In this document: positions 1 to 64,000 of the stretch, piece after piece | Position numbering within the stretch: position 1 is the first letter of the stretch | How the letters are laid out: each line of letters starts with the position of its first letter | Source: Candidatus Avelusimicrobium sp. | GTDB lineage: Bacteria; Elusimicrobiota; Elusimicrobia; Elusimicrobiales; Elusimicrobiaceae | Reading direction: 5' to 3' | Length of the DNA stretch: 64,000 bases | Assembly (NCBI RefSeq): GCF_051874775.1 | Contig: NZ_JBJEGE010000002.1 | Coordinates: 1,697-65,696, forward strand | Made by a program: the position numbers and the translations under genes | The notes under the pieces: generated by a model | The model's database searches: none | What the model was told of the DNA's origin: nothing | What the model saw: the letters and a program-made list of their open reading frames with translations, nothing else

Positions 1-509
1 TCTCCGCCAGTAAAGATACAGGCTCCACAGGCGGAGAAGCCAGCGCCGTCATCAATGTGCGGCTGCTGCCGGAATCGGATCCGGACGAATTTTTCGAGAA
101 TCTCAAAAAACTGTTTGAAGGAAACGAAAACATCAGTCTGGAAATTCTGGAACGCCCCCAGACGCCTTTTCCCGCGCCGATGGACGGCACGGATGAATTG
201 TTTGCGTCCATTTCTAAAACGGCGGGCAAATTGCTGCCCAATGCCATTACAGTACCGGGGATGAGTCCTGCTTCTGGCGACAACGAGTTTTTACGCAAAA
301 AAGGCGTTATTACCTACGGATTGGGGCCGGATATGGATCCGCTGGCCGACAACACCGCCCACACACCGGATGAATTTATCAGCGAACAAGATTTTTTCAA
401 CCAGCTCCGGTTTATTTCCGGAATCGTATTTGATTTTGCCTACGGCAAAGACTTACTTCCGCTTACGCCACTAAACACACTTCCCACAAACGATACGGCC
501 ACAAACTAA
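1..509 (+). CDS. M20/M28-type metallopeptidase, C-terminal part (5' end lies outside the window)
   Basis: Frame 3 is open from the window edge (..GGEASAVINVRLLPESDPDEF..). The C-terminal block GPDMDPLADNTAHTPDEFISEQDF resembles the M20 family C-terminus. A terminator follows. Confidence 0.55.
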   Translation, partial: SASKDTGSTGGEASAVINVRLLPESDPDEFFENLKKLFEGNENISLEILERPQTPFPAPMDGTDELFASISKTAGKLLPNAITVPGMSPASGDNEFLRKKGVITYGLGPDMDPLADNTAHTPDEFISEQDFFNQLRFISGIVFDFAYGKDLLPLTPLNTLPTNDTATN

Positions 510-524
510 CCGACAATTTCCTAC

Positions 525-552
525 AAGCCGCAGATAAAATGCGGCTTTTTTT
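525..552 (+). terminator. Rho-independent terminator after the peptidase gene
   Basis: AAGCCGCA-GATAAAA-TGCGGCTT hairpin followed by a T-run (TTTTT). Confidence 0.8.
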
Positions 553-584
553 GCTAAAAACGCTGTAGAGTAAGGGGGTACAAG

Positions 585-593
585 TGGTATAAT
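585..593 (+). promoter_or_regulatory. Possible extended -10 promoter (TGgTATAAT) for metK
   Basis: TGGTATAAT lies 52 nt upstream of the metK ATG. No good -35 box. Confidence 0.35.
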
Positions 594-644
594 ATGAATA
601 GGAACCGCCATCCCCCTCAAATTTAATCTGGTTCCGCATATTGT

Positions 645-1805
645 ATGATTAAACAAGGAAAATGCTTTTTCACGTCTGAGTCCGTCTCAAAAGGACATCC
701 GGACAAAGTCTGCGACCAAATTTCCGACGCTATTTTGGACGAAATTTTAAAGAAAGACAAAACCGCCCGTGTAGCCTGCGAAACGTATATTACGCGCGGA
801 TTGGTAGTCATCGGCGGGGAAATTACCACCCGTACGTGGGTAGATGTAGAACAAATTGCGCGCGATGTTATCAAAAATATCGGTTATAATGACGCCAAAT
901 ACGGTTTTAACTATAAAACCTGCGCGGTAGTCAATGTCATCGGCAAGCAATCGCCCGACATCAGCCAAGGCGTAGACGTAGGCGGCGCGGGAGACCAAGG
1001 CCTTATGGTGGGATACGCCGTAAACGAAACCAAAGAATTTATGCCGCTTTCGCTCGTTTTATCCCACGAAATTTTGAAAAATCTGGAAAAAGCGCGCACC
1101 TCGGGAAGGCTGCCCTATCTGGGGCCCGACGCAAAAAGTCAGGTAACCGTGGAATATCAAGACGGCAAACCCATCCGCGTGGACACGGTAGTCATTTCCA
1201 CCCAACACACCGAAGAAATTTTGGACAAATCCGGCAATAAAATTACCGAAAAATCCAAAAAAGAGATAGAAGCGGCGGCTATTTCGCCCGCTATCCAAAA
1301 ATGGATAGATAAAAATACCAAAATCTACATCAACCCCACGGGTAAATTCGTGATCGGCGGCCCGCAGTCCGACACCGGTCTGACCGGACGCAAAATCATC
1401 GTAGACACCTACGGCGGACGCTGCCCGCACGGCGGCGGAGCGTTTTCCGGCAAGGATCCGACGAAAGTGGACCGATCTGCTGCGTATATGGCGCGCTATA
1501 TTGCCAAAAACCTCGTGGCGGCAAAACTGGCGCACGAATGCACCGTGCAAATCGCGTACGCTATCGGGCGCGAAGAGCCCGTCGGATTCTATGTAGATAC
1601 CGACGGAACAGGCGTATTGCCGGATGAAAAACTGGCACAAATCGCCCGCAAGCTTTTCCCGCTTACGCCGCGCGGTATCATTGAGCACTTTAAATTAAGG
1701 AGTCCCATCTATTGCCCCACGGCGGCCTACGGCCATTTCGGCCGCGAAGAATTCGCTTGGGAAAAAACGGATAAAGTAAACGCGCTCCAAAAAGCCGCAA
1801 AATAA
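645..1805 (+). CDS. metK: S-adenosylmethionine synthetase
   Basis: [51 protein letters not shown] signature blocks; 386 aa. Confidence 0.97.
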
Positions 1806-1810
1806 TATCT

Positions 1811-1842
1811 CCCCGAAGGGCAGCCGCCCTTCGGGATTTTTT
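1811..1842 (+). terminator. Rho-independent terminator after metK
   Basis: CCCGAAGGGC-AGCC-GCCCTTCGGG perfect 10-bp stem followed by ATTTTTT. Confidence 0.9.
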
Positions 1843-1864
1843 GAACAACACGAGGAACAAACCT

Positions 1865-2317
1865 ATGAAATCCCGCGTACAACTTGCCAAAAACCGCCAC
1901 AAAAACGGTTATAACTGTGCACAAGCCGTTGCCTGCACCTATTGCGACCTCTTGGATATGGACGAAAAAACAGCCTTTCGCGCCGCGGAAGCCTACGGGC
2001 TTGGTATCGCCAAGCGGTACGAAATGTGCGGTTCCGTTTGCGCGATGATGATGCTGGCCGGACTCAAAAACAGCGACGGCAATATGCAGGCCCCCGCCAC
2101 CAAATTTTCCACCTTTGATTTGGGCGGCCATATGATTAAACAGTTTGAAAACTGGAACACCACTTCCTGCTGCGCTCTTCTGCGCGGAACGGACGGCAAA
2201 ACCGACCGTCTGCGTTCCTGCCGCGGCTGCGTGGCCGATTGCGCGCGCATTGTGGAGGACCAACTGTTCCCGGGGCTTTTTGACCCGTACGAAGATCGTT
2301 CACCGGAGGAAGAATAA
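1865..2317 (+). CDS. C_GCAxxG_C_C family protein
   Basis: NGYNCAQAVACTYC near the N-terminus and MCGSVCAMMMLAGL, plus C-terminal Cys pairs. ATG at 1865 has a GAGGA RBS 8 nt upstream; the track start at 1841 lies inside the metK terminator. Confidence 0.7.
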   Translation: MKSRVQLAKNRHKNGYNCAQAVACTYCDLLDMDEKTAFRAAEAYGLGIAKRYEMCGSVCAMMMLAGLKNSDGNMQAPATKFSTFDLGGHMIKQFENWNTTSCCALLRGTDGKTDRLRSCRGCVADCARIVEDQLFPGLFDPYEDRSPEEE

Positions 2318-2853
2318 TGAAAATTTGTATGATTGTAACAGACGGATTTGAAGAAATCGAAGCCGTTGGCACCTACGCCATCTTGCGCCGCGGCGGCCTT
2401 ACCGTAGACGTCTACTCGCTGTTGGATAAAGACGCCACGGGCCGCTTCGGGCTGACGGTTACGAATCTGCGGCCGTTTTCGCAATTCAATGCAGAAGAAT
2501 ACGGCGCACTCGTTATCCCGGGTGGGCCGGAATACAAAGCGCTGGAAGCCAGCCAAGACGTACAGGCGATTATCAAACAGTTTATAGACGCGGGCAAACT
2601 GGTAGCCGCCATTTGCGCCGGCCCGACGATTTTAGGCCGCGCCGGCTATCTAAAAGGCAAAAAATACACGTGTTTTACCGCGATGAACGAGGATTTCGGC
2701 GGCGAATATCAGGACGGTTACGCCGTGCGAGACGGGAACCTCATTACCGGCAAAAGCGCGGCGGCTACGATTGATTTCGGATTTTTGATTTTGGAAGCGG
2801 CGGCCGGCAAAGAAACTGCGGACCAAACGAAAAAAGAAATCTATTATAAATAA
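2317..2853 (+). CDS. DJ-1/PfpI family protein
   Basis: MIVTDGFEEIEAV.., nucleophile-elbow motif AAICAGP, 178 aa. Start overlaps the stop of the preceding gene (TAATG). Confidence 0.85.
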   Translation: MKICMIVTDGFEEIEAVGTYAILRRGGLTVDVYSLLDKDATGRFGLTVTNLRPFSQFNAEEYGALVIPGGPEYKALEASQDVQAIIKQFIDAGKLVAAICAGPTILGRAGYLKGKKYTCFTAMNEDFGGEYQDGYAVRDGNLITGKSAAATIDFGFLILEAAAGKETADQTKKEIYYK

Positions 2854-2883
2854 GCCACAAAGCAAAAACTCACAAAAATAACT

Positions 2884-2909
2884 ATCCCCCGATCTATATA
2901 TCGGGGGAT
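2884..2909. terminator. Bidirectional hairpin terminator between convergent genes
   Basis: ATCCCCCGAT-CTATAT-ATCGGGGGAT perfect 10-bp stem, T-rich on one side and A-rich on the other. Confidence 0.7.
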
Positions 2910-2925
2910 TTATTCTCATCTAAAA

Positions 2926-3465
2926 CTAATCTGTATAGCAACTTCCGCCGTTTAATCGTCCGGTAATACAAGCATCTGATTTTCCCATACCTATTTTTTT
3001 GCAAACTGCGCCGGATTTATTGTCCTCACATTGGCGATGGCCATTACAATATCGTAAAACATAGGTATCATTGGAATTTCTCCGAGTTGCGCTGGGGGCA
3101 TATGTACTGTCTCCGCACCCGGCATCGTGAACATAATACGACCAATTTTTTGTATTAAACTCGCTTCCAGAAGAAACAACTTGTCCATTTTCATCAGTAA
3201 ACGACAAATCCAACTCCGCCCAAGAGTTTGCTCCGTTTGGATTTCCTCCCATTATATAGACAGAATTAGCCGCATAAATAGATTTTAACGTGGACCACGC
3301 TTCCGTCGCACGGCTTTTTTCCACCGCTTTCGTGTACTGCGGCAGCGCTACCGACGATAAGATACCAATGATAAGTACAACAACCAACAATTCTATCAGC
3401 GTAAAACCTTTGTTACTGGATCCTGAAATAAATTCAGGATAACGGCTAAACATAAAACCTTTCAT
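2926..3465 (-). CDS. Prepilin-type N-terminal cleavage/methylation domain protein (pseudopilin / type IV pilin-like)
   Basis: KG|FTLIELLVVVLIIGILSSVALPQYTKAVEKSRATEAW. ATG at 3465 sits 9 nt after GGAGG; the track start at 3480 overlaps that RBS. The C-terminus is Cys-rich. Confidence 0.85.
   Translation of the reverse strand: MKGFMFSRYPEFISGSSNKGFTLIELLVVVLIIGILSSVALPQYTKAVEKSRATEAWSTLKSIYAANSVYIMGGNPNGANSWAELDLSFTDENGQVVSSGSEFNTKNWSYYVHDAGCGDSTYAPSATRRNSNDTYVLRYCNGHRQCEDNKSGAVCKKIGMGKSDACITGRLNGGSCYTD
3420..3440. repeat. Perfect hairpin repeat ATCCTGAA-N5-TTCAGGAT inside the pseudopilin leader-peptide codons
   Basis: Identical 21-mer at 15417-15437. Flanked by 10-nt direct repeats TAAAACCTTT at 3402-3411 and 3453-3462. 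Confidence 0.85.
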
Positions 3466-3488
3466 TTTATTTTCCTCCATTTAAAAAG

Positions 3489-3520
3489 GTCATTCTGAGT
3501 CGCTTCTGCTCAGGATCTAC
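3489..3520. repeat. Hairpin repeat of the same family (GTCATTCTGAG-N9-CTCAGGATCTAC) just upstream of the pseudopilin RBS
   Basis: 8-bp stem with one mismatch. Homologous element at 15482-15525 upstream of the second pseudopilin gene. Confidence 0.7.
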
Positions 3521-3582
3521 CGATTTTAACGCAATAAACCACAACCGAAAGAGCCCACGCAAAAAACCTACGGAATAACCCT

Positions 3583-3610
3583 ATCATATCAAAAAAAAAA
3601 AACGGGTCAA
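3583..3610 (-). promoter_or_regulatory. Sigma70-type promoter for the pseudopilin gene
   Basis: Minus strand: TTGACC, then a 16-nt T-rich spacer, then TATGAT. Same architecture at 15587-15613. Predicts a ~110-nt 5' UTR. Confidence 0.5.
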
Positions 3611-3686
3611 GACCCAGAGGCAGGGGCTCCCTTCTTGTCCGCACTCTTACGATTCGTTGAACCACACTATTTTAGAAATGCCGCTT

Positions 3687-3721
3687 AACAAAAGACCCCC
3701 CGCCGTTAATACGGCGGGGGG
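3687..3721 (-). terminator. Rho-independent terminator after the 3741-4337 gene
   Basis: CCCCCCGCCG-TTAATA-CGGCGGGGGG 10-bp GC stem; on the minus strand it is followed by TCTTTTGTT. Confidence 0.8.
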
Positions 3722-3740
3722 TTCAAAAAAAGCAATCAAA

Positions 3741-4337
3741 TTAATGGGTATACGCTTTGAGATAGGTATACTCGAAATTCTTTTCTTCTTGGGCAATCCC
3801 TTCCAACGCTTTCCCCACCAACTCCAACGCGCGCACACAATAAGCCCGATAGCGCGACCAGTTCTCTACCGGATGGGCGTTAATATATTCCGTAGTATAT
3901 ATCGGGTTTACGTTATATGTTGAAGGAAGCGCTACAAAAACCGCATATTGCGCAGCGCGCATTTCCTCAACACTCAGCTCAACGGGTTCAGAAATTTCCT
4001 GCCCTTGTTCCCTCATCTTGGCTTCTTTGGCATTTACCATTGCCTGCGGAATCCAGGCGCTTAACGCTTCACCCAAGTAGGCCGGATCAAAATCATGTTT
4101 TTCCATAACGGCTACAGCCGGTCCCAGCAATTTCTCAATTTCAGCTTGCCGCGCCTTAACAGCTTCAGCCTCAGCTTTTGCACGTGTCCCTGTTACATTA
4201 TTCTGTTTTTGTGCTTCTGCAGCTTGGCGGGATACTTTATTCGTTAATTCTTTTTGTGTCTGTGCCTCGCCGTGTACACCAAAGGCCAAACAAACAGCCG
4301 ATAAAACGAATATGCCTGCATACTTGCCGATTTTCAT
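3741..4337 (-). CDS. Hypothetical exported protein
   Basis: Start MKIGKYAGIFVLSAVCLAFGVHG (signal peptide) with a GGAG RBS. Coiled-coil-like Ala/Glu/Lys-rich N-terminal part. No recognisable family. Confidence 0.5.
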   Translation of the reverse strand: MKIGKYAGIFVLSAVCLAFGVHGEAQTQKELTNKVSRQAAEAQKQNNVTGTRAKAEAEAVKARQAEIEKLLGPAVAVMEKHDFDPAYLGEALSAWIPQAMVNAKEAKMREQGQEISEPVELSVEEMRAAQYAVFVALPSTYNVNPIYTTEYINAHPVENWSRYRAYCVRALELVGKALEGIAQEEKNFEYTYLKAYTH

Positions 4338-4446
4338 AAAATCTCCTTTTCTACCGAATATATTTATATTTAATCCTTTACACAGTGCTAAAACAAGGGT
4401 CAAAAGACCCATTTTTTATTGGGTACGGACCTAAACGCAATCTGTA

Positions 4447-5214
4447 TCAAAACCGAAAGGAAAGCGACGCTTCCGCTCCCAACCCGTAATAAGCGTAGTT
4501 AGCAGCAAGGCTAAGATCCAAATAAGACGGCAGTTTAAAATTAAATCCGGCAGTAGCACGTGCGGTGGCCGTATGTTCGCGCTCTCCTACCAAAAACCCA
4601 TCCAAATCTGCACGGTTAATATTGAGCGTCGTATAATCCACCCCGCCGCCGATATAGGGAACAAAATATTTAAATTTCATCGACAGCACTAAACTTGCAT
4701 TATAATGCGATGCGGAAAAATCACGCGCACTTGCGCTGTGGGCCGCCACCACAAGCATCGGTTGAAATGAGCCCAACATTTCATTCGGGCGAGTAATCCC
4801 CCATCTTAAGCCCCCGCCGGCAATCGTCAAGCCTTGGTAACTGCTGGCACGGATAAATCCATCAATGCGAAACGGCATCCCAATATCGGCCTGCAGCCAA
4901 GGATAAAACACTTCCCCCACTTCGTCTCTGTTACCCAAAGCGGTTTTCTGTCTTTCGGCAAAAGTATCCCCGTTGGCTTCACTCATTTTAAAAACCATAC
5001 TCCCGCGCGGACCGATTTGAAATCCGCCCCAACCCAAAATACGGCCCGTAGTATAGGTGCCTGATCCAATCAGGCCGCCCAAGTCTTTGGTAAAAGCACG
5101 GACGTTTTGCCGCGTAACATTTGAACCGAAATCATCCCACACGTTCCGTGCCGATGCGCCGCACGTACATAAAACGCAAACGGCAAACGCCAAAAGCAAG
5201 TGTTGAATCTTCAT
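4447..5214 (-). CDS. Outer-membrane beta-barrel protein (hypothetical)
   Basis: Signal peptide MKIQHLLLAFAVCVLCTCGASA, alternating beta-strand pattern, C-terminal ..LSFRF with terminal Phe typical of OMPs. Confidence 0.6.
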   Translation of the reverse strand: MKIQHLLLAFAVCVLCTCGASARNVWDDFGSNVTRQNVRAFTKDLGGLIGSGTYTTGRILGWGGFQIGPRGSMVFKMSEANGDTFAERQKTALGNRDEVGEVFYPWLQADIGMPFRIDGFIRASSYQGLTIAGGGLRWGITRPNEMLGSFQPMLVVAAHSASARDFSASHYNASLVLSMKFKYFVPYIGGGVDYTTLNINRADLDGFLVGEREHTATARATAGFNFKLPSYLDLSLAANYAYYGLGAEASLSFRF

Positions 5215-5239
5215 TGTAACCTCTCTAAAACAAATAAAA

Positions 5240-5578
5240 TCAATTAAAAACGAGTTCATCTCCTTCACGCACACGGCCTTTTAAAGTGCCGCCCGCCAGT
5301 TCCAGCGTACGACGCGAACCGCGCACAAAACGGCCGAAACGCCACGGCTTCATATTTTCTTTCACATATAAAACCGTCCCGTTTTTATCTACAAAAACGG
5401 CGTCAATATCAAAACGCATAAAACACGTGTGAATTTGCGGGCACGGATCCAATAAAAGCCCGTTTCCGGCTGCCAAATGCTTACGGAACATCAACCCTTT
5501 TAAACGCGTAAAATACGTATTAGCCAGTTCCACTTCAGCGACTAAGATTTCACCGGTACGTTTTAATGTACACTTCAT
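5240..5578 (-). CDS. DUF192 domain protein
   Basis: ..TRLKGLMFRKHL..GLLLDPCPQIHTCFMRFDIDAVFVDKNG.. matches the DUF192 (COG1430) pattern. Start overlaps the upstream stop (ATGA). Confidence 0.75.
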   Translation of the reverse strand: MKCTLKRTGEILVAEVELANTYFTRLKGLMFRKHLAAGNGLLLDPCPQIHTCFMRFDIDAVFVDKNGTVLYVKENMKPWRFGRFVRGSRRTLELAGGTLKGRVREGDELVFN

Positions 5579-6054
5579 AAAGGGTATTCCTCTTGGGCAC
5601 GGAATTCATCTGCCAACGCCGCCAACGCTCGTTCCGTACGGACGAGCAAGATTTTGTCTAAAAATTGGACTTCATCCGGCGGCTTTATCCCGTATCCGTT
5701 CTTATTCTGAAAAATTAAAAACGTAATCAGCCAACGTCCGTCAACCGATACGTCCGCAATCCACATTCCGCCGCTCGTTTTGGCGGCGCGAAAGTCTTCT
5801 ATTTTTATTTCACCGGCGCCAGCGTCCTGCACGCAAGACTCCGAACAGTTTTTTACAACATCAAGTGTTTCCCTTGTTAAAACGCGGATGTTAGCATACT
5901 TACCGCGGGTAAGCGGAAGCAACACTTTATCCGCCGCTCGAACAACGCCTGATACTTCAAAAAATGAACCGTACGAAACGGTTAGGGCGCGCAAGTTCCA
6001 CGAACAGCCAAACACTGCAGCCAATACAAAAAACGCGCGCCCCCAAAAACGCAT
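5575..6054 (-). CDS. Hypothetical exported protein
   Basis: N-terminal hydrophobic signal MRFWGRAFFVLAAVFG. Start overlaps the efp stop by 1 nt. No family recognised. Confidence 0.45.
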   Translation of the reverse strand: MRFWGRAFFVLAAVFGCSWNLRALTVSYGSFFEVSGVVRAADKVLLPLTRGKYANIRVLTRETLDVVKNCSESCVQDAGAGEIKIEDFRAAKTSGGMWIADVSVDGRWLITFLIFQNKNGYGIKPPDEVQFLDKILLVRTERALAALADEFRAQEEYPL

Positions 6055-6620
6055 TACGCAGCCACGCGTTCTACGTAGCTGCCGTTGCGGGTATCTACGA
6101 GCACTACGTCGCCTTCATTGATAAAAAGCGGCACTTTAATCACGGCACCGGTTTCCAGTGTCGCTTCTTTGGTAGTGTTGGCTACGGTGTTGCCTTTCAC
6201 CCCCGGAACGGTAGACGCAATTTTCAAGGGAACTTTAATAGGCAGTTCCACATTAAAGAGACTATCGTTGATATAGATACCGGTAGCCTCCATATTGTCT
6301 TTTAAGTATTTGGTCAAATCACCTAGTTTTGTGGTTTCTACTTCCACTTGATCGTAGGTTTCGGAGTTCATAAACGTAGCCATATTACCGGCAGTATACA
6401 AATACGTAAACGGACGTTTTTCCACTTCCACCTCTTTAAATTTATCCTCGGGACGGTAGGCGGTTTCAATCATCGAACCGGTGTTAATATTACGCAGTTT
6501 CACGCGTACTACCGCGCGAGCTTGGCTTTTACGGTGGTGCTGAAATTCAATAATTTCCACCAACTGGCCGTTTTCGTCTTCAAAAATAAGTCCTTCGCGA
6601 AATTGAGTTGTGCTTAACAT
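6054..6620 (-). CDS. efp: Elongation factor P
   Basis: 188 aa; ..FREGLIFEDENGQLVEIIEFQHHRKSQARAVVRVKLRNINTG.. is typical EF-P domain I, including the modified-loop region. Confidence 0.95.
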   Translation of the reverse strand: MLSTTQFREGLIFEDENGQLVEIIEFQHHRKSQARAVVRVKLRNINTGSMIETAYRPEDKFKEVEVEKRPFTYLYTAGNMATFMNSETYDQVEVETTKLGDLTKYLKDNMEATGIYINDSLFNVELPIKVPLKIASTVPGVKGNTVANTTKEATLETGAVIKVPLFINEGDVVLVDTRNGSYVERVAA

Positions 6621-6654
6621 AAGTTATACCTCGTTATGGGGCCGGAGCCCGAAT

Positions 6655-7719
6655 CTATTTATGCGTCAATTTTTTAGAGCCTGTTTTCGTAACCAGAAAA
6701 CTGTCCTCTAGACGGACACCCCATTTATTTTCAAAATAAATGCCGGGCTCCACCGTTACTACGTAATTTTCTTCCAATACGTCCGGCGCGCCGGAGCGCA
6801 AAATAGGCCGGTCGTGTTCCACAAGGCCGATAGCGTGGCCCGTGGTATGGAAAAATTCTTTGCCATATCCCGCGGCTTCAATCACTTGACGGCAAGCCGC
6901 GTCCACTTCGCCCGCAGTTATACCGGCGCGCAAAGCTTTTACACCTGCCGTACGGGCTTTGTTCACAATATTCCAAATTTTTTTATATTCGGCGGGTTCG
7001 TTTTTGCCGTGCCACCAACTGCGCGTCATATCAGACGTATACCCCTCGTAAAAACAACCAAAATCCATCAGCACGGCCTCGCTTGCTTTTAATTTACGTT
7101 TTTTAGAAGGCGTATGGTGAGCATCAGCGGTATTCTCGCCGAAACAAACGATATTAAACGGAATGGAATCCGCTCCGCGTTTGCACATAGCCACCGCCAT
7201 CAGCACGCGCACGTCCTCCTCCGTCATTCCCGTTTTAATTTGCGGTTTTACTTCTTCAAACGCTTCAGCCGCAATTTTACACGCTTTTTTAAGCCGTGCG
7301 AGTTCGTCATCGTATTTTTGCAAACGCATCTGGCTGATTAAACCGTCCGCATGGGAAAAACCTTCTTTTGCCAGTTTGCTTCCCGTCTCAAAATCAACAA
7401 GTGCCGGATCAAACGATACACCTTTTAAACCCAACTTTTTAATCTTGGCAATCGCCCCTTCCAGCATTGTGCCGTATGGAACATCCTCTGTTTTCAAAAA
7501 TGCGGCAACGGGCGTCATTTTGCTGACAATCAGCTTTTTCGTAATACAATATGCTTTAGCGGGAGTCATCAAAAAAACGGCTTCTCCCTCGGATAATTCT
7601 ATACCGGACAAATACCGTTGTTCCAATGGGGAAACGGTTAAATATCCGTCCAAACCCGCGGCTTTTAATACGCGGCGGAAATTCTTCATACGCACGGAGG
7701 CCAAATCTTTAATCGCCAC
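6655..7719 (-). CDS. M24B Xaa-Pro aminopeptidase (paralog 1)
   Basis: Metal ligands present: DFGCFYEGYTSDMTR, HTTGHAIGLVEHD, VVTVEPGIYF, GVRLEDSF. Confidence 0.9.
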   Translation of the reverse strand: MAIKDLASVRMKNFRRVLKAAGLDGYLTVSPLEQRYLSGIELSEGEAVFLMTPAKAYCITKKLIVSKMTPVAAFLKTEDVPYGTMLEGAIAKIKKLGLKGVSFDPALVDFETGSKLAKEGFSHADGLISQMRLQKYDDELARLKKACKIAAEAFEEVKPQIKTGMTEEDVRVLMAVAMCKRGADSIPFNIVCFGENTADAHHTPSKKRKLKASEAVLMDFGCFYEGYTSDMTRSWWHGKNEPAEYKKIWNIVNKARTAGVKALRAGITAGEVDAACRQVIEAAGYGKEFFHTTGHAIGLVEHDRPILRSGAPDVLEENYVVTVEPGIYFENKWGVRLEDSFLVTKTGSKKLTHK

Positions 7720-7721
7720 AA

Positions 7722-8780
7722 TTATTTCCTTGTTAAAATTTTAGCACCGGTTTTGGAAGTAAACATCGTATCTTCTAAACGTACGCCATACTTTTGGGGC
7801 AGATAAATGCCGGGTTCCACTGTTACGACATTTCCCTCTTGCAACACAGACTGGGCGGTCTGGCTGTTATAGGGGTTTTCGTGAATTTCAATCCCTACGC
7901 CGTGGCCGGTACGGTGCGTAAAAAATGCGCCGTATCCCGCCTCCGCAATCACGTTACGTGCAGCCGCGTCCACGTCTTTATTGGCAACGCCCGCTTTAAC
8001 GGCTTTTATACCCGCTTTACGCGCTTTATCCACAATGTTCCAAATCTTCCTATATTCGGCGGGTTCGTTGTTGCCGTGCCACCAGCTGCGGGTAATGTCA
8101 GAACAATAGCCTTTGTAGATACAGCCGAAATCAATGAGCACCGCATCATTTGCTTTTAACTTCCGGTTGCCCGTTTCGTGGTGCGGATTAGCGGAATTTT
8201 CGCCAAAGCAAACAATCGTTGAAAACGATGGGTTGGATGCGCCTTTCGCGCGCATAAACCGTTCCAGTTCGGCAGCCAGTTCACTTTCCGTCATTCCGGT
8301 TTTCACGCGGGGCTTAACGTATTCATACGCAAGGTAAGCAATACGGTTGGATTCGCGCATCAGTTTCAATTCCGCCGCGTCTTTGGTTTCACGCAGTTTG
8401 GAAATAAACATACCCACCTCTATACAGCCGGCGGCGCACATCATCTTCCCGTTTTGGTACGATTCTTTTGCCGCGTCGAACCCAACGCGTTTCAACCCCA
8501 ATTCTTTGGCTTTCGCCAAAGCCGCCGCCGTACGCGTTTCACTTCCGACAACTTTTATTTGGGGAGCGAATTTTCCGAACGGCTGAATATACAATTCGCG
8601 CGTAAAACACACTACTGCCTTTCCGGTTACCAACAGAACCGTCTCCTCCGGATAAAAAAAGAAATTCGTTAAATACAGCTGGTCCAAATTATTGGTAACA
8701 ATAAGACCGTCCAGCTTATTTTTGTGCATCATCTTGCGCAAAGCCGACAAGCGCGAGGACGCACCGTTCTTTTCTGTCAT
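7722..8780 (-). CDS. M24B Xaa-Pro aminopeptidase (paralog 2)
   Basis: DFGCIYKGYCSDITR, HRTGHGVGIEIHE, VVTVEPGIYL, GVRLEDTMF. Stretches are near-identical at the DNA level to paralog 1. Confidence 0.9.
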   Translation of the reverse strand: MTEKNGASSRLSALRKMMHKNKLDGLIVTNNLDQLYLTNFFFYPEETVLLVTGKAVVCFTRELYIQPFGKFAPQIKVVGSETRTAAALAKAKELGLKRVGFDAAKESYQNGKMMCAAGCIEVGMFISKLRETKDAAELKLMRESNRIAYLAYEYVKPRVKTGMTESELAAELERFMRAKGASNPSFSTIVCFGENSANPHHETGNRKLKANDAVLIDFGCIYKGYCSDITRSWWHGNNEPAEYRKIWNIVDKARKAGIKAVKAGVANKDVDAAARNVIAEAGYGAFFTHRTGHGVGIEIHENPYNSQTAQSVLQEGNVVTVEPGIYLPQKYGVRLEDTMFTSKTGAKILTRK

Positions 8781-8885
8781 AATATACTCCAGTTAAAACT
8801 TCATATACACTTATATGATATCAATTTTAAATCTACCCCACAATCACAATTGCCAAAGTTTCCGCACGCGTAGAAACGATAAGAC

Positions 8886-8914
8886 GTTAAAACTGCGCCA
8901 AAATTTAATATAAT
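8886..8914 (+). promoter_or_regulatory. Candidate promoter (GTTAAA-17-TATAAT) only 8 nt upstream of the ATG at 8923
   Basis: Perfect TATAAT at 8909-8914. No Shine-Dalgarno between it and the ATG. Confidence 0.4.
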
Positions 8915-8922
8915 AACCAAAT

Positions 8923-10530
8923 ATGGCACACCGCCTCTTTTTAAAAACGGTTTTGGCTTGTTTACTGCTCTGCGGCGCCCTAACAGCGCAGGGTGGAACT
9001 TTCACATCTTCCGACGGGGCATTCACGTTGGATATGCCTTCGGGTTGGGCCGCGGTTACCAACCCGCCCGCAAACAGCGTGCTTTCCATTCAAAAAAAAT
9101 CTTCCCGCTTGGACGTTAAGACCACGGACTGCACCACCGAAACGTGTATAGAAGAAAAAATAAACGCAGACTTAATTGACGTCAAACGCAAAAAAATGCA
9201 GGTGGTGGGCAATACATATACGGGCGAAGAAATCAGGCGCATTGAATTTTCCACAGGCGAGCCCTTTTTCTACATCAATTTCTTTACGCCGAAAAATGAT
9301 TTTGGCGCAGGCTATTTTTTAATTAACGGCAAAGCGTATTCCATTTTGGCCAAAGATTTATCGTACGCGGAAACGGATTTAATTTTTTCGTTTATTTCTC
9401 CCAGCAAAACCAAAGGAGAAACTCTCGCGCTGGAAATGGCGGTTAACGATCCGCGCGCATATGATATTACCGCACTGCCCACGGTAGAAGAAGAAACTTT
9501 GAACGCCCCCGCGGAAGCGGTCTCCTTCCCCGAACAATCCGCTAAACCTGTAAAGAAGACACCACGTCCGAATGTATTAACAAAGCTCAAAAAACAGCTT
9601 TCACATATGAAAGCCAACACGCTTCTATCTGCCAATATGCCGCCATACGTACGGCAAATGAGGCACGGATTTGACGCACTTGTGGCGCTTATTTTCTTAT
9701 ACGCTTGTTTGCAGGCAGCCGCATTGGGCGTCCGCGTGTTTATCCGCCGCACACCGCCCGAGGCGCCGGTAAACCCCAACTCTTTATACCCCATCCGTTT
9801 TGCGCGGCTGTACGGTACGCCTTCTTTAATTTTCCGCGCCAGAGATAACCAAGGCAACATCCTTACGTCGCTCTCCTTACGGTGGGACAGCGTGTTCTTA
9901 TTTGGCGGATTGCTGTTGATACTGGTAACGTTTCTTACGCTGGCCGCCGCCGGCCTCTGCGAAAACGCTAACCTTCTGCCCGTGGGTGCATTTGTGTACA
10001 ATACCGTCTACTCCGCTTGCTCGCTGGCAATTCCGCTGGGATTACTGGTATTTTTCTGCGGGATTGTATGGTCCCAGCTTGTGCTTCGGGAAATTACATT
10101 GTTTGACCGCAAAGGTCAAAAAGCAGCGGTAGTGTTACAAAAAGGATTCGGACTGACACAAGAAAAATACGAAATTTATTTTGCCCGTTCTAAAGACGTG
10201 TTAACCGTTGCGCGCAAGCGTTTTTCCGTATGCCGCCGCTGGGAACTGTTTGATCGGGAAGGACACCTGCTCGCAAACGTAACAGAAACCTCGGCCGTCC
10301 GTGCTGTTTTGCGTAAACTTTGCGGACACCTGTGGGGGCTGCTGCGGGCTGACTACCGAATTTTAGGGCAAATGGATTCCTCCGGTACCATTCAAAACGC
10401 ACATCAAGCGTTTGACAAATTCACGTGCACCTTGGACAAACCCCAAGCCTTAAATGCACGCGATATGCTGGCGCTGTCGCTGCTTATCAACATCCGAGAT
10501 CGGGACAAATGGTACCCTTGGTTTAACTAA
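8923..10530 (+). CDS. Hypothetical membrane protein
   Basis: Signal peptide MAHRLFLKTVLACLLLCGALTAQG, an exported domain of ~230 aa, several TM helices (aa ~260-400), and a soluble C-terminal domain. No family recognised. Confidence 0.6.
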   Translation: MAHRLFLKTVLACLLLCGALTAQGGTFTSSDGAFTLDMPSGWAAVTNPPANSVLSIQKKSSRLDVKTTDCTTETCIEEKINADLIDVKRKKMQVVGNTYTGEEIRRIEFSTGEPFFYINFFTPKNDFGAGYFLINGKAYSILAKDLSYAETDLIFSFISPSKTKGETLALEMAVNDPRAYDITALPTVEEETLNAPAEAVSFPEQSAKPVKKTPRPNVLTKLKKQLSHMKANTLLSANMPPYVRQMRHGFDALVALIFLYACLQAAALGVRVFIRRTPPEAPVNPNSLYPIRFARLYGTPSLIFRARDNQGNILTSLSLRWDSVFLFGGLLLILVTFLTLAAAGLCENANLLPVGAFVYNTVYSACSLAIPLGLLVFFCGIVWSQLVLREITLFDRKGQKAAVVLQKGFGLTQEKYEIYFARSKDVLTVARKRFSVCRRWELFDREGHLLANVTETSAVRAVLRKLCGHLWGLLRADYRILGQMDSSGTIQNAHQAFDKFTCTLDKPQALNARDMLALSLLINIRDRDKWYPWFN

Positions 10531-10542
10531 TTTGAACGCTTG

Positions 10543-10572
10543 CCGCCCCGAACGTAATGGGGCGGTTTTTTT
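10543..10572 (+). terminator. Rho-independent terminator
   Basis: CCGCCCC-GAACGTAAT-GGGGCGG followed by TTTTTTT. Confidence 0.85.
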
Positions 10573-10597
10573 GATTAAATTTTGATATTTTATATAT

Positions 10598-12064
10598 ATG
10601 CGGTATTTTTTATTATTTATTTATATTTGCGCTACTCTATCCGTCTCCGCACAAACAGTACAGGAGTATGTTTCCGCCCGCTTACAGCATCCCATTTTAA
10701 ACGGCGCCTTGTGGGGAGGAGCGGCCGCTTATACGGATACGCCGGATACGGAAATTTTTTCCGTTAACGCAGGGACCCGTCTAACGCCTGCCTCCGCGCT
10801 TAAACTGCTGACCACCGCCGCCGCACTGGAAACTTTTGGGCCAGACTACCGCTTTCAAACTAAACTGTTTGCCGAGACCCTGCCGGACGAAAACGGCATA
10901 CTCCGCGGCAACCTCTACCTTCAGGGAGGAGGCGACCCAACGCTGGGTTCCTCACGGGTACAGGGTGCAGAAACGTGGCAAACTATCGTGAAAAAATGGA
11001 CGCAAGCCGTCAAAGATGCCGGCATTACCCGCGTGGAAGGAAATCTTGTGGCAGACGTTTCTCTGTTCGAAGGCCCGTCCGTCGCCCCTAAAGTAAATTG
11101 GGAAAATATCGGCAATTATTACGCCGCTCCGGCCAGTCCGCTCTCTTTTAACGACAATTTGTTTAAAATTCATTTTTCTCCTCAATTTCGCCACGGGCAG
11201 CCGGCAGAAATTTCCGCCACCGACCCTAAAATCCCCGCACTGACGCTGACCAGCTTTGTAACCACCGACGGAAAAAATAAAAAAGATAATGCCTACGTTT
11301 ACGGTGCACCGCGTCAAAACGAATTGGAAATTTACGGCACCATTCCCACCAATTTAACAGGTTTTACGATTTCCGCCGCAATGCCGGATCCGGCATTTTT
11401 TGCCGCCCATGCACTTAAAGAAGAAATGCAACAACAAGGGATTCGCCTTACGGGTGAAATCAAAACCACACGCACCGCGCCCGATTACACGCCAATGGCG
11501 TTATTACACACATATCAGTCGCCCAAACTCAAAGATATTATAATCATCGTAAACAAACGCAGTTTTAATTTGTACGCGGATATGCTCCTGCGGCAGCTGG
11601 CCGTATATGCCGGCAAAAAAGGAAGCATCAAAAACGGATTAGAGGAATTAAACACATTTTTACGAAAAAATAAATTAGCAGCAGCACAAGACACTGTCAT
11701 CTATGACGGAAGCGGACTTGCGCGGGATAATTTAGTCACGCCGCGCACGCTGCTGCGTACGCTTGCGTTTATGACTACAAGCCCCAACTTTACTCATTAT
11801 TATAATTCTCTCGCTACACCGGATGACCGCGGCGATTTACTTCTGTTAAGACGTTTCTTAAAACCCCACAAAGCCGTCAACCGCGTACGCGTAAAAGGCG
11901 GCACGATTGACGGCGTAAAAACCGCCGCCGGATATGCAACAGATAAAAACGGAAAACAAATTGCGTTTGTATTAATGGCCAACAATTTAGCCGATAAAGA
12001 CGAAGCGATTTTACGTATTCACGAAGATATCATCAAAAAACTATTGAAATTGCCGGAAGAATAA
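10598..12064 (+). CDS. dacB: D-alanyl-D-alanine carboxypeptidase/endopeptidase (PBP4, peptidase S13)
   Basis: Signal peptide; PASALKLLTTAAAL (SxxK), LYLQGGGDPTL, C-terminal KGGTIDGV (KTG-like). Confidence 0.9.
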   Translation: MRYFLLFIYICATLSVSAQTVQEYVSARLQHPILNGALWGGAAAYTDTPDTEIFSVNAGTRLTPASALKLLTTAAALETFGPDYRFQTKLFAETLPDENGILRGNLYLQGGGDPTLGSSRVQGAETWQTIVKKWTQAVKDAGITRVEGNLVADVSLFEGPSVAPKVNWENIGNYYAAPASPLSFNDNLFKIHFSPQFRHGQPAEISATDPKIPALTLTSFVTTDGKNKKDNAYVYGAPRQNELEIYGTIPTNLTGFTISAAMPDPAFFAAHALKEEMQQQGIRLTGEIKTTRTAPDYTPMALLHTYQSPKLKDIIIIVNKRSFNLYADMLLRQLAVYAGKKGSIKNGLEELNTFLRKNKLAAAQDTVIYDGSGLARDNLVTPRTLLRTLAFMTTSPNFTHYYNSLATPDDRGDLLLLRRFLKPHKAVNRVRVKGGTIDGVKTAAGYATDKNGKQIAFVLMANNLADKDEAILRIHEDIIKKLLKLPEE

Positions 12065-12075
12065 TTTTGGCACAA

Positions 12076-12106
12076 AAAATTCCGGAGCCTAAAGCTCCGG
12101 AATTTT
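12076..12106. terminator. Bidirectional terminator between convergent dacB and MATE genes
   Basis: AAAATTCCGGAGC-CTAAA-GCTCCGGAATTTT perfect 13-bp stem that includes the A/T runs. Confidence 0.85.
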
Positions 12107-12109
12107 AAA

Positions 12110-13474
12110 TCATTCTGCCGTAACCACAATGGTTTTCCACTTTCCGCGCAAGAACCGCCACCACATCAGTACCGCTGTTACTCCGGCGTAAAACGTCAGC
12201 CAGCTCCATACCCAAAATACGGACAAGTGCAATTTGTAAACGATGTACCACGTGCCCGGAATTAACATTCCCCACGCGCAAAACAACATTACGTACATAT
12301 AGAATTTGGTATCGCCCGCTCCGCGGATGGCTTCGCCGAAAATCAAGTAAGTCGCGTCAAAAATAACAAAGAAACTCACCAGTTTGATCAGCGGATACGT
12401 TTTGGCCGCAATCGCCGCCGCATCTGCCGACAAAGGCGGAATAAACAGATTTACGAAAAAGGGCGCTCCGAAAAAAAACGATAATCCGATGCCAAACGCA
12501 TACACATAACCGATTTTACACGCATTTTTTACTACACGCACACTTAAATCGGGCCGTTTGATTCCTTGGTATTTACTGACTAAAATTTGGATACCTATTC
12601 CCAACCCCAAAATAACCGTAAATACCACCGGTTGCATTGACATTACAACATTGCTTGCCTGCAGAGAAATCGTATCAATATTACCCACCATAAACGTAAA
12701 CAGCGTAAAAGACAAAATATCCATCAAAAAACCAAATCCGTTAGGAAGCCCAAAACGCAAAAGGCGCGAAAACACCGGCTTATAAAAACCTGCCAGCTTA
12801 CTGATTTTATACTCCTTACGCGTTTTACGCGCAAAAATCAGCGTGCCGAACATTGCCGTTATGGTGCCTTGGCTGATAATTGTTCCCCACGCCGCCCCCG
12901 CAATACCCATTTCGGGAAAACCAAGTTTGCCGAAAATCATCACATAATCAAGTCCGATGTTTATCAAATTGCCGATGAGCGTCGTCCACATTGGGATTTT
13001 GGTTTGGCCGCGCCCGCTGAAAAAACTGGCCAGTGCATTATTGATTACCGCAATTCCGCCAAATAAATTCAAAATGCCAAAGTATTTAAGTTCCAATACG
13101 CGAACTTGTATATCGTGCCCGAACGCATTAATCAGCGCAAAACCCACAGGCGTCAGGCCCGCCAAAAGAAGCGAAGAAATCACCGCCAAAAATACGCCCT
13201 GCCACAGAGACACCGTAACCGACGCATATTTTTTCTTTGCGTAGTACTGCGAAATAAACACGCTTGTATAACTGGCCAGCCCCATAAATATAGACCCGAA
13301 CGTCATCGCCAGTACACCGGCAGGAACGCACGCGGCCAAAGCATCGTGTGAATGCCACGCCAAAAACATCCGGTCCGCAAACTGCATTACCACCTGCGAT
13401 GCCATTAACACGATTAACGGATACGCCAAATGCCATAACTCCCCCAAGGAAGCTTGGGCATACTTTTTACTCAT
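12110..13474 (-). CDS. MATE family efflux transporter
   Basis: ~12 predicted TM segments. The N-terminus ..LGELWHLAYPLIVLMASQVVMQFADRMFL.. is typical of MATE. Start is ambiguous (13474, 13483 or 13504). Confidence 0.9.
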   Translation of the reverse strand: MSKKYAQASLGELWHLAYPLIVLMASQVVMQFADRMFLAWHSHDALAACVPAGVLAMTFGSIFMGLASYTSVFISQYYAKKKYASVTVSLWQGVFLAVISSLLLAGLTPVGFALINAFGHDIQVRVLELKYFGILNLFGGIAVINNALASFFSGRGQTKIPMWTTLIGNLINIGLDYVMIFGKLGFPEMGIAGAAWGTIISQGTITAMFGTLIFARKTRKEYKISKLAGFYKPVFSRLLRFGLPNGFGFLMDILSFTLFTFMVGNIDTISLQASNVVMSMQPVVFTVILGLGIGIQILVSKYQGIKRPDLSVRVVKNACKIGYVYAFGIGLSFFFGAPFFVNLFIPPLSADAAAIAAKTYPLIKLVSFFVIFDATYLIFGEAIRGAGDTKFYMYVMLFCAWGMLIPGTWYIVYKLHLSVFWVWSWLTFYAGVTAVLMWWRFLRGKWKTIVVTAE

Positions 13475-13513
13475 CTCCGGCATTCTCCTGCTACAAAACC
13501 GCACATAAGGACA

Positions 13514-13547
13514 GAAAAAAGGCCCGAGGAAAACCCTCGGGCTTTTT
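13514..13547 (-). terminator. Rho-independent terminator after the cold-shock gene
   Basis: GCCCGAGG-N5-CCTCGGGC hairpin; on the minus strand it is followed by CTTTTTT. Confidence 0.8.
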
Positions 13548-13563
13548 AAAGTCTTTCCAAAAA

Positions 13564-13767
13564 TTAAAGTTTGACGACTTTAACGGCTTTCGGGCCTTTT
13601 TCGGATTCTACGACTTCGAATTCAACTTCTTGACCTTCGGCCAAGGTTTTGAAACCGTCGCCCTGAATTTCCTGATAGTGAACAAAGAGATCTTTAGAAC
13701 CGTCTTCGGGGGTTACAAATCCGTAACCTTTCTGGTCATTAAACCACTTAACTTTTCCTTTAGGCAT
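13564..13767 (-). CDS. Cold-shock protein (CspA family)
   Basis: [34 protein letters not shown].. carries the RNP1/RNP2 motifs; 67 aa. Confidence 0.97.
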
Positions 13768-13796
13768 TTTACAAATACTTCCTTTTATGAATTATC

Positions 13797-13821
13797 AGAT
13801 ACTTAAACTTAATAAGTATCT
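13797..13821. promoter_or_regulatory. 9-bp perfect inverted repeat in the csp 5' region
   Basis: AGATACTTA-N7-TAAGTATCT, ~30-55 nt upstream of the csp start codon in an AT-rich divergent intergenic region. Confidence 0.4.
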
Positions 13822-13907
13822 ATAGTTATTGTAGCATAAATCCAAAAAAATAACACAAATTATTATTATTTTCTGCGGGGAAAGTTTAAAAAATTTATAA
13901 TTGTTTT

Positions 13908-14867
13908 ATGAAAATAATGGAAACCGTCCCCAACGTATCCGAAGGGCGCGACGAAAAAATCATAAAACGCATTGCCGACGCCGCAAGGAGCGCTTCATCT
14001 GCACGGCTCTTGCATATTGATGCTAACGCAGACGCCAACCGCACCGTGTTTACGCTGGCAGGCAATCCGGACGATATACGCCAAAGCGCGTTTGCGCTTA
14101 TCCAAGCGGCAATCGAAAATATTGATATGCGTACGCACGCGGGCGCACATCCGCGCCTTGGAGCAGTGGACGTCTGCCCGTTTATCCCCGTCAAAAATAT
14201 GACGCTTAAAGAAGCCGCTCTCCAAGCGGAAAAACTGGCGCGGGAAGCGGCGCACAAACTCAATCTTCCCGTCTATCTGTACGAAGCAAACGCGCAAACG
14301 CCACAGCGCAAGAATTTATCGTTTATCCGCCAAGGCGAATACGAAAGCCTGCCCCAAAAACTGAAAGAACTGTCGCCCGATTTCGGTCCGCGGGAATTTT
14401 CTGCGGGCATACAAAAAACGGGCGCAACGGTTATCGGTGCGCGGAATTTTTTAATTGCGTTTAACGTGTCTTTAAACACCACAGAGGTAACCGCCGCCAA
14501 ACAAATTGCGTCCGTCCTGCGCGAAAAAAACGGTGGCCTGCCCGCGGTTAAGGCCATCGGCTGGTATATGAAAGACTACTGCTGCACGCAAGTATCGTTT
14601 AATTTAACCGATTACCGAAAGACGGGCCTTGCGCAAGCGTTTGAAGCGTGTAAAAAAGAAGCCGCACGGCGCGGACTCTTGGTAACGGGGAGCGAACTCA
14701 TCGGCCTTGCGCCGGAAGAAGCGTTTTTAAATGCGGGCCGCTTTTACGCGCCCGCGCAGGCGGACACCACGGTATTGTTGGAAACCGCCGTACGCGAACT
14801 CAAGCTAAACGAAATCCGCCCTTTCAACGTCAAAGAGCGGATTTTGGAATACAACTTGAGAGGTTAA
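13908..14867 (+). CDS. Glutamate formimidoyltransferase
   Basis: N-terminal METVPNVSEGRDEKII.. matches the family pattern (ECVPNFSEGR). ..RLGAVDVCPFIP..; 319 aa, with no cyclodeaminase domain. Confidence 0.85.
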   Translation: MKIMETVPNVSEGRDEKIIKRIADAARSASSARLLHIDANADANRTVFTLAGNPDDIRQSAFALIQAAIENIDMRTHAGAHPRLGAVDVCPFIPVKNMTLKEAALQAEKLAREAAHKLNLPVYLYEANAQTPQRKNLSFIRQGEYESLPQKLKELSPDFGPREFSAGIQKTGATVIGARNFLIAFNVSLNTTEVTAAKQIASVLREKNGGLPAVKAIGWYMKDYCCTQVSFNLTDYRKTGLAQAFEACKKEAARRGLLVTGSELIGLAPEEAFLNAGRFYAPAQADTTVLLETAVRELKLNEIRPFNVKERILEYNLRG

Positions 14868-14870
14868 CTT

Positions 14871-15083
14871 TTACAAAGAAATCCGATATAAGGGCAACCC
14901 CGCCGCCGTGCCGATTTCCACTCCGCCCAGAGAAACACACAAAAACCGTCCTAACGCCAAATCATTTCCAATAATTTGACAGTATGCCGTTTGCTGCCCC
15001 AAATCCCCCAAGTAACGGTAATAATTTATATGAAGTAACGCGCTGCTTCCCCCCGCACGCCAGCCGCCCGCCTCTCTGCTTTC
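14871..15083 (-). other. 71-codon stop-free continuation of the pseudopilin reading frame beyond its TAG stop
   Basis: My hand translation, in frame after TAG (15084-15086): ESREAGGWRAGGSSALLHINYYRYLGDLGQQTAYCQIIGNDLALGRFLCVSLGGVEIGTAAGLPLYRISL, then TAA at 14871-14873, 3 nt from the ftcD-like stop. Confidence 0.4.
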
Positions 15084-15458
15084 CTAAACGATACGCCCGC
15101 ACACAGAGGAATTGCCGGCGTTTTTTTCGCACCCTGCAGGGAGCGAAAGCGTTAAATCATCCATATTCTCCGTATACGTTCCGTTTTCTAAGAAATACAA
15201 CTGTTGCGCGCGCCAAAGCGCATTTGTTTGCGCCACCAATTCCGCCGCACGCGTTTTGACTACCGCACGCTGATATTGCGGCAACGCCACGGCGGACAAA
15301 ATACCGATGATAAGCACAACCACCAACAGTTCGATCAGCGTAAAACCTTTAATCGTATGGTCATACTGAACTTGTTTCAGTATCCAAGCGGAAGATTTTC
15401 TTTTATTAATGGCTGGATCCTGAAATAAATTCAGGATGACGGCACTAAAACCTTTCAT
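15084..15458 (-). CDS. Prepilin-type N-terminal cleavage/methylation domain protein (pseudopilin), possibly truncated
   Basis: 44-aa leader, then KG|FTLIELLVVVLIIGILSAVALPQYQRAVVKTRAAEL. GGAGAA RBS 7 nt upstream of the ATG. Only 124 aa, against 179 aa for the paralog at 2926-3465. Confidence 0.8.
   Translation of the reverse strand: MKGFSAVILNLFQDPAINKRKSSAWILKQVQYDHTIKGFTLIELLVVVLIIGILSAVALPQYQRAVVKTRAAELVAQTNALWRAQQLYFLENGTYTENMDDLTLSLPAGCEKNAGNSSVCGRIV
15363..15437. repeat. Two perfect hairpin repeats inside the pseudopilin leader-peptide codons
   Basis: ATACTGAA-N5-TTCAGTAT (15363-15383) and ATCCTGAA-N5-TTCAGGAT (15417-15437). Flanked by 10-nt direct repeats TAAAACCTTT at 15341-15350 and 15446-15455. 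Confidence 0.85.
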
Positions 15459-15481
15459 ATGCGTTTTCTCCTGTCAAAAAA

Positions 15482-15525
15482 GTTATCCTGATGAGTCTGG
15501 CGGCCTGCAGGGTCTCAGAATCTAC
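15482..15525. repeat. Hairpin repeat family member just upstream of the pseudopilin RBS
   Basis: GTTATCCTGATGAG..TCTCAGAATCTAC. Positional homolog of 3489-3520, followed by the shared block ATCTACCGnTTTTAACGnAATAAACCA. Confidence 0.6.
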
Positions 15526-15554
15526 CGCTTTTAACGAAATAAACCATAAAAGGG

Positions 15555-15584
15555 AGATCCCGAGCAGAAACTTCTCGGAATGAC
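15555..15584. repeat. Hairpin repeat family member in the pseudopilin 5' UTR
   Basis: GAGATCCCGAG-CAGAAACTT-CTCGGAATGAC, an 8-bp stem with one mismatch. Confidence 0.6.
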
Positions 15585-15586
15585 TT

Positions 15587-15613
15587 ATGTTATCAAAAAA
15601 AAAAACAAATCAA
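15587..15613 (-). promoter_or_regulatory. Candidate sigma70 promoter for the second pseudopilin gene
   Basis: Minus strand: TTGATT, then a 15-nt T-rich spacer, then TAACAT. Positional homolog of 3583-3610. The -35 lies in the rsmA terminator stem. Confidence 0.35.
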
Positions 15614-15640
15614 GGCCTTCAAAAAAGCCTTGATTTGTTT
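15595..15640 (-). terminator. Rho-independent terminator after rsmA
   Basis: AAACAAATCAAGGC..GCCTTGATTTGTTT 14-bp stem; on the minus strand it is followed by an 11-nt T-run. Confidence 0.85.
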
Positions 15641-15656
15641 AGCTTGTTTCCAAAAC

Positions 15657-16430
15657 TTACGATAATAATTTATTTAATTGCACATAATTTTGTGGTGAAA
15701 TTTGCTCGGCGCGCACGGTCGGAGATAAATTTAATTTAGCAATAGAATCCGCCACTACATCCTTTGGGTATCCACAAAGCGTCAGTGAATTAAACACCGT
15801 TTTTCGTTTATGCGCAAAAGCGGATAAAACCAGCTTCTTAAATTTTTGCCATTCTTCTTCCGATATAAAAACAGGTTCTTTTAATCTTTCAAAAGCAAGC
15901 ACCGCGCTTTCCACTTTCGGCGGCGGACTGAAACACCCGCGGCCCGCTTTACAAATCGGACTGATTCGCGCGCGCAGTTGGCTGAACACGGAAAGCGGCC
16001 CGTAAAATTCTTCCCCTGCTTGGGCGCGGATACGCTGCGCCTGTTCTTTTTGGAACATAAACACCGCTGAGAAAAAGAACGGATAAGCAAGCACTTTATC
16101 CAAAATATCCGCCGCGTCTATATACGGCAAATTGCTGACAAATTCCGTCGGCCCGTGCGGCAAAAGAGATAAATTAAATTCCAAAAAATTGTGCCGCTCT
16201 ATTTTGATACCCGCTTCTGCAGGTACATGCGTTTGCAGGTAGGAAACCATTTGCGGATCTATTTCCACAACTGTAAAATTTTTTTGTCCGCGCGCAATAA
16301 GCTGCTGTGTCAATGCTCCTTTTCCGGGGCCGATTTCCACCAAGTTTTCCACCCGCAGCAACAGTACCGCATCCACAATTTGGTTGATGACATTCCGGTC
16401 AATTAAAAAATGCTGTCCGTATTTTTGCAT
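15657..16430 (-). CDS. rsmA: 16S rRNA (adenine1518/1519-N6)-dimethyltransferase
   Basis: MQKYGQHFLIDRNVINQIVD.., SAM motif EIGPGKGALT, ..VSNLPY.. Confidence 0.9.
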   Translation of the reverse strand: MQKYGQHFLIDRNVINQIVDAVLLLRVENLVEIGPGKGALTQQLIARGQKNFTVVEIDPQMVSYLQTHVPAEAGIKIERHNFLEFNLSLLPHGPTEFVSNLPYIDAADILDKVLAYPFFFSAVFMFQKEQAQRIRAQAGEEFYGPLSVFSQLRARISPICKAGRGCFSPPPKVESAVLAFERLKEPVFISEEEWQKFKKLVLSAFAHKRKTVFNSLTLCGYPKDVVADSIAKLNLSPTVRAEQISPQNYVQLNKLLS

Positions 16431-16476
16431 AAAATCCTTTTGGGACGTTCTAAAACAACACAACAAAAAACTGCCG

Positions 16477-18150
16477 CTACTCCTCCAACACTTTTAAGTT
16501 GCGCAAGGCCGTTTTATTGGCGGGATCCGCTTCCACCGCGCGGCGATAGTAGTTCTGGGCCGCTTCGTCCTCCCCCGCCACTACGGCGGCCGTACCCAAA
16601 CCAAGCCAGCCGAGCGGATCCGCCGCCGATCGCACGGCTTCTTCAAAAGAATGTTGCGCCGCCGCAGCGTCCCCGCGCGCCAGGCCGGCAAGGCCCGTCA
16701 AAAGCGCGCAGATATTGCCGGCGGGACAGGAATAATCTTGTAATTCCTCCGCTGCGTCATCTACAAATTTAAGCCACGTTTTACCCATTACCCAAAGCCC
16801 CATATCGTTCCCCACAATGCGCGGATCGTACACGGCCTTAGGCGGAGCCCCGTCGTTTTGCGTCAGCGAGCGCGGCGACGCAAAATCCGCCGTGCGGCCC
16901 TGAAGCGACAAACTGACGTTATATTTCCCCTCTTCCCGCGCCACCGCCTGACGAACGCCGGAGATAAACTCCGCTATTTGGTTTTCGCGCGTTTGCACGT
17001 CGGCGGCGGGGAGCGTAAACCTCCGCTTAAACGCCCGCGGAACAACAGAAGCTCCGAATGCGTTATCGGCCCGCAGCCGTTCATACGCCCGTTCAAATGT
17101 GTTTTGGGCAGATAAATCCCCCTCGGAAACGGGCTCATATTCCAAAGACACTTCCACATTAACCGCTTTCGCCGCAGAGACATTAGACAAACTATTTTGA
17201 AATTTTTCAATTTGTTTTTCAAACGACTGCGCACTGCGTCCACTTGCGCGGTAAACCGCGTTTAATGCAAGCCCTTCCTGCTTAAAACGCGAAATGGAAA
17301 ACGCTTCCTCCAACGTCCGGCGCGCTTTATCTTCCTGCCCCTGCCGCACCAATAAAAAAGCGTAACGCAGGCGGGCCACATAATCGCCGGATTTGGTTTT
17401 TACGGCTTTTTTGTAGTATTTTAACGCGTCCTCCGTGCGGCCCAGTTTTTCGTACAAAGCCCCCAAACTAAGCTGTGCGTCCTCGTAAGACGGGAATAAT
17501 TTTAACGCTTTTTTAAATGAAGTTTCCGCCTGCCCGTCGCGCCCCAGAGCCTCGTAAAGCGTACCTAACTGGTAGTGATACAACGGCTCGCGCGGCGCGA
17601 GGTCCGCCGCACGGCGGAAATGCTCCAAGGCTTTATCCAAATGATTTTGTACGGCGTATGTGGAGCCTAAATTCATATGGGTATCGGCCTTGTTCGGATC
17701 CAATTTATTAGCGGTTAAAAAGTATTCCTGCGCCTGCGCAACATCGCCTTTCCAGCCGTACGCAATCCCCAATAACTGGTACGCCATAGCGGTATCGGGC
17801 GACAGGCGAAGGGCCTCGTTGTACTCCGTTATGGCTTCATCCACCTTGCCTTCCCAATACAAGGACGCGCCAAACAACAGGTGCGCCATAGGGTCTTTGG
17901 CGTTCTTAACTACAGCTTTGGCAAAACTGTTGGAAGCTTCCCGATAGCGCGCCTGAGCCATTTCGCCCATACCGCGGCGCATATCGGAGGCGGATTGGTC
18001 CCGCATAATTTGATCCCAAACGGTTTGGGAGTAATCGGTTTTGAGTTCCTGTTTACGGAAAGAAAACGGGAAAAACGCCCGCGCGGGCACGGGCCCCGCA
18101 ATCACCAGGACGGCACACAGCAAAAAGGAATTGATCCGTTTAACGAGCAT
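16477..18150 (-). CDS. Tetratricopeptide-repeat protein (exported)
   Basis: Signal-like N-terminus, followed by repeated A..Y..AL.l.P TPR units at both ends of the protein. Confidence 0.8.
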   Translation of the reverse strand: MLVKRINSFLLCAVLVIAGPVPARAFFPFSFRKQELKTDYSQTVWDQIMRDQSASDMRRGMGEMAQARYREASNSFAKAVVKNAKDPMAHLLFGASLYWEGKVDEAITEYNEALRLSPDTAMAYQLLGIAYGWKGDVAQAQEYFLTANKLDPNKADTHMNLGSTYAVQNHLDKALEHFRRAADLAPREPLYHYQLGTLYEALGRDGQAETSFKKALKLFPSYEDAQLSLGALYEKLGRTEDALKYYKKAVKTKSGDYVARLRYAFLLVRQGQEDKARRTLEEAFSISRFKQEGLALNAVYRASGRSAQSFEKQIEKFQNSLSNVSAAKAVNVEVSLEYEPVSEGDLSAQNTFERAYERLRADNAFGASVVPRAFKRRFTLPAADVQTRENQIAEFISGVRQAVAREEGKYNVSLSLQGRTADFASPRSLTQNDGAPPKAVYDPRIVGNDMGLWVMGKTWLKFVDDAAEELQDYSCPAGNICALLTGLAGLARGDAAAAQHSFEEAVRSAADPLGWLGLGTAAVVAGEDEAAQNYYRRAVEADPANKTALRNLKVLEE

Positions 18151-18254
18151 ACGTATATGATAGAAAAAAGGGAAGAACGGGGCAAATGAAAAAGGGGGTT
18201 AGGAAGGGATTATCCCGTAGGGGCGTAGTAGGAAATTCCGCTGTTATTAATTAA

Positions 18255-18286
18255 GTCATCCCCGAGTGATTTTGTCGGGATCTGAC
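18255..18286. repeat. Hairpin repeat family member
   Basis: GTCATCCCCGAG-TGATTTTG-TCGGGATCTGAC, imperfect stem, intergenic. Confidence 0.6.
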
Positions 18287-18292
18287 TCCGCT

Positions 18293-18331
18293 AAAAAAAG
18301 CATCCCCGAGAGGAAAACTCCTCTCGGGGAT
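18293..18331 (-). terminator. Rho-independent terminator after the 1260-aa gene; stem belongs to the same repeat family
   Basis: ATCCCCGAGAGG-N6-CCTCTCGGGGAT perfect 12-bp stem; on the minus strand it is followed by GCTTTTTTT. Confidence 0.9.
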
Positions 18332-18342
18332 AGATTGAGACT

Positions 18343-21300
18343 TTACGGCGCATACTTAGATTCTTCATACGCTTGGCCACACAGACCAGCACGGCCATTC
18401 TCAGGTTTCTCTCGGGCGCCCTCTTCACATAACACTTGAATATATTTTAACGCATCCGCTATACTCATTGTCTCTTGTCCATATTCACAAGACTCGTTGA
18501 TCTTCAACAGACTCTGATAGGCCTTATGATACTGTTGTCTGTTCACATCATCAATCGTCTTATTGGTGCTTCCATCTAACGTACCTGCTGCTACACGAGT
18601 AAACAGAGGCTGATCTCCCTTTTTAGCCAATGCCTGCAACGGAAAGTCCTTCCAGATGCCTTCCTTTAATACATTGATATAGGGATCTCTATCGAAACCA
18701 TTTAAATTCCGATCTCTATACTCCGCTTCATTCCAGTTATAAAGGCCATAGTGGTAGCCAGACATATCGGTGGTACCCTTATATTTGTAAACTTTTCCAC
18801 CTGCGCAACCGTAGAAACGATCATCTCTATATTTTGTCCCTTCAGACTCACTCTCCTTCCGATAGAAATTCGTAGGGTAGAACGAAGAGTCGTAGCCAAT
18901 AAAGGCCAAAAAGGAACCCAATGCATTTGTCCGTTTAGTAACCTGCGGATCTCTAGACTGACTGGCAATCGCCTTACCTACCGCACAAACCGTATCTTTC
19001 GGCACATTGTTTTTCCCTACGGCTTGCATAATGCGCATAGCATCTACCACTTGAGCCACCATCGCGCCATTCTCACCAATCTGTTGTGCATCATAGGCGT
19101 TCATTTCAGTCTCTTTTGCCTGACCATTATAACTATTAATAGCCTGTGTCAAGAAATCGACAGTGCTTTGATCCATATAAATCGTCGTGTTCGACATATC
19201 CCGAATCTCACACCTCTTCCACGGAGCACCTGCATTTTCGGAACTCGGATTAGAACGCGCCTGCTCCGACAAGACCTGATCCGGCATTTTAGTAAAGTCG
19301 GTATAGAAACTTACTTTAGTGCGCGGAGTCGGGGGAGTAGCACCCGTACAAGGGGGATCGTTCGGATTCGTCATAGATTTAACCCAGACGTTGTTACGGC
19401 ACGTTTGTTGCCAGTGGCAGCCTTTCGGATCATCCGGCAAATTTTGCACTGTTCCGTCTTTACATACACAGTCGGGGTTCGTTTTGGTCCATTCGGTCCA
19501 ATATCCATTCGGGCAAGTGCGCACTTCATCACAACCATTGTCGGGATTTTGTCTCGTTTCACGCGCTCCTTTATCGCAGTCTGTCCGGGGTTCCGGCTCA
19601 ATACTAACAACTTCGCCTTCGTCGCCGTACACACAGGTGGCAGACGATACTACAATACCGGGCAAGTCTTTAGCGTTCACGCCACCTGCCTTCTCATTCC
19701 AAGTTCGTCCGCAAGCGCCGTCGGCAATCGTTCTGCCGAAGCTCCACGGTGTTTCAGCATTCCAGCACTGGCGGATTTCCCACGTTACCGCGGCGGATTT
19801 GGTGGCATCACCCGCATCTCCCATAGCGTTGAGGACAGCTTGGGCACCTTTTCCGGAAGCCGCGATATTGTATTTGGCGGCAATTTCTCTGCCGCCGTTT
19901 TTCGCTAATACTTCTTCCGGAACATAATCTTGCGTATTGTCAATCGTCTGGACAAAGTAGCCTTTCGGAGCATCGTTGGCATTTAAACGGTTTTCCACTC
20001 TGTACGTTACGCGGAACATTTTCTGCACGTCCTTCGCTGACGCAGCTTTGGCTGCACTTTTACCCACATTGGGGAAGCTTAAAAACGCCGCCGGATTTCC
20101 CAACGTTTTCAGATCACCGAAATCTACGCCAGCCGTCGCCGTATCGTGGCAGGAAACAAATGCCAGAGGATACGCACAGCGCGCGCCCGTTTCCCAACTT
20201 TTGCCGCGTTTGCCGCCTTTCACGGACATTAATACAGAGCTCTCTTGGTTGACTGCATTTCCAACTCTTAACCCACCATCACTTAGTTTGTCCAAGAACT
20301 CCTTATATGTCAATTCGTGCGTATAACCGTTCTTATCAACTAAACCCGTCATCGGGTCGTAGTCTGCTATTTGTTTCCCGTCCCTGGATATGGCTGGATT
20401 AGGGGTCGGATTTACTGTACCATTGTCGTTTTTTACTTTTTTATTTTTTACCGCAACGCTTTCAATAAACAGCGGAATAAAAGCTTTTTGATTCATCAGC
20501 TGCCCTGTAGCCTCCGGATTGACGGAGAAAGTGGCACCCTTGCCTATATACCCGACATGCAGCAACTCGTAGCGGTCATTATCTGAACCCTTGACATATT
20601 CCTTCCAATCAGCGCTGCGTACACCCACAATATAATGGTACAGGGAATATTTGCCGCTGTACGAGGCGGTATAATGACCGTCTTTGTAGAAGGTATTGCA
20701 GTCGCCTAATTCCGCTAAACCTTCGGAGGCTTTACGCGCTTTGCGGGCGGCAAAAACGCCATTACTCAAACAATCTAAGCGTTGCGAAATAGGTCCTAAA
20801 GAAGTCTTATTCTTTTTAGCCTCAACCCATTTCGTAGTACACCCTACCTCAGGATGAGCAATTACCCAGCCTTTACAAGCGTTAGGATTAAATTCCACAT
20901 TGGGAGCGGCTCCTTTGAATTTTTCTTCGTTCATACCACAACATTCGGCACCACCACCCACACCCGCGGGCGCACCAAACATCTTGCCCATAGACCAGTC
21001 ATCGGTACCTGTAATCACACAGGACAATAAACCATCAGCCAGTTTTTGCGCAAGCCCTGTGGCGAAATCAATCCAACCCCATTTGTAGTTGAATTTTTTC
21101 TCCCATTCCATTTGGGAGCGTTGTTTCATCATATCCCACCACCAAGGCTCTTTACCGTTAAAGGCAAAGTTGCGCTCCAACTTACCGTTTCCGCCGCCAG
21201 GGCCGCCCATCTCTCCGCTAAGAATACCGCCAATTTTACCGGGTTCAATAGCTCTCATCTGCGCGTCCCGCAGGGCCTGCACCGCATTGGCTTTGGACAT

Positions 21301-22125
21301 AGCGTCTTTGGAGCGTCTGGCTTCTGCCGCCGCACCTTGACCAAAATACGATCGGGAAGGTTTGCCTACCGCCTGCAACGGTTGCAAGGAAACCGGCTTG
21401 GGGGAAGATTTAGGTGCATCCGCTTGCACTTTATTAGCGGCCTGCTTTAAACCGCCGCCCCACATTCCAACACCCAATTTTCCACCGCCACGAGAGGTTA
21501 ACCCCGCACTACGAAGCGGATTGATATTGGTTTTTTTAAAAGCGGCGCGCGTAGCGGGCGCGGCTTGTTTGCGATATCGGGTGATGTTCGTTTCGTTACG
21601 TTCGCTCGTCCGATTGCTGGAGCTGCCGTAATCATCATCAAAACCGCTTCTTTCCAAATCGCTTCTGTACGGAAGGTCGTCCGAAGTTTCTACCGGCTCG
21701 CCGCCAAAGCCCTTGATTAAAGACAGCGAATCACGGCCGGAAAGCTGCGCAATCTGGTTTTCGGGGTCGCCCGTCAGCGTATCAAAACCGGAACGGGTGG
21801 GATCAAACTCCGTTCCTTCCAAACCAGGGGTAACCATAGAAGGCTCTTCTCCTGCGCTGCCGGAGTATTTATACAAGAACGGCAACAACAAAAGAGCTGC
21901 AATGGCCGCAATAAAGAACGGCGCATCCCTTTTGGTTCTCTCAAAAAGAGTTTTTTTAGGTTTCCCGTCGCTCCCAATTTTGGAAGAAATACGGTTAGCG
22001 AAAGATTTCGAAGCGGCAGGTTTGCTGTTCTTGATCTTATCGCTAAAAGTAAAGCTGTCCTTTTTGCCCTCGTTTCCAACCGGAGCCAAAGGAACAACTT
22101 TTTTATCCTTTTTTTCTTCAGGCAT
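18343..22125 (-). CDS. Orphan large membrane-anchored, Cys-rich protein (1260 aa)
   Basis: AGGAGG RBS 5 nt upstream. Lys-rich N-terminus, one TM (PFFIAAIAALLLLPFLY), a Gly/Ser-rich linker, then a long Cys- and Trp-rich extracytoplasmic region. No family recognised. Confidence 0.75.
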   Translation of the reverse strand: MPEEKKDKKVVPLAPVGNEGKKDSFTFSDKIKNSKPAASKSFANRISSKIGSDGKPKKTLFERTKRDAPFFIAAIAALLLLPFLYKYSGSAGEEPSMVTPGLEGTEFDPTRSGFDTLTGDPENQIAQLSGRDSLSLIKGFGGEPVETSDDLPYRSDLERSGFDDDYGSSSNRTSERNETNITRYRKQAAPATRAAFKKTNINPLRSAGLTSRGGGKLGVGMWGGGLKQAANKVQADAPKSSPKPVSLQPLQAVGKPSRSYFGQGAAAEARRSKDAMSKANAVQALRDAQMRAIEPGKIGGILSGEMGGPGGGNGKLERNFAFNGKEPWWWDMMKQRSQMEWEKKFNYKWGWIDFATGLAQKLADGLLSCVITGTDDWSMGKMFGAPAGVGGGAECCGMNEEKFKGAAPNVEFNPNACKGWVIAHPEVGCTTKWVEAKKNKTSLGPISQRLDCLSNGVFAARKARKASEGLAELGDCNTFYKDGHYTASYSGKYSLYHYIVGVRSADWKEYVKGSDNDRYELLHVGYIGKGATFSVNPEATGQLMNQKAFIPLFIESVAVKNKKVKNDNGTVNPTPNPAISRDGKQIADYDPMTGLVDKNGYTHELTYKEFLDKLSDGGLRVGNAVNQESSVLMSVKGGKRGKSWETGARCAYPLAFVSCHDTATAGVDFGDLKTLGNPAAFLSFPNVGKSAAKAASAKDVQKMFRVTYRVENRLNANDAPKGYFVQTIDNTQDYVPEEVLAKNGGREIAAKYNIAASGKGAQAVLNAMGDAGDATKSAAVTWEIRQCWNAETPWSFGRTIADGACGRTWNEKAGGVNAKDLPGIVVSSATCVYGDEGEVVSIEPEPRTDCDKGARETRQNPDNGCDEVRTCPNGYWTEWTKTNPDCVCKDGTVQNLPDDPKGCHWQQTCRNNVWVKSMTNPNDPPCTGATPPTPRTKVSFYTDFTKMPDQVLSEQARSNPSSENAGAPWKRCEIRDMSNTTIYMDQSTVDFLTQAINSYNGQAKETEMNAYDAQQIGENGAMVAQVVDAMRIMQAVGKNNVPKDTVCAVGKAIASQSRDPQVTKRTNALGSFLAFIGYDSSFYPTNFYRKESESEGTKYRDDRFYGCAGGKVYKYKGTTDMSGYHYGLYNWNEAEYRDRNLNGFDRDPYINVLKEGIWKDFPLQALAKKGDQPLFTRVAAGTLDGSTNKTIDDVNRQQYHKAYQSLLKINESCEYGQETMSIADALKYIQVLCEEGAREKPENGRAGLCGQAYEESKYAP

Positions 22126-22147
22126 AAGAGCCTCCTGTTAATTTTTT

Positions 22148-22178
22148 AAAACTGCAAAAGTGAGGGTTGGCCCCTCAC
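22148..22178 (-). promoter_or_regulatory. Terminator-like hairpin inside the 5' leader of the 1260-aa gene (possible attenuator)
   Basis: Minus strand: GTGAGGG-GCCAA-CCCTCAC followed by TTTTGCAGTTTT. Located between the promoter at 22296-22323 and the RBS. Confidence 0.45.
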
Positions 22179-22295
22179 CGCCCGAGCAGACTTTTTACAA
22201 AGTCTCCCGTTTTATACTGTAACCATAATAAAAAGTCGTTGTTCGAAGATGGTCCCCCACTCCGTAACAACTTGAGCAAACATACCTCTATTCTT

Positions 22296-22323
22296 ATTAT
22301 ACAATTAAATTTCGTTTTTTCAA
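22296..22323 (-). promoter_or_regulatory. Strong sigma70-type promoter for the 1260-aa gene
   Basis: Minus strand: TTGAAA, 16 nt, TATAAT. Predicts a ~160-nt leader. Confidence 0.65.
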
Positions 22324-22346
22324 GGGGGAATTTTGCACTTTCTACG

Positions 22347-23876
22347 TTAATCCACATTCCCCACCCAAAACGTGCTGTCCTTCATATTAAGTTCGGAAAA
22401 GAAATCGCTAGCGTCAGGGTTTCTGGGCTTACCGTCTTCCGTACTGATGTTAAACGTTTCGCCCACCAATTCACCGATAGCATCTTGGGAAAAACCTTTC
22501 ACGTCTTCCGCTTTTATATTCTCTACTTTTTCACGACACGCGGCTTGCGCGGATGCGGTGGACAACGCATTACATTTGTTTTCTTCTTCCTTACAGTAGG
22601 ATGAAAAATCAGTAAACAAATCATCCAACTTATATGTGGTGCATTTACCTTCATTCATAGAAATACGGCACTTGCTTCCTAGATTTTTTCCATAGGACGT
22701 ATTTACTTGTTCACAAAGACTTCTGATTCCGTTCAAACGGTTAGGATATCCGCTCCCCGAAACAGCACCGCAAGTAGCGGGAAAAGAACCTTTAATTCCT
22801 TTAATTTGTTCGCGCGCTTGCTCTTTTAAACTACTCACTTTATCACCTACGTCCTGTATTGCCTGCTGACATTCTTTATCCAGTTCCAAATATTTTTGGA
22901 CACTTCCCATATCGGCCACCACGTCATCGGAGTTAATCCCCACGCCCGAAAAGCCCGACGCGGAAAATACGGACTTTGGCATTTCCATATTGTCAAAACT
23001 GGCGGATGCCAACGTTTTTTTCAAAATGAGATTAGGTGTACGACGAGCCGCCTTACCATACAGCCACGCGTGGTACATATCCCGATGGGCGCGGCTTTGG
23101 CCCAATTCCTGCACCCCGCCAAAACCGGTAAGAGTACCGCCTTTATCGATATTCTTGACGATATTAGCAAGGCCGGAATCCGAGCGGGTGGCTTTATCCA
23201 CCAAGCGGCCCATCCAATCATCAGAAACGGCTCCGGTGATATTCGGGTTAGCAATTTTTTTAAGCGCACCAACGGAATCATATCCGTGCGTTTTATCCCG
23301 CACGATGGCGGAAACGTCCGCCCCAAAAAACACCTCTCCAGTTTTAGCCGCATCAGCCCGCGTAGTGGCGGATACTGTTGTATTGCCGATTTTAATATCC
23401 GAAGGTCTTTGATCTTCCCCTGTATCCGCCGCAGAATAAGACACTTTCAGCGCGTCTTGCGCTTGGCCTTTGCGCGCGAGTGAATCATTAACGGCACGCA
23501 GATTAATCAGTTTATTTTGCGCAGGCGCAGAAAAAGAAGCCCAAAAGCCCCCGCCTTCGCCAAACACGGATACGGCATCCGGATCCGGCAGTTCCCCGCG
23601 CAAAATTTTTTGATGTTCATTCCACGAAAAAAGCGCCCGTAAGAGCGAAATTTTTTGGGTTTCATCCGGCGTATATCCCATTGCATACGCCAAATTGCGC
23701 AGGAACGGGATTTTGCCCACCGGCACAAATCCGCCGATAAACAGCAAAACTAAAAAGAACACAAGAACCACCCACGCTTTTTTGGATCGAAAAGCGCTTT
23801 TGGTTTCCTCCCACACGGCAGTGAAAAACGGTTGTTTTTCCTGCTGTTCATTTTTGGTTTCGTTTTGGTTTTGCAT
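22347..23876 (-). CDS. Orphan membrane-anchored protein (509 aa)
   Basis: Polar N-terminus, one TM (AWVVLVFFLVLLFIGGFVPV), and an extracytoplasmic domain whose C-terminal third is Cys-rich. No family recognised. Confidence 0.7.
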   Translation of the reverse strand: MQNQNETKNEQQEKQPFFTAVWEETKSAFRSKKAWVVLVFFLVLLFIGGFVPVGKIPFLRNLAYAMGYTPDETQKISLLRALFSWNEHQKILRGELPDPDAVSVFGEGGGFWASFSAPAQNKLINLRAVNDSLARKGQAQDALKVSYSAADTGEDQRPSDIKIGNTTVSATTRADAAKTGEVFFGADVSAIVRDKTHGYDSVGALKKIANPNITGAVSDDWMGRLVDKATRSDSGLANIVKNIDKGGTLTGFGGVQELGQSRAHRDMYHAWLYGKAARRTPNLILKKTLASASFDNMEMPKSVFSASGFSGVGINSDDVVADMGSVQKYLELDKECQQAIQDVGDKVSSLKEQAREQIKGIKGSFPATCGAVSGSGYPNRLNGIRSLCEQVNTSYGKNLGSKCRISMNEGKCTTYKLDDLFTDFSSYCKEEENKCNALSTASAQAACREKVENIKAEDVKGFSQDAIGELVGETFNISTEDGKPRNPDASDFFSELNMKDSTFWVGNVD

Positions 23877-23895
23877 AAGGGATTCGACAGAACTT

Positions 23896-23922
23896 GGAGG
23901 AGCCGCGCTAAACGGCTCCTCC
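23896..23922 (-). promoter_or_regulatory. Perfect 10-bp GC-rich hairpin in the intergenic spacer between two orphan genes
   Basis: GGAGGAGCCG-N7-CGGCTCCTCC with no T-run. The only SD-like sequence upstream of the 509-aa gene is sequestered in this stem. Confidence 0.4.
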
Positions 23923-23934
23923 TTACAAAATTAC

Positions 23935-25512
23935 TTATTTACTGGCAGCTTCACCTATAACCTGTTGCGCTACTTGACTAGCTCCGGCAACTCCAGCTAG
24001 TTTTAAGGCTTTTGTTGCCTGTAGTTGAAACTTAGCAATCTCAGTAGAGGAAAGAGCGCCTTGCATCGCCTTTATCCCTAAAGCTGTCAATCCAGCAATA
24101 GCCCCAACAGAAACAAGCAACGACAATATGGGCATAAACCCACCACCATACTTGGAAAGGTAACTAGAGGCAAAACCAAGCACGGTGGCCGCATAAGCTG
24201 CCGTTACCCCTATAGCGACCCAGCCCAAAGTCATATGTAACTTACCTTTAGCTATCTGTTGAAGACCCATCGCTTTCAGTCCCGAACAGTAAGGCATCTG
24301 GCTCATAGAAAGCAACAATTGGCCCTGCCATATTTCCAGACGGCCTTTAAAAATTAACCCACCGGCAAAGGACATTGTTACCAATGTAGCGGCAATTAAC
24401 GCAAGAGTCATCCACAGCAAACGCGTACGGGCTTTGCTTCTCTCCTTAGAGTTATCCTCTTGCTTTTGTCCCCAATCGCCAAGTGCTTTTAAGTTACGCG
24501 ATTCCGGCGCAGCAAAATCAGCCGAACCCGTGGTCGTCGTATCAGCCCCGCCGTCAATACTCATCCCTGCGCTGGTAGCGGTGTTGGCCAAAAAAGGACG
24601 GGCTCCCGCCACCGTGCCGCGGTTACGGTCTTTGGCGACATCGGCCGACATCTTAGAAATTTTCTTCAAATCATCTTTTTCGTTTACACGGCGGCCACTA
24701 CGTCCGAAATTAGCATTTCGTCCACCCGCCAAAAAGGTAGAACCGCTGCCCCGTCCACCCAACGAAGTCTCATAAGAGGAAACCACATTGGAACCACTAG
24801 GCATCGCACCGGAAAAATTGTAACCTTCCGAACCTGAGGCACGAGAAGAACCTGCGTTTCGTCCGCCTGAGGTACCGCCGGATACCATTCCACCCGTAGA
24901 ACCAAACGTCGCGTTAAAAGAATTTCCCGACGCACGGGCCATAGAGGCCGCAGCCAATCGTCCACCCGAATTGCTGCTGGAAGCGGAGGCCGCAGCAGGA
25001 GTAGCCGCCGATCCCTGCAGAACAGAAACGGAAGGAACTCCCGATGGAGAAGATCCCATAGTTCCTGTTTCCCCACCTGCAGGAATTTCCTTCAAATCCA
25101 CGCCGCCGGTACCTAAACCGTCCGAAGAGGAAATACGCGCGGCTGACCCGATACCGGAAGCGGAAAATTTAGCTTCCAAATTATCCGCAGCCGTCAAGCC
25201 GAAATCATTTTTAGACGTATATCCTTCCAATCGTTCGCGGTCGGCTCCCACGGCAACACCCTTTCCTCCTGCACGGTTTTGGATATTCATAGAGGTTAAC
25301 ATCCCGTCTGCTCGGCGGTTTAAACCATCATAAGCTGAGGATGAAGCCGCAACGGACGACAAAGCACGCAGTGGAATGTCGTTATCCAAAATTTGGTCGG
25401 TCTTAAAAGCTCCGTAAGTGGCCATCATACCCACCCCAGCAATAGTAAGCACTTGGGGCGCGCCTATAACAAGCTTGCCTGACTTGTTCTTTAAAAAATT
25501 CAGGATTTTCAT
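23935..25512 (-). CDS. Orphan polytopic membrane protein, Ser/Gly-rich (525 aa); paralog of 25810-27255
   Basis: AGGAG RBS. N-terminal TM, a ~300-aa S/G/A/N-rich low-complexity region, the conserved block SADVAKDRNRGTVAGARPFLANT, and 3-4 C-terminal TM helices. Confidence 0.75.
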   Translation of the reverse strand: MKILNFLKNKSGKLVIGAPQVLTIAGVGMMATYGAFKTDQILDNDIPLRALSSVAASSSAYDGLNRRADGMLTSMNIQNRAGGKGVAVGADRERLEGYTSKNDFGLTAADNLEAKFSASGIGSAARISSSDGLGTGGVDLKEIPAGGETGTMGSSPSGVPSVSVLQGSAATPAAASASSSNSGGRLAAASMARASGNSFNATFGSTGGMVSGGTSGGRNAGSSRASGSEGYNFSGAMPSGSNVVSSYETSLGGRGSGSTFLAGGRNANFGRSGRRVNEKDDLKKISKMSADVAKDRNRGTVAGARPFLANTATSAGMSIDGGADTTTTGSADFAAPESRNLKALGDWGQKQEDNSKERSKARTRLLWMTLALIAATLVTMSFAGGLIFKGRLEIWQGQLLLSMSQMPYCSGLKAMGLQQIAKGKLHMTLGWVAIGVTAAYAATVLGFASSYLSKYGGGFMPILSLLVSVGAIAGLTALGIKAMQGALSSTEIAKFQLQATKALKLAGVAGASQVAQQVIGEAASK

Positions 25513-25521
25513 AATACTCTC

Positions 25522-25794
25522 CTATTCTTTTACGCCGTCCACCGCATTCTTAACACGGTTCTGAGGCTGTTGCTGCCCCTCAAACGATTGGCGGTATCTG
25601 GCCGCACGGCGTGCACGCTCTTCTTTTAGCTGCTGCTCTTCCTGCAGGGCCTGAAAGCGGGCGTTTATCTGGCGGCCTTCAATAAAAATTGCCACTCCCC
25701 AACCGAGCCACAAGGCTATCAAGGCAAAAGCAATTATTCTAGGAATACAATTACGCTTATTCCAAGGTTCTATAATAATATTTCCTATTTGCAT
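25522..25794 (-). CDS. Small bitopic membrane protein with charged coiled-coil tail (90 aa)
   Basis: AGAGG RBS. TM segment IIAFALIALWLGWGVAIFI, then the Gln/Glu/Arg-rich tail QALQEEQQLKEERARRAARY. Confidence 0.6.
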   Translation of the reverse strand: MQIGNIIIEPWNKRNCIPRIIAFALIALWLGWGVAIFIEGRQINARFQALQEEQQLKEERARRAARYRQSFEGQQQPQNRVKNAVDGVKE

Positions 25795-25809
25795 ATTAAC
25801 CTCTATAAA

Positions 25810-27255
25810 CTATGCCGCTGCGGCCCCAAATCCTAAGAACTTCCCAACAGCCTTATAGGCAGATTTAAAAGCACTGGACCAGAAGAACGAAGCCCAAACG
25901 CCGCCAATTAACAGAGGAGTCACAATGTAAACAGCGGTTGTTATACCTTCACCGCCCCAAGTTTTTGCAAATTTGATAGCTTTTGCTAATGCAACGAGTA
26001 AAATGGCAGTTGCTGCAGCCGCCACAATTAGCGCAACTAGCGGCACGCCAAAAATTTTAATATGTTTCAAAGAAGGAATTGCAAGCATTGCCCCTATCGC
26101 CGTCAGAATAGAACTCCATAACCAAGTCTTTAAATTACTTCTGTCTTGGTCGCGTTTCATAGCATCACTATCAATACCTGCCCCCCAGCTCTTAATACCG
26201 CGCAGATTAGTGTCATAATCGCTCTCAAAATCTTTAGATCCCTGTCCCTGCCCCGTAGTCACGTTATCAGTAGAAATTATCATCCCACCAGAAACTTTAG
26301 TACTCGCTAAAAAGGCGCGAGCCCCTTCCACGGCAGAACGGTTTCTGTTTTTCGCGGCATCAGCGGAACGACGGCGAATAAACTCTAAATCATTAGCCTC
26401 TTTGGTGCTGCGGCCTTTTCTTACCGAAGCATTTCGGCTTTCGCCCAGACCATCGCTGCCAAAAGAAGCGCGTCCGCGAATGCGGGCCCCTTCCATCATC
26501 CCCGCCGCTTGCGCCCGGGCGGAAGCCATCACATCGCCGGCCTGTGCTAAAGCGTCCACCGACGAAATATTTTTACCCGCATTTTTGCCGCTGTCCTGCA
26601 CGGAAAAAGAGGAATTGAAAGAGTTGCCAGATGAGCCGCCGGTTGCGGAAGAAGAACCCCAATTTTTAGAAGCGCTGGCCAAAGCAGGCAGCCCTTTCTG
26701 AGCCTCCCCGCCAGACGCAGCCGCTTGAGATTGCTGTTGGGCTTGCTGCTGCGCTCTGGAAATCATATCCGTAACGCCCGCCATATTCTGCGTCATAGCG
26801 GCCATAGGGTTATTTTTTAAATCTAATTCATTGGCCATATTCGCCCCTGTGCCTAACCCTTCCGTTCCGCCCATTTGATAGGCTTGGGTAGGTGCAGCAG
26901 CCGCGGCGGAATAATCCGGAGCATATTCAGCCATTTCCACTTCAGCTTGACGCGCCATTTCTTGCTGTTCCAAGCGTTTAAATGTGTTGGTAGAAATCTG
27001 CACAGAGGATGAGGATTCCCCTCCCCCCGCATACGAACCGCCCGCGTAAGAGCCCGTATTCGCCCCCGCCACATACACCACTTCACCAGGGTTATAAACC
27101 GCCGGAGTAAATGTATTATTCGTTTCCGCGGGGGAACCTAAATACTGCCAAGCGGCAACACCCGCTACGCCAACGACAGCAGAGAGCCCTACCGTCTGCA
27201 TAGCGGAAAGAGCCATCTTTCCAGCCCTGCACCTTATCCATTTAAAGATATTCAT
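25810..27255 (-). CDS. Orphan polytopic membrane protein, Ser/Gly/Ala/Gln-rich (481 aa); paralog of 23935-25512
   Basis: AGGAGG RBS. Same architecture as its paralog; conserved block SADAAKNRNRSAVEGARAFLAST; C-terminal TM bundle. Confidence 0.75.
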   Translation of the reverse strand: MNIFKWIRCRAGKMALSAMQTVGLSAVVGVAGVAAWQYLGSPAETNNTFTPAVYNPGEVVYVAGANTGSYAGGSYAGGGESSSSVQISTNTFKRLEQQEMARQAEVEMAEYAPDYSAAAAAPTQAYQMGGTEGLGTGANMANELDLKNNPMAAMTQNMAGVTDMISRAQQQAQQQSQAAASGGEAQKGLPALASASKNWGSSSATGGSSGNSFNSSFSVQDSGKNAGKNISSVDALAQAGDVMASARAQAAGMMEGARIRGRASFGSDGLGESRNASVRKGRSTKEANDLEFIRRRSADAAKNRNRSAVEGARAFLASTKVSGGMIISTDNVTTGQGQGSKDFESDYDTNLRGIKSWGAGIDSDAMKRDQDRSNLKTWLWSSILTAIGAMLAIPSLKHIKIFGVPLVALIVAAAATAILLVALAKAIKFAKTWGGEGITTAVYIVTPLLIGGVWASFFWSSAFKSAYKAVGKFLGFGAAAA

Positions 27256-27273
27256 AAATTCCTCCTAAAATCC

Positions 27274-28779
27274 TTATTTTTTCCCCATACAACGATCAAA
27301 ACAAGCCGCCTGATCTTCATAACCTTGACACGCACTAATACACTCCGCACGGCTGGAAGTAGATTGTGAAGAAGTTGACTGAGAAGAACGGCTATTTCTC
27401 TTTACAGGGGCTGCAGTTACCCCACCGTTTGATCCCCCATTTACCGCTCCACTAAACGCCTGCGTGATTACGCTGCCTTGTGTGGCCCAAAAATTATTGT
27501 CATAGCTCTCTGCCCGTCGCTTAGTATACACCTCGTGTGCTTCCGGATACTGTTCCCAAGCTTTTTTAACATCACTCCGCCAATCTTTATAGGATGTGGG
27601 CGGTTCCATGCCGGAAGGGACAGAACCCCCGTTAGACGTCAAACTCGTATATTTTGCTGAACTCTCGCCATAAGCCAAATCATAGGCATCGCTAATTGTC
27701 ATTTGTTTCAAATCTTTCCCAGCTAAAGCCCCCCCGTCTTTGAACGCATCAGGAAACTTGTCCCGTAAATCTGCCTGAAACTTATCAGCGGACATCCCGT
27801 CAATAGCCTTATTTCCAGCGCGGTTTGCTTGCAAATTTGCCAAGCTGTCCATCGCATAATTAAGGCCGATCTGCACGCCGGCATTTAACAAGTTCTGCCC
27901 CAACTGTTCCCAAAAACTAGTTTCATTGTTCAAATTATTTAAGAAATTCTTTTTATCATCGCCCCCTTTATTGGCCGCATCTGAAACGGCTTGATCCAAA
28001 TTACTCAAATCCGCTGAAGAAACTGGAGCGTTGGTATCTAAATTCAGTCCGCTTGCCTTACTCATATCCACACCGGAATCAGTAAACGCTTCACTTCCTT
28101 TAATCCCACCACCCATCAATGCACGTTTAGCGTTGGCATTGCGGTTATCTTTAAGCCCCGCAGCCGCACGACTGGACCGCGCAAATTGCGAAAGTGCTTT
28201 CTGCGCATCCGCATTTTTTAATTGGTACTGGATTTCCGATCCTTTCTCTTGGCTTTTATAAGGAGAAAAATCCCCCCTGGGAGCGCCGAAAGTACTGCTC
28301 ACGCCGCTGCCACCCGCGCGGCCCATACTGGCCGAACCGAGCGACCCTACCTGCGTGGGCGATCCGCCGCCCGCACCGCCGCCACGGCCGGAATAGCCGC
28401 GGGAGGTATACCCCCCTGAAGAATACGCGGAATCCGAATCTGCGCTTTCCTCTGACGCCTCCTCCTCGGCATCCGCTTCTTGGCGTGCTTCCTTTTCTTC
28501 TTGGCTGTAAAGCATCGCGGCGCCGTTATTTTGCATATCCGGATACTTGGAAGCCAATAGATATTCTTCCGCTTCGTCATTTACAAAGGGCATCTGCGCC
28601 AAATCATACCCGCGGGTATTAAATCCGTCAAAAGAAGTATCTTCCGCATCTCCCAAAAAAGAAGCCAGCGTAATCAGCGCAATTATACAAACCACCACCA
28701 CAGCTCCCCACGTGTAAGCTTGTTTTTTGTCCATTGTATTTATTTTTTGAAATACATTGCCCGGCTTTAACTTAAACAT
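27274..28779 (-). CDS. Orphan membrane-anchored Ser/Gly-rich protein (501 aa)
   Basis: Start MFKLKPGN has an AAGGGG RBS; the track start at 28842 would lie ~20 nt from the predicted TSS. One TM (WGAVVVVCIIALITLASFLG), an acidic then G/S-rich region, and the C-terminal Cys motif AECISACQGYEDQAACFDRC. Confidence 0.7.
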   Translation of the reverse strand: MFKLKPGNVFQKINTMDKKQAYTWGAVVVVCIIALITLASFLGDAEDTSFDGFNTRGYDLAQMPFVNDEAEEYLLASKYPDMQNNGAAMLYSQEEKEARQEADAEEEASEESADSDSAYSSGGYTSRGYSGRGGGAGGGSPTQVGSLGSASMGRAGGSGVSSTFGAPRGDFSPYKSQEKGSEIQYQLKNADAQKALSQFARSSRAAAGLKDNRNANAKRALMGGGIKGSEAFTDSGVDMSKASGLNLDTNAPVSSADLSNLDQAVSDAANKGGDDKKNFLNNLNNETSFWEQLGQNLLNAGVQIGLNYAMDSLANLQANRAGNKAIDGMSADKFQADLRDKFPDAFKDGGALAGKDLKQMTISDAYDLAYGESSAKYTSLTSNGGSVPSGMEPPTSYKDWRSDVKKAWEQYPEAHEVYTKRRAESYDNNFWATQGSVITQAFSGAVNGGSNGGVTAAPVKRNSRSSQSTSSQSTSSRAECISACQGYEDQAACFDRCMGKK

Positions 28780-28868
28780 AAAAACCCCTTTACATAATAA
28801 TATAAATAACTCTCGTTGACCCATACCCGCAGGTATACTCAAACAAAGAGTTTTTAGCTTACTTCTTT

Positions 28869-28897
28869 AGTATAGGCAGAAAATACGCATTTGTCAA
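28869..28897 (-). promoter_or_regulatory. Near-consensus sigma70 promoter in front of the orphan five-gene operon
   Basis: Minus strand: TTGACA, 17 nt, TATACT. Confidence 0.7.
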
Positions 28898-28943
28898 GAC
28901 GTTTTAACCCAATTTACATCAAAACGCCAAAACCGCACACAGC

Positions 28944-29495
28944 CTATTTGTCTTCAGGACGCATATACGGCATCGGACGGTCGTTATGGCCCACATATTT
29001 AATAATATTCACTTCACCGCCAGTCTCACACAGAAAAGCATACCCCTTCAAACACTTATCGTCGATTTCGCACACCTTGTCTTTATTATACTTACACAAA
29101 AAAGGAATACGCGGCGGCTTCGTGCGCGCGGTAATGGTAATTTTTACCCACGTACCTGAAACATTGACATCCATCTTTAAGCTATTTAAGCTTAAAAATT
29201 TCTTTATACCCGGGTTATCAAAACCCAAATAATTTTCCACTTTTTTTTGAATATCTTTTATCAAAAAGCGCCTGTCCCACGTGTTTGCATAATAATCCGT
29301 TTGGTGGGATTGCAGCTGAAAACGACGGGCCGCATAGTATCCGGCAATTTCCAATTTTTGGTTTAAAATCAAAAGTCCAAAAATTTTGATAACAAACAGA
29401 ATGAAAATTACAAAAAGTGGAAACAGCAGTACGGTTTCTGTAGTCGCCTGTCCTTTTCGGGAGTAAAAAAAACACATTAATTTGTTCATCATCAT
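28944..29495 (-). CDS. TadE-like pseudopilin
   Basis: N-terminus MMMNKLMCFFYSRKGQATTETVLLFPLFVIFILFV matches the TadE/TadF pattern (G-x-x-x-x-E plus a hydrophobic helix). The ATGATGATGA start overlaps the upstream stop. Confidence 0.65.
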   Translation of the reverse strand: MMMNKLMCFFYSRKGQATTETVLLFPLFVIFILFVIKIFGLLILNQKLEIAGYYAARRFQLQSHQTDYYANTWDRRFLIKDIQKKVENYLGFDNPGIKKFLSLNSLKMDVNVSGTWVKITITARTKPPRIPFLCKYNKDKVCEIDDKCLKGYAFLCETGGEVNIIKYVGHNDRPMPYMRPEDK

Positions 29496-30595
29496 GGTTC
29501 CAGCTTGATACCGTATTTCGGTAACGGATGTGGCCATACGCAATTATTGTCCGAACGGGGGCAAATTAACTGCACGCGGGTACGGACATACGGTTTATAT
29601 TTTTGCTCTAAATTAATATTAAAATGGTTTCTGGGTAATTTAAAAGATTGTTTTAATAGAACGCCGCGCGATAAAGTGCGCAGTTTACCTAAGGAGGCCG
29701 GATTCAAATAGGCAAATTGATAGAGTCCCTCTCCATCTAAAAGCTCCCGAGCAGACAATTCTACAGGAAAGGCCCCTCCGTGGTGGTCTTCTTTAGTCGT
29801 GGCTTCCGAAAGGAAGAATTTTATTTTTTCCAATTCAAACGGAGTAGTAGACAAAGACATAAACTGCCGCAGTTGCGCCGCACTCTGACGCGCACACTCA
29901 GAACGCTTACAATCGTTGACATTTAAATAATATGCTTCGCGAAACATAACCGCATTTTTACTCAATTCTTGATAAACGTACGTTTGCGATTTATAAATAG
30001 ACCCAACACGAGCATACGTTGTCAAATAATTGACCAAAGCCGGTATGCCCACGCCTTCCCCTGGGAAATAATAGTTTTTGACCAAAGCCTGACTGACAAG
30101 GGGAACAACCTCGCTTGGAACCGCCGGCTTCTCTTTCATCCAATCTTTACGCGAAAGATTCGATAACTCCCCCTCATAATAGTTCACACCCCAATCCGTT
30201 GACTCCGCCGGAGGCGGATTATTAATACCCGTTTCATAATCCGGCCCAATAGAAGGTACTCCGCCGCCTTTATAAAAAATATCAAACACGCTGATTTGGG
30301 TACCATCGTGTTCTTTTTGGTTTAATTTCTGATTGGCTTCCTGCTTCATTACGCGGTACGGAAGCGGGCCGTTTACCATTGCTACCGCATTTAAATATGT
30401 ACTGGCGGAGGACATTTGGGAATACGCCGCGTTATCCAAAGCAAATTGCTGACGGATCTTGGTCATGGATACCTTGGCGGTTTCAAACAACAAATAGATT
30501 ACCAGCACGAAAATAGGCGCCAAAAGAACCGAAGGCAGCAAAATTTGCGCCTTACGGTCTTGTAATTTCCAAATACACCGGCGGAGTATTTTCAT
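29492..30595 (-). CDS. TadG-like / Flp-pilus-assembly protein with pilin-like N-terminal helix
   Basis: N-terminus ..DRKAQILLPSVLLAPIFVLVIYLLFETAKV.., 367 aa. Located right after an flp gene. The family assignment is tentative. Confidence 0.5.
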   Translation of the reverse strand: MKILRRCIWKLQDRKAQILLPSVLLAPIFVLVIYLLFETAKVSMTKIRQQFALDNAAYSQMSSASTYLNAVAMVNGPLPYRVMKQEANQKLNQKEHDGTQISVFDIFYKGGGVPSIGPDYETGINNPPPAESTDWGVNYYEGELSNLSRKDWMKEKPAVPSEVVPLVSQALVKNYYFPGEGVGIPALVNYLTTYARVGSIYKSQTYVYQELSKNAVMFREAYYLNVNDCKRSECARQSAAQLRQFMSLSTTPFELEKIKFFLSEATTKEDHHGGAFPVELSARELLDGEGLYQFAYLNPASLGKLRTLSRGVLLKQSFKLPRNHFNINLEQKYKPYVRTRVQLICPRSDNNCVWPHPLPKYGIKLEP

Positions 30596-30596
30596 A

Positions 30597-30773
30597 TCAG
30601 CTGGTCAACAACATTCCAATAAAGGAAAAGAAAAAACGCACAATATGCGTGTTAAACGCGGTTAAAAAGGCTGCCAGAACAACAACTATCGTCGCGAGCA
30701 TAAGCACATACTCGATAGTTGCCTGTCCTTTCTGTTGAACCAAAAACACTTTATGCGGCCTTTTTAAACACAT
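30597..30773 (-). CDS. flp: Flp-family type IVb pilin (58 aa; below the ORF-track cutoff)
   Basis: My hand translation: MCLKRPHKVFLVQQKG|QATIEYVLMLATIVVVLAAFLTAFNTHIVRFFFSFIGMLLTS. Contains the Flp motif G-xxxx-EY plus a hydrophobic helix. AGGA lies 10 nt upstream. Confidence 0.8.
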   Translation of the reverse strand: MCLKRPHKVFLVQQKGQATIEYVLMLATIVVVLAAFLTAFNTHIVRFFFSFIGMLLTS

Positions 30774-30785
30774 TGAAAATTATTC

Positions 30786-31469
30786 CTATTCTTCGTCGGA
30801 AATTACCGTCCCTTCCGACGAAATCAGCCCTTTTTCAATGGCTTTTACCACCGCTTCCGTACGGCTGGAAACACCCAATTTATGAAAAGCACTGTTCAAA
30901 TGGTTTTTAATCGTTTTGACGCTGCAATTAAGTTCTTTAGCAAGTTCTTTATTACTCAGCCCTTTACCCAAGTAGTCCATTACCTTAATTTCGGTTTTGG
31001 TCAGCGTGGCTTGGGTAGGCATTCCGCCGTCGCCCATTCTGCGAAGCCCGTGTAAGAGCTTACCCATTAATTGCTGCGGAATCATCAACCCTTCGGTTGT
31101 AAATGTTTTAATGGAATTAACGAGTTCCACCGCCGGAAGCATTTTGGACAAGTAACCATTGGCCCCCGCTTGAATGGCGTCCAGAACGTGGGCTTCGTCC
31201 TCAAAACTGGAAAGCATCAGCACATTGACTTCGGGGCAGGAGGAACGGATTTGGCGGGTGGCATTAATACCATCCATTTTGGGCAGCTTAATATCCATCA
31301 ACACTACGTCAGGCTTAAGCTTTTTGGCCTTGGCTACTGCCTCCAAGCCGTCAGCAGCTTCGCCAACGACTTCAATCCACTTTTCTCCGGTCAGTACGTC
31401 TTTAATCCCTTCCCGAAACAGCGTTTGGTCATCCGCAATCAGCACCGTCACTTTTTTCTTTTTATTCAT
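30786..31469 (-). CDS. NarL/LuxR-family response regulator
   Basis: Receiver VLIADDQTLFREGI..VVLMDIKLPKMDG. C-terminal HTH LTKTEIKVMDYLGKGLSNKELAKELNCSVKTIKNHL. GGGAG RBS for the ATG at 31469. Confidence 0.9.
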   Translation of the reverse strand: MNKKKKVTVLIADDQTLFREGIKDVLTGEKWIEVVGEAADGLEAVAKAKKLKPDVVLMDIKLPKMDGINATRQIRSSCPEVNVLMLSSFEDEAHVLDAIQAGANGYLSKMLPAVELVNSIKTFTTEGLMIPQQLMGKLLHGLRRMGDGGMPTQATLTKTEIKVMDYLGKGLSNKELAKELNCSVKTIKNHLNSAFHKLGVSSRTEAVVKAIEKGLISSEGTVISDEE

Positions 31470-31498
31470 TGAGTATACTCCCATAACGTTGTTAAATC

Positions 31499-32620
31499 TT
31501 AAGCATTGGCAATCGGCAGCGTAAAGTTAAACGACGCCCCTTTGCCGAGTCCGTCACTTTGCGCCCAAATGCGCCCGTCGTGGTTGGCCACAATATCCTT
31601 GGCAATAGACAACCCAAGTCCTAAGCGCCCTACGCGGTCCTTCGCTCCCACTTGAATAAAACTCGTAAACAAGTTGGGCGCCTGTTCGGGTTCAATACCA
31701 TCTCCTGAATCCACTACCGACACTTTAGCATTTTTTTCATCTATTTTGCTAACAACAATTCCAATCGTTCCATTATCCGGCGTGTGACGCACAGCATTTT
31801 CAAGCAAATTGGAAATTACCTGACGAATTCGTTTTTCGTCCGCAAACACCGGCACCGCACCGCAGCTTTCAAACGTAACAAGAATGTTACGCTTGGCAGC
31901 TTTGGCTTTAAAAATTTCGGCCGTTTTCTTTAAACTTTCCGTCAGTTCAAAATGGTTTTTCTCAATACGGAGTTTGCCTTTTTCAATGGCGGCCCAGTCC
32001 ACCAAGTCTTTAATCAAATGTTCAATTTGTGCAACGGATTCATCCATAAACATCATTTTTTTCTGTTGGTCATTATCAGGCGTCATTTTCTTTTTCAACA
32101 TATCAAAGCTCATTTTAAGCGTCATCAGCGAGTTGGATAAGTCGTGCGACACAATGGAAAAAAATTTGGATTTCATATTGTTTAACCGGTCCAAATCTTC
32201 ATTACGCGTTTTGAGCTGGGCAAGCAGCGCTTTGTTGCTTTCTTCCAAGAAATACTTGTCAAGTGCGCGGTTGATACTGCGTTTTAAATAATCAAAATCC
32301 ACGGGTTTGATTAAAAAGTCGTAGACGGATTCTTGGAGCGCTTCCATAATGGCGTTAATGGACGCGTAAGCCGTAATCATAATAATTTGCGAATCTTGAT
32401 TGAACGCGCGAATCTTGCGGATAAGCTCCAACCCCGTATCATCGGGCAAGTTATAATCCATCAGAATCACATTAAAAAACTCGCTGGAGCAAAGCTCCAA
32501 ACATTCGGCAGAGCTTCCCGCTTGATAAACTTTATACCCCTCAATTTCGAGCAAATCCACCAGTGTTTCGCGCAGATTATTATCGTCATCTACGACCAAA
32601 ATTTTAATTTGTTTCTCCAT
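31499..32620 (-). CDS. Hybrid receiver-histidine kinase (REC-HisKA-HATPase)
   Basis: ILVVDDDNNLRETL..ILMDYNLPDDTG; H-box FFSIVSHDLSNSL; G-boxes DSGDGI, GLGLSIAKDIV. Start overlaps the upstream kinase gene by 17 nt. Confidence 0.9.
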   Translation of the reverse strand: MEKQIKILVVDDDNNLRETLVDLLEIEGYKVYQAGSSAECLELCSSEFFNVILMDYNLPDDTGLELIRKIRAFNQDSQIIMITAYASINAIMEALQESVYDFLIKPVDFDYLKRSINRALDKYFLEESNKALLAQLKTRNEDLDRLNNMKSKFFSIVSHDLSNSLMTLKMSFDMLKKKMTPDNDQQKKMMFMDESVAQIEHLIKDLVDWAAIEKGKLRIEKNHFELTESLKKTAEIFKAKAAKRNILVTFESCGAVPVFADEKRIRQVISNLLENAVRHTPDNGTIGIVVSKIDEKNAKVSVVDSGDGIEPEQAPNLFTSFIQVGAKDRVGRLGLGLSIAKDIVANHDGRIWAQSDGLGKGASFNFTLPIANA

Positions 32621-34502
32621 AATTGGTATCTCCGGGTTTTCTGTAAATTTTCAGATAAATTTGAAAGCAAGTTCCTTTTCCGATTTCACTTTTAATAAAG
32701 AGTTTTCCTTGATGACGCGCAATGGCCTTGCCCACTACGGCTAAACCAAGCCCTGTCCCACGCGCCTTGGTGGTAAAAAACGGCGCAAACATTTTACGGC
32801 GGACTTCCTCGGAAATCCCGTGCCCCGTATCCGACACAAAAATACACACCAGCCGGTGCCCAATACGGGTACCCACCGTCAGCGTACCGGATCCCTGCAT
32901 TGCTTCCACCGCATTAGCAATCACGTTACGGAATGCCTGTTTGATTTCTTCCGCATCCACCTTAATCCGTACACTCTCTTGTTCAATTTCATCCCGCACA
33001 GTAATACCTGCGGGCACAGGCTGTGAAAGCAGAATTTCGCGCAAATAACTGTTCAAATCAATCGTACTCAACATCAGCTCGCGCGTACGCGCATAACCCA
33101 GTACCTCGCTGATGATACTGTTAGCCTGTTTAATTTCAGCCTCAATAATACCGAATTGCTTAGCCGCCTTGGGGGTGGGAGAAGGCACCAATACTTTTAA
33201 TAAACGTGTGGCATTGCTGATTACCGCCAGCGGATTGCGGATTTCGTGGCTGATAATGGAAGCCATTTGGCCAATGGCAGCCAACCGTTCGGTTTTTACC
33301 AGTTCGCTGCTCGCTGCTTTTAATTCACGCGTACGTTCTTCTACGCGTTTTTCGAGCTCTTGATTCACGCGCGAAAGTTCACGCTGCGCGCTTAAAAGCT
33401 CCATACGGCGCGCCCGCAATCCCTCTGACATTTGCACCACCGCCTGTGCCAATTCTCCAATTTCGTTATTGGGAAATTCCAAGTCAGACTTTTTAATCAC
33501 CACATCCTCTTCATCCCGCAGCCGCACGGAGGCCTTGCGGAGCCGCTCCAACGGACGCGTAATGGGAACAATAACCAAATAACTCACTCCCAACACAAAA
33601 AGAAGCATTCCCAGCACAACAAACATCACATCCCAAGAAGGGTAAAACGTACTCTGTAAAAACAGCTGCGAAGCTAAATTAGCCGGCTGATCCACATATA
33701 CTTTCCAACCTGCCAAGTCTAGCGCCGCCGAAGCCACCAGAATTTTTTTACCGTCGGAAAGTTTTACTTCGCCGCTAGTTTTTTCCCCCAGTTGTGCTTC
33801 AATTCTGCGCACTTTCTGCATCAGTTCCGGCGGCACGTTACGGGCCAGCCCGTTGGGAGCGCCGTTATACGAAATAATTTCCCCGTTAGACGTAACAAGC
33901 ATCGCTTCCATATCCAAAGGATACGCCTGCGACAAGGCAATTCCCATCTCCCTCAAATCCAGTTCAGCCACCAAAACCCCCCGCACCTTTTGGTCATACA
34001 AATGTTCCAGCACGGGAAAGGCCAACAACAAAAACAAATCATTCGGACCCAAACGGTATACGTTTCCGATATAATCTTTGCCTTGTTTCACACAAGTATC
34101 CAAAATATCGGCTAAAACTTTTTGGTACTCAAAAGACGCGGCTGACGTACCGGAAGAAAATACTTTTTTACCGGATGTGTCCAAGGCCGCTAAGTAAAAA
34201 ATAGACGGATTGCGTCGGCGCAAATAATCCAAATCGGGTTGGTTTAAAAAATCGTGTCCGCCCAAATCAGTATGCAAGTCAGTAAATACGGAAAAAAGCC
34301 GAGAAGTATGGGAGATGTGAAGTAAAGCCGACGTAGCCAAACGGCGGGCAACGGTTTCTTGTTTTTGCAGAATCTCGTTTTTTAAAATAAGGCTGTCTAC
34401 GCGCATTACGTGAAACCCGATAATACAGGTCAACACTGCCGAAATAAGAATCAGCACAAAAACCGCTTTAAAGAATAATCCGCGAAATCTTCTTATTTGC
34501 AT
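32604..34502 (-). CDS. Sensor histidine kinase (TM - periplasmic sensor - TM - HAMP - HisKA - HATPase)
   Basis: H-box ASIISHEIRNPLAVI, N-box NVIANAVEAM, G-boxes DTGHGI, GTGLGLAVVGKAI. Confidence 0.9.
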   Translation of the reverse strand: MQIRRFRGLFFKAVFVLILISAVLTCIIGFHVMRVDSLILKNEILQKQETVARRLATSALLHISHTSRLFSVFTDLHTDLGGHDFLNQPDLDYLRRRNPSIFYLAALDTSGKKVFSSGTSAASFEYQKVLADILDTCVKQGKDYIGNVYRLGPNDLFLLLAFPVLEHLYDQKVRGVLVAELDLREMGIALSQAYPLDMEAMLVTSNGEIISYNGAPNGLARNVPPELMQKVRRIEAQLGEKTSGEVKLSDGKKILVASAALDLAGWKVYVDQPANLASQLFLQSTFYPSWDVMFVVLGMLLFVLGVSYLVIVPITRPLERLRKASVRLRDEEDVVIKKSDLEFPNNEIGELAQAVVQMSEGLRARRMELLSAQRELSRVNQELEKRVEERTRELKAASSELVKTERLAAIGQMASIISHEIRNPLAVISNATRLLKVLVPSPTPKAAKQFGIIEAEIKQANSIISEVLGYARTRELMLSTIDLNSYLREILLSQPVPAGITVRDEIEQESVRIKVDAEEIKQAFRNVIANAVEAMQGSGTLTVGTRIGHRLVCIFVSDTGHGISEEVRRKMFAPFFTTKARGTGLGLAVVGKAIARHQGKLFIKSEIGKGTCFQIYLKIYRKPGDTNYGETN

Positions 34503-34656
34503 ACACCGCTCTTTTCTTTCCGCCTAACAAAACACCCGTACCTTACGGAGAAGCACTCCGGCCGACACGAAAACAATCCGCACGCGCGAGGCTGCTTATA
34601 GAGGATTTTTAACGGAAAGACGCTATTTCGTCCGTCCGCTAAAAAGTCTCCTTCTT

Positions 34657-34690
34657 TGGAAAACGGGGGCCAGAAGAATTCCAGCCCCCG
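34657..34690 (-). terminator. Rho-independent terminator ending the tad core operon
   Basis: CGGGGGC-N13-GCCCCCG; on the minus strand it is followed by TTTTCC. Confidence 0.6.
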
Positions 34691-34711
34691 CCTTCTGCCA
34701 AAATTGTTTTA

Positions 34712-35650
34712 TTAGCAGCTGCCTGCGGGAGCAGCGGCCTCTGCTTTAGAAGCATTGGGATTTAAAAAACCAAAGCCGTCAATTTTGGAAGCAGAGCCAA
34801 AATCCAACTGGACTTGACCTTCCCACAAGAAAGTAGGTGAAGCATTCACGCCGTACTCCTTACTGTATTTGGCTTCTTCTTTTAAAAGTTCTAAACCTTC
34901 AGTATCAAATTTTTTCATAATTTTTTTAGGATTGATGCCCGCCTGTTCCATTGCTTTATCCCAGCGGCTGGAACGGTAATCTTTATTACGGATTTCCAAG
35001 TATTTCCAGAATTTGGAAGGATAGTACTTGGCGATCAACAGCTGGCGGACGTTTTCTTCCCATTCGCCGGATCCGTGCAAACTGTTAAAACCTCTTTCGT
35101 CGGAATAATCCACGATATAGCGCACGCGGACTTCTTTATCTTTTGGGAAGTTACCAGCTTTTTGGGCTTCCACAACTAAGTTTTCAGCCATTGCACCGTA
35201 CGGGCATTGGGACATAACAAAAATTTCCATCACGTTCGGTTTAGCTGTTTTGCTGCTGTACACACCGCTACGGGTTTGTCGGGGCAAAATAATAAAGTCA
35301 TCATTTTCCTGCGCATAACCATATTCCAAGTGTTTTTCCAGTTTAGCGCGAACGTCTTTATTCTTTTTAATCAAATAAAGCGGTAAAAAACTGTAATCCA
35401 AGTTGGCAAGCTTCGGGTCCGCCGCCGCATCTTTATAGGACACGTTGGTAACAGACGGAGTCATATCCAAAAATTGGGCGATACCGGCAGTAAGCTGCGG
35501 ATCTTCTTTTCCAGCAGAGTAAACGTCGGACTCAACGATTACGAATTCAGCCTTCGCCTTAGCAGGCGTTTTGGCCGCTTTTTTAGCGGGAGCGGCAAAA
35601 GCCATACCCGCTACGGCTGCACAAAGCACTACGGAAACTATTTTTTTCAT
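34712..35650 (-). CDS. Exported thioredoxin-fold (DsbA-like) protein with monothiol CPYG motif
   Basis: Signal peptide; IFVMSQCPYGAMAE in the position of CxxC; GVNASPTFLWEGQ cis-Pro loop pattern; C-terminal ..PAGSC. Confidence 0.55.
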   Translation of the reverse strand: MKKIVSVVLCAAVAGMAFAAPAKKAAKTPAKAKAEFVIVESDVYSAGKEDPQLTAGIAQFLDMTPSVTNVSYKDAAADPKLANLDYSFLPLYLIKKNKDVRAKLEKHLEYGYAQENDDFIILPRQTRSGVYSSKTAKPNVMEIFVMSQCPYGAMAENLVVEAQKAGNFPKDKEVRVRYIVDYSDERGFNSLHGSGEWEENVRQLLIAKYYPSKFWKYLEIRNKDYRSSRWDKAMEQAGINPKKIMKKFDTEGLELLKEEAKYSKEYGVNASPTFLWEGQVQLDFGSASKIDGFGFLNPNASKAEAAAPAGSC

Positions 35651-35662
35651 TTGTTTTTCCCC

Positions 35663-35932
35663 TTATTTATCTTCTAATTCAACCCGTACGCCGCGGATGC
35701 CCACCGCGCACAGCAAGTTGTACGCCAGCAAGAAAAACACCGACGACACCAAAACGAGCAGCGTGCCTTGAATAGCGCGCATCACAAGCCCCATTACGTA
35801 AGCCATATTAATCGAGGCTTCCGGATTAAACACTTCCATAAACGCGCTGACCAACATTACCACAAAAACGGCCAACGGAAATACGGAAAACAGCAACGAC
35901 GAAATACCGATTTTTTTAATTTCTACTTTCAT
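35663..35932 (-). CDS. Small membrane protein (3 TM, 89 aa)
   Basis: Three hydrophobic segments. No family recognised. Confidence 0.5.
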   Translation of the reverse strand: MKVEIKKIGISSLLFSVFPLAVFVVMLVSAFMEVFNPEASINMAYVMGLVMRAIQGTLLVLVSSVFFLLAYNLLCAVGIRGVRVELEDK

Positions 35933-35955
35933 ATAATCTCCTAAATTTGCCGCCT

Positions 35956-37077
35956 TTATTTTTTGGAGTCTGATTCAGGCTCCAACACCAATACGATGCG
36001 GTTCTTGCCTGCGTCATCCGGCAACTGTACGGCTTTCACCAAAAATTGCACATCTTTATTAATCACGGAGCTACGCAGCACCTTGGTGGGATTTTCGAGT
36101 GCTTCGCCCACCACTTGGATAATTTCCTGCTGACGTCCGTCAAAAATATCCAACAAGTGCACCACATCTTTTCCTGGAACTTTAAGCTCAAAATTAGTAT
36201 ATAAGATGTTATTATTTTCGTCAATTACCATTGCGCGGGAACCTTTGGGCACGGTAACGGCCAAAATGGTTTTCCACCATTTTTGCTCTTTTTCAAGCGA
36301 CATCAGCTCCACATTCTCCAACCCTTTTATGTCCTCGCGGATTTTGGACAAAAGAGATTTAATGGAATCAGCCACATCGCCAATTTCATCTTTACGCTCA
36401 TTATACGAAAGAGACAAATTATTAAGTGATACGGCTTCAATGCTGTCTTTAAGCGCTTGCAAAGGACGCAAGATTTTAAGAAGCAGGAACAAATACAATA
36501 CCCCGCCGATCAGCACCACCATAATAAACGCGCCAAACACATAACGCACCATAGAGGAGTGAATCAGCTTCTTGGCGTTTGCGCGCGAAACGGTTACATT
36601 TACCACACCGGCAACCATATTGTCTTTCGCCAACAACGGAATAGCCATATCATAGGAGTTGCCGTCCTGCGTCAAAATGGCACGGGGCAAACGATCCCGA
36701 ATTGCCTGTACGACGGCATTAGTTTCAAAACCGACGGAATTATTATAATCCGTGTACGGCATACGCAAAAACTTGGTGTTTTCGTGCCATCGGATGGAAC
36801 CGTCATAGTTTAAATAGATAAGGCTGGAAATACGGTCGTCGTTGCGGGCCATACCTTTCATAATTTCGGCTTCCACGAACGGCGCTTCGCCTTTGGGGCG
36901 GGCCGCCAAGCCCTGTACTAAAGACGGGGCGCGGAAACGCACCATTTCCACCATTTCGTTTTGGAGTTTTTTATCAAACACGAATTTGAACAAATTGTAA
37001 TAGAACAGGCCGCCGATAACGGAGGCGTATACCGTTACCAAAACAAACCATAAAATCCATTTAGATGTCAGTTTCAT
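35956..37077 (-). CDS. HAMP-domain sensor-like membrane protein without recognisable output domain
   Basis: TM1, a ~150-aa periplasmic domain, TM2, HAMP (LKILRPLQALKDSIEAVSLNNLSLSYNERKDEIGDVADSIKSLL), and a ~130-aa C-terminal domain with no kinase or MCP motifs. Confidence 0.65.
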   Translation of the reverse strand: MKLTSKWILWFVLVTVYASVIGGLFYYNLFKFVFDKKLQNEMVEMVRFRAPSLVQGLAARPKGEAPFVEAEIMKGMARNDDRISSLIYLNYDGSIRWHENTKFLRMPYTDYNNSVGFETNAVVQAIRDRLPRAILTQDGNSYDMAIPLLAKDNMVAGVVNVTVSRANAKKLIHSSMVRYVFGAFIMVVLIGGVLYLFLLLKILRPLQALKDSIEAVSLNNLSLSYNERKDEIGDVADSIKSLLSKIREDIKGLENVELMSLEKEQKWWKTILAVTVPKGSRAMVIDENNNILYTNFELKVPGKDVVHLLDIFDGRQQEIIQVVGEALENPTKVLRSSVINKDVQFLVKAVQLPDDAGKNRIVLVLEPESDSKK

Positions 37078-37092
37078 TTCGTTTTAACCTCG

Positions 37093-38547
37093 TTATTTCA
37101 TCAACTCTTCCACTTTACGGAGCCCCAAATCGGCGTCGCTGTTGCCAGGGTCAAGCTGTTTGGCCACAATCCACGCGGCGCGGGCCCGTTCGTAATCGTC
37201 TTGGTTAAAAGCGTCCAACCCTTCAATATATTTTGCGCGGGAAGCGGCACTGGCTTCCGCCGACACACGGCTTGTGGTGCCGCCCAAGGTAGGCAGCGTT
37301 TCGTTCGGATCAAGCGGGTTTCCGGAAGCAGACATACCGCCGGAAGCGGTACCTTTCCCGTTCGGGCTCAAAGGACCGCCGTTAAACCCCGGGATAGGAT
37401 TTTCTTCGACTGTCACCGTTTCAAGCGGGTCATCGTCTTCCATATCGTCGCCGTTTTGGGCTGCTTCGGCTTTTTTAGCAGCTTCCTCCGCCTGTTGTTT
37501 GGCCTCTTGGGCCTTCTGTTCAGCCTCAATAGCCTGTTCTTTCTGTATGCGCAGGTGATTTTCTTTCGCATTACGGGCGCGTTTAATTAGTCCGTCCATC
37601 GAAGCGGAATCCGCTCCCCATTTCTTAGCGTTCGTCCAGTATGAAATAGCTTGGTCAAAGCGGCTGGCATTATACGATTTGTTTCCCGCATTGTAATATC
37701 CAGCGGCAATTTCGTTTTTTAACTGGGACATATATTTCTGTACGCGCGGATCACCGGGCTGGATTTTCGTAATGCGTTCAAACACGGCATACGATTCCAC
37801 ATACTGGCCTTTGTTATAAAAATCCAAAGCCTGTTTCATCGATTCTTCCACCTGCTGTTTACGCAGTTTGTTTTCTGTTTCCGCAATTTTGGAAACCAAT
37901 TTAGAATCTTCCTTACGCATTAAAAGGGAATTGTACCACGCGTCAAGCGCGGCCTGATAATCACCTTTTTCGTAAGCCACGTCTCCGCGGCGGGCGTATT
38001 CTTTGGCGATATCATAATCAATTTTGCGTTTCCACGCAGCTGCTTTGGAGTTAGAGGGCTGAATGGTTAAAATTTCATTTAATTTATCATTCGCTTCCAC
38101 CAAGCGTCCGCTATCGTATAAGCGGATAGTTTCTTGAAATTTGGCTTCTATTACCTGCGCCTCGGAAATCGTGCCGTACGTTCCCATATGCTGAGCTTGT
38201 TTGGCCAACGTTTGGGCCTGCTTAAAATTGGGATCGATGCTGAGAATGGTTTGAGCCATTTCCTGCGCGCGCTGATAGTCGCCGTGTTTATAGAGGATGT
38301 AAGCATTCTCGTACACCATACGCAACGTATAGTTTTGGATACGTTGTTTTTCCAGTTGAACGGTGGACAAATACTGTTTCTTTTCTTCCACGTCGTTTAA
38401 GGTACCCATAGAAATTTTGCTTAAGTCCAGCAGCATTCCCTCTTCTTTACCGTGCTGGCGGGTGGGAACCTCACCGCGAAATGCGGCTGCGCCTAAAAAG
38501 GACGGAGCCAATGATAAAACTAACGCCCAAATATAATATTTTTTCAT
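37093..38547 (-). CDS. Exported TPR protein (TadD-like position)
   Basis: Signal peptide. TPR units at the N- and C-termini, separated by a charged coiled-coil and a Gly/Ser/Pro-rich insert. Confidence 0.7.
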   Translation of the reverse strand: MKKYYIWALVLSLAPSFLGAAAFRGEVPTRQHGKEEGMLLDLSKISMGTLNDVEEKKQYLSTVQLEKQRIQNYTLRMVYENAYILYKHGDYQRAQEMAQTILSIDPNFKQAQTLAKQAQHMGTYGTISEAQVIEAKFQETIRLYDSGRLVEANDKLNEILTIQPSNSKAAAWKRKIDYDIAKEYARRGDVAYEKGDYQAALDAWYNSLLMRKEDSKLVSKIAETENKLRKQQVEESMKQALDFYNKGQYVESYAVFERITKIQPGDPRVQKYMSQLKNEIAAGYYNAGNKSYNASRFDQAISYWTNAKKWGADSASMDGLIKRARNAKENHLRIQKEQAIEAEQKAQEAKQQAEEAAKKAEAAQNGDDMEDDDPLETVTVEENPIPGFNGGPLSPNGKGTASGGMSASGNPLDPNETLPTLGGTTSRVSAEASAASRAKYIEGLDAFNQDDYERARAAWIVAKQLDPGNSDADLGLRKVEELMK

Positions 38548-38557
38548 ACACTATCCT

Positions 38558-39448
38558 CTAAAATCCCATACCGCCGTTGACAAGACCCATCACCATCGGC
38601 GCTAAAATTAAAATAAAAATCGTCGGAAAGATGAACATAAAAAGCGGAAACAACATCTTTGTGGATGCCTGCGCCGCCAATTTTTCCGCTCGAGACAAAC
38701 GGCGCGAACGCAAATCTGACGAAAAATTGCGCAGCAAATCCACCAAGCTGGTACCCAACTCGTCCGACTGAATAATCAGCCCTACCAAAGAACGCACTTC
38801 TTGCACCCCCGTGCGGGCGGAAAACCGCTCTAATGCTTCACGGCGGGAGTAACCCAACTTAATTTCGTTAATCGTTTTTTCTAATTCTTCTTCCAAAATC
38901 GTTTTCTCTTTCGCGATTTTGATGATTCTTTCAAAAGCGGTTAAATAATCCAAACCGGATTCAATAATTAAGGCTGCCAAGTCCACCGTGGTAGAGAAGT
39001 TGCCTAAAATTTCCGCCTGACGCTGCTGGATTTTGCTTTTAAGCAGCACATCCGGCACATAAAAACAAAGCGGAACAAGTATTACCGGCCAAATCGACTG
39101 GAAAAGAAGCATCATTGCCGCCGGAATTGCCATCGACGCGATAATTTTAGTATATAAAATATCGACGGGCTGCGGCTTGTCCGGACTGCCCAAAAGCATA
39201 TGCATTTCTTCCAAACTGGACTCTAAATGAAAAGTATGCAGACAGAAAACGGCCACGCGGTCCAAAAATTTTTCTTCCGGTTTTAAGCGCGAGAAACTGG
39301 AAGTAGACTTAAAACGGCGAACGTCTACGTCCATTAAATTATCTTTTTTCTCTTTAGGGGCAAAAAGACCAAACACGGTCAAAAACACCGCGAACATACC
39401 CACAGACAACAGAACTTTAAGCCCTAATGTAAATACCAAGCTGTCCAT
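38558..39448 (-). CDS. tadC: Flp pilus assembly platform protein TadC (T2SS-F domain)
   Basis: ..ILGNFSTTVDLAALIIESGLDYLTAFERI..LGYSRREALERFSARTG..LGTSLVDLLRNFSSDLRSRR.. flanked by TM helices. Confidence 0.85.
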   Translation of the reverse strand: MDSLVFTLGLKVLLSVGMFAVFLTVFGLFAPKEKKDNLMDVDVRRFKSTSSFSRLKPEEKFLDRVAVFCLHTFHLESSLEEMHMLLGSPDKPQPVDILYTKIIASMAIPAAMMLLFQSIWPVILVPLCFYVPDVLLKSKIQQRQAEILGNFSTTVDLAALIIESGLDYLTAFERIIKIAKEKTILEEELEKTINEIKLGYSRREALERFSARTGVQEVRSLVGLIIQSDELGTSLVDLLRNFSSDLRSRRLSRAEKLAAQASTKMLFPLFMFIFPTIFILILAPMVMGLVNGGMGF

Positions 39449-41076
39449 TATACCCGCACCTCACCCATTTTCTTAAGCACTTTCATACCGATGCCAATCC
39501 AAATGATGCAGAATAAGAATACAAAAATCCCCACCGGACTCGTATAGAAGCCAATCATTTGGGAAGGGTTGAAAATAAACATAACGAGCATCATTACAAA
39601 CGGCATAATACTGACAACAATGGACTGGATTTTTTGCTGTGCCGTCATCGCCTGTAATTTTTCTTCCAACTTACTTTCTTCGCGGATATTTTCCACCAAA
39701 CGCGAGAAAATTACCGTTAAGTTACCGCCCACCTGACGCTGAATGATAATTGCCTTAATAATATAAGCAAGCATACGGCTGTCTACGCGGTCGGTCAAAC
39801 CGTCCAAGGCTTTCTCAAACGGTGTACCCAACTGATAGTTTTTAACCACCAGCCCAAATTCGTCAGCGATAGGCGGAAGCATATCTTTGGACACCAGTTC
39901 AAATCCTTGCACAATATCCATACCCGAACGCAACGAGTTGGAAAGCAAAATCAGCGAGTCCATTAACTGCGCATTCACGCGTTTGCCGCGGCTTTTTTTC
40001 AGCGCATCCAACACCGCCGCCGGCATACGGATACTGATCACCCCGCCCGCAAACAACACAAGTAAAAAGACGAACACCCCGCCAAACCCGCCTACCATTA
40101 TTCCCAGCAAAAGCCCCATCACGGAAAAAACGCCAATAGTACCAAATACAATGTATTTAATATCAATGGTAACAAACTGACGGTTAAAATCTTCCGCCCA
40201 AACAAGGCTTTTCTCTTTATACTCCGCCATTAAACGTAAAATATTTTCACGGCGGTTTTCCAGTAAAAGATAGACAGCAAAACCCGCCAACGCTGACCCC
40301 AATAGCAGCATAAACAGACTGTACGCACGGTCTGCACGGGTAGTGGCAAAAATTTTCGGATCCGGCGGATTAGCAGGAATGGCAGAACCCATAAACTGGG
40401 AAAATAAGTGATTAGACAAAATAACCACAGCCATCACGGATTTACGGTATTTGTCCTCCCTTTGGGAAACGGGACTGGAAAAGGATTCAATCGTACTGAA
40501 AAACTCGTTATTAATCAGCTCAAACGTAGAAAGCATAGAACGCGCACGTCCGTCCATACTGTCTTTCATAATAAGAAGCTGGTTATTGCGCAGCAAATCT
40601 TTGTTCAGACGGTCCAAGGTAGCCACCAAACGGATACGGTCTGATACAAACCCGCGGGAAAGCTGGTCAAGCACCAACGGAATATTCGGGTCCAACGACT
40701 TATCGGCCCGTTCCAAGAAGAAATATACGTTTGAAAACGCCTGCCGCCACAAATCCACTTCACTGTAGGTTCCTTCGCCGGGAACATATACTACTTTGGT
40801 ATTTTCCATACGCGGGAGTTCTTTGTCAAACCACTCCGGCATCGCAATCTTACGCGGCTTACCACCGCTGCACTCGGCGGGGAGTTCGTATGTTTTTTCG
40901 GAAGTGGACTTTTTGACGTCAAAAAATTCCGCCAGAATACGCATTTTCTCCATAGAACAATGGATTTTTGTACGGTCTTTGGTACTGAGCGAACGGGCCT
41001 GCGCGTCCGCCGGCGTAAACAGCGGCGCAATGCACAGTAACACACTCCATATCCAAACGTACATTTTTTTCATCAT
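39448..41076 (-). CDS. tadB: Flp pilus assembly platform protein TadB-like (T2SS-F domain) with long N-terminal periplasmic extension
   Basis: C-terminal half: ..LMDSLILLSNSLRSGMDIVQGFELVS..LGTPFEKALDGLTDRV..QRQVGGNLTVIFSRLVENIRE... Start MMKKMYVWIW has a GGAAGGG RBS. Confidence 0.8.
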   Translation of the reverse strand: MMKKMYVWIWSVLLCIAPLFTPADAQARSLSTKDRTKIHCSMEKMRILAEFFDVKKSTSEKTYELPAECSGGKPRKIAMPEWFDKELPRMENTKVVYVPGEGTYSEVDLWRQAFSNVYFFLERADKSLDPNIPLVLDQLSRGFVSDRIRLVATLDRLNKDLLRNNQLLIMKDSMDGRARSMLSTFELINNEFFSTIESFSSPVSQREDKYRKSVMAVVILSNHLFSQFMGSAIPANPPDPKIFATTRADRAYSLFMLLLGSALAGFAVYLLLENRRENILRLMAEYKEKSLVWAEDFNRQFVTIDIKYIVFGTIGVFSVMGLLLGIMVGGFGGVFVFLLVLFAGGVISIRMPAAVLDALKKSRGKRVNAQLMDSLILLSNSLRSGMDIVQGFELVSKDMLPPIADEFGLVVKNYQLGTPFEKALDGLTDRVDSRMLAYIIKAIIIQRQVGGNLTVIFSRLVENIREESKLEEKLQAMTAQQKIQSIVVSIMPFVMMLVMFIFNPSQMIGFYTSPVGIFVFLFCIIWIGIGMKVLKKMGEVRV

Positions 41077-41111
41077 ATATAAAACCCTTCCGTTAAATTT
41101 ACGGCAACCCA

Positions 41112-43634
41112 TTATGCCTGCGGCGGAGCCGGAGGAATACTTCCTTGCGGGGATTGCGACGTTTTAGGTACAGCCGGAGCCTGTGGAGGCAGCGTACGCT
41201 GTGCAGACGGTGCATTTTGTACCTCTGCCGATTTTTCCGGAGCGGACGGCGCCGCGGGCGCTGTGACAGATGCCGGAGCGCTTGGTGCGACAGGCTGTGC
41301 TGCCGCTGCGGCGGGAGCTGTCGGCACATTCCGTACAGGCGCACTCTGTGCGGCCTTGGATTGCATAGAAACCACCAGTTTTCTGATGGCTTCGCGGTCC
41401 GGATCACCATTTTCATCCAACGGAACCGCATTTTTACGGAAAACATCTTCTGCTACCGGCTGGCCTTTAGCGGCAAACTCTTCATAAAACGTAGGCAAAT
41501 TGCCTGTAGGAGCGAATAGCCCCTGTACTTTGCCGTTTTCGTCCACACCCGTCTGCACATAGCGGAACAAATCTGTGGACTGGATTTCGCCGTCTTTCTG
41601 TCCGTGCATTTCAGTAATATAAGTTACCTTTCTGGAACCGTCTGAAAAACGGGAGAGCTGCACAATCATATTGACAGCGGAAGAAATCATTTCGCGGATA
41701 GCGAAAATCGGTAAATCGGCACCCGTCTGCATACACATTGCTTCCAAACGGGATAAACCGTCGCGCGGAGTGTTGGCGTGAATGGTGGTCAGCGAACCTT
41801 CGTGACCGGTGTTCATTGCCTGTAACATATCAAGCGCTTCGCCGCCGCGGCACTCCCCGACCACAATACGGTCGGGACGCATACGCAAGCAGTTTTTTAC
41901 CAAATCCTGAATGGTAACGGCACCTTTTCCTTCCACGTTTGGCGGACGGCTTTCCAAAGACACCCAGTGCGGCTGCTGGAGACGCAACTCTGCAGTATCT
42001 TCCACGGTAATAATACGTTCATCGTTGGAAATATAACCGGAAATCGCGTTTAAGAACGTGGTTTTACCTGTACCCGTACCCCCGCAAACAATAATATTTT
42101 TGCGGATTTTCACACATTTTTTAATAAACTCCATACATTCCGGACTAATCGTACCAAAGCGGTAATAATCTTCCGGACCAAACGGCTTGGATGAGAATCG
42201 GCGGATGGTAAGCGTCGGCCCCGATACGGCCAAAGGTGCAATAATGGCGTTTACACGGGAGCCGTCTTTCAAACGTGCGTCTACCAGCGGCACGGATTCG
42301 TCAATACGGCGGCCCAGCGGCGCCACAATACGTTTAATGACCTGCACTACCTGTTCGTTATTTCTAAATTTGTATTTGGTTAAGGTTAACTTACCTTTTT
42401 GTTCGATAAAAATCTTATCAAAGGCGTTAACCATAATTTCGGTAACGGCCGAATCGCGCATCAGCACTTCCAACGGACCCAAACCTAAAATTTCGTCGAG
42501 CAGTTCCGAAGTAAAACGCGTGCGCTGGTCGCGCGAGAACTGAAGGTTAGGCTGCTTCTGTAAAATATCGTCTACAATAGCGGCCACGCGTTTTCGGGTC
42601 TGTTCGCTGGCGGAGCTTTCTTCGCTAATAACGATATGTTCGATTTCCAAGGTATGCACAACCTCTTTGTGCACTTTTTGTTTCAAATCGTCCCAAAAAG
42701 ACAACTTGGCGCTGTTGGTTTCTTCGCCCTCGTTGGCAATGTGGCTTTGCGCGGAACCGGCCCCCTTACCGTCGTCAAACAATACGGGTGACCAAATTTC
42801 TTTGGATGCTTGGGCAAATTCTTCATCCGATACCGAAGCTACCCAGTCTTTAGGAGCCGGTTTCAAATCGCGAATTTTGGCCAAAACAAGGCGAAGGCCT
42901 TTTACCCATTCAGACTGTGGGTTCGTGACAATTTCCACCTCGCGGCGGTTAGATGTCGCCATAACATCAGCATCCCACGGCAGAAATACATCCACTTCGC
43001 GTCCCAGATGGGAATAGAATCGTTCCATTTCTTCGTAAGGAATGGATCCGGGCATATCGTATCCGTTACAAATCACACTGACGCGGTCCATCGGATAGCG
43101 TTGTTCTTTATAATCATTAAACAATTGGACGGTGGAGTTAATATGCGTGCGAGTGGCATTGGAAACCCAAAACATTTTGTCGGCAATATCAAACGCAAAT
43201 GCCTGCATCGGGAAAGAAGAATCTACATCCAAAAAGATATCAAACGTCTGTGCCAAACGGGACAAAATGGGAATTAGAATTTTTGGGCTGATAGAGGCCG
43301 CCTGCGCACGCGTATTACCCAGAGGAAGCAAACCTACCCCCCACTGAGACATAGAAATCTTTCCGCGCAAAAGACCACCAACTACAGCAATGGATGTATT
43401 ACCCAACACTTTTAACAAATCCGCCACGCTGACGGGTTTGGCAATATCCAAATAAAAGCTGTGTTCCTGACGTGCAAGCGGATCGAGCGGCACAATAAGT
43501 ACCGGACGTTTTTGAATACCCGCCCAGCCTAAAGCCAAGTTCAGTACCAGCGTTGTGCGCCCTGCGCCTTCTTTCGGACCGGCGAATGCAATAATTTTTG
43601 CGTCGGATTGTTGGGATTCAAACTCTTCTGCCAT
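41112..43634 (-). CDS. cpaF: Fusion of TadZ/CpaE-like ParA-fold domain with CpaF/TadA secretion ATPase, plus Pro/Ala-rich tail (840 aa)
   Basis: N-terminus [21 protein letters not shown] (deviant Walker A). C-terminal half has Walker [16 protein letters not shown], Asp box [12 protein letters not shown], Walker [16 protein letters not shown], His box [13 protein letters not shown]. Last ~90 aa are P/A/S-rich. Confidence 0.9.
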
Positions 43635-43641
43635 AAAATGT

Positions 43642-44388
43642 TTACTCTACGATTTCGACTGTAATGAACAGGAAGAGCGAACGCTGCTCTTCGGTCACGT
43701 CTTTACTCTTAAACAACAAGCCGATAAGCGGCAAACGGCCTAAGAACGGCACGCGGTCTTCGGACACGTTGCGCGCGCTGCTTTTCAGCCCGCCAATGAC
43801 CAAAGTTTCGCCGCTATTGATTTCCACGTGAGTTTCCACATCACGGTTAGTAAAAGACGGCGCAGTCGCCGTACCGATAACTACGGTTCTGGAATAGTCC
43901 ACCGTAGATACGGACAGCTGAACTTGCAAATCGATAATGTTATTGCGTTCCGGAATAATCGTCGGAAGCACGTTAAGCAAAATACCGTATTCTTCCAACT
44001 GGGAACCAACGCCTTGGTTATTTACAATCGGTATTGGAATTTTACCGCCGACCGTAATTTTCGCACTGTTACCGGAAGAAGTAACAATCTTGGGGTTGGA
44101 CAAAACCTGCGCGCGGCCTTCCGTTTCCATCAATCGCAAACGTGTGGTAACGGCTGTTTTGCGTTCAAACTCGCCCAAAGACAGAATCCCGGGAATAGTG
44201 GCTTCTTCAAAATCAAACAACTGGTTCCAAGAAAACCCTTTTACGCTTTGCATCGTACCGCTGATTTCCACTACATCGGCGCTGACGGCAACCAAGCGCG
44301 TTTTTTTGGCGTGCAAATCAGCCGGTGCTAACAGCCCGAGCAGCAATACCGCAAGTGACAACTTCGTAATGAATTTTGTATTGGTCAT
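43642..44388 (-). CDS. cpaC: Secretin (CpaC/RcpA-like), unusually short (248 aa)
   Basis: Signal peptide. Secretin core: VLSNPKIVTSSGNSAKITVGGKIPIP...SGETLVIGGLKS...VPFLGRLPLIGLLFKS. Confidence 0.85.
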   Translation of the reverse strand: MTNTKFITKLSLAVLLLGLLAPADLHAKKTRLVAVSADVVEISGTMQSVKGFSWNQLFDFEEATIPGILSLGEFERKTAVTTRLRLMETEGRAQVLSNPKIVTSSGNSAKITVGGKIPIPIVNNQGVGSQLEEYGILLNVLPTIIPERNNIIDLQVQLSVSTVDYSRTVVIGTATAPSFTNRDVETHVEINSGETLVIGGLKSSARNVSEDRVPFLGRLPLIGLLFKSKDVTEEQRSLFLFITVEIVE

Positions 44389-44402
44389 AATTTATTCCGT
44401 TG

Positions 44403-45158
44403 TTAATTGTTAAATAATTTATCGAATGTAGCAATTTCCATCAAATAGTTGGTTACATCGCCGTGAGAACGCAAGATGACGGAAATCTCGCCCTCGGCTT
44501 GGGCAAGCGCTAAATATTGCGCATCGCGCGGAGACAGCGAAAGCGAAAGCACAGAATTATCCGAATATGCAGCAGCATCCTCTTCTTTGTTTTTCATTGC
44601 CGCGGCGGTACGGGCATCAAGCCCTTGACCTAAGTCGGATCCTACGCCCAACACTTTTACGTTCTGCAGTAGCGTCACGGCCACTTTTTGGCGCGAACCG
44701 TTTTTCATCGTTGCTTCAAAGGTCAAAAGCACATCGACGTTGTCATCGGGTTTAATCATACTGGCGGTAGTAATGGGTACACTGATAACATAACCTCTCA
44801 TCTGCACCGGAATTTTGCTAGACAAGCCGGCCTCGGGAGACAGCGAGGTTATGGCGTACTTAGAAATCTGGTTGCCTTTGGGAATCTGAATGCGCGCCAC
44901 AGCATTTTCAATGGCTTTAAAGTCAGCGGCGGTAGAATACGTAAACGCGTCTTTCTGCAAATACGCGGCCGGTATCGGAACAGTTTTAAGAACATCGCGT
45001 TTAATCACTTCGCGTTCTTTAATGTCACGCACGGGTACAAATACTTGTTGGATATTTTTGGAAGCGTTCAGCTTCTTCTCCGCGCTACTGACAATCATCG
45101 CATATACGATGGCCGCTAAAAGTGCCACTACAAACGGCAGGAAAATTCCTTTTTTCAT
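44403..45158 (-). CDS. cpaB: Flp pilus assembly protein CpaB/RcpC
   Basis: N-terminal TM, SAF-like VFVPVRDIKEREVIKRDVL, then a beta-clip region. Position between tadE and the secretin. Confidence 0.8.
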   Translation of the reverse strand: MKKGIFLPFVVALLAAIVYAMIVSSAEKKLNASKNIQQVFVPVRDIKEREVIKRDVLKTVPIPAAYLQKDAFTYSTAADFKAIENAVARIQIPKGNQISKYAITSLSPEAGLSSKIPVQMRGYVISVPITTASMIKPDDNVDVLLTFEATMKNGSRQKVAVTLLQNVKVLGVGSDLGQGLDARTAAAMKNKEEDAAAYSDNSVLSLSLSPRDAQYLALAQAEGEISVILRSHGDVTNYLMEIATFDKLFNN

Positions 45159-45197
45159 TTTGTCTCCTTAAACAACTGTTAAATTAACAATTCAAAT

Positions 45198-45683
45198 CTA
45201 TTTGGTATCCGAACTCAGATACAGTTTTTCAATCGGCATCCGCGCAACAGCTTTAATTTTGCGTATACCTTCCCGACGGGGTTCGCTAGCCAAAATAAAA
45301 CTAGTGCCGGGAAACGCCAAACGGACGGGATACGTAACCGTAACGATTACATCCTCGTGGCGGTGTTTTTTATACATCGGGTCCGTACCTGTTGTTTCTA
45401 CTTTTATGGTAACACCTATGCTGCCCGCCTTACTGCCAAACACTTTCTGCTTGGCTTGGTTGATCTTTTGCGTCATTACCGTCCGGTCCGGCCGGCCGCT
45501 AGGTTTTTTAACCGATACCAGCGAGGCAATACGCGCAAATTCATAGGAAGCGTGGTTGGCAATAAGCGTGTGATAAGCAATATTGCCGTATTCAAGCACG
45601 AAGAAAATCATCAGCATAAATACCGGCAAAATCAACATCAGTTCTGCGGTTACCTGCCCGCCACACTTCCTAAAAAACTTCAT
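45198..45683 (-). CDS. TadE-like pseudopilin
   Basis: MKFFRKCGGQVTAELMLILPVFMLMIFFVLEYG matches the TadE N-terminal pattern. Confidence 0.75.
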   Translation of the reverse strand: MKFFRKCGGQVTAELMLILPVFMLMIFFVLEYGNIAYHTLIANHASYEFARIASLVSVKKPSGRPDRTVMTQKINQAKQKVFGSKAGSIGVTIKVETTGTDPMYKKHRHEDVIVTVTYPVRLAFPGTSFILASEPRREGIRKIKAVARMPIEKLYLSSDTK

Positions 45684-45688
45684 ATCAA

Positions 45689-45919
45689 TTAATATTCAGC
45701 GGAAGAATTCATACCGCCTAAGATTTTGCCTTTGACGTTTTCAAAAAGTTCAGGCATAAACTTTTTGATAAGCGCTCCGGCCAAACCCGCCACGCCCACG
45801 ACTACTACGAGCATCAATACGTATTCAATCGTGTTCTGGCCTTCTTTTTTCTTCAGACAGTCAAAAGCTTTCTCTCTCAAACCGTCCATTTTGTTTTGCA
45901 AAGCAACGATAAACTTCAT
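45689..45919 (-). CDS. flp: Flp-family pilin (76 aa)
   Basis: MKFIVALQNKMDGLREKAFDCLKKKEG|QNTIEYVLMLVVVVGVAGLAGAL.. AGGAGG RBS 8 nt upstream of the ATG at 45919. The track ORF start at 45961 overlaps the upstream flp gene. Confidence 0.85.
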   Translation of the reverse strand: MKFIVALQNKMDGLREKAFDCLKKKEGQNTIEYVLMLVVVVGVAGLAGALIKKFMPELFENVKGKILGGMNSSAEY

Positions 45920-45944
45920 ACTCCGTCCTCCTAATTTTAAAAAA

Positions 45945-46124
45945 TTAACTTCCGGTATCATATTCCGACAAAATCACTTTTGCACCTTGGTCAAACTGCT
46001 GAGGAACCAAGTGTGAATAAAGCACATAAAAGGAGATAATCGCCGTAAAAAGACCTGCCGCCGTTACAATATATTCCACCGCGGTTTGCCCTCTTTTATT
46101 AAACAACATCTCCTTTATCTTCAT
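45945..46124 (-). CDS. flp: Flp-family pilin (59 aa; below the ORF-track cutoff)
   Basis: My hand translation: MKIKEMLFNKRG|QTAVEYIVTAAGLFTAIISFYVLYSHLVPQQFDQGAKVILSEYDTGS. Alternative start at 46109. Confidence 0.75.
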   Translation of the reverse strand: MKIKEMLFNKRGQTAVEYIVTAAGLFTAIISFYVLYSHLVPQQFDQGAKVILSEYDTGS

Positions 46125-46127
46125 ATG

Positions 46128-47105
46128 TTAAAACTGGATAGACACCGCAATCTGCTGCGACGTACCCAACGCCCCAAACGGCGTTACCGCATAATCCAAA
46201 GATGCACCGTAACCAAAGAGTTCGGAGCTGTATAGCCCAAACCCAAACGAAACTTTGGAGGTTTCATCCAATCCTACATCTTTTACCCACGACTCATCGC
46301 TGATCCCTGTATTTTCGCGCGAATAATAACCTACGCGCAAATCAAAGCGGGCCACCTGCAAAAGGTCCTCAGGGATATGGACTTCCAACCCCACGCCGTA
46401 GCGGTAATCGTCGTCGCGGTATTTAATATATTCGCCGGAAACCGTAAAATAGCGGGTGTTGATATCCGCACCCAAGCGAAGGCCGCGCGGCATTTCTTCT
46501 TTATCGCCAATGTTAACAAGCGCACCGCCCAATCCCAGCCAGTTGACGAGACGCAATTTTGCCCCCACGTCAAAACCGACGTTATCATAGTTATTATATC
46601 CTTCGCCGTTGTACAAGCGTTCCGTAATATATTTGGCCGTACCGCCGATTTGGAGTTTCTGGCTGAAAAATCCGCGCGCCAAAGACAGGCTGCCCACAAA
46701 GTTACGCACTGGCACGCCCGCCGTGGGATTTTGATTACCCCATTTATCGCGGAAGTCAAAATCGTCCATATCCATATAGTTAAATGTCACACCGACGATA
46801 GTTTTCCCAATCGGCTGCAAATACGCCAGCGTGCGGGCCTTATACCCCTGCAAATAGTCCAAATACGCAAACTGGAGTTCGCGCGTGGTGGCAGACGCCG
46901 CACCGGCGGGGTTCCAAAACAACGCTTCCGGTCCGTCAGCAATGGATACATACGCATTACCCAAAGCCTGCGCTCTGGGGGAACCGGCGTCAATCTTTAA
47001 GAACGCACTCGCACTCGTACCGGCGCGTTCGTTAATAGCAAACGCCTGAACGGTGCTTAAAGCAACTGTTAAACAAGCAGCTAAAACTTTTATTCTTATA
47101 TTCAT
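46128..47105 (-). CDS. PorV/FadL-like outer-membrane beta-barrel protein
   Basis: Signal peptide MNIRIKVLAACLTVALSTVQAFA. Contains the motif GSPRAQALGNAYVSIADGPEALFWNPAG typical of the PorV / UPF0164-type barrels. C-terminal ..AVSIQF. Confidence 0.65.
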   Translation of the reverse strand: MNIRIKVLAACLTVALSTVQAFAINERAGTSASAFLKIDAGSPRAQALGNAYVSIADGPEALFWNPAGAASATTRELQFAYLDYLQGYKARTLAYLQPIGKTIVGVTFNYMDMDDFDFRDKWGNQNPTAGVPVRNFVGSLSLARGFFSQKLQIGGTAKYITERLYNGEGYNNYDNVGFDVGAKLRLVNWLGLGGALVNIGDKEEMPRGLRLGADINTRYFTVSGEYIKYRDDDYRYGVGLEVHIPEDLLQVARFDLRVGYYSRENTGISDESWVKDVGLDETSKVSFGFGLYSSELFGYGASLDYAVTPFGALGTSQQIAVSIQF

Positions 47106-47124
47106 AAATTGGCTTCTCTGTTTT

Positions 47125-47154
47125 ATTATACGGCTTTCTACAAATATTCGGCAA
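47125..47154 (-). promoter_or_regulatory. Sigma70-type promoter for the OMP-flp-tad operon
   Basis: Minus strand: TTGCCG, 18 nt, TATAAT, ~20 nt upstream of the OMP start. Confidence 0.55.
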
Positions 47155-47301
47155 AACTTCACTCTGTTTACTTCCAGCACAGCAAATGGGATTCTTGCGC
47201 TAAGACTGTCTTCTCTTCCGAATTTTACACAAACATACGGGAAAAATTCCCGCATACCTGCGTCTTTCAATGTCCAGCGTACTCCGAGTCCATCTTAATA
47301 T

Positions 47302-47328
47302 AAGGGGGAGAGGACAACTCTCCCCTTT
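47302..47328 (-). terminator. Hairpin terminator after the giant surface-protein gene
   Basis: AAGGGG(G)AGAG-N-CTCTCCCCTT stem with a 1-nt bulge. The T tract is weak. Confidence 0.5.
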
Positions 47329-47334
47329 ATTTTC

Positions 47335-50300
47335 CTACGGTACTAAAACTTTTACCACTTTCTGGCAGTGTTCGCGACCATTTTGGGCTTTAAAATCCAC
47401 CAGTCCAAAATACACGCCGCGGGCCACTTTACGACCGTGTTGGTTCGTCCTGTCCCACCGGCATCGCAAGGCAGCGTTACGGATATTCGGGAAATTCGCC
47501 AACCCCGCTTCATCCAATTTAGTAGAACCAGCCGGTATATTATCCGGATTAAACGTTAACGTATCTCCCATCGTTACCGTATAATTGTTCGCATCCACAC
47601 ACGTATAACCGCCGTCGCGTACCAAGTCGCCCGCCAAGTTAAAGAACTTAATAGATACCGTACCGGGCACCGGCATTTTGGTAATTTCCAACGTGCCCTT
47701 AGAAGCATCTTTCAGCGGGTTCGGATAGAAGAATACCGTTTTTTCCCAGTCTTCGCACACAAAGCGTCCGTCACCGATAGCTACCGTCGCTTTGTGCAGG
47801 TTCTGATACTCATATGTATCTGCTACTTTATGAATATCCCACTTAGTCTGGTCGGTGCTGCTATTGTCGCTGCCCAAAATTTCACCCGTGATACTGTCAA
47901 TATCGGACGAATTGAGAGCTGTTACAAAACGGAAAGGATACGTTCCGTCCGGCACTTCCTGCTGGGCATAGTCGCGTCCATCCCACGATTCTTCTATTGA
48001 TGTGGTAGCAGGACGGATACCAACAAGTGCGCGCACCAATACTTCGTGAATATCCTGTACTTCTTTACCCGTCGTCGGATTACGCAGCGTACCTTTTTGG
48101 TAATCGAAAATCGTGGTACCGGGTTTAAAGATTTGGATAGCCACTTTCATCGGCACCGAAATCTGATAACCGATTTTCATATCCGTGTTACGTTGGGAAA
48201 GAGCATACCCGTCTGCTTCCAAGAGGTCAAACACTTTTAACAGGTCGGCATTCAACGTTATACTCTTCACCGTTTCCTGATACAGACCCGGATCCGGATA
48301 GTTTTTGGCCGTCAATCGAATTTCATATACCGCCGATTTTACGTAGAAGCCGTTATTGTCCGTTCCGTCCCAGTAAATCTTCCGCGTGACGTTCGGGTCA
48401 AAATTACTCGTGTTCATTATCGTCATCGTCGACAGGAATTTACACACGTCTCCCGCTTTGTTCTGTTTCAAATCTTGGTGGACGGTGGGGTCCGGGTTAC
48501 AGACGTTCGGCTCAAGTGCCACGATGGCTACTTCCACGGTGGCCGCGCGGGACACCGCAAAGTTGATTTCGTACGGCGGGATGAAAATCGGGCCGGACGA
48601 CACGTTAAAGAGCTGCGGAGAGTTCGGGTATACCACCGTGGAACCGTCTAAGAAATACACCGGCCCGCGCGTTACGTTCACTTTGCTGACGGGTTTATCC
48701 GTAGCGTACAAGTAATCTTGCTGGACTACTTCCGCCGCCGTTTTGAACGGTGCGCCAACCAAGTATTTTGTAGCAGGCGTCACGCCGGCGATATCTTCCG
48801 TACCGTTGGCATAATACCGGTCAAACGGTTCGTCGGAGCGCGCCGAGATGAAGAACGGATATTGCCCGTCCGGAACCATTTCGTACGGACATTGTTTCAA
48901 ATCAGTCGCCTCTTTACACGCGCCGGGCTCTTTTGTGGACGTCGGATTATAGAAATACAACGCGTCCCATTCTTCCGTTACCGTCATCCCGTCACCTACA
49001 CGCGTAGAGGAGCGGTCAAACGTTTTGACAGGCTGCAAACGTACATCCACCACGCCCGAGGCCGCTATCGTCGCATTGTCGGGGTAGTTGGTAAAAGAGG
49101 TATCGTTCACATAAATACATTTCGGGTTTTTGGCAGGGTCAATATGACCATCTGTCAAGTAAGCAGAATCCGTCCTCTTATCGCAAATACGCGGAGGCCA
49201 CGCCGCAGCAGTATTAGCAGTAATGTTTACCGTTTCGCGCAACAATGTTACTTTATACTGCAATTCATTAGCAATCGTAGAACCCGCCACATAATTTGGA
49301 TTTTCAATCGCGGTAATCGTATCGCGCGTATACGGATTGGCGGAACCCGTTAATTTGGTTGTGGTACCGAAAGCCACATTCGTGAGTGTAGCAGTCGTAC
49401 CACCACTAAGAGGAATTGCAACGGAAGCCAACGAACTTGTAAATGCAGACCCCGTATAAGAAGCTGTTACAACAGCGTCCCCATAATCCCCCGTTGTATT
49501 ATTATACGCAGGAATGACCACATCCTTATTATAGATGTTTACTTGCACATTCATCGCTTTGGACAAGTGATACGAAATCGTTGCTTTTGCTTCGCTGTCC
49601 CCATATACATCCGTCGTGCTTACGTCCACCACACGGTACATATCTACAGGGAACACCGCCGACGCGCGGTTTGTTACCGCAGGGAACATCGCGTCTTTCG
49701 TTTCCACTACAAACATATACGTCCCGGGAGTGACCATACGGCCCGCATCATCACGTCCGTCCCACGACAAGGTATTTAACTGCTGCGCCACCTGTGTCAC
49801 GCCTTCTTCCGGCGTTAAGTATTTTACCACTACGCCCGCCGTGTTTTCTACTTTGGCAACAGCCGTCGCTTCGCGCACTACCGAGTATTTAAAGATGAAG
49901 GGATCCAAACCGTAAGCCGTCGGGCTTGATCCAATCGTCGAATAGCTGACAGGCTGAATGGTAATGTCCACCATTCCGCGTTCGATCGCTATCATACCCG
50001 TATTATATTTGAGCGTTTTTACACCCGTAAAACATTGGTTGTTGATTTCTTTATCGAGACCGCCGGCAGGCTGCCCTGATGCTTGCGTGCCACAAACTCC
50101 CCCCGGATAAAATACGGGCGTTCCGTTAACACCAGAAGCAGCATTTAAATACTTGCCGTTATACGGGATCTCCGCCCATAAAACGTATACATAATTGCCG
50201 TCCGGCATAGGTGCACCGTTGGCAAAGGTTTCAGTACATACGCCATTATTAAGGGGGTGAGCAGTACTGCCACATAATTCACCGTCGGACATTTTTTCGT

Positions 50301-52392
50301 TATAGGCATAGGTGCGGGCACAACCCGCTTCTTGATTACACAATCCGTCCCAGCGGGAGGTAAAATTCATACGCCCCGTACGATCCTCTACAGAGCTGTA
50401 GACTAACGAACCGCCCACAGGCGTCGGAGCCTTACCCGTAGATTCAGAAGAATCCGTTAATATCGCACCAGAATTATTTTTCTCAAAAGAGGTACCGGGT
50501 GTGTAGATATTCCAATAAATCTTGGCAGGCTCCGTGGGTACATAGCTGATAGACGCATACCCCGTAGACTGTTTATTCAATCCCGTCACCTGTATATCCG
50601 TTAACCGCAACGGATCCAACGAAAGCTGTCTTGTAACTGCGCGCGAAAAGTCCACCCCAGGCCACTCATCTTGCGACTTGGCCTGCAACGACACTACATA
50701 GTTGCCCGCAGGAAGCAGCATTCCGTTATCGTTGCGTCCGTCCCACGAGTCAAACTCCGTAATCTGTACGTCTTTTTCTACCCCTTTCAAACCTTCGCCC
50801 AAGCGCGGCTGCCAATCCACCAACGTGCGGACTAAACCTTGCAGATCATCATCTCCAACGTTAATTGTTCCGTTATTTTCATCACCATACTTAATATTAT
50901 CGCCGTTGGACGCGTCAAAAATGGCAATGCGCACGTCCGCATCTTTACTCAAGCGGTACGCATACGTATAAGGTTGGGCGGACACGGCCGTAATATTACC
51001 CACCACGGACGGCGTACTGCGCACCGTATGGATATTGGTTACATCCACCTGTATGGGGATTTGGTTCATACCCGGATAAGCAATAATGGAGTTAAATTCA
51101 ATTTTGTCAGTAATAATATTATCACCAGTGGTATCTGTAGCTACAGTTGCGCGGAACGCATATTGCCCGTTAGATTTACCAAATTCTCCCGCAATTTCGT
51201 ATGAACCGTCCCATGCGGCACAGAAAGGAATAGCTTCATTTCCATTTGATTTGATTCCATCCCCGTTAAACACAGCATAGTTACAAACCTTATTTGGACA
51301 CGTACACTCACTACCTACTGTACCATACTTCGAGCCATCAGAAAATTTATAACAGTCCGCGCCAACACTTTCCGATCCAATACTGTAATATTGGGCAGCA
51401 TTACACGTGTTACCCTCCGTACTACTTCCGGGGCATTTATACGAACCACATTTGGCCTCTTCTGGATTAGGATATAAATCAATAGTACGAATAGCGGGAG
51501 TCTCTTCAGGGTTTTCCACGTTTTTGTTGTTATAGTATTTTACAATATCAAACTTAACTTGCTGCAGCGGAAATGCAATGGAATAAGTACTACCCCCTAT
51601 CGGTTTATTAGTGCAGTATACATTCATACACAACGCTAAGCAGTGGTTGGGATAAGACGTTTTATTATTAACATTAGCAATAGAAGAATACGGCTGATCG
51701 TATTCAATCAACGCCGAAGACACCCACGGATCCGTAGTGTTAGAGTTACCAGGAGGATTAGGCATATACACAAAACTACGGTTATCCAAAGAATTGGAGT
51801 CTACATCAATAGCATAGCCGGAAGCTGTAGAATTATAACCAACAATTTCATAATTATCGTAAAAAGTTTGAAGCACTGCACCCGCCTTAGGTTTATACTT
51901 GCCACTAGCAGTATCAAGTTCGCAGTCCTCTATTTTGTAATATTGATTTTTCACATAAAAACGGTCATACAAGCTATAATTTTTATCGCTTATCCTAGAA
52001 TTTGCCGATTCGGGAGAATCAGTTTTTTTGGAAACTAAGCGAACTTGAAAGTCCCCATCTGTTCTAATTTCTCCCACATTCATAGCAGTTCCCTTAGAAG
52101 CACATTCACCGAAAAGCATCCCTTCCATCACCGACGTAGTGGAATAAAAACCAGGCTGAGAAGAAGCCGTTTTTAAGTTCAAAAAAGACGGAGTATTGGC
52201 TAAAGAATAATCACAATATACATTTTGTACACTTGCGCCGGAAGACATTTCCCTATAAAACACGCCAGCATATCTTACCTCAGCCGTTTGTGCAAAAAGC
52301 GACGCACTTGCCGTAAAAAACAACAGGGCTAAAACGGCGCAAAGCACCGCTTTACCCGAAAAAACCCGGAGTAAACTTTTAAGTTTGTTCAT
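47335..52392 (-). CDS. Giant secreted surface protein with multiple FlgD-Ig-like repeats and a T9SS-type C-terminal sorting-like domain (~1685 aa)
   Basis: Signal peptide MNKLKSLLRVFSGKAVLCAVLALLFFTASASLFAQ. Repeated WDGR(D/N)..G..V..G.Y modules (at least 5). C-terminus FFYPNPLKD..VSIKFFNLAGDLV..RGVYFGLV... Alternative start at 52407. Confidence 0.8.
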   Translation of the reverse strand: MNKLKSLLRVFSGKAVLCAVLALLFFTASASLFAQTAEVRYAGVFYREMSSGASVQNVYCDYSLANTPSFLNLKTASSQPGFYSTTSVMEGMLFGECASKGTAMNVGEIRTDGDFQVRLVSKKTDSPESANSRISDKNYSLYDRFYVKNQYYKIEDCELDTASGKYKPKAGAVLQTFYDNYEIVGYNSTASGYAIDVDSNSLDNRSFVYMPNPPGNSNTTDPWVSSALIEYDQPYSSIANVNNKTSYPNHCLALCMNVYCTNKPIGGSTYSIAFPLQQVKFDIVKYYNNKNVENPEETPAIRTIDLYPNPEEAKCGSYKCPGSSTEGNTCNAAQYYSIGSESVGADCYKFSDGSKYGTVGSECTCPNKVCNYAVFNGDGIKSNGNEAIPFCAAWDGSYEIAGEFGKSNGQYAFRATVATDTTGDNIITDKIEFNSIIAYPGMNQIPIQVDVTNIHTVRSTPSVVGNITAVSAQPYTYAYRLSKDADVRIAIFDASNGDNIKYGDENNGTINVGDDDLQGLVRTLVDWQPRLGEGLKGVEKDVQITEFDSWDGRNDNGMLLPAGNYVVSLQAKSQDEWPGVDFSRAVTRQLSLDPLRLTDIQVTGLNKQSTGYASISYVPTEPAKIYWNIYTPGTSFEKNNSGAILTDSSESTGKAPTPVGGSLVYSSVEDRTGRMNFTSRWDGLCNQEAGCARTYAYNEKMSDGELCGSTAHPLNNGVCTETFANGAPMPDGNYVYVLWAEIPYNGKYLNAASGVNGTPVFYPGGVCGTQASGQPAGGLDKEINNQCFTGVKTLKYNTGMIAIERGMVDITIQPVSYSTIGSSPTAYGLDPFIFKYSVVREATAVAKVENTAGVVVKYLTPEEGVTQVAQQLNTLSWDGRDDAGRMVTPGTYMFVVETKDAMFPAVTNRASAVFPVDMYRVVDVSTTDVYGDSEAKATISYHLSKAMNVQVNIYNKDVVIPAYNNTTGDYGDAVVTASYTGSAFTSSLASVAIPLSGGTTATLTNVAFGTTTKLTGSANPYTRDTITAIENPNYVAGSTIANELQYKVTLLRETVNITANTAAAWPPRICDKRTDSAYLTDGHIDPAKNPKCIYVNDTSFTNYPDNATIAASGVVDVRLQPVKTFDRSSTRVGDGMTVTEEWDALYFYNPTSTKEPGACKEATDLKQCPYEMVPDGQYPFFISARSDEPFDRYYANGTEDIAGVTPATKYLVGAPFKTAAEVVQQDYLYATDKPVSKVNVTRGPVYFLDGSTVVYPNSPQLFNVSSGPIFIPPYEINFAVSRAATVEVAIVALEPNVCNPDPTVHQDLKQNKAGDVCKFLSTMTIMNTSNFDPNVTRKIYWDGTDNNGFYVKSAVYEIRLTAKNYPDPGLYQETVKSITLNADLLKVFDLLEADGYALSQRNTDMKIGYQISVPMKVAIQIFKPGTTIFDYQKGTLRNPTTGKEVQDIHEVLVRALVGIRPATTSIEESWDGRDYAQQEVPDGTYPFRFVTALNSSDIDSITGEILGSDNSSTDQTKWDIHKVADTYEYQNLHKATVAIGDGRFVCEDWEKTVFFYPNPLKDASKGTLEITKMPVPGTVSIKFFNLAGDLVRDGGYTCVDANNYTVTMGDTLTFNPDNIPAGSTKLDEAGLANFPNIRNAALRCRWDRTNQHGRKVARGVYFGLVDFKAQNGREHCQKVVKVLVP

Positions 52393-52466
52393 TGTATATG
52401 TATCCATTTGGGGAATATGTCCCGTCGTAAAATTAAGTTTTACAAAGCTGTGGCGCACCTAAAAAC

Positions 52467-52499
52467 ACGCGCAAAACGGCGCGTTAAAATTACACGCCG
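52467..52499 (-). promoter_or_regulatory. Two mutually exclusive hairpins in the leader of the giant gene (possible attenuator)
   Basis: Minus strand: CGGCGUG..CGCGCCG overlaps ACGCGC-CGUUUU-GCGCGU, which is followed by GUUUUU. Confidence 0.3.
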
Positions 52500-52514
52500 A
52501 TACAGTACCTTTAA

Positions 52515-52543
52515 ATTTTTGCAACTTTTGCGCTACTTGTCAA
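52515..52543 (-). promoter_or_regulatory. Candidate promoter for the giant gene
   Basis: Minus strand: TTGACA, 17 nt, AAAAAT. Confidence 0.4.
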
Positions 52544-52604
52544 CTGTTTTTTGGATTTTCGATCGTCTGATTTATTTATGGAGTGATTTCTCAGAAGTCT
52601 TATA

Positions 52605-52639
52605 TAAAAAGTGATCCCGTAAAGTTTCTATACGGGATC
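52605..52639 (-). terminator. Rho-independent terminator after the GGDEF gene
   Basis: GATCCCGTA-N9-TACGGGATC; on the minus strand it is followed by ACTTTTTAT. Confidence 0.8.
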
Positions 52640-52729
52640 TATTACCTAGAGAACAATAGCTTTCAGATTAAAACCCTCTAGAATGACTACCGGCATAGAC
52701 TTAAGAACGGTATTTTACTTATAACTCAT

Positions 52730-54307
52730 TTATTTTTCCAATCGGGAAGAATCATCCGCCAAGGATTTTTCTAAAGGTTCCGCCGAATTTTCCGTCCCTG
52801 CTTCCACGGCAGCTTCCGCTTGTTCGGCTACTTCGCGATATACCGCAAACGAACCGCGCCCGTTCTGCTTAACCACATACAACGCTTTATCCGCTTTTTC
52901 TAACAACATCTCCGGCGTTTCGCCGTCCATTGGGAAAGAGGATATTCCTTGGCTAATACTTAAATGCACAGCTTTGCCATCGGTATATCGTTCGGGCAGC
53001 ATAATGGAGTGGATACGGTCTTTTAAACGCTTGGCGATAATTTTGGCTTCTTCGCCGTTAGTACGCGGAAGCATAATAATCATTTCGTCCCCGCCAAAGC
53101 GGCAGGGCACGTCCGTCTGGCGCAAACCGGTGCGGATTACGCGGCTGACCTCTTTCAGCGCCCAGTCGCCGATTTGGTGGCCGTAGCCGTCGTTAATCTG
53201 TTTGAACCAGTCAATATCCATAATAATTAAGGAAAGCGTTAAATCAAACCGTTTGGAACGGTAAATCTCTTCGGCAAATTTTTCATTGAAATAACGGCGT
53301 ACGGGCAGCTTAGTCAGCTCGTCGTAATTGGAAAGCTCCTGCACGCGTTCAAACAGGCGGGCATTATCAATCGTCAGTGCCATCTGCGTGGCAAACTGTT
53401 GGAGTGAAATAAAATCCAAATATCCGATTTTGCGGCGGGATAACAAATTGTCAAACGTCAAAAAACCTACTTTGTTCCGCTGCACTTTAAGCGGAATATA
53501 TACCACGCTGCGCACAGAACGATAAGTGGCTGAAGAATCAAATACCTCTTTTAAAATGTGTGTTTCCCCCCCGCCCAAGTTTTTCCCGTCCTCTTGGGTT
53601 ACCTTGCCGGAAACATCTACCCCCAGCACGGATTTGATTTCACTGCCGTCCGCGTCCGTCAGATACAGCCGCACGCGGTCAAAACGAAAATACTTTTGCA
53701 CACCTTTTAAAATCAGTTCAAGACCGTCGTTAAGACGCAGAGAGGACGCAAAAATGGTGGATAAATCGTTAAGTGCCGTAGACACACGCAAACGCTGGTT
53801 TTTAGCCTGATCAATCTCCGTATTACGCAAATTATGGGAGATTTCAAGCCCCAAATCTTTAATCAAATCAATTTCCGCGTTAGTAAACACGCGGCTTTTG
53901 CGAAAGCGTTCTAAACGCAGCACACCCACTTTTTCCTGCATATAAGAATGAACTTCCCCCGATTTAAGCTCCAGACTGGGCCGCTGCCATTTTACCAATA
54001 CATACAAAGCTGGATAACTTAAATCGGTCGTTTCGGCAATACCGGTTTGCAGCAGCTGGCGCAAAAAGACGGGTTCATTCAGAACAGAAATATCCTCCTG
54101 CATATCCATACAGTATTCTTTTTTGCACATCATTTTTAAAGACAGCAGCGCACGCTCCTGCTGCCAGTCGAAAAAGTATACGCGGTCCAACTTAAACAAA
54201 TTGCGCAGCGCAGGCAACGCACATTCCAACAGCGACCGTTTGTTTTGGAAAGACTGATTCAATTGTTTATGGAATTTATAAAGCGTATAGGATTTTCGGT
54301 CAAGCAT
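52730..54307 (-). CDS. GAF-domain diguanylate cyclase (GGDEF domain with GGDEM motif and RxxD I-site)
   Basis: ..DELTKLPVRRYF..IIMDIDWFKQINDGYGHQIGDWALK..RQTDVPCRFGGDEMIIMLP.. Confidence 0.85.
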   Translation of the reverse strand: MLDRKSYTLYKFHKQLNQSFQNKRSLLECALPALRNLFKLDRVYFFDWQQERALLSLKMMCKKEYCMDMQEDISVLNEPVFLRQLLQTGIAETTDLSYPALYVLVKWQRPSLELKSGEVHSYMQEKVGVLRLERFRKSRVFTNAEIDLIKDLGLEISHNLRNTEIDQAKNQRLRVSTALNDLSTIFASSLRLNDGLELILKGVQKYFRFDRVRLYLTDADGSEIKSVLGVDVSGKVTQEDGKNLGGGETHILKEVFDSSATYRSVRSVVYIPLKVQRNKVGFLTFDNLLSRRKIGYLDFISLQQFATQMALTIDNARLFERVQELSNYDELTKLPVRRYFNEKFAEEIYRSKRFDLTLSLIIMDIDWFKQINDGYGHQIGDWALKEVSRVIRTGLRQTDVPCRFGGDEMIIMLPRTNGEEAKIIAKRLKDRIHSIMLPERYTDGKAVHLSISQGISSFPMDGETPEMLLEKADKALYVVKQNGRGSFAVYREVAEQAEAAVEAGTENSAEPLEKSLADDSSRLEK

Positions 54308-54310
54308 TGG

Positions 54311-55516
54311 TTATCCCTCGTAAATGGACAGCAGGTATTCAACTTCCTTCGCGGCCAGGTCCAGTTCGCGGTCCAAAGAAGCCTGCGTAAAACGGTTCTC
54401 CACAATCTGCGTAGCGCAGACGGCCAAAATGCGTTTGAGAATTTCCATAATCGTGCCCATTATCGTAATATTCGGCAGTGTGCGCGCGGAGGATAAAATT
54501 CCCGTATAGGTTTGAAGCCGCTGCGACGACGAAAAAATAAATTGTTCAAACGCACCTTCAAACGCCGGAAAAGCTTCCACCATTCCCGCATAACGCAGTT
54601 GGATATCGGGCCGCGCACAGAATTTAATAAATTTTAACGCATCTTTTTTGTGCTCACTGCGCACATTGACAAACAAATTCATACCGGATAAATACGCGTG
54701 GCTTGTCTCCCCCGTAGCGGGCACAGGCAGCGTGCGCACCCGCAGGCCGCGGCGTACGTTAAATGTATTGATGCCCTGCTTGCGGGAAATCATCATACTG
54801 GCTTTTCCGGACGCCAGCGTGCCCAGCGAACCGCGTTCGCGCAAAATAGGCATATAATTTTTAAGGGCCAGCGTTACGTAATCGTGAATACCTTCTTTAA
54901 AAATTTTCGTTCCCACTAAGGTTTGGCTCCGGTTGTCAGACAACAGCCCCCCGCCGCGGCTCCACACGCACGGAAGCGCGTTGCGCATAGACAGGGATCC
55001 GCGCCAGTCACTATTTTGCATTGGGTAATAACCGGCCACATCACTGAATGTTTCGCGCAGGGCTTCACATACGTTTAACAAGCCCTGCCAAGTGGCCAAG
55101 TCCTGCTCGGGATGTGCGGTGACAAGTTTTAAATGGTCGGCACGGTAGTGCAGCGCACTTAAATCAAACCACCAAGGATAAGAGTAGATATCTTTCGTAC
55201 CGGGTTGGTAACAATGGGCTTTCAACGGCAGCAAACATTCGGACAGGGATAACCCCGGGTCCAATTCCGACAAATTGGCCGCCACCCCTTCGCGCACCAA
55301 AAGCGCAGTCCAATAATGCGGGATTTGAATAACATCCGGTATTTCTTCTTCGTGCGTCGGGTTTTTAATGGTAAACATCCGCCGCCAAAGCACGTTTCGC
55401 GTAAAAATGCGTATGGTCAAATCTACGGAAGGATATGCTTCTTTGAAAAGCGAAACAAGCGTATTATACTGCTCTCTGCTCTTGGCACCCGCATCGGGCA
55501 TAGCCCACAAAATCAT
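54311..55516 (-). CDS. Solute-binding-protein-fold (SBP_bac_1-like) protein lacking a signal peptide
   Basis: Starts directly at the first beta-strand pattern (ILWAMPDAG..YNTLVSLFKEAYPSVDLTIRI..PDVIQIPHYW). No hydrophobic leader. An in-frame stop lies upstream. 3-nt gap to the GGDEF gene. Confidence 0.55.
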   Translation of the reverse strand: MILWAMPDAGAKSREQYNTLVSLFKEAYPSVDLTIRIFTRNVLWRRMFTIKNPTHEEEIPDVIQIPHYWTALLVREGVAANLSELDPGLSLSECLLPLKAHCYQPGTKDIYSYPWWFDLSALHYRADHLKLVTAHPEQDLATWQGLLNVCEALRETFSDVAGYYPMQNSDWRGSLSMRNALPCVWSRGGGLLSDNRSQTLVGTKIFKEGIHDYVTLALKNYMPILRERGSLGTLASGKASMMISRKQGINTFNVRRGLRVRTLPVPATGETSHAYLSGMNLFVNVRSEHKKDALKFIKFCARPDIQLRYAGMVEAFPAFEGAFEQFIFSSSQRLQTYTGILSSARTLPNITIMGTIMEILKRILAVCATQIVENRFTQASLDRELDLAAKEVEYLLSIYEG

Positions 55517-55528
55517 TTCAAGTCCTCA

Positions 55529-56548
55529 CTATTCCCAGTTGCGCACTTTCATATTGGGATCGATATTAATATTCTTTTTAACCGGCTTGCCCGTTTTTTC
55601 GGCGTGTTCCAGTTTTTTATAGGCGGCCAAGGCAATCATAGCGGCATTATCCGACGACAGTTTCCTATCCACAAAGTGCGTCTCTACGCCCATCTCTTTG
55701 GCTTTCTCCGTCATCCGCTCGCGCAGAAGCGCATTGGCTGCCACACCGCCCCCAACTGCCACGTGTTTAACCTTATATTTCTTAGCGGCCAATAAGGTTT
55801 TGGTAACAAGCGTTTCCACCATTGCTTCTTCAAAACTGGCGCATACGTCGGGAATGCTGAAATCTTTATGGTCGCGCAAATAATAACTGACGGCCGTTTT
55901 AATACCGCTGAACGAAAATTCCCACGTCCCGGGCAACAACGGACGCGGAAACGCAATAGCCTCGCGCCGGCCGCTTAACGCCTGTTTGGACACTTGCGGT
56001 CCCCCCGGGTACGGCAGACCCAAGAGCTTGGCCACTTTATCAAAGGCTTCTCCAGCGGCGTCGTCGCGCGTGCGGCCCAAAATTTTATAGTTGCCGTAGC
56101 CTTTTACGTACCACAACTCCGTATGTCCTCCCGAAACGACTAAAGCCACCAGAGGGAACGACAAACGCGCCTTCGCTTCGGTTCCTTCAAACTCACAAGC
56201 GAAGATGTGCCCCTCCAAGTGGTTTACTCCTATTATAGGCGTTTTTTTAAAATTTGCAAGGGTTTCGGCCGCCACGCGCCCCACCATCAGTCCCCCCGGA
56301 AGGCCCGGGCCGCTGGCAAACGCCACATAATCAAGCGGGTGATCGCCCAACGCTTCGTTAATAACGGTGGCGATTTTGGCCGCGTGCGCGCGGCTGGCCA
56401 ATTCGGGCACGACGCCGTGGTATTTTTTATGTTCTTCAATTTGGGAATAAATCACGTTGGAAACGATTTCCCTGCCGCCTTTTAAGAGCGCGGCGGACGT
56501 TTCGTCACACGTGGATTCAATTCCTAAAATCATCAAATCTTTTTTCAT
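55529..56548 (-). CDS. tsaD: tRNA N6-adenosine threonylcarbamoyltransferase
   Basis: ILGIESTCDETSAALL.., HLEGHIF, SGGHTEL, VAVGGGVAAN. Confidence 0.95.
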   Translation of the reverse strand: MKKDLMILGIESTCDETSAALLKGGREIVSNVIYSQIEEHKKYHGVVPELASRAHAAKIATVINEALGDHPLDYVAFASGPGLPGGLMVGRVAAETLANFKKTPIIGVNHLEGHIFACEFEGTEAKARLSFPLVALVVSGGHTELWYVKGYGNYKILGRTRDDAAGEAFDKVAKLLGLPYPGGPQVSKQALSGRREAIAFPRPLLPGTWEFSFSGIKTAVSYYLRDHKDFSIPDVCASFEEAMVETLVTKTLLAAKKYKVKHVAVGGGVAANALLRERMTEKAKEMGVETHFVDRKLSSDNAAMIALAAYKKLEHAEKTGKPVKKNINIDPNMKVRNWE

Positions 56549-56550
56549 AT

Positions 56551-57900
56551 TTATTCTTTTCCGGCGGCTTTCTTTTCTTTTTGCGCTTTACGTTCTTCGG
56601 CTTCTTTTTGGGCAATTTCTTTCGCTTGTTCCAACGTCATTTTTCCGGTTAAAATTTCCACGGCGCGGTCCAATACCGGATCTTTGGCCTTAAATTCCAC
56701 GACGGGAGCCTTTTTGCCCGGGGTATAAATAACGTCGTTATATTGCATAAACACTTTGGCTTCTTCTTCCGGCGCGACCAGAATTTCCACATCCGGCAGA
56801 ATACCGCCTTCGTCGGCTTTGGATTTATCGCGGTAGTCGCGCTGGATAAGCCGTCCGGAAGGCGTATAATATTTGGCAATCGTCAGCCGCAGCCCTGCCC
56901 CTCCGGAAAGCGGCAGCACCTGCTGAACACTCGCTTTGCCGAACGTCCGCTGCCCCGCCACAAACGCGCGGCCGTTATCCTGAAGCGCGCCGGAAACAAT
57001 TTCGCTTGCGCTGGCGGAACCTTGGTTGACGAGAACCGCCATTGGCAGCTCCGCATATTCACCCTTCAGCGAGGTTTTAAATTCCTGATAGTATTCCGGT
57101 TTGCGGCCTTGGGTGTAAACAATCATTTGGTCCGGCCCCAAAAACAGTTTGGAAATATCCACCGCGCCCGTCAGAAGCCCGCCCGGGTTAAAACGCAAGT
57201 CCAGCACCAGCGCGGTCATTCCCTGCTTTTGCATATCGGCAAGCGCCTTTTTGACCTCTTCGCTGCTATGGCCGGAAAAATCCACCATATAAAGGTAGCC
57301 GACTTTGCCGTCCAACATGCGGTGGTAGACGACTTCGGGTACGATGGTTTCGCGTTTAAAGTGGAAATCGGGCAGTTTTTTATATTCGCCTGTTTTTTCG
57401 TCTTTACGGCTTATCGTAATTTTAACTTTGCTTCCCACGGGGCCGCGCATCAAATCAACCGCTTCGTCCAGTTTCATTCCGCTCAAATCTTTGTCGTCCA
57501 CAAATAAAATACGGTCGTTAGGCATAACGCCCGCCTTAAACGCGGGAGTATTGGGCATAGGCGTAACGACGGTAACAAATCCGTCGATTTGCTGAAGACG
57601 GATCCCCAAACCGCCAAAATCGCCGCGGGTATCGTTTTTTAATTCTTTGTAATCCTTCGGATCCAAATACTGGGAAAAATCGTCCAACTCGTTTACGACG
57701 CCTTTAATCGCGCCGGAAATTAACTTGTCCGTATCGGTCTTTTCCACATAGTTTTCTTTTACGAACTCCAGTACATCCACAAACGTACGGAGCTGTTTCA
57801 AGCTGCTGTCGGCCGCCGCGTAAGCGTACGGAAACAGCGTCCCCATAAAAAATAATACGGCCGCCAAAACGGCGCAACGGTTGAGTTTTTTGGATTTCAT
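56551..57900 (-). CDS. Carboxy-terminal processing protease (peptidase S41A)
   Basis: PDZ segment GGLGIRLQQIDGFVTVVTPMPNTPAFKAGV; catalytic region VLVNQGSASASEIVSGALQD. Confidence 0.9.
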   Translation of the reverse strand: MKSKKLNRCAVLAAVLFFMGTLFPYAYAAADSSLKQLRTFVDVLEFVKENYVEKTDTDKLISGAIKGVVNELDDFSQYLDPKDYKELKNDTRGDFGGLGIRLQQIDGFVTVVTPMPNTPAFKAGVMPNDRILFVDDKDLSGMKLDEAVDLMRGPVGSKVKITISRKDEKTGEYKKLPDFHFKRETIVPEVVYHRMLDGKVGYLYMVDFSGHSSEEVKKALADMQKQGMTALVLDLRFNPGGLLTGAVDISKLFLGPDQMIVYTQGRKPEYYQEFKTSLKGEYAELPMAVLVNQGSASASEIVSGALQDNGRAFVAGQRTFGKASVQQVLPLSGGAGLRLTIAKYYTPSGRLIQRDYRDKSKADEGGILPDVEILVAPEEEAKVFMQYNDVIYTPGKKAPVVEFKAKDPVLDRAVEILTGKMTLEQAKEIAQKEAEERKAQKEKKAAGKE

Positions 57901-57916
57901 ATATTCCTCTCAAAAT

Positions 57917-59089
57917 TTATTTCAGCCAAATTTGCGGATCGACTGCGGTGGCTCCCTGACGGATTTCAAAATATACTGCGTTTTTGCCGGTGCCGGAACG
58001 GGCCTGCGTGTCCTGCCCCGCCGTACCGATAATGCCCTGCACAGGCAGTTTGTCTCCCACGGAGACTTGAATTTCTTTCAAAAATCCGTAAATGGAAAAG
58101 AATCCTTTGTTATGGTCCACAATCACCACGTTGCCGTACGAACGGAACGGACCCGCGTAAATGACGCTGCCCTCCGCCACGGAACGGACCGGTTCGCCGG
58201 CCGAAGCGGAAATTTTAATTCCGTCGCGGAAAATCCACGTGTTAAGGTCCGCGCGGTATTCTTTTCCGAATTTGCTGATTACCTTACCGCTTACCGGCCA
58301 CGGCAGGCTGCGGGCCGGCGCGTCAATCTTCGGTCCGGAAGATTTTCTGTCTCCCGACACCGTCTTGGACGAAGAAGCTTTTTTGTCCGCATCCGCTTTA
58401 CGTTTGCGCTCGAAAGAAGCAAGCAGATTATTCAGTTCTTCGGCAGATTTATTAAGTTCGTTGATTTCTTTACGCACAGCGTCGGCTTTGCGTTTGGTAA
58501 CATCCAAATCTTGTTTCTTTTTATTAAATGATTGTGAAAGCACTGCCTGTTCTTCTTTAATTTTAGAACTCTCCGCCAGCAACTTGCGGTTACGTTCTTC
58601 AAAGGAATGGATACGCTCTTTGGCTTCTTGGTTTTCTTTTTTCAGCTCTGCGGCAAACGCGGCTTTGTGCGTAATCATCCGCTCTATAAAAATATCCTGT
58701 TCCAAACTATATCCCCCTACGCAGAAAGTGCAGGGGGGCGTAAAATAATAGTTTTTCAGTTCTTCCGCCACTACGCCCTGCCACATCGGCATACTGCGTT
58801 CCAGCGCGGCGCGTTTTTCCTCGATAGACAACAAATTTTGCTCTACAAAGGAAATATCGGACTCTACTTTATTCTTCAACTGCTGCGTCCGTTCTTTACG
58901 GCTTTCCAGCGCGGAAATTTCTTTGGAAATTTTTTGTTCCTGCTCGCGGTATTTTTTCAGTTCGCTCTCCTTTTGCGCGGCTTCTTTTTTAAGACGTTCA
59001 ATTTCTTGCTTACGATCGGCGGCTTCGTCGCAAAAAAGCGGCGAAGTGCAAAAAAATAAAGCCAGCATAACGCTTAAAATTTTTGCCAT
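57917..59089 (-). CDS. EnvC-like murein hydrolase activator (coiled-coil + M23/LytM domain)
   Basis: Long Glu/Lys-rich coiled-coil, then GEPVRSVAEGSVIYAGPFRSYGNVVIVDHNKGFFSIYG. Start MAKILSVMLALFF; alternative at 59104. Overlaps the ftsX 3' end. Confidence 0.85.
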   Translation of the reverse strand: MAKILSVMLALFFCTSPLFCDEAADRKQEIERLKKEAAQKESELKKYREQEQKISKEISALESRKERTQQLKNKVESDISFVEQNLLSIEEKRAALERSMPMWQGVVAEELKNYYFTPPCTFCVGGYSLEQDIFIERMITHKAAFAAELKKENQEAKERIHSFEERNRKLLAESSKIKEEQAVLSQSFNKKKQDLDVTKRKADAVRKEINELNKSAEELNNLLASFERKRKADADKKASSSKTVSGDRKSSGPKIDAPARSLPWPVSGKVISKFGKEYRADLNTWIFRDGIKISASAGEPVRSVAEGSVIYAGPFRSYGNVVIVDHNKGFFSIYGFLKEIQVSVGDKLPVQGIIGTAGQDTQARSGTGKNAVYFEIRQGATAVDPQIWLK

Positions 59090-59856
59090 TTGGATAACGT
59101 CCACCCGAAAAGTCCGCAGAAAGCAAACACTAAAATTTGCCGCTCGGGCGTGGTAAACTGCCGCGCGACCTCATTTAAAAAGCCCGTCGGATACAACAGA
59201 AGCGCAAAAAACGCGCACGCACAAACGCCCGCCAGCACACCGGATACGGCTCCTCCAACGTGGTGGGAACGCGCGTCTGCGGACGGATAGGCTTCCACTA
59301 AAAACATAAAAGCCAAAAATAAAAGTCCCGCAAAGAGTAAAGCCAAGCGCAGCATTTTGGCGCATAAGCCGGTGTAAAAAACAAGGCGCGCGTGCACAGC
59401 GTTATAACGCGGGGAAAGAATCTCGTATTCCGACGCCAAATTATCCACAAACGGCCCGATATTATTGACGGCCTGCGGGCTGAGTTTCAGTTCGTAATAA
59501 GCGGGCATTTTATTCTTTCCCATCAGTAAAAGAAATTCCGTCAGCTGCGGGTTTTGGCGGCGTACCTCCGCCAACGCGTCCTCGGGCGAATAAAGCCGTA
59601 CGGAAAAAACATCCGTTTTTTGGTTTAACGACTCGCCCGTCTGCTCCAGCGTTTCGTTGGAGGGACGCCCTTCCACCACCAAAATCACTTTAAAGGAATC
59701 AGACAGTTCCCGATAATAATTTCCCAGTTTGGCATCCACAAAAAGCAGACTCTGCCACAACACCGCCACTGCAAACACCAACAGAAACAGCCGTCTGTAC
59801 AAACGCAAAATATGTTTAGGCTTAGCCGACGTATTTTCCGCTAACAAATCCGCCAT
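59074..59856 (-). CDS. ftsX: Cell-division permease-like protein FtsX
   Basis: TM1, periplasmic domain ..FKVILVVEGRPSNETLEQTGESLNQKTDVFSVRLYSPEDALAEV.., three C-terminal TMs. Confidence 0.8.
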   Translation of the reverse strand: MADLLAENTSAKPKHILRLYRRLFLLVFAVAVLWQSLLFVDAKLGNYYRELSDSFKVILVVEGRPSNETLEQTGESLNQKTDVFSVRLYSPEDALAEVRRQNPQLTEFLLLMGKNKMPAYYELKLSPQAVNNIGPFVDNLASEYEILSPRYNAVHARLVFYTGLCAKMLRLALLFAGLLFLAFMFLVEAYPSADARSHHVGGAVSGVLAGVCACAFFALLLYPTGFLNEVARQFTTPERQILVFAFCGLFGWTLSKWQKF

Positions 59857-59859
59857 AAA

Positions 59860-61236
59860 TCAATCCTCATTCCAACCCAGTACGTCTTTTAAACGCGGCA
59901 GGATTTCCGTGTTATGGTAAACCCCCGTAAAACGGCCGGCTCCTTCTCCGTATGCCACCCCGATAAGCGGAGCTGCAGAATGGTTTTGTGTCGCCCAGCT
60001 CATCCCGCGCTGTTCGTTTAATTGCCGGAAAATACCGGAAACATCAGACAGGTTATAAAAATCAGAAATATCAACCTCATATCCCAAAGTCTGCGACAGA
60101 CGCTCTTGGATATGTTCCTTTGTGCGTTTTTCCGACGGCAATGCCCGCAATTCCCGTTCCAGCGTGTACAAACTGCCTTTTTGTTTGTCCAACAGTTTAT
60201 ACGTATTGAAAGAAGCATAATCCGTACCTCCGCCATACACTGCTTCTCCGCGGGCGGTTTTGCGGGCGCGTTCGGCTCGGCCAATATAGCGGTAAACAAA
60301 GGTACCCAGCCCCGTGTCGTGGTCCGCATTTACGTAAACGAGCGTGTCGGGATGTTTATCGGCATACTCCACGGCAAACGCAATGAGCGCGTCAATCGTT
60401 TTCATTTCCGCCAACACAGCGCCCGCATCGTTGGCGTGGGCAGCCCAATCTATTTTACCCGCTTCCGCCATTAGGATAAACCCTTCTTTATTTTGTTCCA
60501 ATACCTCTATGGCTTTTTGCGCCATTTCAACCAAGGCGGGCATTTGCGGGTATTTGTGAAGTTCTACTGCCAGCGGCATTGCTTCTTCGGAAAATAAACC
60601 TAGCACTTTGCCCGATTTTACTTTAGATAATTCTTTTTTATTTTTGACCACGTGGTACCCTTGCAATTTGGCGCGGCCCAACAACAGGGTATTTTCACCC
60701 GAATCAAAATACTTCAGTCCTCCGCCTAAAATCACATCCGTTCCGGAAGCAATTTGCTGGCGCGCGATTTCCATTTTTTGCCCGCGGCCGGAAACGTGGG
60801 CCGTAAATCCGGCGGGAGTGGCGTCGGTCACGTACGTATCCGAAATCACACCCACGGATTTGCCTTTTTCCTTGGCCAGTTCCATCAGCGTTTTAACGTC
60901 TTTGCCGTTAAAATCGCGGCCGATGACTTCGGGGCGGGTCAACACGCCCGTCGCCATTTGCGTAGCGGAAGCGGCCGAATCCGTTACCACCGTATCGTAC
61001 GTATTGTTAAAATAGAGCCCCCACGAGCCTTTGTTCATCATTTTTTCGAGGTGGGAGACATTGTCCGGATATCCTTCAAGGCCCGCGTAACGTACCCCCT
61101 GCATAAAGAATCCCATCAGTTCCGGCCCCATACCGTCCCCGATAATCCAAATCACATTTTTCACTTCGGCAGCAGACAAGGATCCCGCCATAAACAGAAA
61201 CACCAAAGCGACCGAAAGTTTTAAAAATTTTTTCAT
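59860..61236 (-). CDS. Alkaline phosphatase (PhoA family)
   Basis: Signal peptide; VIWIIGDGMGPE; active-site TDSAASATQMATG; ..DWAAHAND..; ..NADHDTG.. Confidence 0.9.
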   Translation of the reverse strand: MKKFLKLSVALVFLFMAGSLSAAEVKNVIWIIGDGMGPELMGFFMQGVRYAGLEGYPDNVSHLEKMMNKGSWGLYFNNTYDTVVTDSAASATQMATGVLTRPEVIGRDFNGKDVKTLMELAKEKGKSVGVISDTYVTDATPAGFTAHVSGRGQKMEIARQQIASGTDVILGGGLKYFDSGENTLLLGRAKLQGYHVVKNKKELSKVKSGKVLGLFSEEAMPLAVELHKYPQMPALVEMAQKAIEVLEQNKEGFILMAEAGKIDWAAHANDAGAVLAEMKTIDALIAFAVEYADKHPDTLVYVNADHDTGLGTFVYRYIGRAERARKTARGEAVYGGGTDYASFNTYKLLDKQKGSLYTLERELRALPSEKRTKEHIQERLSQTLGYEVDISDFYNLSDVSGIFRQLNEQRGMSWATQNHSAAPLIGVAYGEGAGRFTGVYHNTEILPRLKDVLGWNED

Positions 61237-61260
61237 AATACCTCTTTTTAATCCCTGTGT

Positions 61261-62709
61261 TTAAATGACCGTTTTGCGGTACAAATCCAAATATGCCTGT
61301 GCTGATTTATCCCAAGACAAATCCTGCCGCATCGCGTTTTTAACAAGACGATTCCACACTTTTTTATCTCCAAACGCTTTTAACGCTTCTTCAAGCGTCT
61401 GGGCAATTCCCTTCTCGCTAAATTGGTTGATAAAAAATCCGGTGGCGGACTCTTCATTGGCACCGTCATAACCTTTAACAGTATCCACCAAGCCGCCCAC
61501 GCGCGAGACGACGGGCAGCGCACCATACTTCATTGCAATCAGCTGCGAAAGTCCGCACGGCTCAAAACGCGACGGCATTAAGAACAAATCCGCGCCCGCA
61601 TAAATCCGGTGTGCCAAATCTTCGTCCAAACGGCCGTTGTAACTTACTTTGCCCGCGTTATTACGCGCCAAACTTTGGTATGCTTTTTCCAACATAGGGT
61701 CGCCCATACCCAGAACAACAAACTGTACGCGGTCTTTAAATTGTTCCATTAAATTAAGAGCAATATCAAGACCTTTTTGATAGTCCAAACGCGATACGAT
61801 ACCCACCAGCGGCTTATCCGGATCCTGCTCCAGTTTGCACTGCTGCTGAAGAGCCAGTTTGGCGGCCAGTTTTCCGCGGACGGCTTCGGAAGCGTCATAC
61901 CCCACCGGCAAAACGGGGTCAATTTCAGGATCCCATACTTCGGTGTCTATTCCATTGACAATCCCACAGAAATGATCCGCGCGGTAACGCAACAGTCCTT
62001 CCAACCCAAAACCCATTGCCGGATCACTCTGCACTTCACGCGCATAGTTAGGACTGACGGTATTAATGTTATCGGCAAATACGAGACCGCTTTTTAAGAA
62101 ACTGATTCCGCCATAATACTCAAATTTATCGGGCGTATAATCTACCGGATGGAAACCCGCTTTGCGGAAAGAAGAATACGGATAATGCCCCTGATAGGCG
62201 ATATTATGAATGGTATACAAACTGCGGGTACGGGTATAAAAAGCATCCAATTTGTAGACAGTTTTTAAATAAGCGGGAATAAGCCCCGTCTGCCAGTCGT
62301 GGCAGTGAATCAAATCGGGGCGGAAACCGATAAATTTACACCCTTCCAACACCGCACGGGAAAATAGAATAAAGCGTTCGTCGTTATCAGGATATTCGCC
62401 GGATTTGGTGCGGTAGAGGCCATCGCGGTCGAAATATTTGCGGTTACCCACAAAAAATACCAGCACATTGCCCCAATTAATATAGGAAAGAGAAACTTGT
62501 TCGATTTTATCTCCCACCGGAATTAAATATACGCCCGGCACAATCTTTAAAGACGAAACGCGCACAATGTTGCGGTAGTGCGGTAAAAACAACAGCACTT
62601 TATTATTTTTACGGGAAGCAAACTGCTGGCAAAGAGCACCAACGACATCAGCTAATCCTCCGGTTTTACAAAACGGAAACGCCTCGCTGGCGGCTAAAAC
62701 GATATTCAT
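61261..62709 (-). CDS. glgA: Glycogen synthase (ADP-glucose type)
   Basis: MNIVLAASEAFPFCKTGGLADVVGAL with an AGGAGG RBS. The 59 extra N-terminal codons in the track ORF overlap scpB and look non-coding. Confidence 0.92.
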   Translation of the reverse strand: MNIVLAASEAFPFCKTGGLADVVGALCQQFASRKNNKVLLFLPHYRNIVRVSSLKIVPGVYLIPVGDKIEQVSLSYINWGNVLVFFVGNRKYFDRDGLYRTKSGEYPDNDERFILFSRAVLEGCKFIGFRPDLIHCHDWQTGLIPAYLKTVYKLDAFYTRTRSLYTIHNIAYQGHYPYSSFRKAGFHPVDYTPDKFEYYGGISFLKSGLVFADNINTVSPNYAREVQSDPAMGFGLEGLLRYRADHFCGIVNGIDTEVWDPEIDPVLPVGYDASEAVRGKLAAKLALQQQCKLEQDPDKPLVGIVSRLDYQKGLDIALNLMEQFKDRVQFVVLGMGDPMLEKAYQSLARNNAGKVSYNGRLDEDLAHRIYAGADLFLMPSRFEPCGLSQLIAMKYGALPVVSRVGGLVDTVKGYDGANEESATGFFINQFSEKGIAQTLEEALKAFGDKKVWNRLVKNAMRQDLSWDKSAQAYLDLYRKTVI

Positions 62710-62710
62710 A

Positions 62711-63778
62711 TTAATTTTCCTCCTGATTGGATCGCGCCTCTGCGGCGGCTCCGGTTCCAGACTGCTGCACACTTTCATCACGCGCGGTTTGCCGTGCGGC
62801 CGGCTCTTCATCGGCGGACGCTTCTTGTTGCAAGGCAGAAGACGCTTCGTCCGGATCGGCAGCGGCCGGTGTGGAAGCATCCGCATTTTGCAGCGCGTCC
62901 GATTCTAACGGTTCGGGAAAGAAACTTCCGCGGTTATAACTGTTGCGCGTAAAAAACGGATCGGCGGCGGAAGAATCCAATGCTTCCAATTTTTCTTCCC
63001 CTTCCAGTTCTTCAAGCGGAATAATGGCGGGTTCGCCAATCGGCGGAAGAGGATCGCCAAACGGCAAATCTTCCTGTTTTTCGTGCAGGGTTTTGGCGGC
63101 AAACACCTGTAAATCCGGCAGCTCGGAAATTTTATTAAGCCCGAACATACGCAAAAATTCGTCCGTCGTACCGTACACCATCGGACGGCCGACCGTATCC
63201 TTTTTACCCACCACACGCACCAAGGCACGTTCTAACAGACGCTCCAACGGTCCCGCCACGTCTACACCGCGGATGGCTTCCATTTCTGCGCGGGTAATAG
63301 GCTGTTTATACGCCACAATCGCCAGCGTTTCGAGCGCGGCATTGGACAGTTTGGTGGTCATTTTTTCATTATATAAACGACGAACCCAGCGGCCGTACTC
63401 CGGTTTGGTGGACATCTGGAAACCTCCGCCGAGCTCCACAATCCGCACAGCGCGTCCCTGCGAAGCGTACTCTTCCTGAAGTTCGCGGATAATTTCACGC
63501 ACGCGGCGGGCATCAGCCGTTTCCACTACATCGGCGATGCGGCTGGGTTTGACGGGGCGGTCGGTAATGAACAAAAGGGTTTCTATGATTTTTTTCAGAT
63601 CTTCCGTTTCCACCAGCGCTCCCGACAGGGCCTCTCCGTCCGCGGCGGCAGGTCCGTTTCCACTCGCCGCATCCGTATGTGCCCGTCGTGTCTGCGGCAC
63701 GTCTTTGGTTGAAGAAGAGACTTGCTCAACATTCACTTGCGCTTCGTCTGTAACGGGTTGGATTTGTTCTTCGCTCAT
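62711..63778 (-). CDS. scpB: Segregation and condensation protein B with long N- and C-terminal extensions
   Basis: Core IIETLLFITDRPV..LSNAALETLAIVAYKQPITRAEMEAIRGVDV..GRPMVYGTTDEFL. ~60 extra aa at the N-terminus and ~110 extra Ala/Glu/Pro-rich aa at the C-terminus. Confidence 0.85.
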   Translation of the reverse strand: MSEEQIQPVTDEAQVNVEQVSSSTKDVPQTRRAHTDAASGNGPAAADGEALSGALVETEDLKKIIETLLFITDRPVKPSRIADVVETADARRVREIIRELQEEYASQGRAVRIVELGGGFQMSTKPEYGRWVRRLYNEKMTTKLSNAALETLAIVAYKQPITRAEMEAIRGVDVAGPLERLLERALVRVVGKKDTVGRPMVYGTTDEFLRMFGLNKISELPDLQVFAAKTLHEKQEDLPFGDPLPPIGEPAIIPLEELEGEEKLEALDSSAADPFFTRNSYNRGSFFPEPLESDALQNADASTPAAADPDEASSALQQEASADEEPAARQTARDESVQQSGTGAAAEARSNQEEN

Positions 63779-63798
63779 ATAAAATTCCTCCGGACGGT

Positions 63799-64000
63799 TT
63801 ACGCAGCCGAACCGTGCATCAGGGTTTTAAAATCTTTATCTTTATTTTCCGGATTTAAATAAATGCGGATTTGCCCTTCTTTCTCATCTTGCCGCGCCAA
63901 TAGTTTTTTAATTTTCATCAGCTCCAAAAGCGCCATAAAACACGTGATAATCCCGCGTTTTTTGGTTTCGCCCACAAAAATATCATCCAACAGTACCCAC
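63799..64000 (-). CDS. scpA: Segregation and condensation protein A, C-terminal part (5' end outside the window)
   Basis: Frame open to the window edge. ..RGIITCFMALLELMKIKKLLARQDEKEGQIRI.. matches the ScpA C-terminal winged helix. Confidence 0.7.
   Translation of the reverse strand, partial: WVLLDDIFVGETKKRGIITCFMALLELMKIKKLLARQDEKEGQIRIYLNPENKDKDFKTLMHGSAA

Follow-up and report, generated by a model that had tools for sequence, protein, structure and literature searches.

Putative NTS/dRS3-like hairpin doublets in the leader region of type IV pilin genes of Elusimicrobiaceae

RESULTS

Two pilin genes with extended leaders

The names borne by homologues mark the window, that is, the whole 64-kb stretch of DNA analysed here, as Elusimicrobiaceae-like. 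It contains two genes on the minus strand whose products are predicted to be type IV pilin or pseudopilin precursors, pilin gene A (15084..15458, from the list of open reading frames [ORFs]) and pilin gene B (2926..3465). Both products match PF07963 (Pfam N_methyl; E = 8.8e-8 and 2.2e-8 for genes A and B, respectively) and, above the cut-off, TIGR02532, with the matches at residues 37-59 in gene A, and both carry KG|FTLIELLVVVLIIGIL, with G-1, F+1, E+5 and a hydrophobic N-terminal helix. Counting G-1, the leader comprises 38 residues in gene A (MKGFSAVILNLFQDPAINKRKSSAWILKQVQYDHTIKG|FTLIELL...) and 20 residues in gene B (MKGFMFSRYPEFISGSSNKG|FTLIELL...). The start ATG of gene A (15458-15456, minus) is preceded, 9 nt upstream, by a GGAG ribosome-binding site (15468-15471), and in neither gene does a start codon lie between the hairpin element and the cleavage site. 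The gene A ORF is ended by an in-frame TAG at 15084-15086 (codon 125) while the homologous frame runs on to 14871, and the copy of gene A in the window may thus be non-functional. A look-up of the exact gene A protein gave no record; protein P0001, which is 96% identical to it and has the same leader, is an intact 195-aa pilin.

The 10-nt sequence AAAGGTTTTA directly follows the ATG of gene A (15446..15455, minus) and recurs 105 nt further on at the codons K-G-F-T(1) (15341..15350, minus), within which the prepilin peptidase is predicted to cut between 15345 and 15344. By analogy with the empty and filled sites of two conspecific contigs described below, the 95 nt between the two copies (15351..15445, minus) are regarded as an inserted segment, consisting of an inverted doublet of hairpins with a 25-nt spacer; this segment and the second repeat copy together make up 35 extra leader codons. 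In gene B, AAAGGTTTTA is present at 3453-3462 and 3402-3411, with a spacing of 51 nt. All four copies of AAAGGTTTTA in the window are located at genes A and B, compared to 0.5 copies expected, and none of 100 shuffled sequences reached four.

Hairpins in the window

Both hairpins of the gene A leader have a perfect 8-bp stem and a 5-nt loop. Hairpin 1 (CGTCAT-CCTGAA-TTTAT-TTCAGG-ATCCAG; 15413..15442, minus; covariance model 35 bits, E = 4.6e-8) is forward on the coding strand, and its stem and loop, ATCCTGAA-TTTAT-TTCAGGAT at 15417-15437, recur as the same 21-mer in gene B at 3420-3440. Hairpin 2 (GGTCAT-ACTGAA-CTTGT-TTCAGT-ATCCAA; 15358..15387, plus; 29.4 bits, E = 2.2e-6) is forward on the non-coding strand, with ATACTGAA-ACAAG-TTCAGTAT at 15363-15383. 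The chance expectation of each of these 21-mers was 0.00. The original prediction, which had placed two perfect hairpins between copies of a 10-mer lying after the ATG and before the cleavage site, with repeat spacings of 105 and 51 nt in the two genes, agrees with these coordinates in every respect. The RNA folding that it had suggested gave -34.6 kcal/mol for the gene A insert (140 nt; z = -3.3 compared to shuffles), and folding the insert as DNA (98 nt) gave z = -4.0. The gene A doublet has alternative folds, either two small hairpins or a single long one.

The 5' untranslated region (UTR) of gene A contains a further hairpin, GTCATTCCGAG..CTCGGGATC (15553..15586, minus; 32.3 bits, E = 2.9e-7), together with an inverted partner with a long loop, GTTATCCTGATGAG-tctggcggcctgcagggt-CTCAGAATCTAC (15482..15525, plus), which was read from the sequence as the short-loop model missed it, and whose loop matches the ..GGCGGCCCGCAGGG.. 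variant found in four related loci (L003, L005, L011 and L018). The repeat TTTTTTGAyA is present on both sides of this 5' UTR doublet. Gene B carries a single hairpin in its leader (CGTTAT-CCTGAA-TTTAT-TTCAGG-ATCCAG; 3416..3445, minus; 27.8 bits), another in its 5' UTR (3487..3520, plus; 26.5 bits) and a degenerate partner of the latter, read from the sequence, at ~3543-3573 (minus). The covariance model also detected two extragenic hairpins, one between a 1260-aa ORF and a TPR ORF (18253..18285, plus; second palindrome at 18302-18331) and one upstream of a 1707-aa surface-protein-like ORF (52609..52642, plus; weak partner at 52656-52689, minus). Five of the seven copies found in the window by the model (E < 2e-5) are thus at pilin genes A and B.

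One 5' module shared by both genes

An alignment of genes A and B indicated that the whole 5' module is homologous, comprising a T11-12 run with a GATA block in the promoter region, the 5' UTR of approximately 125 nt with its own inverted pair of related hairpins, the leader and the first ~30 mature codons. The two genes therefore reflect one insertion history rather than two independent events, and the insertion is common to both through descent or gene conversion. Gene B has 4 nt more than gene A before the hairpin and 58 nt fewer after it, hairpin 2 included; these changes sum to 54 nt, which brings gene B back into frame, and the same hairpin is translated as ILNLFQDP in gene A and as YPEFISGS in gene B. 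The original prediction was thus right that one hairpin block occurs in both pilin genes in different frames, with the qualification that this block does not stand alone.

A hairpin family that keeps its stems paired

Under a looser search rule (stem of at least 7 bp, one mismatch), 141 matches were obtained compared to 108 in shuffled sequences, and a stricter rule, followed by a covariance model built from 25 hairpins of Elusimicrobia, was used instead. The stricter scan of Elusimicrobia loci revealed an invariant GTC head (25 of 25 aligned hairpins), a stem starting with AT(y)C, a tail of ATCT or ATCC, and a loop that is either 9 nt long and close to (A)GGTTTTAG, 5 nt long, or long and containing GGCGGCCCGCAGGG. 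The covariance model detected 39 further copies in 310 kb of related loci. Six of eight stem pairs varied on both sides in the alignment of 25 hairpins, a count that is circular because the sequences had been picked as perfect hairpins, and metagenome matches and residue pairs in translated leaders were used instead.

The metagenome scan with GTCATNCTGAAYTTRTTYCAGNATC matched at least 120 contigs with GC contents from 25% to 71%. Among the matches listed, the two unconstrained N positions of the query were complementary in 141 of 142, and ORFs of at least 150 codons held 16% of the matches compared to 76% of random sites. The usual form was an inverted doublet, namely a GTCAT-hairpin, a spacer of 10-45 nt and a hairpin-ATGAC. 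No pilin adjoined the hairpins among the matches listed, the pilin motif being matched once, spuriously, in 142. In BLAST searches, plasmids of Sphingobium, Novosphingobium, Sphingomonas, Sulfurovum and Treponema were found to carry the doublet; these copies occupy unannotated spacers, apart from that of Sulfurovum, which lies beneath an annotated coding sequence. No Rfam family matched the whole window at gathering thresholds, nor the locus and five related loci at permissive E-values, where only spurious microRNA-like hairpin matches appeared. The hairpins of genes A and B are thus members of a cross-phylum, mostly extragenic family, CGTCAT-stem-loop-stem-ATCYRG, and this family keeps its stems paired through compensatory change. 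DNA-uptake sequences, parS-like and CIRCE-like protein-binding sites, CRISPR repeats and attC sites were also considered but dropped, since constancy is limited to the flanks and loops of the hairpins and the stem sequence is free to vary.

Concentration of hairpins at pilin 5' ends

The sample used for association covered 373 kb, comprising the window and 20 Elusimicrobia loci, with 44 pilin N-termini and 46 model matches. The 400 nt upstream of a pilin cleavage codon contain 23 of these hairpins, and the nearest 150 nt contain 16, compared to 4.5% and 1.9%, respectively, of random positions. When the hairpins were grouped by eye into 16 clusters, 10 clusters were within 800 nt upstream of a pilin, where approximately 9% would be expected (binomial probability ~2e-7, a hand estimate), and one further cluster was directly 3' of a pilin. 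Hairpins of Elusimicrobiaceae thus concentrate at the 5' ends of pilin genes. They lie inside the ORF in 6 of the 44 pilins (14%), and the arrangement of one doublet in the 5' UTR and another in the leader, found in the window, is repeated in L209 and, in a less regular form, in L003 and L012.

Base pairing in translated leaders

Leaders of at least 20 residues were present in 52 of the best 120 homologues, a list skewed to query-like leaders so that the 14% from genome loci is the less biased estimate, and 41 of these 52 contained recognizable translations of the hairpins. The commonest translation was V[IM]LNLFQx ... [IM]LKQVQxD, and other homologues had RHAELVSAS, RHAEFISAS or HSVLDTES, which derive from a different frame of the same DNA. 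TGA occurs in the third frame of the forward hairpin and in two frames of the reverse hairpin; those frames were absent, and only stop-free frames were seen. For hairpin 1, the residue pairs across the stem were compatible with base pairing in the combinations M-H (11), I-D (7) and I-N (4), with three incompatible pairs; for hairpin 2, the combinations I-D (8), M-H (7), I-Y (5), I-N (1) and T-G (1) were compatible and none was incompatible. Pooled over both hairpins, M-H (18), I-D (15), I-N (5), I-Y (5) and T-G (1) stand against 3 incompatible pairs, and neither M-D nor I-H occurred among the leader hairpins. The leader is thus conserved at the nucleic-acid level and not at the peptide level, as the original prediction had held: the hairpin is read in two frames, and its variable residues are precisely the ones that maintain stem pairing.

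Gain or loss of doublets at the pilin site

The original prediction had called for a comparison with an orthologue lacking the insert, which is provided by two conspecific contigs, L001 and L003, that are syntenic and 97-98% identical across 20 kb. The pilin leader of L001, MKNVTAGRLGG|FTL, represents the empty site, and that of L003 has 144 nt more at the same site, consisting of two inverted hairpins and their flanks within a 9-nt duplication, TTTGGCGGT. Each allele was found in a second sample too (L002 and L004, respectively), and L018 has a similar unit in this position, with a duplication that has decayed. In other assemblies, with slightly shifted insertion positions, the pilins of L207, L208 and L209 have flanking duplications of AAAGGyTTTAC, GGGTTT(T)ACC and TTTACGCTT, respectively. 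A duplication of 9-11 nt of the cleavage-site codons is thus present in at least five separate cases, and strains of one species differ by the gain or loss of such a unit, flanked by a short duplication, at this site in the pilin gene.

At pilin insertions, the repeat is separated from the end of the hairpin by a variable 4 to 33 nt. Across 97 doublets from all sequence collected, which are mostly extragenic and from other phyla, no excess of flanking direct repeats was found compared to mismatched controls; repeats of at least 8 nt flanked 4% of these doublets and 1.5% of the controls, the surplus being largely the pilin cases. A general mechanism of transposition therefore does not account for the duplications found at pilin leaders. 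The repeat resembling a target duplication, part of the original prediction, is thus present at pilin leaders but not at extragenic copies generally, so that 'target-site duplication' is to be read as an interpretation. Either the duplications may decay where they are not preserved, or entry into pilin leaders may take a special route. Duplication by unequal recombination of pilin paralogues was set aside because the second repeat copy is not preceded by a remnant of a ribosome-binding site or ATG.

Relation to Ssn-related motifs and GIY-YIG nuclease genes

The NTS of Neisseria, CGTCATTCCCGCGMAVGCGGGAATCYRG, is a longer form of dRS3, and ssnA, which encodes a 94-aa GIY-YIG enzyme, is flanked by degenerate Ssn-related motifs (SRMs) (Chenal et al., 2025; PMC11893778). 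SsnA binds the hairpin solely as single-stranded DNA and in one orientation, cutting just upstream; GTC and the 3' C were found to be critical, the C after the palindrome being the most critical for binding (PMC11893778). NTS repeats cluster beside surface-protein genes, only 2% of them being intragenic in N. meningitidis, and Rickettsia is among the SRM-rich genera (PMC11893778).

The flanks of gene A hairpin 1, CGTCAT...ATCCAG, equal the published NTS flanks, CGTCAT...ATCYRG, the published tail being ...GGGAATCYRG (PMC11893778). The SRM-type head is CGTCAT and GGTCAT in the two gene A hairpins and CGTTAT, with one change, in gene B; the tails, with C 3' of the palindrome in a CYRG context, are ATCCAG, ATCCAA and ATCCAG. 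The occurrence in many copies, mainly extragenic, agrees with SRMs as well (at least 120 metagenome contigs; 16% versus 76% in long ORFs). The published SRM string, HGTCWYN(0-2)YYVSBRHN(0-5)WNVSBRGN(0-2)RNCYNB, matched the NTS consensus but nowhere in the window and none of six test hairpins. This string demands G/C-rich stems and short loops and fails on A/T-richer or long-looped stems, so that the present hairpins are filed as SRM relatives and not as matches to the current definition. Judged by these sequence features, the hairpins appear to be NTS/dRS3-like elements of the SRM type, arranged as an inverted doublet.

In three metagenome contigs from other taxa, convergent hairpin pairs bracket a GIY-YIG ORF: 3313-3342(+)/3679-3708(-) in L108, 580-609(+)/956-985(-) in L182, which has the same CTGAATTTATTTCAG core as the gene A hairpins, and 254-283(+)/650-679(-) in L123. 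The bracketed ORFs encode 96-103 aa with a single GIY-YIG domain (PF01541, E = 3e-15 to 4e-11), and the best relative of the hairpin-bracketed GIY-YIG protein in the PDB is a weak UPF0213 match (E = 0.006). The closest named relatives of the L182 nuclease are from Pedobacter; the search returned mainly proteins of Pedobacter and other Bacteroidota and none of Elusimicrobia. A phmmer search detected no Ssn-like GIY-YIG gene in the window or in the sampled Elusimicrobia loci (~0.37 Mb over some 20 genomes).

DISCUSSION

Considering these results, we regard it as probable that an NTS/dRS3-like hairpin doublet was inserted in frame into the pilin gene, is translated and is removed with the pilin leader. 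The doublet would have entered the first codons of a pilin ORF, with approximately 10 nt of the target duplicated, and the survivors would be those copies that lie in a stop-free frame with the G|F site kept downstream. Since there is no start codon between the element and the cleavage site, translation from the first ATG would have to read through the element. The prepilin peptidase would then cut the extended leader at G|F, and everything upstream of F+1 would be lost, leaving the mature pilin unchanged. The leader may thus be one of the few intragenic sites where the element survives, in line with the original prediction that the insert is tolerated through leader cleavage; none of the three refuting conditions named there was borne out. 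The repeat family flanks small GIY-YIG (Ssn-type) genes for single-stranded-DNA nucleases and has become dispersed over many phyla in the form of hairpins and doublets that lack the gene. Each strand bears one oriented, outward-facing hairpin, and DNA in the single-stranded state would thereby present a nuclease site where the pilin gene starts, at its 5' edge. If SsnA is taken as a guide, intermediates in this state may be cut at the edges of the unit and, by analogy with Neisseria, recombination or transformation may be modulated at this 5' edge. The hairpins in the mRNA would be a by-product.

Selection on mRNA structure, by which stem-loops in the 5' UTR and early ORF set the rate of pilin translation or mRNA stability, is the most serious of the other explanations; it is compatible with insertion of a hairpin doublet, but we consider it rather unlikely. 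The strong concentration of hairpins in pilin 5' UTRs and leaders is somewhat in its favour, as are the recurrence of a UTR doublet with a leader doublet and the folding z-scores of -3.3 and -2.9. Furthermore, the leader hairpin starts at about +20 from the ATG or later in all cases read, clear of the initiation footprint. However, these hairpins lie outside genes, with no pilin in the vicinity, in unrelated phyla; both orientations are found, a nuclease gene is enclosed by them, and the characterized nuclease binds single-stranded DNA and not RNA (PMC11893778).

A classical miniature inverted-repeat transposable element (MITE), moved by a DDE transposase with a 9-10-bp target-site duplication, could account for the terminal inverted repeats of ~25 nt, the 9-11-nt direct repeats around five of the pilin insertions, for one of which the empty site is available, and the TTTTTTGAyA repeat around the gene A 5' UTR doublet. 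We nevertheless judge it improbable, as the 97 doublets, most of them extragenic and from other phyla, have no excess of flanking repeats and the distance from repeat to hairpin varies. In addition, the stems differ among copies while flanks and loops are constant, unlike recent copies of one transposon, and the sole gene found between inverted hairpins encodes a GIY-YIG nuclease. A REP/REPIN element moved by a RAYT (IS200/IS605-type Y1) transposase would fit the oriented hairpins, the inverted doublets and the clusters of alternating orientation (seven in L018 and five in L020), mostly extragenic, but is still less probable given that the head is GTCAT without the conserved GTAG and that the bracketed gene encodes a GIY-YIG protein rather than a Y1 transposase. 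The REP/MITE-like palindromic element of the original prediction is supported, further copies being present in the window as well as in related genomes and other phyla, and it can be specified as an NTS/dRS3-like hairpin of the Ssn-associated type in an inverted doublet. A genuine long type IVb-like leader conserved for peptide function, with incidental hairpins, is the least credible explanation: V[IM]LNLFQ..[IM]LKQVQxD is found in the same frame in many homologues, but others use another frame (RHAELVSAS, HSVLDTES, YPEFISGS), the variable residues covary as base pairs and not by chemistry, a conspecific strain is without the segment, and the sequence is common outside genes. The peptide-function, DDE-type MITE and REP/RAYT explanations are thus each contradicted by at least one direct test.

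Beyond the insertion of an NTS/dRS3-like doublet, a more far-reaching function can be suggested by analogy, though we hold it only tentatively. Beyond being tolerated, Ssn-type hairpins might be directed to the 5' boundary of type IV pilin genes in Elusimicrobiaceae, or favoured there by selection, and as cleavage marks in single-stranded DNA they could control recombination, transformation or gene conversion among the many paralogues. Loss and renewed gain of the unit, made possible by the short flanking duplications, could toggle leader length and expression. In Elusimicrobiaceae, the N-terminal coding block is near-identical from one pilin gene to the next.

The hairpin family and its nuclease are already known, as are in-frame palindromic insertions from Rickettsia (PMC10969869). 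We found no description in the literature of SRM-type hairpins inside ORFs, in cleaved prepilin leaders, recurring in many pilins of Elusimicrobiaceae and clustered at the 5' ends of their genes, and searches on the hairpin DNA, its peptide translations and Elusimicrobium pilin leaders returned nothing relevant. A leader peptide that is cleaved off may thus allow a structured DNA repeat to insert without harm, which would explain the long, variable, 'type IVb-like' leaders and the uncertain start codons of many Elusimicrobiaceae pilins. The range of the hairpin family of the Ssn nuclease would be widened by one phylum and by an intragenic niche, and the family would be tied to type IV pilin genes as the NTS of Neisseria is to surface-protein genes, making the role of repeats in shaping recombination at surface-gene families testable in a second lineage. 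Furthermore, leader copies in several frames, with residue covariation driven by base pairs, offer a natural case of nucleic-acid structure constraining a translated sequence.

Among known systems, the present hairpins are closest to NTS/dRS3/SRM elements, with which they share an oriented hairpin with a CGTCAT head, a palindrome from ATyC.. and an ATCYRG tail, a size of 20-50 nt, a high copy number, a mostly extragenic location with clusters beside surface-protein genes, and inverted copies around a gene of ~95 aa encoding a single GIY-YIG domain, here in contigs of other taxa. They differ in that the stems are A/T-richer (CTGAA) or the loops are 9 nt and 19-21 nt long, in that copies lie in frame within ORFs, in the predicted cleaved leader, whereas 2% of NTS are intragenic in N. 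meningitidis, and in that the hairpins of Elusimicrobia are tied specifically to type IV pilin genes. Rickettsia palindromic elements (RPEs) are likewise palindromic repeats that survive as in-frame insertions in protein-coding genes (reviewed in PMC10969869). Compared by description and not by sequence, RPEs are ~150 bp long, form internal surface-exposed parts of unrelated metabolic proteins and are kept in the mature protein, whereas the element in the pilin genes lies in a segment predicted to be removed. The oriented hairpins, the inverted-doublet unit, the clusters of mosaic structure and the presence of a gene between copies of its own repeat recall REP/BIME/REPIN elements with RAYT, but the enzyme is of the GIY-YIG and not the HUH-Y1 type, and the GTAG head is absent. 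Correia elements and bacterial MITEs are also short inverted repeats near genes that can form mRNA hairpins altering expression; the termini of Correia elements are fixed and their duplication is TA, whereas the stems vary here and the extragenic copies are without consistent duplications. Type IVb pilins similarly have leaders of 20-60 residues before G|F..E5, but in the pilins of Elusimicrobiaceae this length would be due to an insertion of repeat DNA, the frame and presence of which are variable, and not to a conserved leader sequence.

Pilin genes and their upstream regions

The related Elusimicrobia loci L001 (9805-10025) and L003 (9540-10169), which are from conspecific strains 97-98% identical, differed in hairpin content across the pilin-upstream spacer as well as in the leader, which makes this spacer a structurally changeable hot spot. 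A run of 11-12 T residues followed by GATA(A/T) was observed upstream of pilin genes in several species, namely at approximately 15587-15612 and 3580-3607 of the window and upstream of the L001, L003, and L018 pilins. This block looks like a putative common promoter, with a -35-like TTGAyy, a spacer of approximately 16 nt, and TAnnAT.

Hairpin ends GGAATGAC and GTCATG can provide an in-frame ATG, as in the related locus L011 (9800-10000) and the homologous proteins P0015 and P0059. In L011, an ATG was absent ahead of the hairpins, and initiation may therefore take place within the element, whose stem may draw the ribosome-binding site near to the start.

Gene A contained a single in-frame TAG (15084-15086, minus strand), at which position P0001, a 96% identical homologue, has Tyr. 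Past this codon, the frame remained open and homologous for 70 further codons, to 14871 (minus strand). The homologous protein P0002, from a different sample, had a stop at the same position. Either the two share a nonsense allele, or the pilin is a truncated form.

Hairpin variants, arrays, and clusters

A long-loop variant with variable stems and a conserved loop containing GGCGGCCCGCAGGG was present at 15482-15525 of the window, L003 9823-9868, L005 3437-3478, L011 9926-9971, and L018 3056-3101, and its conserved loop could lengthen the helix. In the alignment of family hairpins, A4, the 9-nt loop consensus (A)AGGTTTTAG was similar to the duplicated pilin target AAAGGTTTTAC (compared with 15341-15352 of the window); this likeness may be a coincidence or a hint at target choice.

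Family hairpins also lay in non-pilin spacers of the window, between a 1260-aa ORF and a TPR ORF (18253-18331) and upstream of a 1707-aa surface-protein-like ORF (52609-52689). In contigs of other taxa, doublets were located directly upstream of an RNase P RNA gene and adjoining a tRNA gene (L087 924-1025 and 1077-1345; L107 1280-1360 and 1440-1512). On a further such contig, L123, a stack of partial hairpin heads was found 5' of a GIY-YIG gene, and partial repeats (GAAACAAGTTCAGGGTGAC) formed a tandem array 3' of it (approximately 650-800).

Mosaic clusters comprised seven hairpins in L018 (2312-2798) and five in L020 (10561-10885), spaced approximately 70 nt apart, with orientation switching along each cluster and the stem types CCCGA, CTGAA, and CTGAG mixed. 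Such an arrangement is similar to BIME or NIME arrays and implies several specificities within one genome.

Follow-up and report, generated by a model that had tools for sequence, protein, structure and literature searches.

What are the six genes that follow the Tad pilus locus in Candidatus Avelusimicrobium sp., and do they belong to the pilus machine? The window, the whole stretch of DNA that was analyzed, comprises 64,000 nt of this genome (GCF_051874775.1, NZ_JBJEGE010000002.1, positions 1,697–65,696, forward strand), and the six ORFs (g1–g6) occupy 18343–28779, all on the minus strand. A first-pass annotation had regarded them as one module of unplaced proteins forming an envelope or surface assembly functionally tied to the Flp pilus. 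The best explanation of the data is that the module is an autonomous envelope unit specific to Elusimicrobia rather than a built-in part of the Tad machine. Elusimicrobia are common gut bacteria for which, to our knowledge, experimental cell biology is almost absent.

The Six Genes and Their Products

From g1 to g6 the genes are separated by gaps of 18, 15, 9, 58 and 221 nt, and Shine-Dalgarno-like sequences are found 5' of g1, g2, g3, g4 and g6, with none visible for g5 (Table 1). The dN/dS values of the module genes against three relatives (0.10–0.44) indicate purifying selection, and orthologues of the module are found in at least 75 Elusimicrobia species; all six are real genes, as first proposed. 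The ATG at 28779 is the start of g1, since the alternative TTG at 28842 falls within the conserved leader hairpin and the orthologues begin with MFKLKPGNVF.

Table 1. Features of the module and its flanks (window coordinates).
Feature	Position	Strand	Description	Basis
g1-g5 promoter-like site	28869..28897	-	TTGACA-17-TATACT	11/12 consensus match
Leader hairpin R2	28795..28855	-	Hairpin + U-run; candidate cis-regulatory RNA/attenuator	Covariation
g1	27274..28779	-	501 aa; predicted N-in single-pass anchor	ORF, hydropathy, alignments
g2	25810..27255	-	481 aa; N-terminal TM, ~340-aa Ala/Gly/Ser-rich loop, three C-terminal TM	
g3	25522..25794	-	90 aa; one TM segment, charged helical tail	
g4	23935..25512	-	525 aa; g2 paralogue, architecture as g2	
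g5	22347..23876	-	509 aa; predicted N-in anchor, conserved membrane-proximal region, C-terminal helical bundle	
g6 promoter-like site	22296..22323	-	TTGAAA-16-TATAAT	11/12 consensus match
Leader hairpin R1	22225..22276	-	g6 leader hairpin + U-rich tract	Covariation
Terminator-like hairpin	22160..22179	-	GC-rich, followed by TTTTGCAGTTTT, ahead of g6 Shine-Dalgarno	Read from sequence
g6	18343..22125	-	1260 aa	ORF, hydropathy, homologue alignment
Intrinsic terminator	18301..18332	-	3' of g6; 14-bp stem, 8 GC pairs, then CTTTTTTT	

Each of the six proteins has one N-terminal hydrophobic segment and an Ala/Ser/Gly-rich composition. These segments come after predicted cytoplasmic tails of 22–66 residues and look like uncleaved anchors rather than signal peptides. 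Lysine and arginine are enriched ahead of the first TM segment (3.9 before versus 1.0 after in g1, and likewise in g5 and g2/g4), and topology signals of this kind, limited to hydropathy and charge counts, predict that the proteins are N-in and lie mostly outside the cytoplasm, in agreement with the initial description. The Cys-rich regions (4 Cys in g1, 8 in g5 and 26 in g6) and the C-terminal membrane bundles of g2 and g4, with three extra TM segments each, were also found as described. The shared design once attributed to the set holds for the TM anchors and the compositional bias, but the likeness of the six proteins is not independent and largely reflects the paralogy of g1, g2 and g4.

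The paralogy of g2 and g4 extends over the full length (hhalign probability 100%, E 3e-52). The commonest count of TM segments in g2/g4 is four; the TM regions are poorly conserved (column identity 0.07–0.38), and the Ala/Gly/Ser-rich loops carry short conserved motifs. The basic motif ..AKNRNR..GAR.FLA.., originally seen in at least three of the proteins, is well supported in g2 and g4 alone and weak in g1 (E 0.0012 versus 0.02 for the reversed control). A separate motif, SASMxRASG, joins g1 to g4 (E 3e-8 versus 0.04 reversed), and judged from these similarities g1 is a distant paralogue of g2/g4. Residues 1–270 of g1 are conserved, while its C-terminal half is hypervariable (column identity 0.10–0.27 versus 0.5–0.8 in the N-terminal half) and ends in a CxxxC..CxxxC tail, the four Cys lying within the last 22 residues. 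Distant loci have a small TM protein at the g3 position (70 aa in L080, 86–90 aa in L086 and L087), and the distant lineages L080 and L085 carry a single g2/g4 copy. The ancestral set is five genes: g1, one g2/g4 gene, g3, g5 and g6.

The g6 protein starts with a conserved 66-aa cytoplasmic tail that leads into a nearly invariant TM segment (RDAPFFIAA..LLLLPFLYKYSG). The predicted periplasmic segment is conserved to about residue 400 (EPWWWDMMK), and beyond it lie highly variable Cys-rich domains. Orthologues are 1200–1600 aa long, and the conserved N-terminal 400 residues are unique to the family, which has 148 representatives among 1.84 billion proteins. Twelve of the 26 Cys are invariant among 31 homologues; in g5, six of the eight are invariant and located in the C-terminal helical bundle. 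The invariant Cys sets of both proteins would fit periplasmic disulfides. One distant orthologue of g6 (P0338) has a C-terminal OmpA domain (PF00691, 29.0 bits versus a cut-off of 27.2) and another (P0340) scores 21.7 bits, but the Pfam search detected no OmpA domain in the window's own g6, implying a lineage-specific addition rather than a family feature. The P0338 locus keeps the same gene order, and its neighbors match the profiles of g1 (4e-26), g2 (1e-12) and g5 (1.5e-8).

Searches for Known Families and Folds

The claim that the proteins belong to no known family was borne out. Pfam and NCBIfam gave nothing below E 0.03 for g1–g6 and nothing near any curated cut-off, the PADLOC (anti-phage defence) and PHROGs (phage) models gave nothing below E 0.05, and no match was found among PDB sequences. 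When the AlphaFold models of g6 (residues 321–1260) and g5 were compared by Foldseek with PDB and BFVD, no match reached E ≤ 0.001, the best values being 0.11 (PDB, g6), 0.19 (PDB, g5) and 0.23 (BFVD, g6); the models are mediocre (mean pLDDT 68.8 and 61.2), so that a fold similarity may have been missed. The confident C-terminal domain of the g6 model matched no known fold in either database. All 84 homologue clusters of g5 are unnamed or "hypothetical" proteins from Elusimicrobiaceae, and every named family member of the module proteins is from Elusimicrobia. We rate g1–g6 as new protein families restricted to Elusimicrobia, together with a candidate new cis-regulatory RNA.

The named Tad, T2SS and T4P families (T2SSE, T2SSF, secretin, RcpC, PilN/O, GspL/M, TadG) do not match g1–g6 up to E = 1, whereas the neighboring genes do match such models. 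A TadE, TadF or Flp pilin identity was rejected: there is no PF07811 or Flp match and, in agreement with the earlier reading, the N-termini of g1–g6 have no G-x4-E motif (the class III signal), which is present in the neighboring TadE-like and Flp ORFs. Likewise rejected was a 5:2 ion-driven stator of the MotAB, ExbBD, TolQR or GldLM kind, for which no profile matched and the TM identity of g2/g4 is too low. The conserved Asp where the TM segment of g6 meets the cytoplasm (RDAPFF) is in this respect only suggestive.

Promoters and Leader RNAs

Promoter-like sites were found at both of the positions proposed earlier, and so was the strong terminator 3' of g6. A scan for promoter-like sites gave totals not above chance (19 versus 16.4 expected); the pattern CTTGACAA..TATACT recurs in 49/49 orthologous intergenic regions before g1, non-Tad-adjacent loci included, and the g6 pattern in 45/63. 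The g6 site is also conserved in an alignment of 41 leaders. The g6 gene forms a transcription unit of its own, complete with promoter and leader, and the proposed six-gene module stands as a run of adjacent real genes but not as a single operon.

In both leaders a covarying hairpin, directly followed by a U-run, lies between the predicted promoter and the start codon. R2 has 18 pairs with 96% of cells paired and compensatory changes in 9 pairs, and none of 500 shuffles reached its score; its covariation is deep (ACUCU/AGAGU to GCUCC/GGAGC), and it matches exactly once per locus, directly 5' of g1 or 5' of a solitary g6. R1 has 13 pairs (99.7% paired, 6 with compensatory changes, 0/500 shuffles) and matches only 5' of g6 in the window and close relatives. 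The sequence GCAGTTTTATTTT..AGGAGGC is conserved 5' of g6, including solitary g6 loci. The promoter and leader RNA move together with g1 or g6 and do not follow tadE.

An Rfam 15 scan of 17500–31500 found no match to the leaders, and only a chance glmS match elsewhere (E 0.74). The leader hairpin is a clean candidate new cis-regulatory RNA, and the genes that it would control are already known. A promoter-proximal hairpin and U-run 5' of a Shine-Dalgarno sequence resembles the terminator-type leaders of attenuators, riboswitch expression platforms and antitermination systems, but differs from these in that no Rfam family matches and neither an aptamer nor an alternative antiterminator pairing is obvious. 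The hairpin and U-run probably set or gate read-through by attenuation, but could alternatively be a stabilizing 5' stem-loop. The basal stem and internal loops of R1 and R2 are conserved in sequence, suggesting a bound factor.

Relation to the Tad Locus

The location of the module directly 3' of flp, tadG-like and tadE, as reported at the outset, is a lasting one. The order flp-tadG-like-tadE-g1..g5-g6-TPR-ksgA is kept down to 28% g6 identity, and flp, tadG-like and tadE lie directly 5' of the module in 51 loci among those with enough upstream DNA. The adjacency to flp-tadE is also found in the very distant relatives L080, L085, L086 and L087, and the flp pilin gene itself is located in this distal block of the Tad locus. 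In other type IV filament systems the periplasmic connectors are provided by PilMNOP, TadG or RcpB; here the Tad secretin has only 248 aa (Secretin domain, residues 87–248), which would leave room for extra periplasmic connectors. These observations could be taken to mean that g1–g6 are a dedicated accessory of the Tad pilus, a lineage-specific alignment or anchoring sub-complex that replaces such connectors and has no role without the Flp pilus. That seems unlikely to us. In four species (L035, L054, L069, L071) g1–g6 stay together with non-Tad genes upstream, g6 with its leader can stand alone beside housekeeping genes, the module carries a promoter and leader of its own, and its proteins have neither a pilin-type signal nor a match to a Tad family. 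Moreover, the TPR-ksgA-FTCD genes on the downstream side are no less syntenic, so the whole region is simply conserved in order, and adjacency by itself is weak evidence that module and pilus are functionally connected. The synteny on which the first-pass annotation relied is sound, but its reading of an envelope assembly tied to the Flp pilus is only partly supported. Its argument from a DsbA-like protein in the tad operon found no support: the 312-aa ORF (34712–35650) has no Pfam match and contains CPYG instead of CxxC.

The distribution of g6, which is wider than that of g1–g5, raises another possibility. At least five distant loci carry a solitary g6, which follows kdsA-kdsD-lptC-lptA in L076 and adjoins rpsB or rplM-rpsI in L083 and L084. 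With its nearly invariant tail and TM helix and the OmpA domain in some orthologues, g6 might be an essential protein with a housekeeping function in the envelope apart from pili, such as cell-wall growth or division, outer-membrane tethering or lipid/LPS traffic, the Tad adjacency being a historical accident. This, too, is improbable. It is only in the four species above that g1–g5 are apart from the flp-tadE block, the module proteins have no similarity to known division, Tol-Pal, Lpt or AsmA-like families, and a typical core housekeeping protein would not have an ectodomain as variable as that of g6.

Proposed Role of the Module

We tentatively propose, at somewhat short of even confidence, that the module builds an inner-membrane-anchored, periplasm-facing scaffold around g6 that is linked to the cell wall. 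In this model, g6 would be the ancient core, a bitopic inner-membrane protein whose conserved cytoplasmic tail, TM helix and membrane-proximal periplasmic segment bear a periplasmic ectodomain that is large, variable and rich in disulfides, ending in some lineages with a peptidoglycan-binding domain of the OmpA type. The g1–g5 proteins would be its partners in the inner membrane, and the long, flexible, Ala/Gly/Ser-rich segments that they display in the periplasm contain short conserved motifs. Together, presumably as a complex, the six proteins would fill the periplasm and tie the membrane to the cell wall, and in Elusimicrobiaceae the scaffold may brace or position the neighboring Tad pilus machine, a coupling that is plausible. 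The module's own strong promoter would drive its expression, and the leader hairpin and U-run would then gate read-through. In g1 and g6 the C-terminal parts are hypervariable and mosaic, which would suit exposure at the surface better than burial in a scaffold; the missing OmpA domain in the window's g6 and the poorly conserved TM bundle of g2/g4 also weigh against a scaffold. A bolder version, in which the new families form a phylum-specific trans-envelope apparatus around a giant, peptidoglycan-tied g6, mechanically link the inner membrane to the Tad pilus, or more broadly to the cell wall, and are switched on by the new class of leader RNA, is doubtful.

Least likely of all is that the variable ectodomains of g6 and g1 are displayed or released, possibly with the aid of the pilus, as adhesins or matrix on flexible Ala/Gly/Ser/Asn-rich stalks: the hypervariability of g1, that of g6 past residue 400, the low-complexity composition and the mosaic similarity (g6 is 77% identical to L005 and 51% to L007, g3 40% and 79%, respectively) would suit it, but the uncleaved look of the N-terminal anchors, the lack of an outer-membrane targeting or sorting signal, the polytopic nature of g2 and g4 and the OmpA domain of distant g6 orthologues, which puts the C-terminus in the periplasm, speak against it.

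The module offers a defined, testable unit for Elusimicrobia: five or six conserved envelope proteins without relatives elsewhere, a core protein (g6) retained in deep lineages of the phylum, a clear pattern of joining and leaving the Tad pilus locus, and two covarying leader RNAs outside Rfam. A cell-wall-linked scaffold, if true, would be a new solution for envelope anchoring or spacing, and it might explain how a minimal Tad machine crosses the periplasm with so short a secretin. Should the function turn out to be modest, the N-terminal region of g6 and the R2 motif remain useful markers for this lineage.

Comparison with Known Envelope Systems

The module resembles the Tad/Flp accessory proteins TadG, TadD, RcpB and RcpC in its place at the distal end of the tad locus, 3' of pilin and pseudopilin genes, and in consisting of membrane-anchored, non-enzymatic proteins that are poorly conserved between phyla. 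It differs from them in lacking Tad profile matches and class III signal peptides, and in having a promoter and leader with which it can leave the tad locus, g6 even existing alone. MotB/PomB, TagL of the T6SS, GspA/ExeA and FimV/TsaP are peptidoglycan-anchored inner-membrane components of trans-envelope machines. Like these, g6 is bitopic and N-in, with a short cytoplasmic tail, one TM segment and a long periplasmic part; the Asp at the TM edge is a further likeness, as is the C-terminal OmpA-type domain of P0338 and P0340. In contrast to this group, g6 has 1200–1600 aa and a unique conserved N-terminal region of 400 residues, and its copy in the window has no OmpA domain; the Pfam search detected no MotA/ExbB-like partner, and the TM bundle of g2/g4 is poorly conserved. 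TolA, TonB and FtsN are bitopic proteins with low-complexity periplasmic linkers, and g1, g5 and g6 share their layout of an N-terminal anchor, a long compositionally biased periplasmic stretch and a C-terminal domain. There is no homology to these proteins, and the "linkers" of g2, g4 and g6, unlike simple spacers, hold nearly invariant short motifs.

Gene Set and Signals

The first-pass annotation had proposed six consecutive minus-strand ORFs directly downstream of the Tad locus, and all six are present exactly where it placed them (g1 to g6, numbered in transcription order). The intergenic gaps, from g1 through g6, are 18, 15, 9, 58 and 221 nt. A Shine-Dalgarno-like sequence lies upstream of g1, g2, g3, g4 and g6, with g5 the sole exception.

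Features of the g1-g6 genes and of their neighbors in the window
Feature	Coordinates	Strand	Description
g1	27274-28779	minus	501 aa
g2	25810-27255	minus	481 aa
g3	25522-25794	minus	90 aa
g4	23935-25512	minus	525 aa
g5	22347-23876	minus	509 aa
g6	18343-22125	minus	1260 aa
Promoter-like site (g1 unit)	28897..28869	minus	11/12 consensus match
g1 leader hairpin (R2)	28795-28855	minus	long hairpin, then U-run
Promoter-like site (g6)	22323..22296	minus	11/12 consensus match
g6 leader hairpin (R1)	22225-22276	minus	13 pairs, then U-run
Terminator stem	18332..18301	minus	14 bp
Tad locus start, in transcription order	high to low coordinates	minus	TadE-like, RcpC, 248-aa secretin
Next in Tad locus		minus	840-aa apparent TadZ-TadA fusion, TadB, TadC, then TPR protein
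Signalling genes in Tad locus		minus	HAMP protein, Cache-HAMP histidine kinase, hybrid kinase, LuxR-type response regulator
Tad locus end before g1		minus	Flp pilin ORF, 367-aa TadG-like ORF, second TadE-like ORF
Downstream of g6			TPR protein, KsgA, formiminotransferase
Flp pilin ORF, unannotated	30597-30773	minus	58 aa; signature ..QKGQ/ATIEYVLML..
Tad secretin	43642-44388	minus	248 aa; Secretin domain, residues 87-248
840-aa fusion	41112-43634	minus	ParA/MinD-like (CbiA/AAA_31) N-terminal part and T2SSE ATPase
1707-aa protein	47335-52458	minus	head of tad region
380-aa ORF	46128-47270	minus	adjoins the 1707-aa protein
312-aa ORF	34712-35650	minus	lipoprotein-like

By simple hydropathy, each protein has one N-terminal TM segment, and g2 and g4 have three extra segments near the C-terminus. 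All are rich in Ala, Ser and Gly. There are 8 cysteines in g5, 26 in g6 and 4 within the last 22 residues of g1; 6 of those in g5 and 12 of those in g6 are invariant, which is compatible with extracytoplasmic disulfides.

Range and Evolution of the Families

The g6 homologues number in the hundreds, are about 1250-1320 aa long and have no Pfam domain in any member; every named one is from a metagenome-assembled genome of Elusimicrobia or Elusimicrobiaceae. Scanning one genome per species gave 75 loci (numbered with L below), all in Elusimicrobia except for a few evidently mislabelled bins; no record of Elusimicrobium minutum was among the genomes returned. The full Elusimicrobia module occurs in bins labelled Spirochaetes, Muribaculaceae, Duodenibacillus and Eggerthellaceae (L009, L018, L075 and L079), most likely as a result of binning or labelling errors in the public records. 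An exhaustive phmmer search with g6 residues 61-1260 against 1.84 billion representatives returned only 148 proteins, nearly all of 1100-1640 aa. In nearly all of them the similarity is confined to the first ~340 query residues (full-length residues ~61-400), and the proteins matching the C-terminal domain alone are mostly gene-fragment-like.

Against three relatives, with dS near saturation, dN/dS is 0.10-0.44 for all six genes and 0.06-0.18 for the neighboring tadE and tadG-like genes, so that g1-g6 evolve faster. The six ORFs are real genes under constraint, in the genome of a gut member of the Elusimicrobiaceae. Their resemblance to relatives is a patchwork: identity of g6 to its counterpart is 77% in L005 and 51% in L007, while the values are 40% and 79% for g3 and 51% and 69% for g4. 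The dS against L005 is 0.35 for g6 and 0.74-1.24 for g1-g5. Both patterns suggest between-species recombination within the module.

The g2 and g4 proteins are paralogous over their full length (BLASTP 8e-21; hhalign probability 100%, E 3e-52). The g1 protein is distantly related to this pair (profile-profile E 3.3e-8 versus 0.04 for the reversed-profile control), with the match centered on the motif L-x-SASM-x-RASG. The motif AKNRNR..GAR.FLA, which the first-pass annotation saw recurring in the set, aligns g1 with g2 only weakly (E 0.0012 versus 0.02 reversed). Profile comparisons of g5 with g6 and of g4 with g6 gave no relationship, and neither g5 nor g6 has a relative elsewhere in the module. 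Two deeply diverged lineages, L080 and L085, have a single g2/g4 gene, indicating an ancestral set of g1, g2/4, g3, g5 and g6. The g6 gene is interpreted as the old core and g1-g5 as an accessory set enlarged by duplication.

Orphan Status

The claim that the proteins belong to no known family stands, as neither HMM searches nor Foldseek with the g5 and g6 models gave a confident match. Searches of g1-g6 against Pfam and NCBIfam returned nothing with E < 0.03 and nothing near any curated cut-off, and with PADLOC and PHROGs no hit fell below E 0.05. Pfam found no match in ten distant orthologues of g1, g2/g4, g3 and g5, and in sixteen distant g6 relatives it found OmpA in two and nothing else. 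Profiles built from the g6, g5, g4 and g1 family alignments had no significant match among all PDB sequences; a weak one to the AopB translocator (E 0.48) was put down to TM composition. For g6, residues 321-1260 were modelled with AlphaFold2 (mean pLDDT 68.8); the C-terminal domain, at about full-length residues 940-1250, is confident, and Foldseek searches with the model gave no match (best E 0.11 in PDB and 0.23 in BFVD). In the g5 model (mean pLDDT 61.2) residues 316-500 form a confidently predicted, Cys-stapled helical bundle, and its best Foldseek matches in PDB, at E 0.19, are generic helical bundles. No description of these genes was found in the literature search. No membership test that could be run placed g1-g6 in a known group: family matches, fold matches and stator-type conservation of the TM helices are all absent. 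The proteins and the leader RNA are therefore classed as new, not as versions of something already described, and any function given to them is putative.

Topology and Conservation

Lysine and arginine residues are concentrated ahead of the first TM segment in g1 (3.9 before versus 1.0 after), and likewise in g5 and g2/g4. Four is the commonest number of TM segments in g2/g4, which together with the charge bias predicts an N-in, C-in topology with a periplasmic loop of roughly 340 aa. A pilin-like leader in g2/g4 (pattern G-K-x-x-L-S-x-x-Q) was set aside as it lacks the G-x4-E signature, and a MotAB-like stator was set aside as the g2/g4 TM helices lack conservation.

Two distant g6 orthologues, P0338 and P0340, end in an OmpA-family domain (29.0 and 21.7 bits, respectively, with a cut-off of 27.2), which would place the C-terminus of the g6 family in the periplasm. 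The P0338 gene is located in the same gene order as the module in the window. In these two lineages the g6 C-terminus is, by its predicted domain, equipped for peptidoglycan binding. Among 31 g6 homologues, the cytoplasmic tail, the TM helix RDAPFFIAA..LLLLPFLYKYSG and a periplasmic stretch of simple composition, reaching to EPWWWDMMK, are near-invariant, which argues that these parts make specific contacts and are not just a passive anchor or linker. Variability is high in the C-terminal half of g1 (column identity 0.10-0.27) and over most of g6 past residue 400.

Synteny with the Tad Locus

A tblastn search of the window proteins against the fetched loci with enough upstream DNA recovers the order RR-flp-tadG-like-tadE-g1-g2-(g3)-g4-g5-g6. 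The same order, with TPR-ksgA downstream, is kept in L080, whose g6 is only 28% identical, and in L085, L086 and L087, the last two of which have the most distant g5 relatives. The position beside Tad noted in the first-pass annotation recurs in 51 loci, where tadE and the tadG-like gene directly precede g1, but L035, L054, L069 and L071 have g1-g6 intact with unrelated genes upstream instead of Tad. An obligate accessory complex of Tad is unlikely. The adjacency could also reflect general gene-order conservation in the region, since TPR-ksgA-FTCD downstream is likewise kept in place; a housekeeping envelope role whose synteny with Tad is accidental is judged improbable too.

The six genes do not make up one operon: g6 has its own promoter and leader, and it stands alone in at least five loci. 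In the termite-gut Elusimicrobia genome L076, a lone g6 follows genes matching DAHP_synth_1, SIS+CBS, LptC and LptA/LptD_N, which are read as kdsA, kdsD, lptC and lptA. It is also alone in L084 (beside rplM-rpsI), L083 (beside rpsB), L073 and L077.

Leader RNAs

The tadE-g1 spacer has a CTTGACAA-17-TATACT promoter pattern in 49 of 49 loci. In the hairpin that follows, the basal stem and internal loops are conserved and the apical stem covaries freely. In a 29-sequence alignment 96% of cells pair, with compensatory changes in 9 of 18 pairs; none of 500 shuffles reaches the score, and in slid controls pairing is 37-49%. A separate promoter lies in the g5-g6 spacer, as does a hairpin in which 99.7% of cells pair, with 6 compensatory pairs and a score again reached by 0/500 shuffles. 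Further hairpins follow, and a GC hairpin with GCAGTTTTATTTT lies immediately 5' of the g6 Shine-Dalgarno site. Neither leader hairpin has a match in Rfam.

R2, the covariance model built on the g1 hairpin, matches exactly once in each locus across 1.6 Mb of sequence. The match precedes g1 in every module, those of the four Tad-detached loci, of L080 and of L085-L087 among them, and directly precedes the lone g6 in L076, L073 and L077. This distribution implies that the promoter and leader are part of the module and travel with it instead of with tadE. In distant lineages the basal stem ACUCU/AGAGU becomes GCUCC/GGAGC. Matches to R1, the model of the g6 hairpin, are confined to the region upstream of g6, both in the window and in near relatives. 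No wider regulon was found for R1 or R2, each occurring once in the window and only before g6 or g1 in the 1.6 Mb. When metagenomes were scanned for the R2 core pattern, most matches were due to chance; of 80 loci, 2 satisfied the covariance model, and the readable one, L124, has the same module.

Possible Function

The unit reads [promoter + leader]-(g1..g5)-[promoter + leader]-g6-terminator. Lineage-restricted envelope gene clusters without a known role are not rare. The best-supported reading, still a tentative one, is that g1-g6 form a scaffold that is anchored in the inner membrane, faces the periplasm and connects to the cell wall. The architecture is similar to that of the bitopic, peptidoglycan-anchored components of trans-envelope machines (MotB, TagL, ExeA, FimV) and of linker-rich proteins (TolA, TonB, FtsN). 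Coupling of such a scaffold to the Tad machine is plausible in Elusimicrobiaceae, as the secretin has just 248 aa, though it would not be obligatory. That these proteins, predicted to be membrane-anchored, are displayed or released as adhesins is the most doubtful of the readings.

Neighbors in the Window

A complete Tad/Flp locus lies upstream of g1 on the same strand. The Flp pilin ORF follows the LuxR-type response regulator and precedes the tadG-like gene; in related loci the equivalent ORF is called, with 58 aa in L001 and 54 aa in L080. The secretin, in which no N-terminal periplasmic domain was detected, is unusually small for the RcpA/CpaC type, and the 840-aa protein looks like a TadZ-TadA fusion. 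The 312-aa ORF, probably the "DsbA-like" protein of the first-pass annotation, has no Pfam match and contains CPYG, not a CxxC motif. The 1707-aa protein has FlgD_ig and weak CHU_C matches (type IX secretion C-terminal signal), and the 380-aa ORF beside it has no Pfam match; a similar pair, of 1729 aa and 325 aa, is found in L071.
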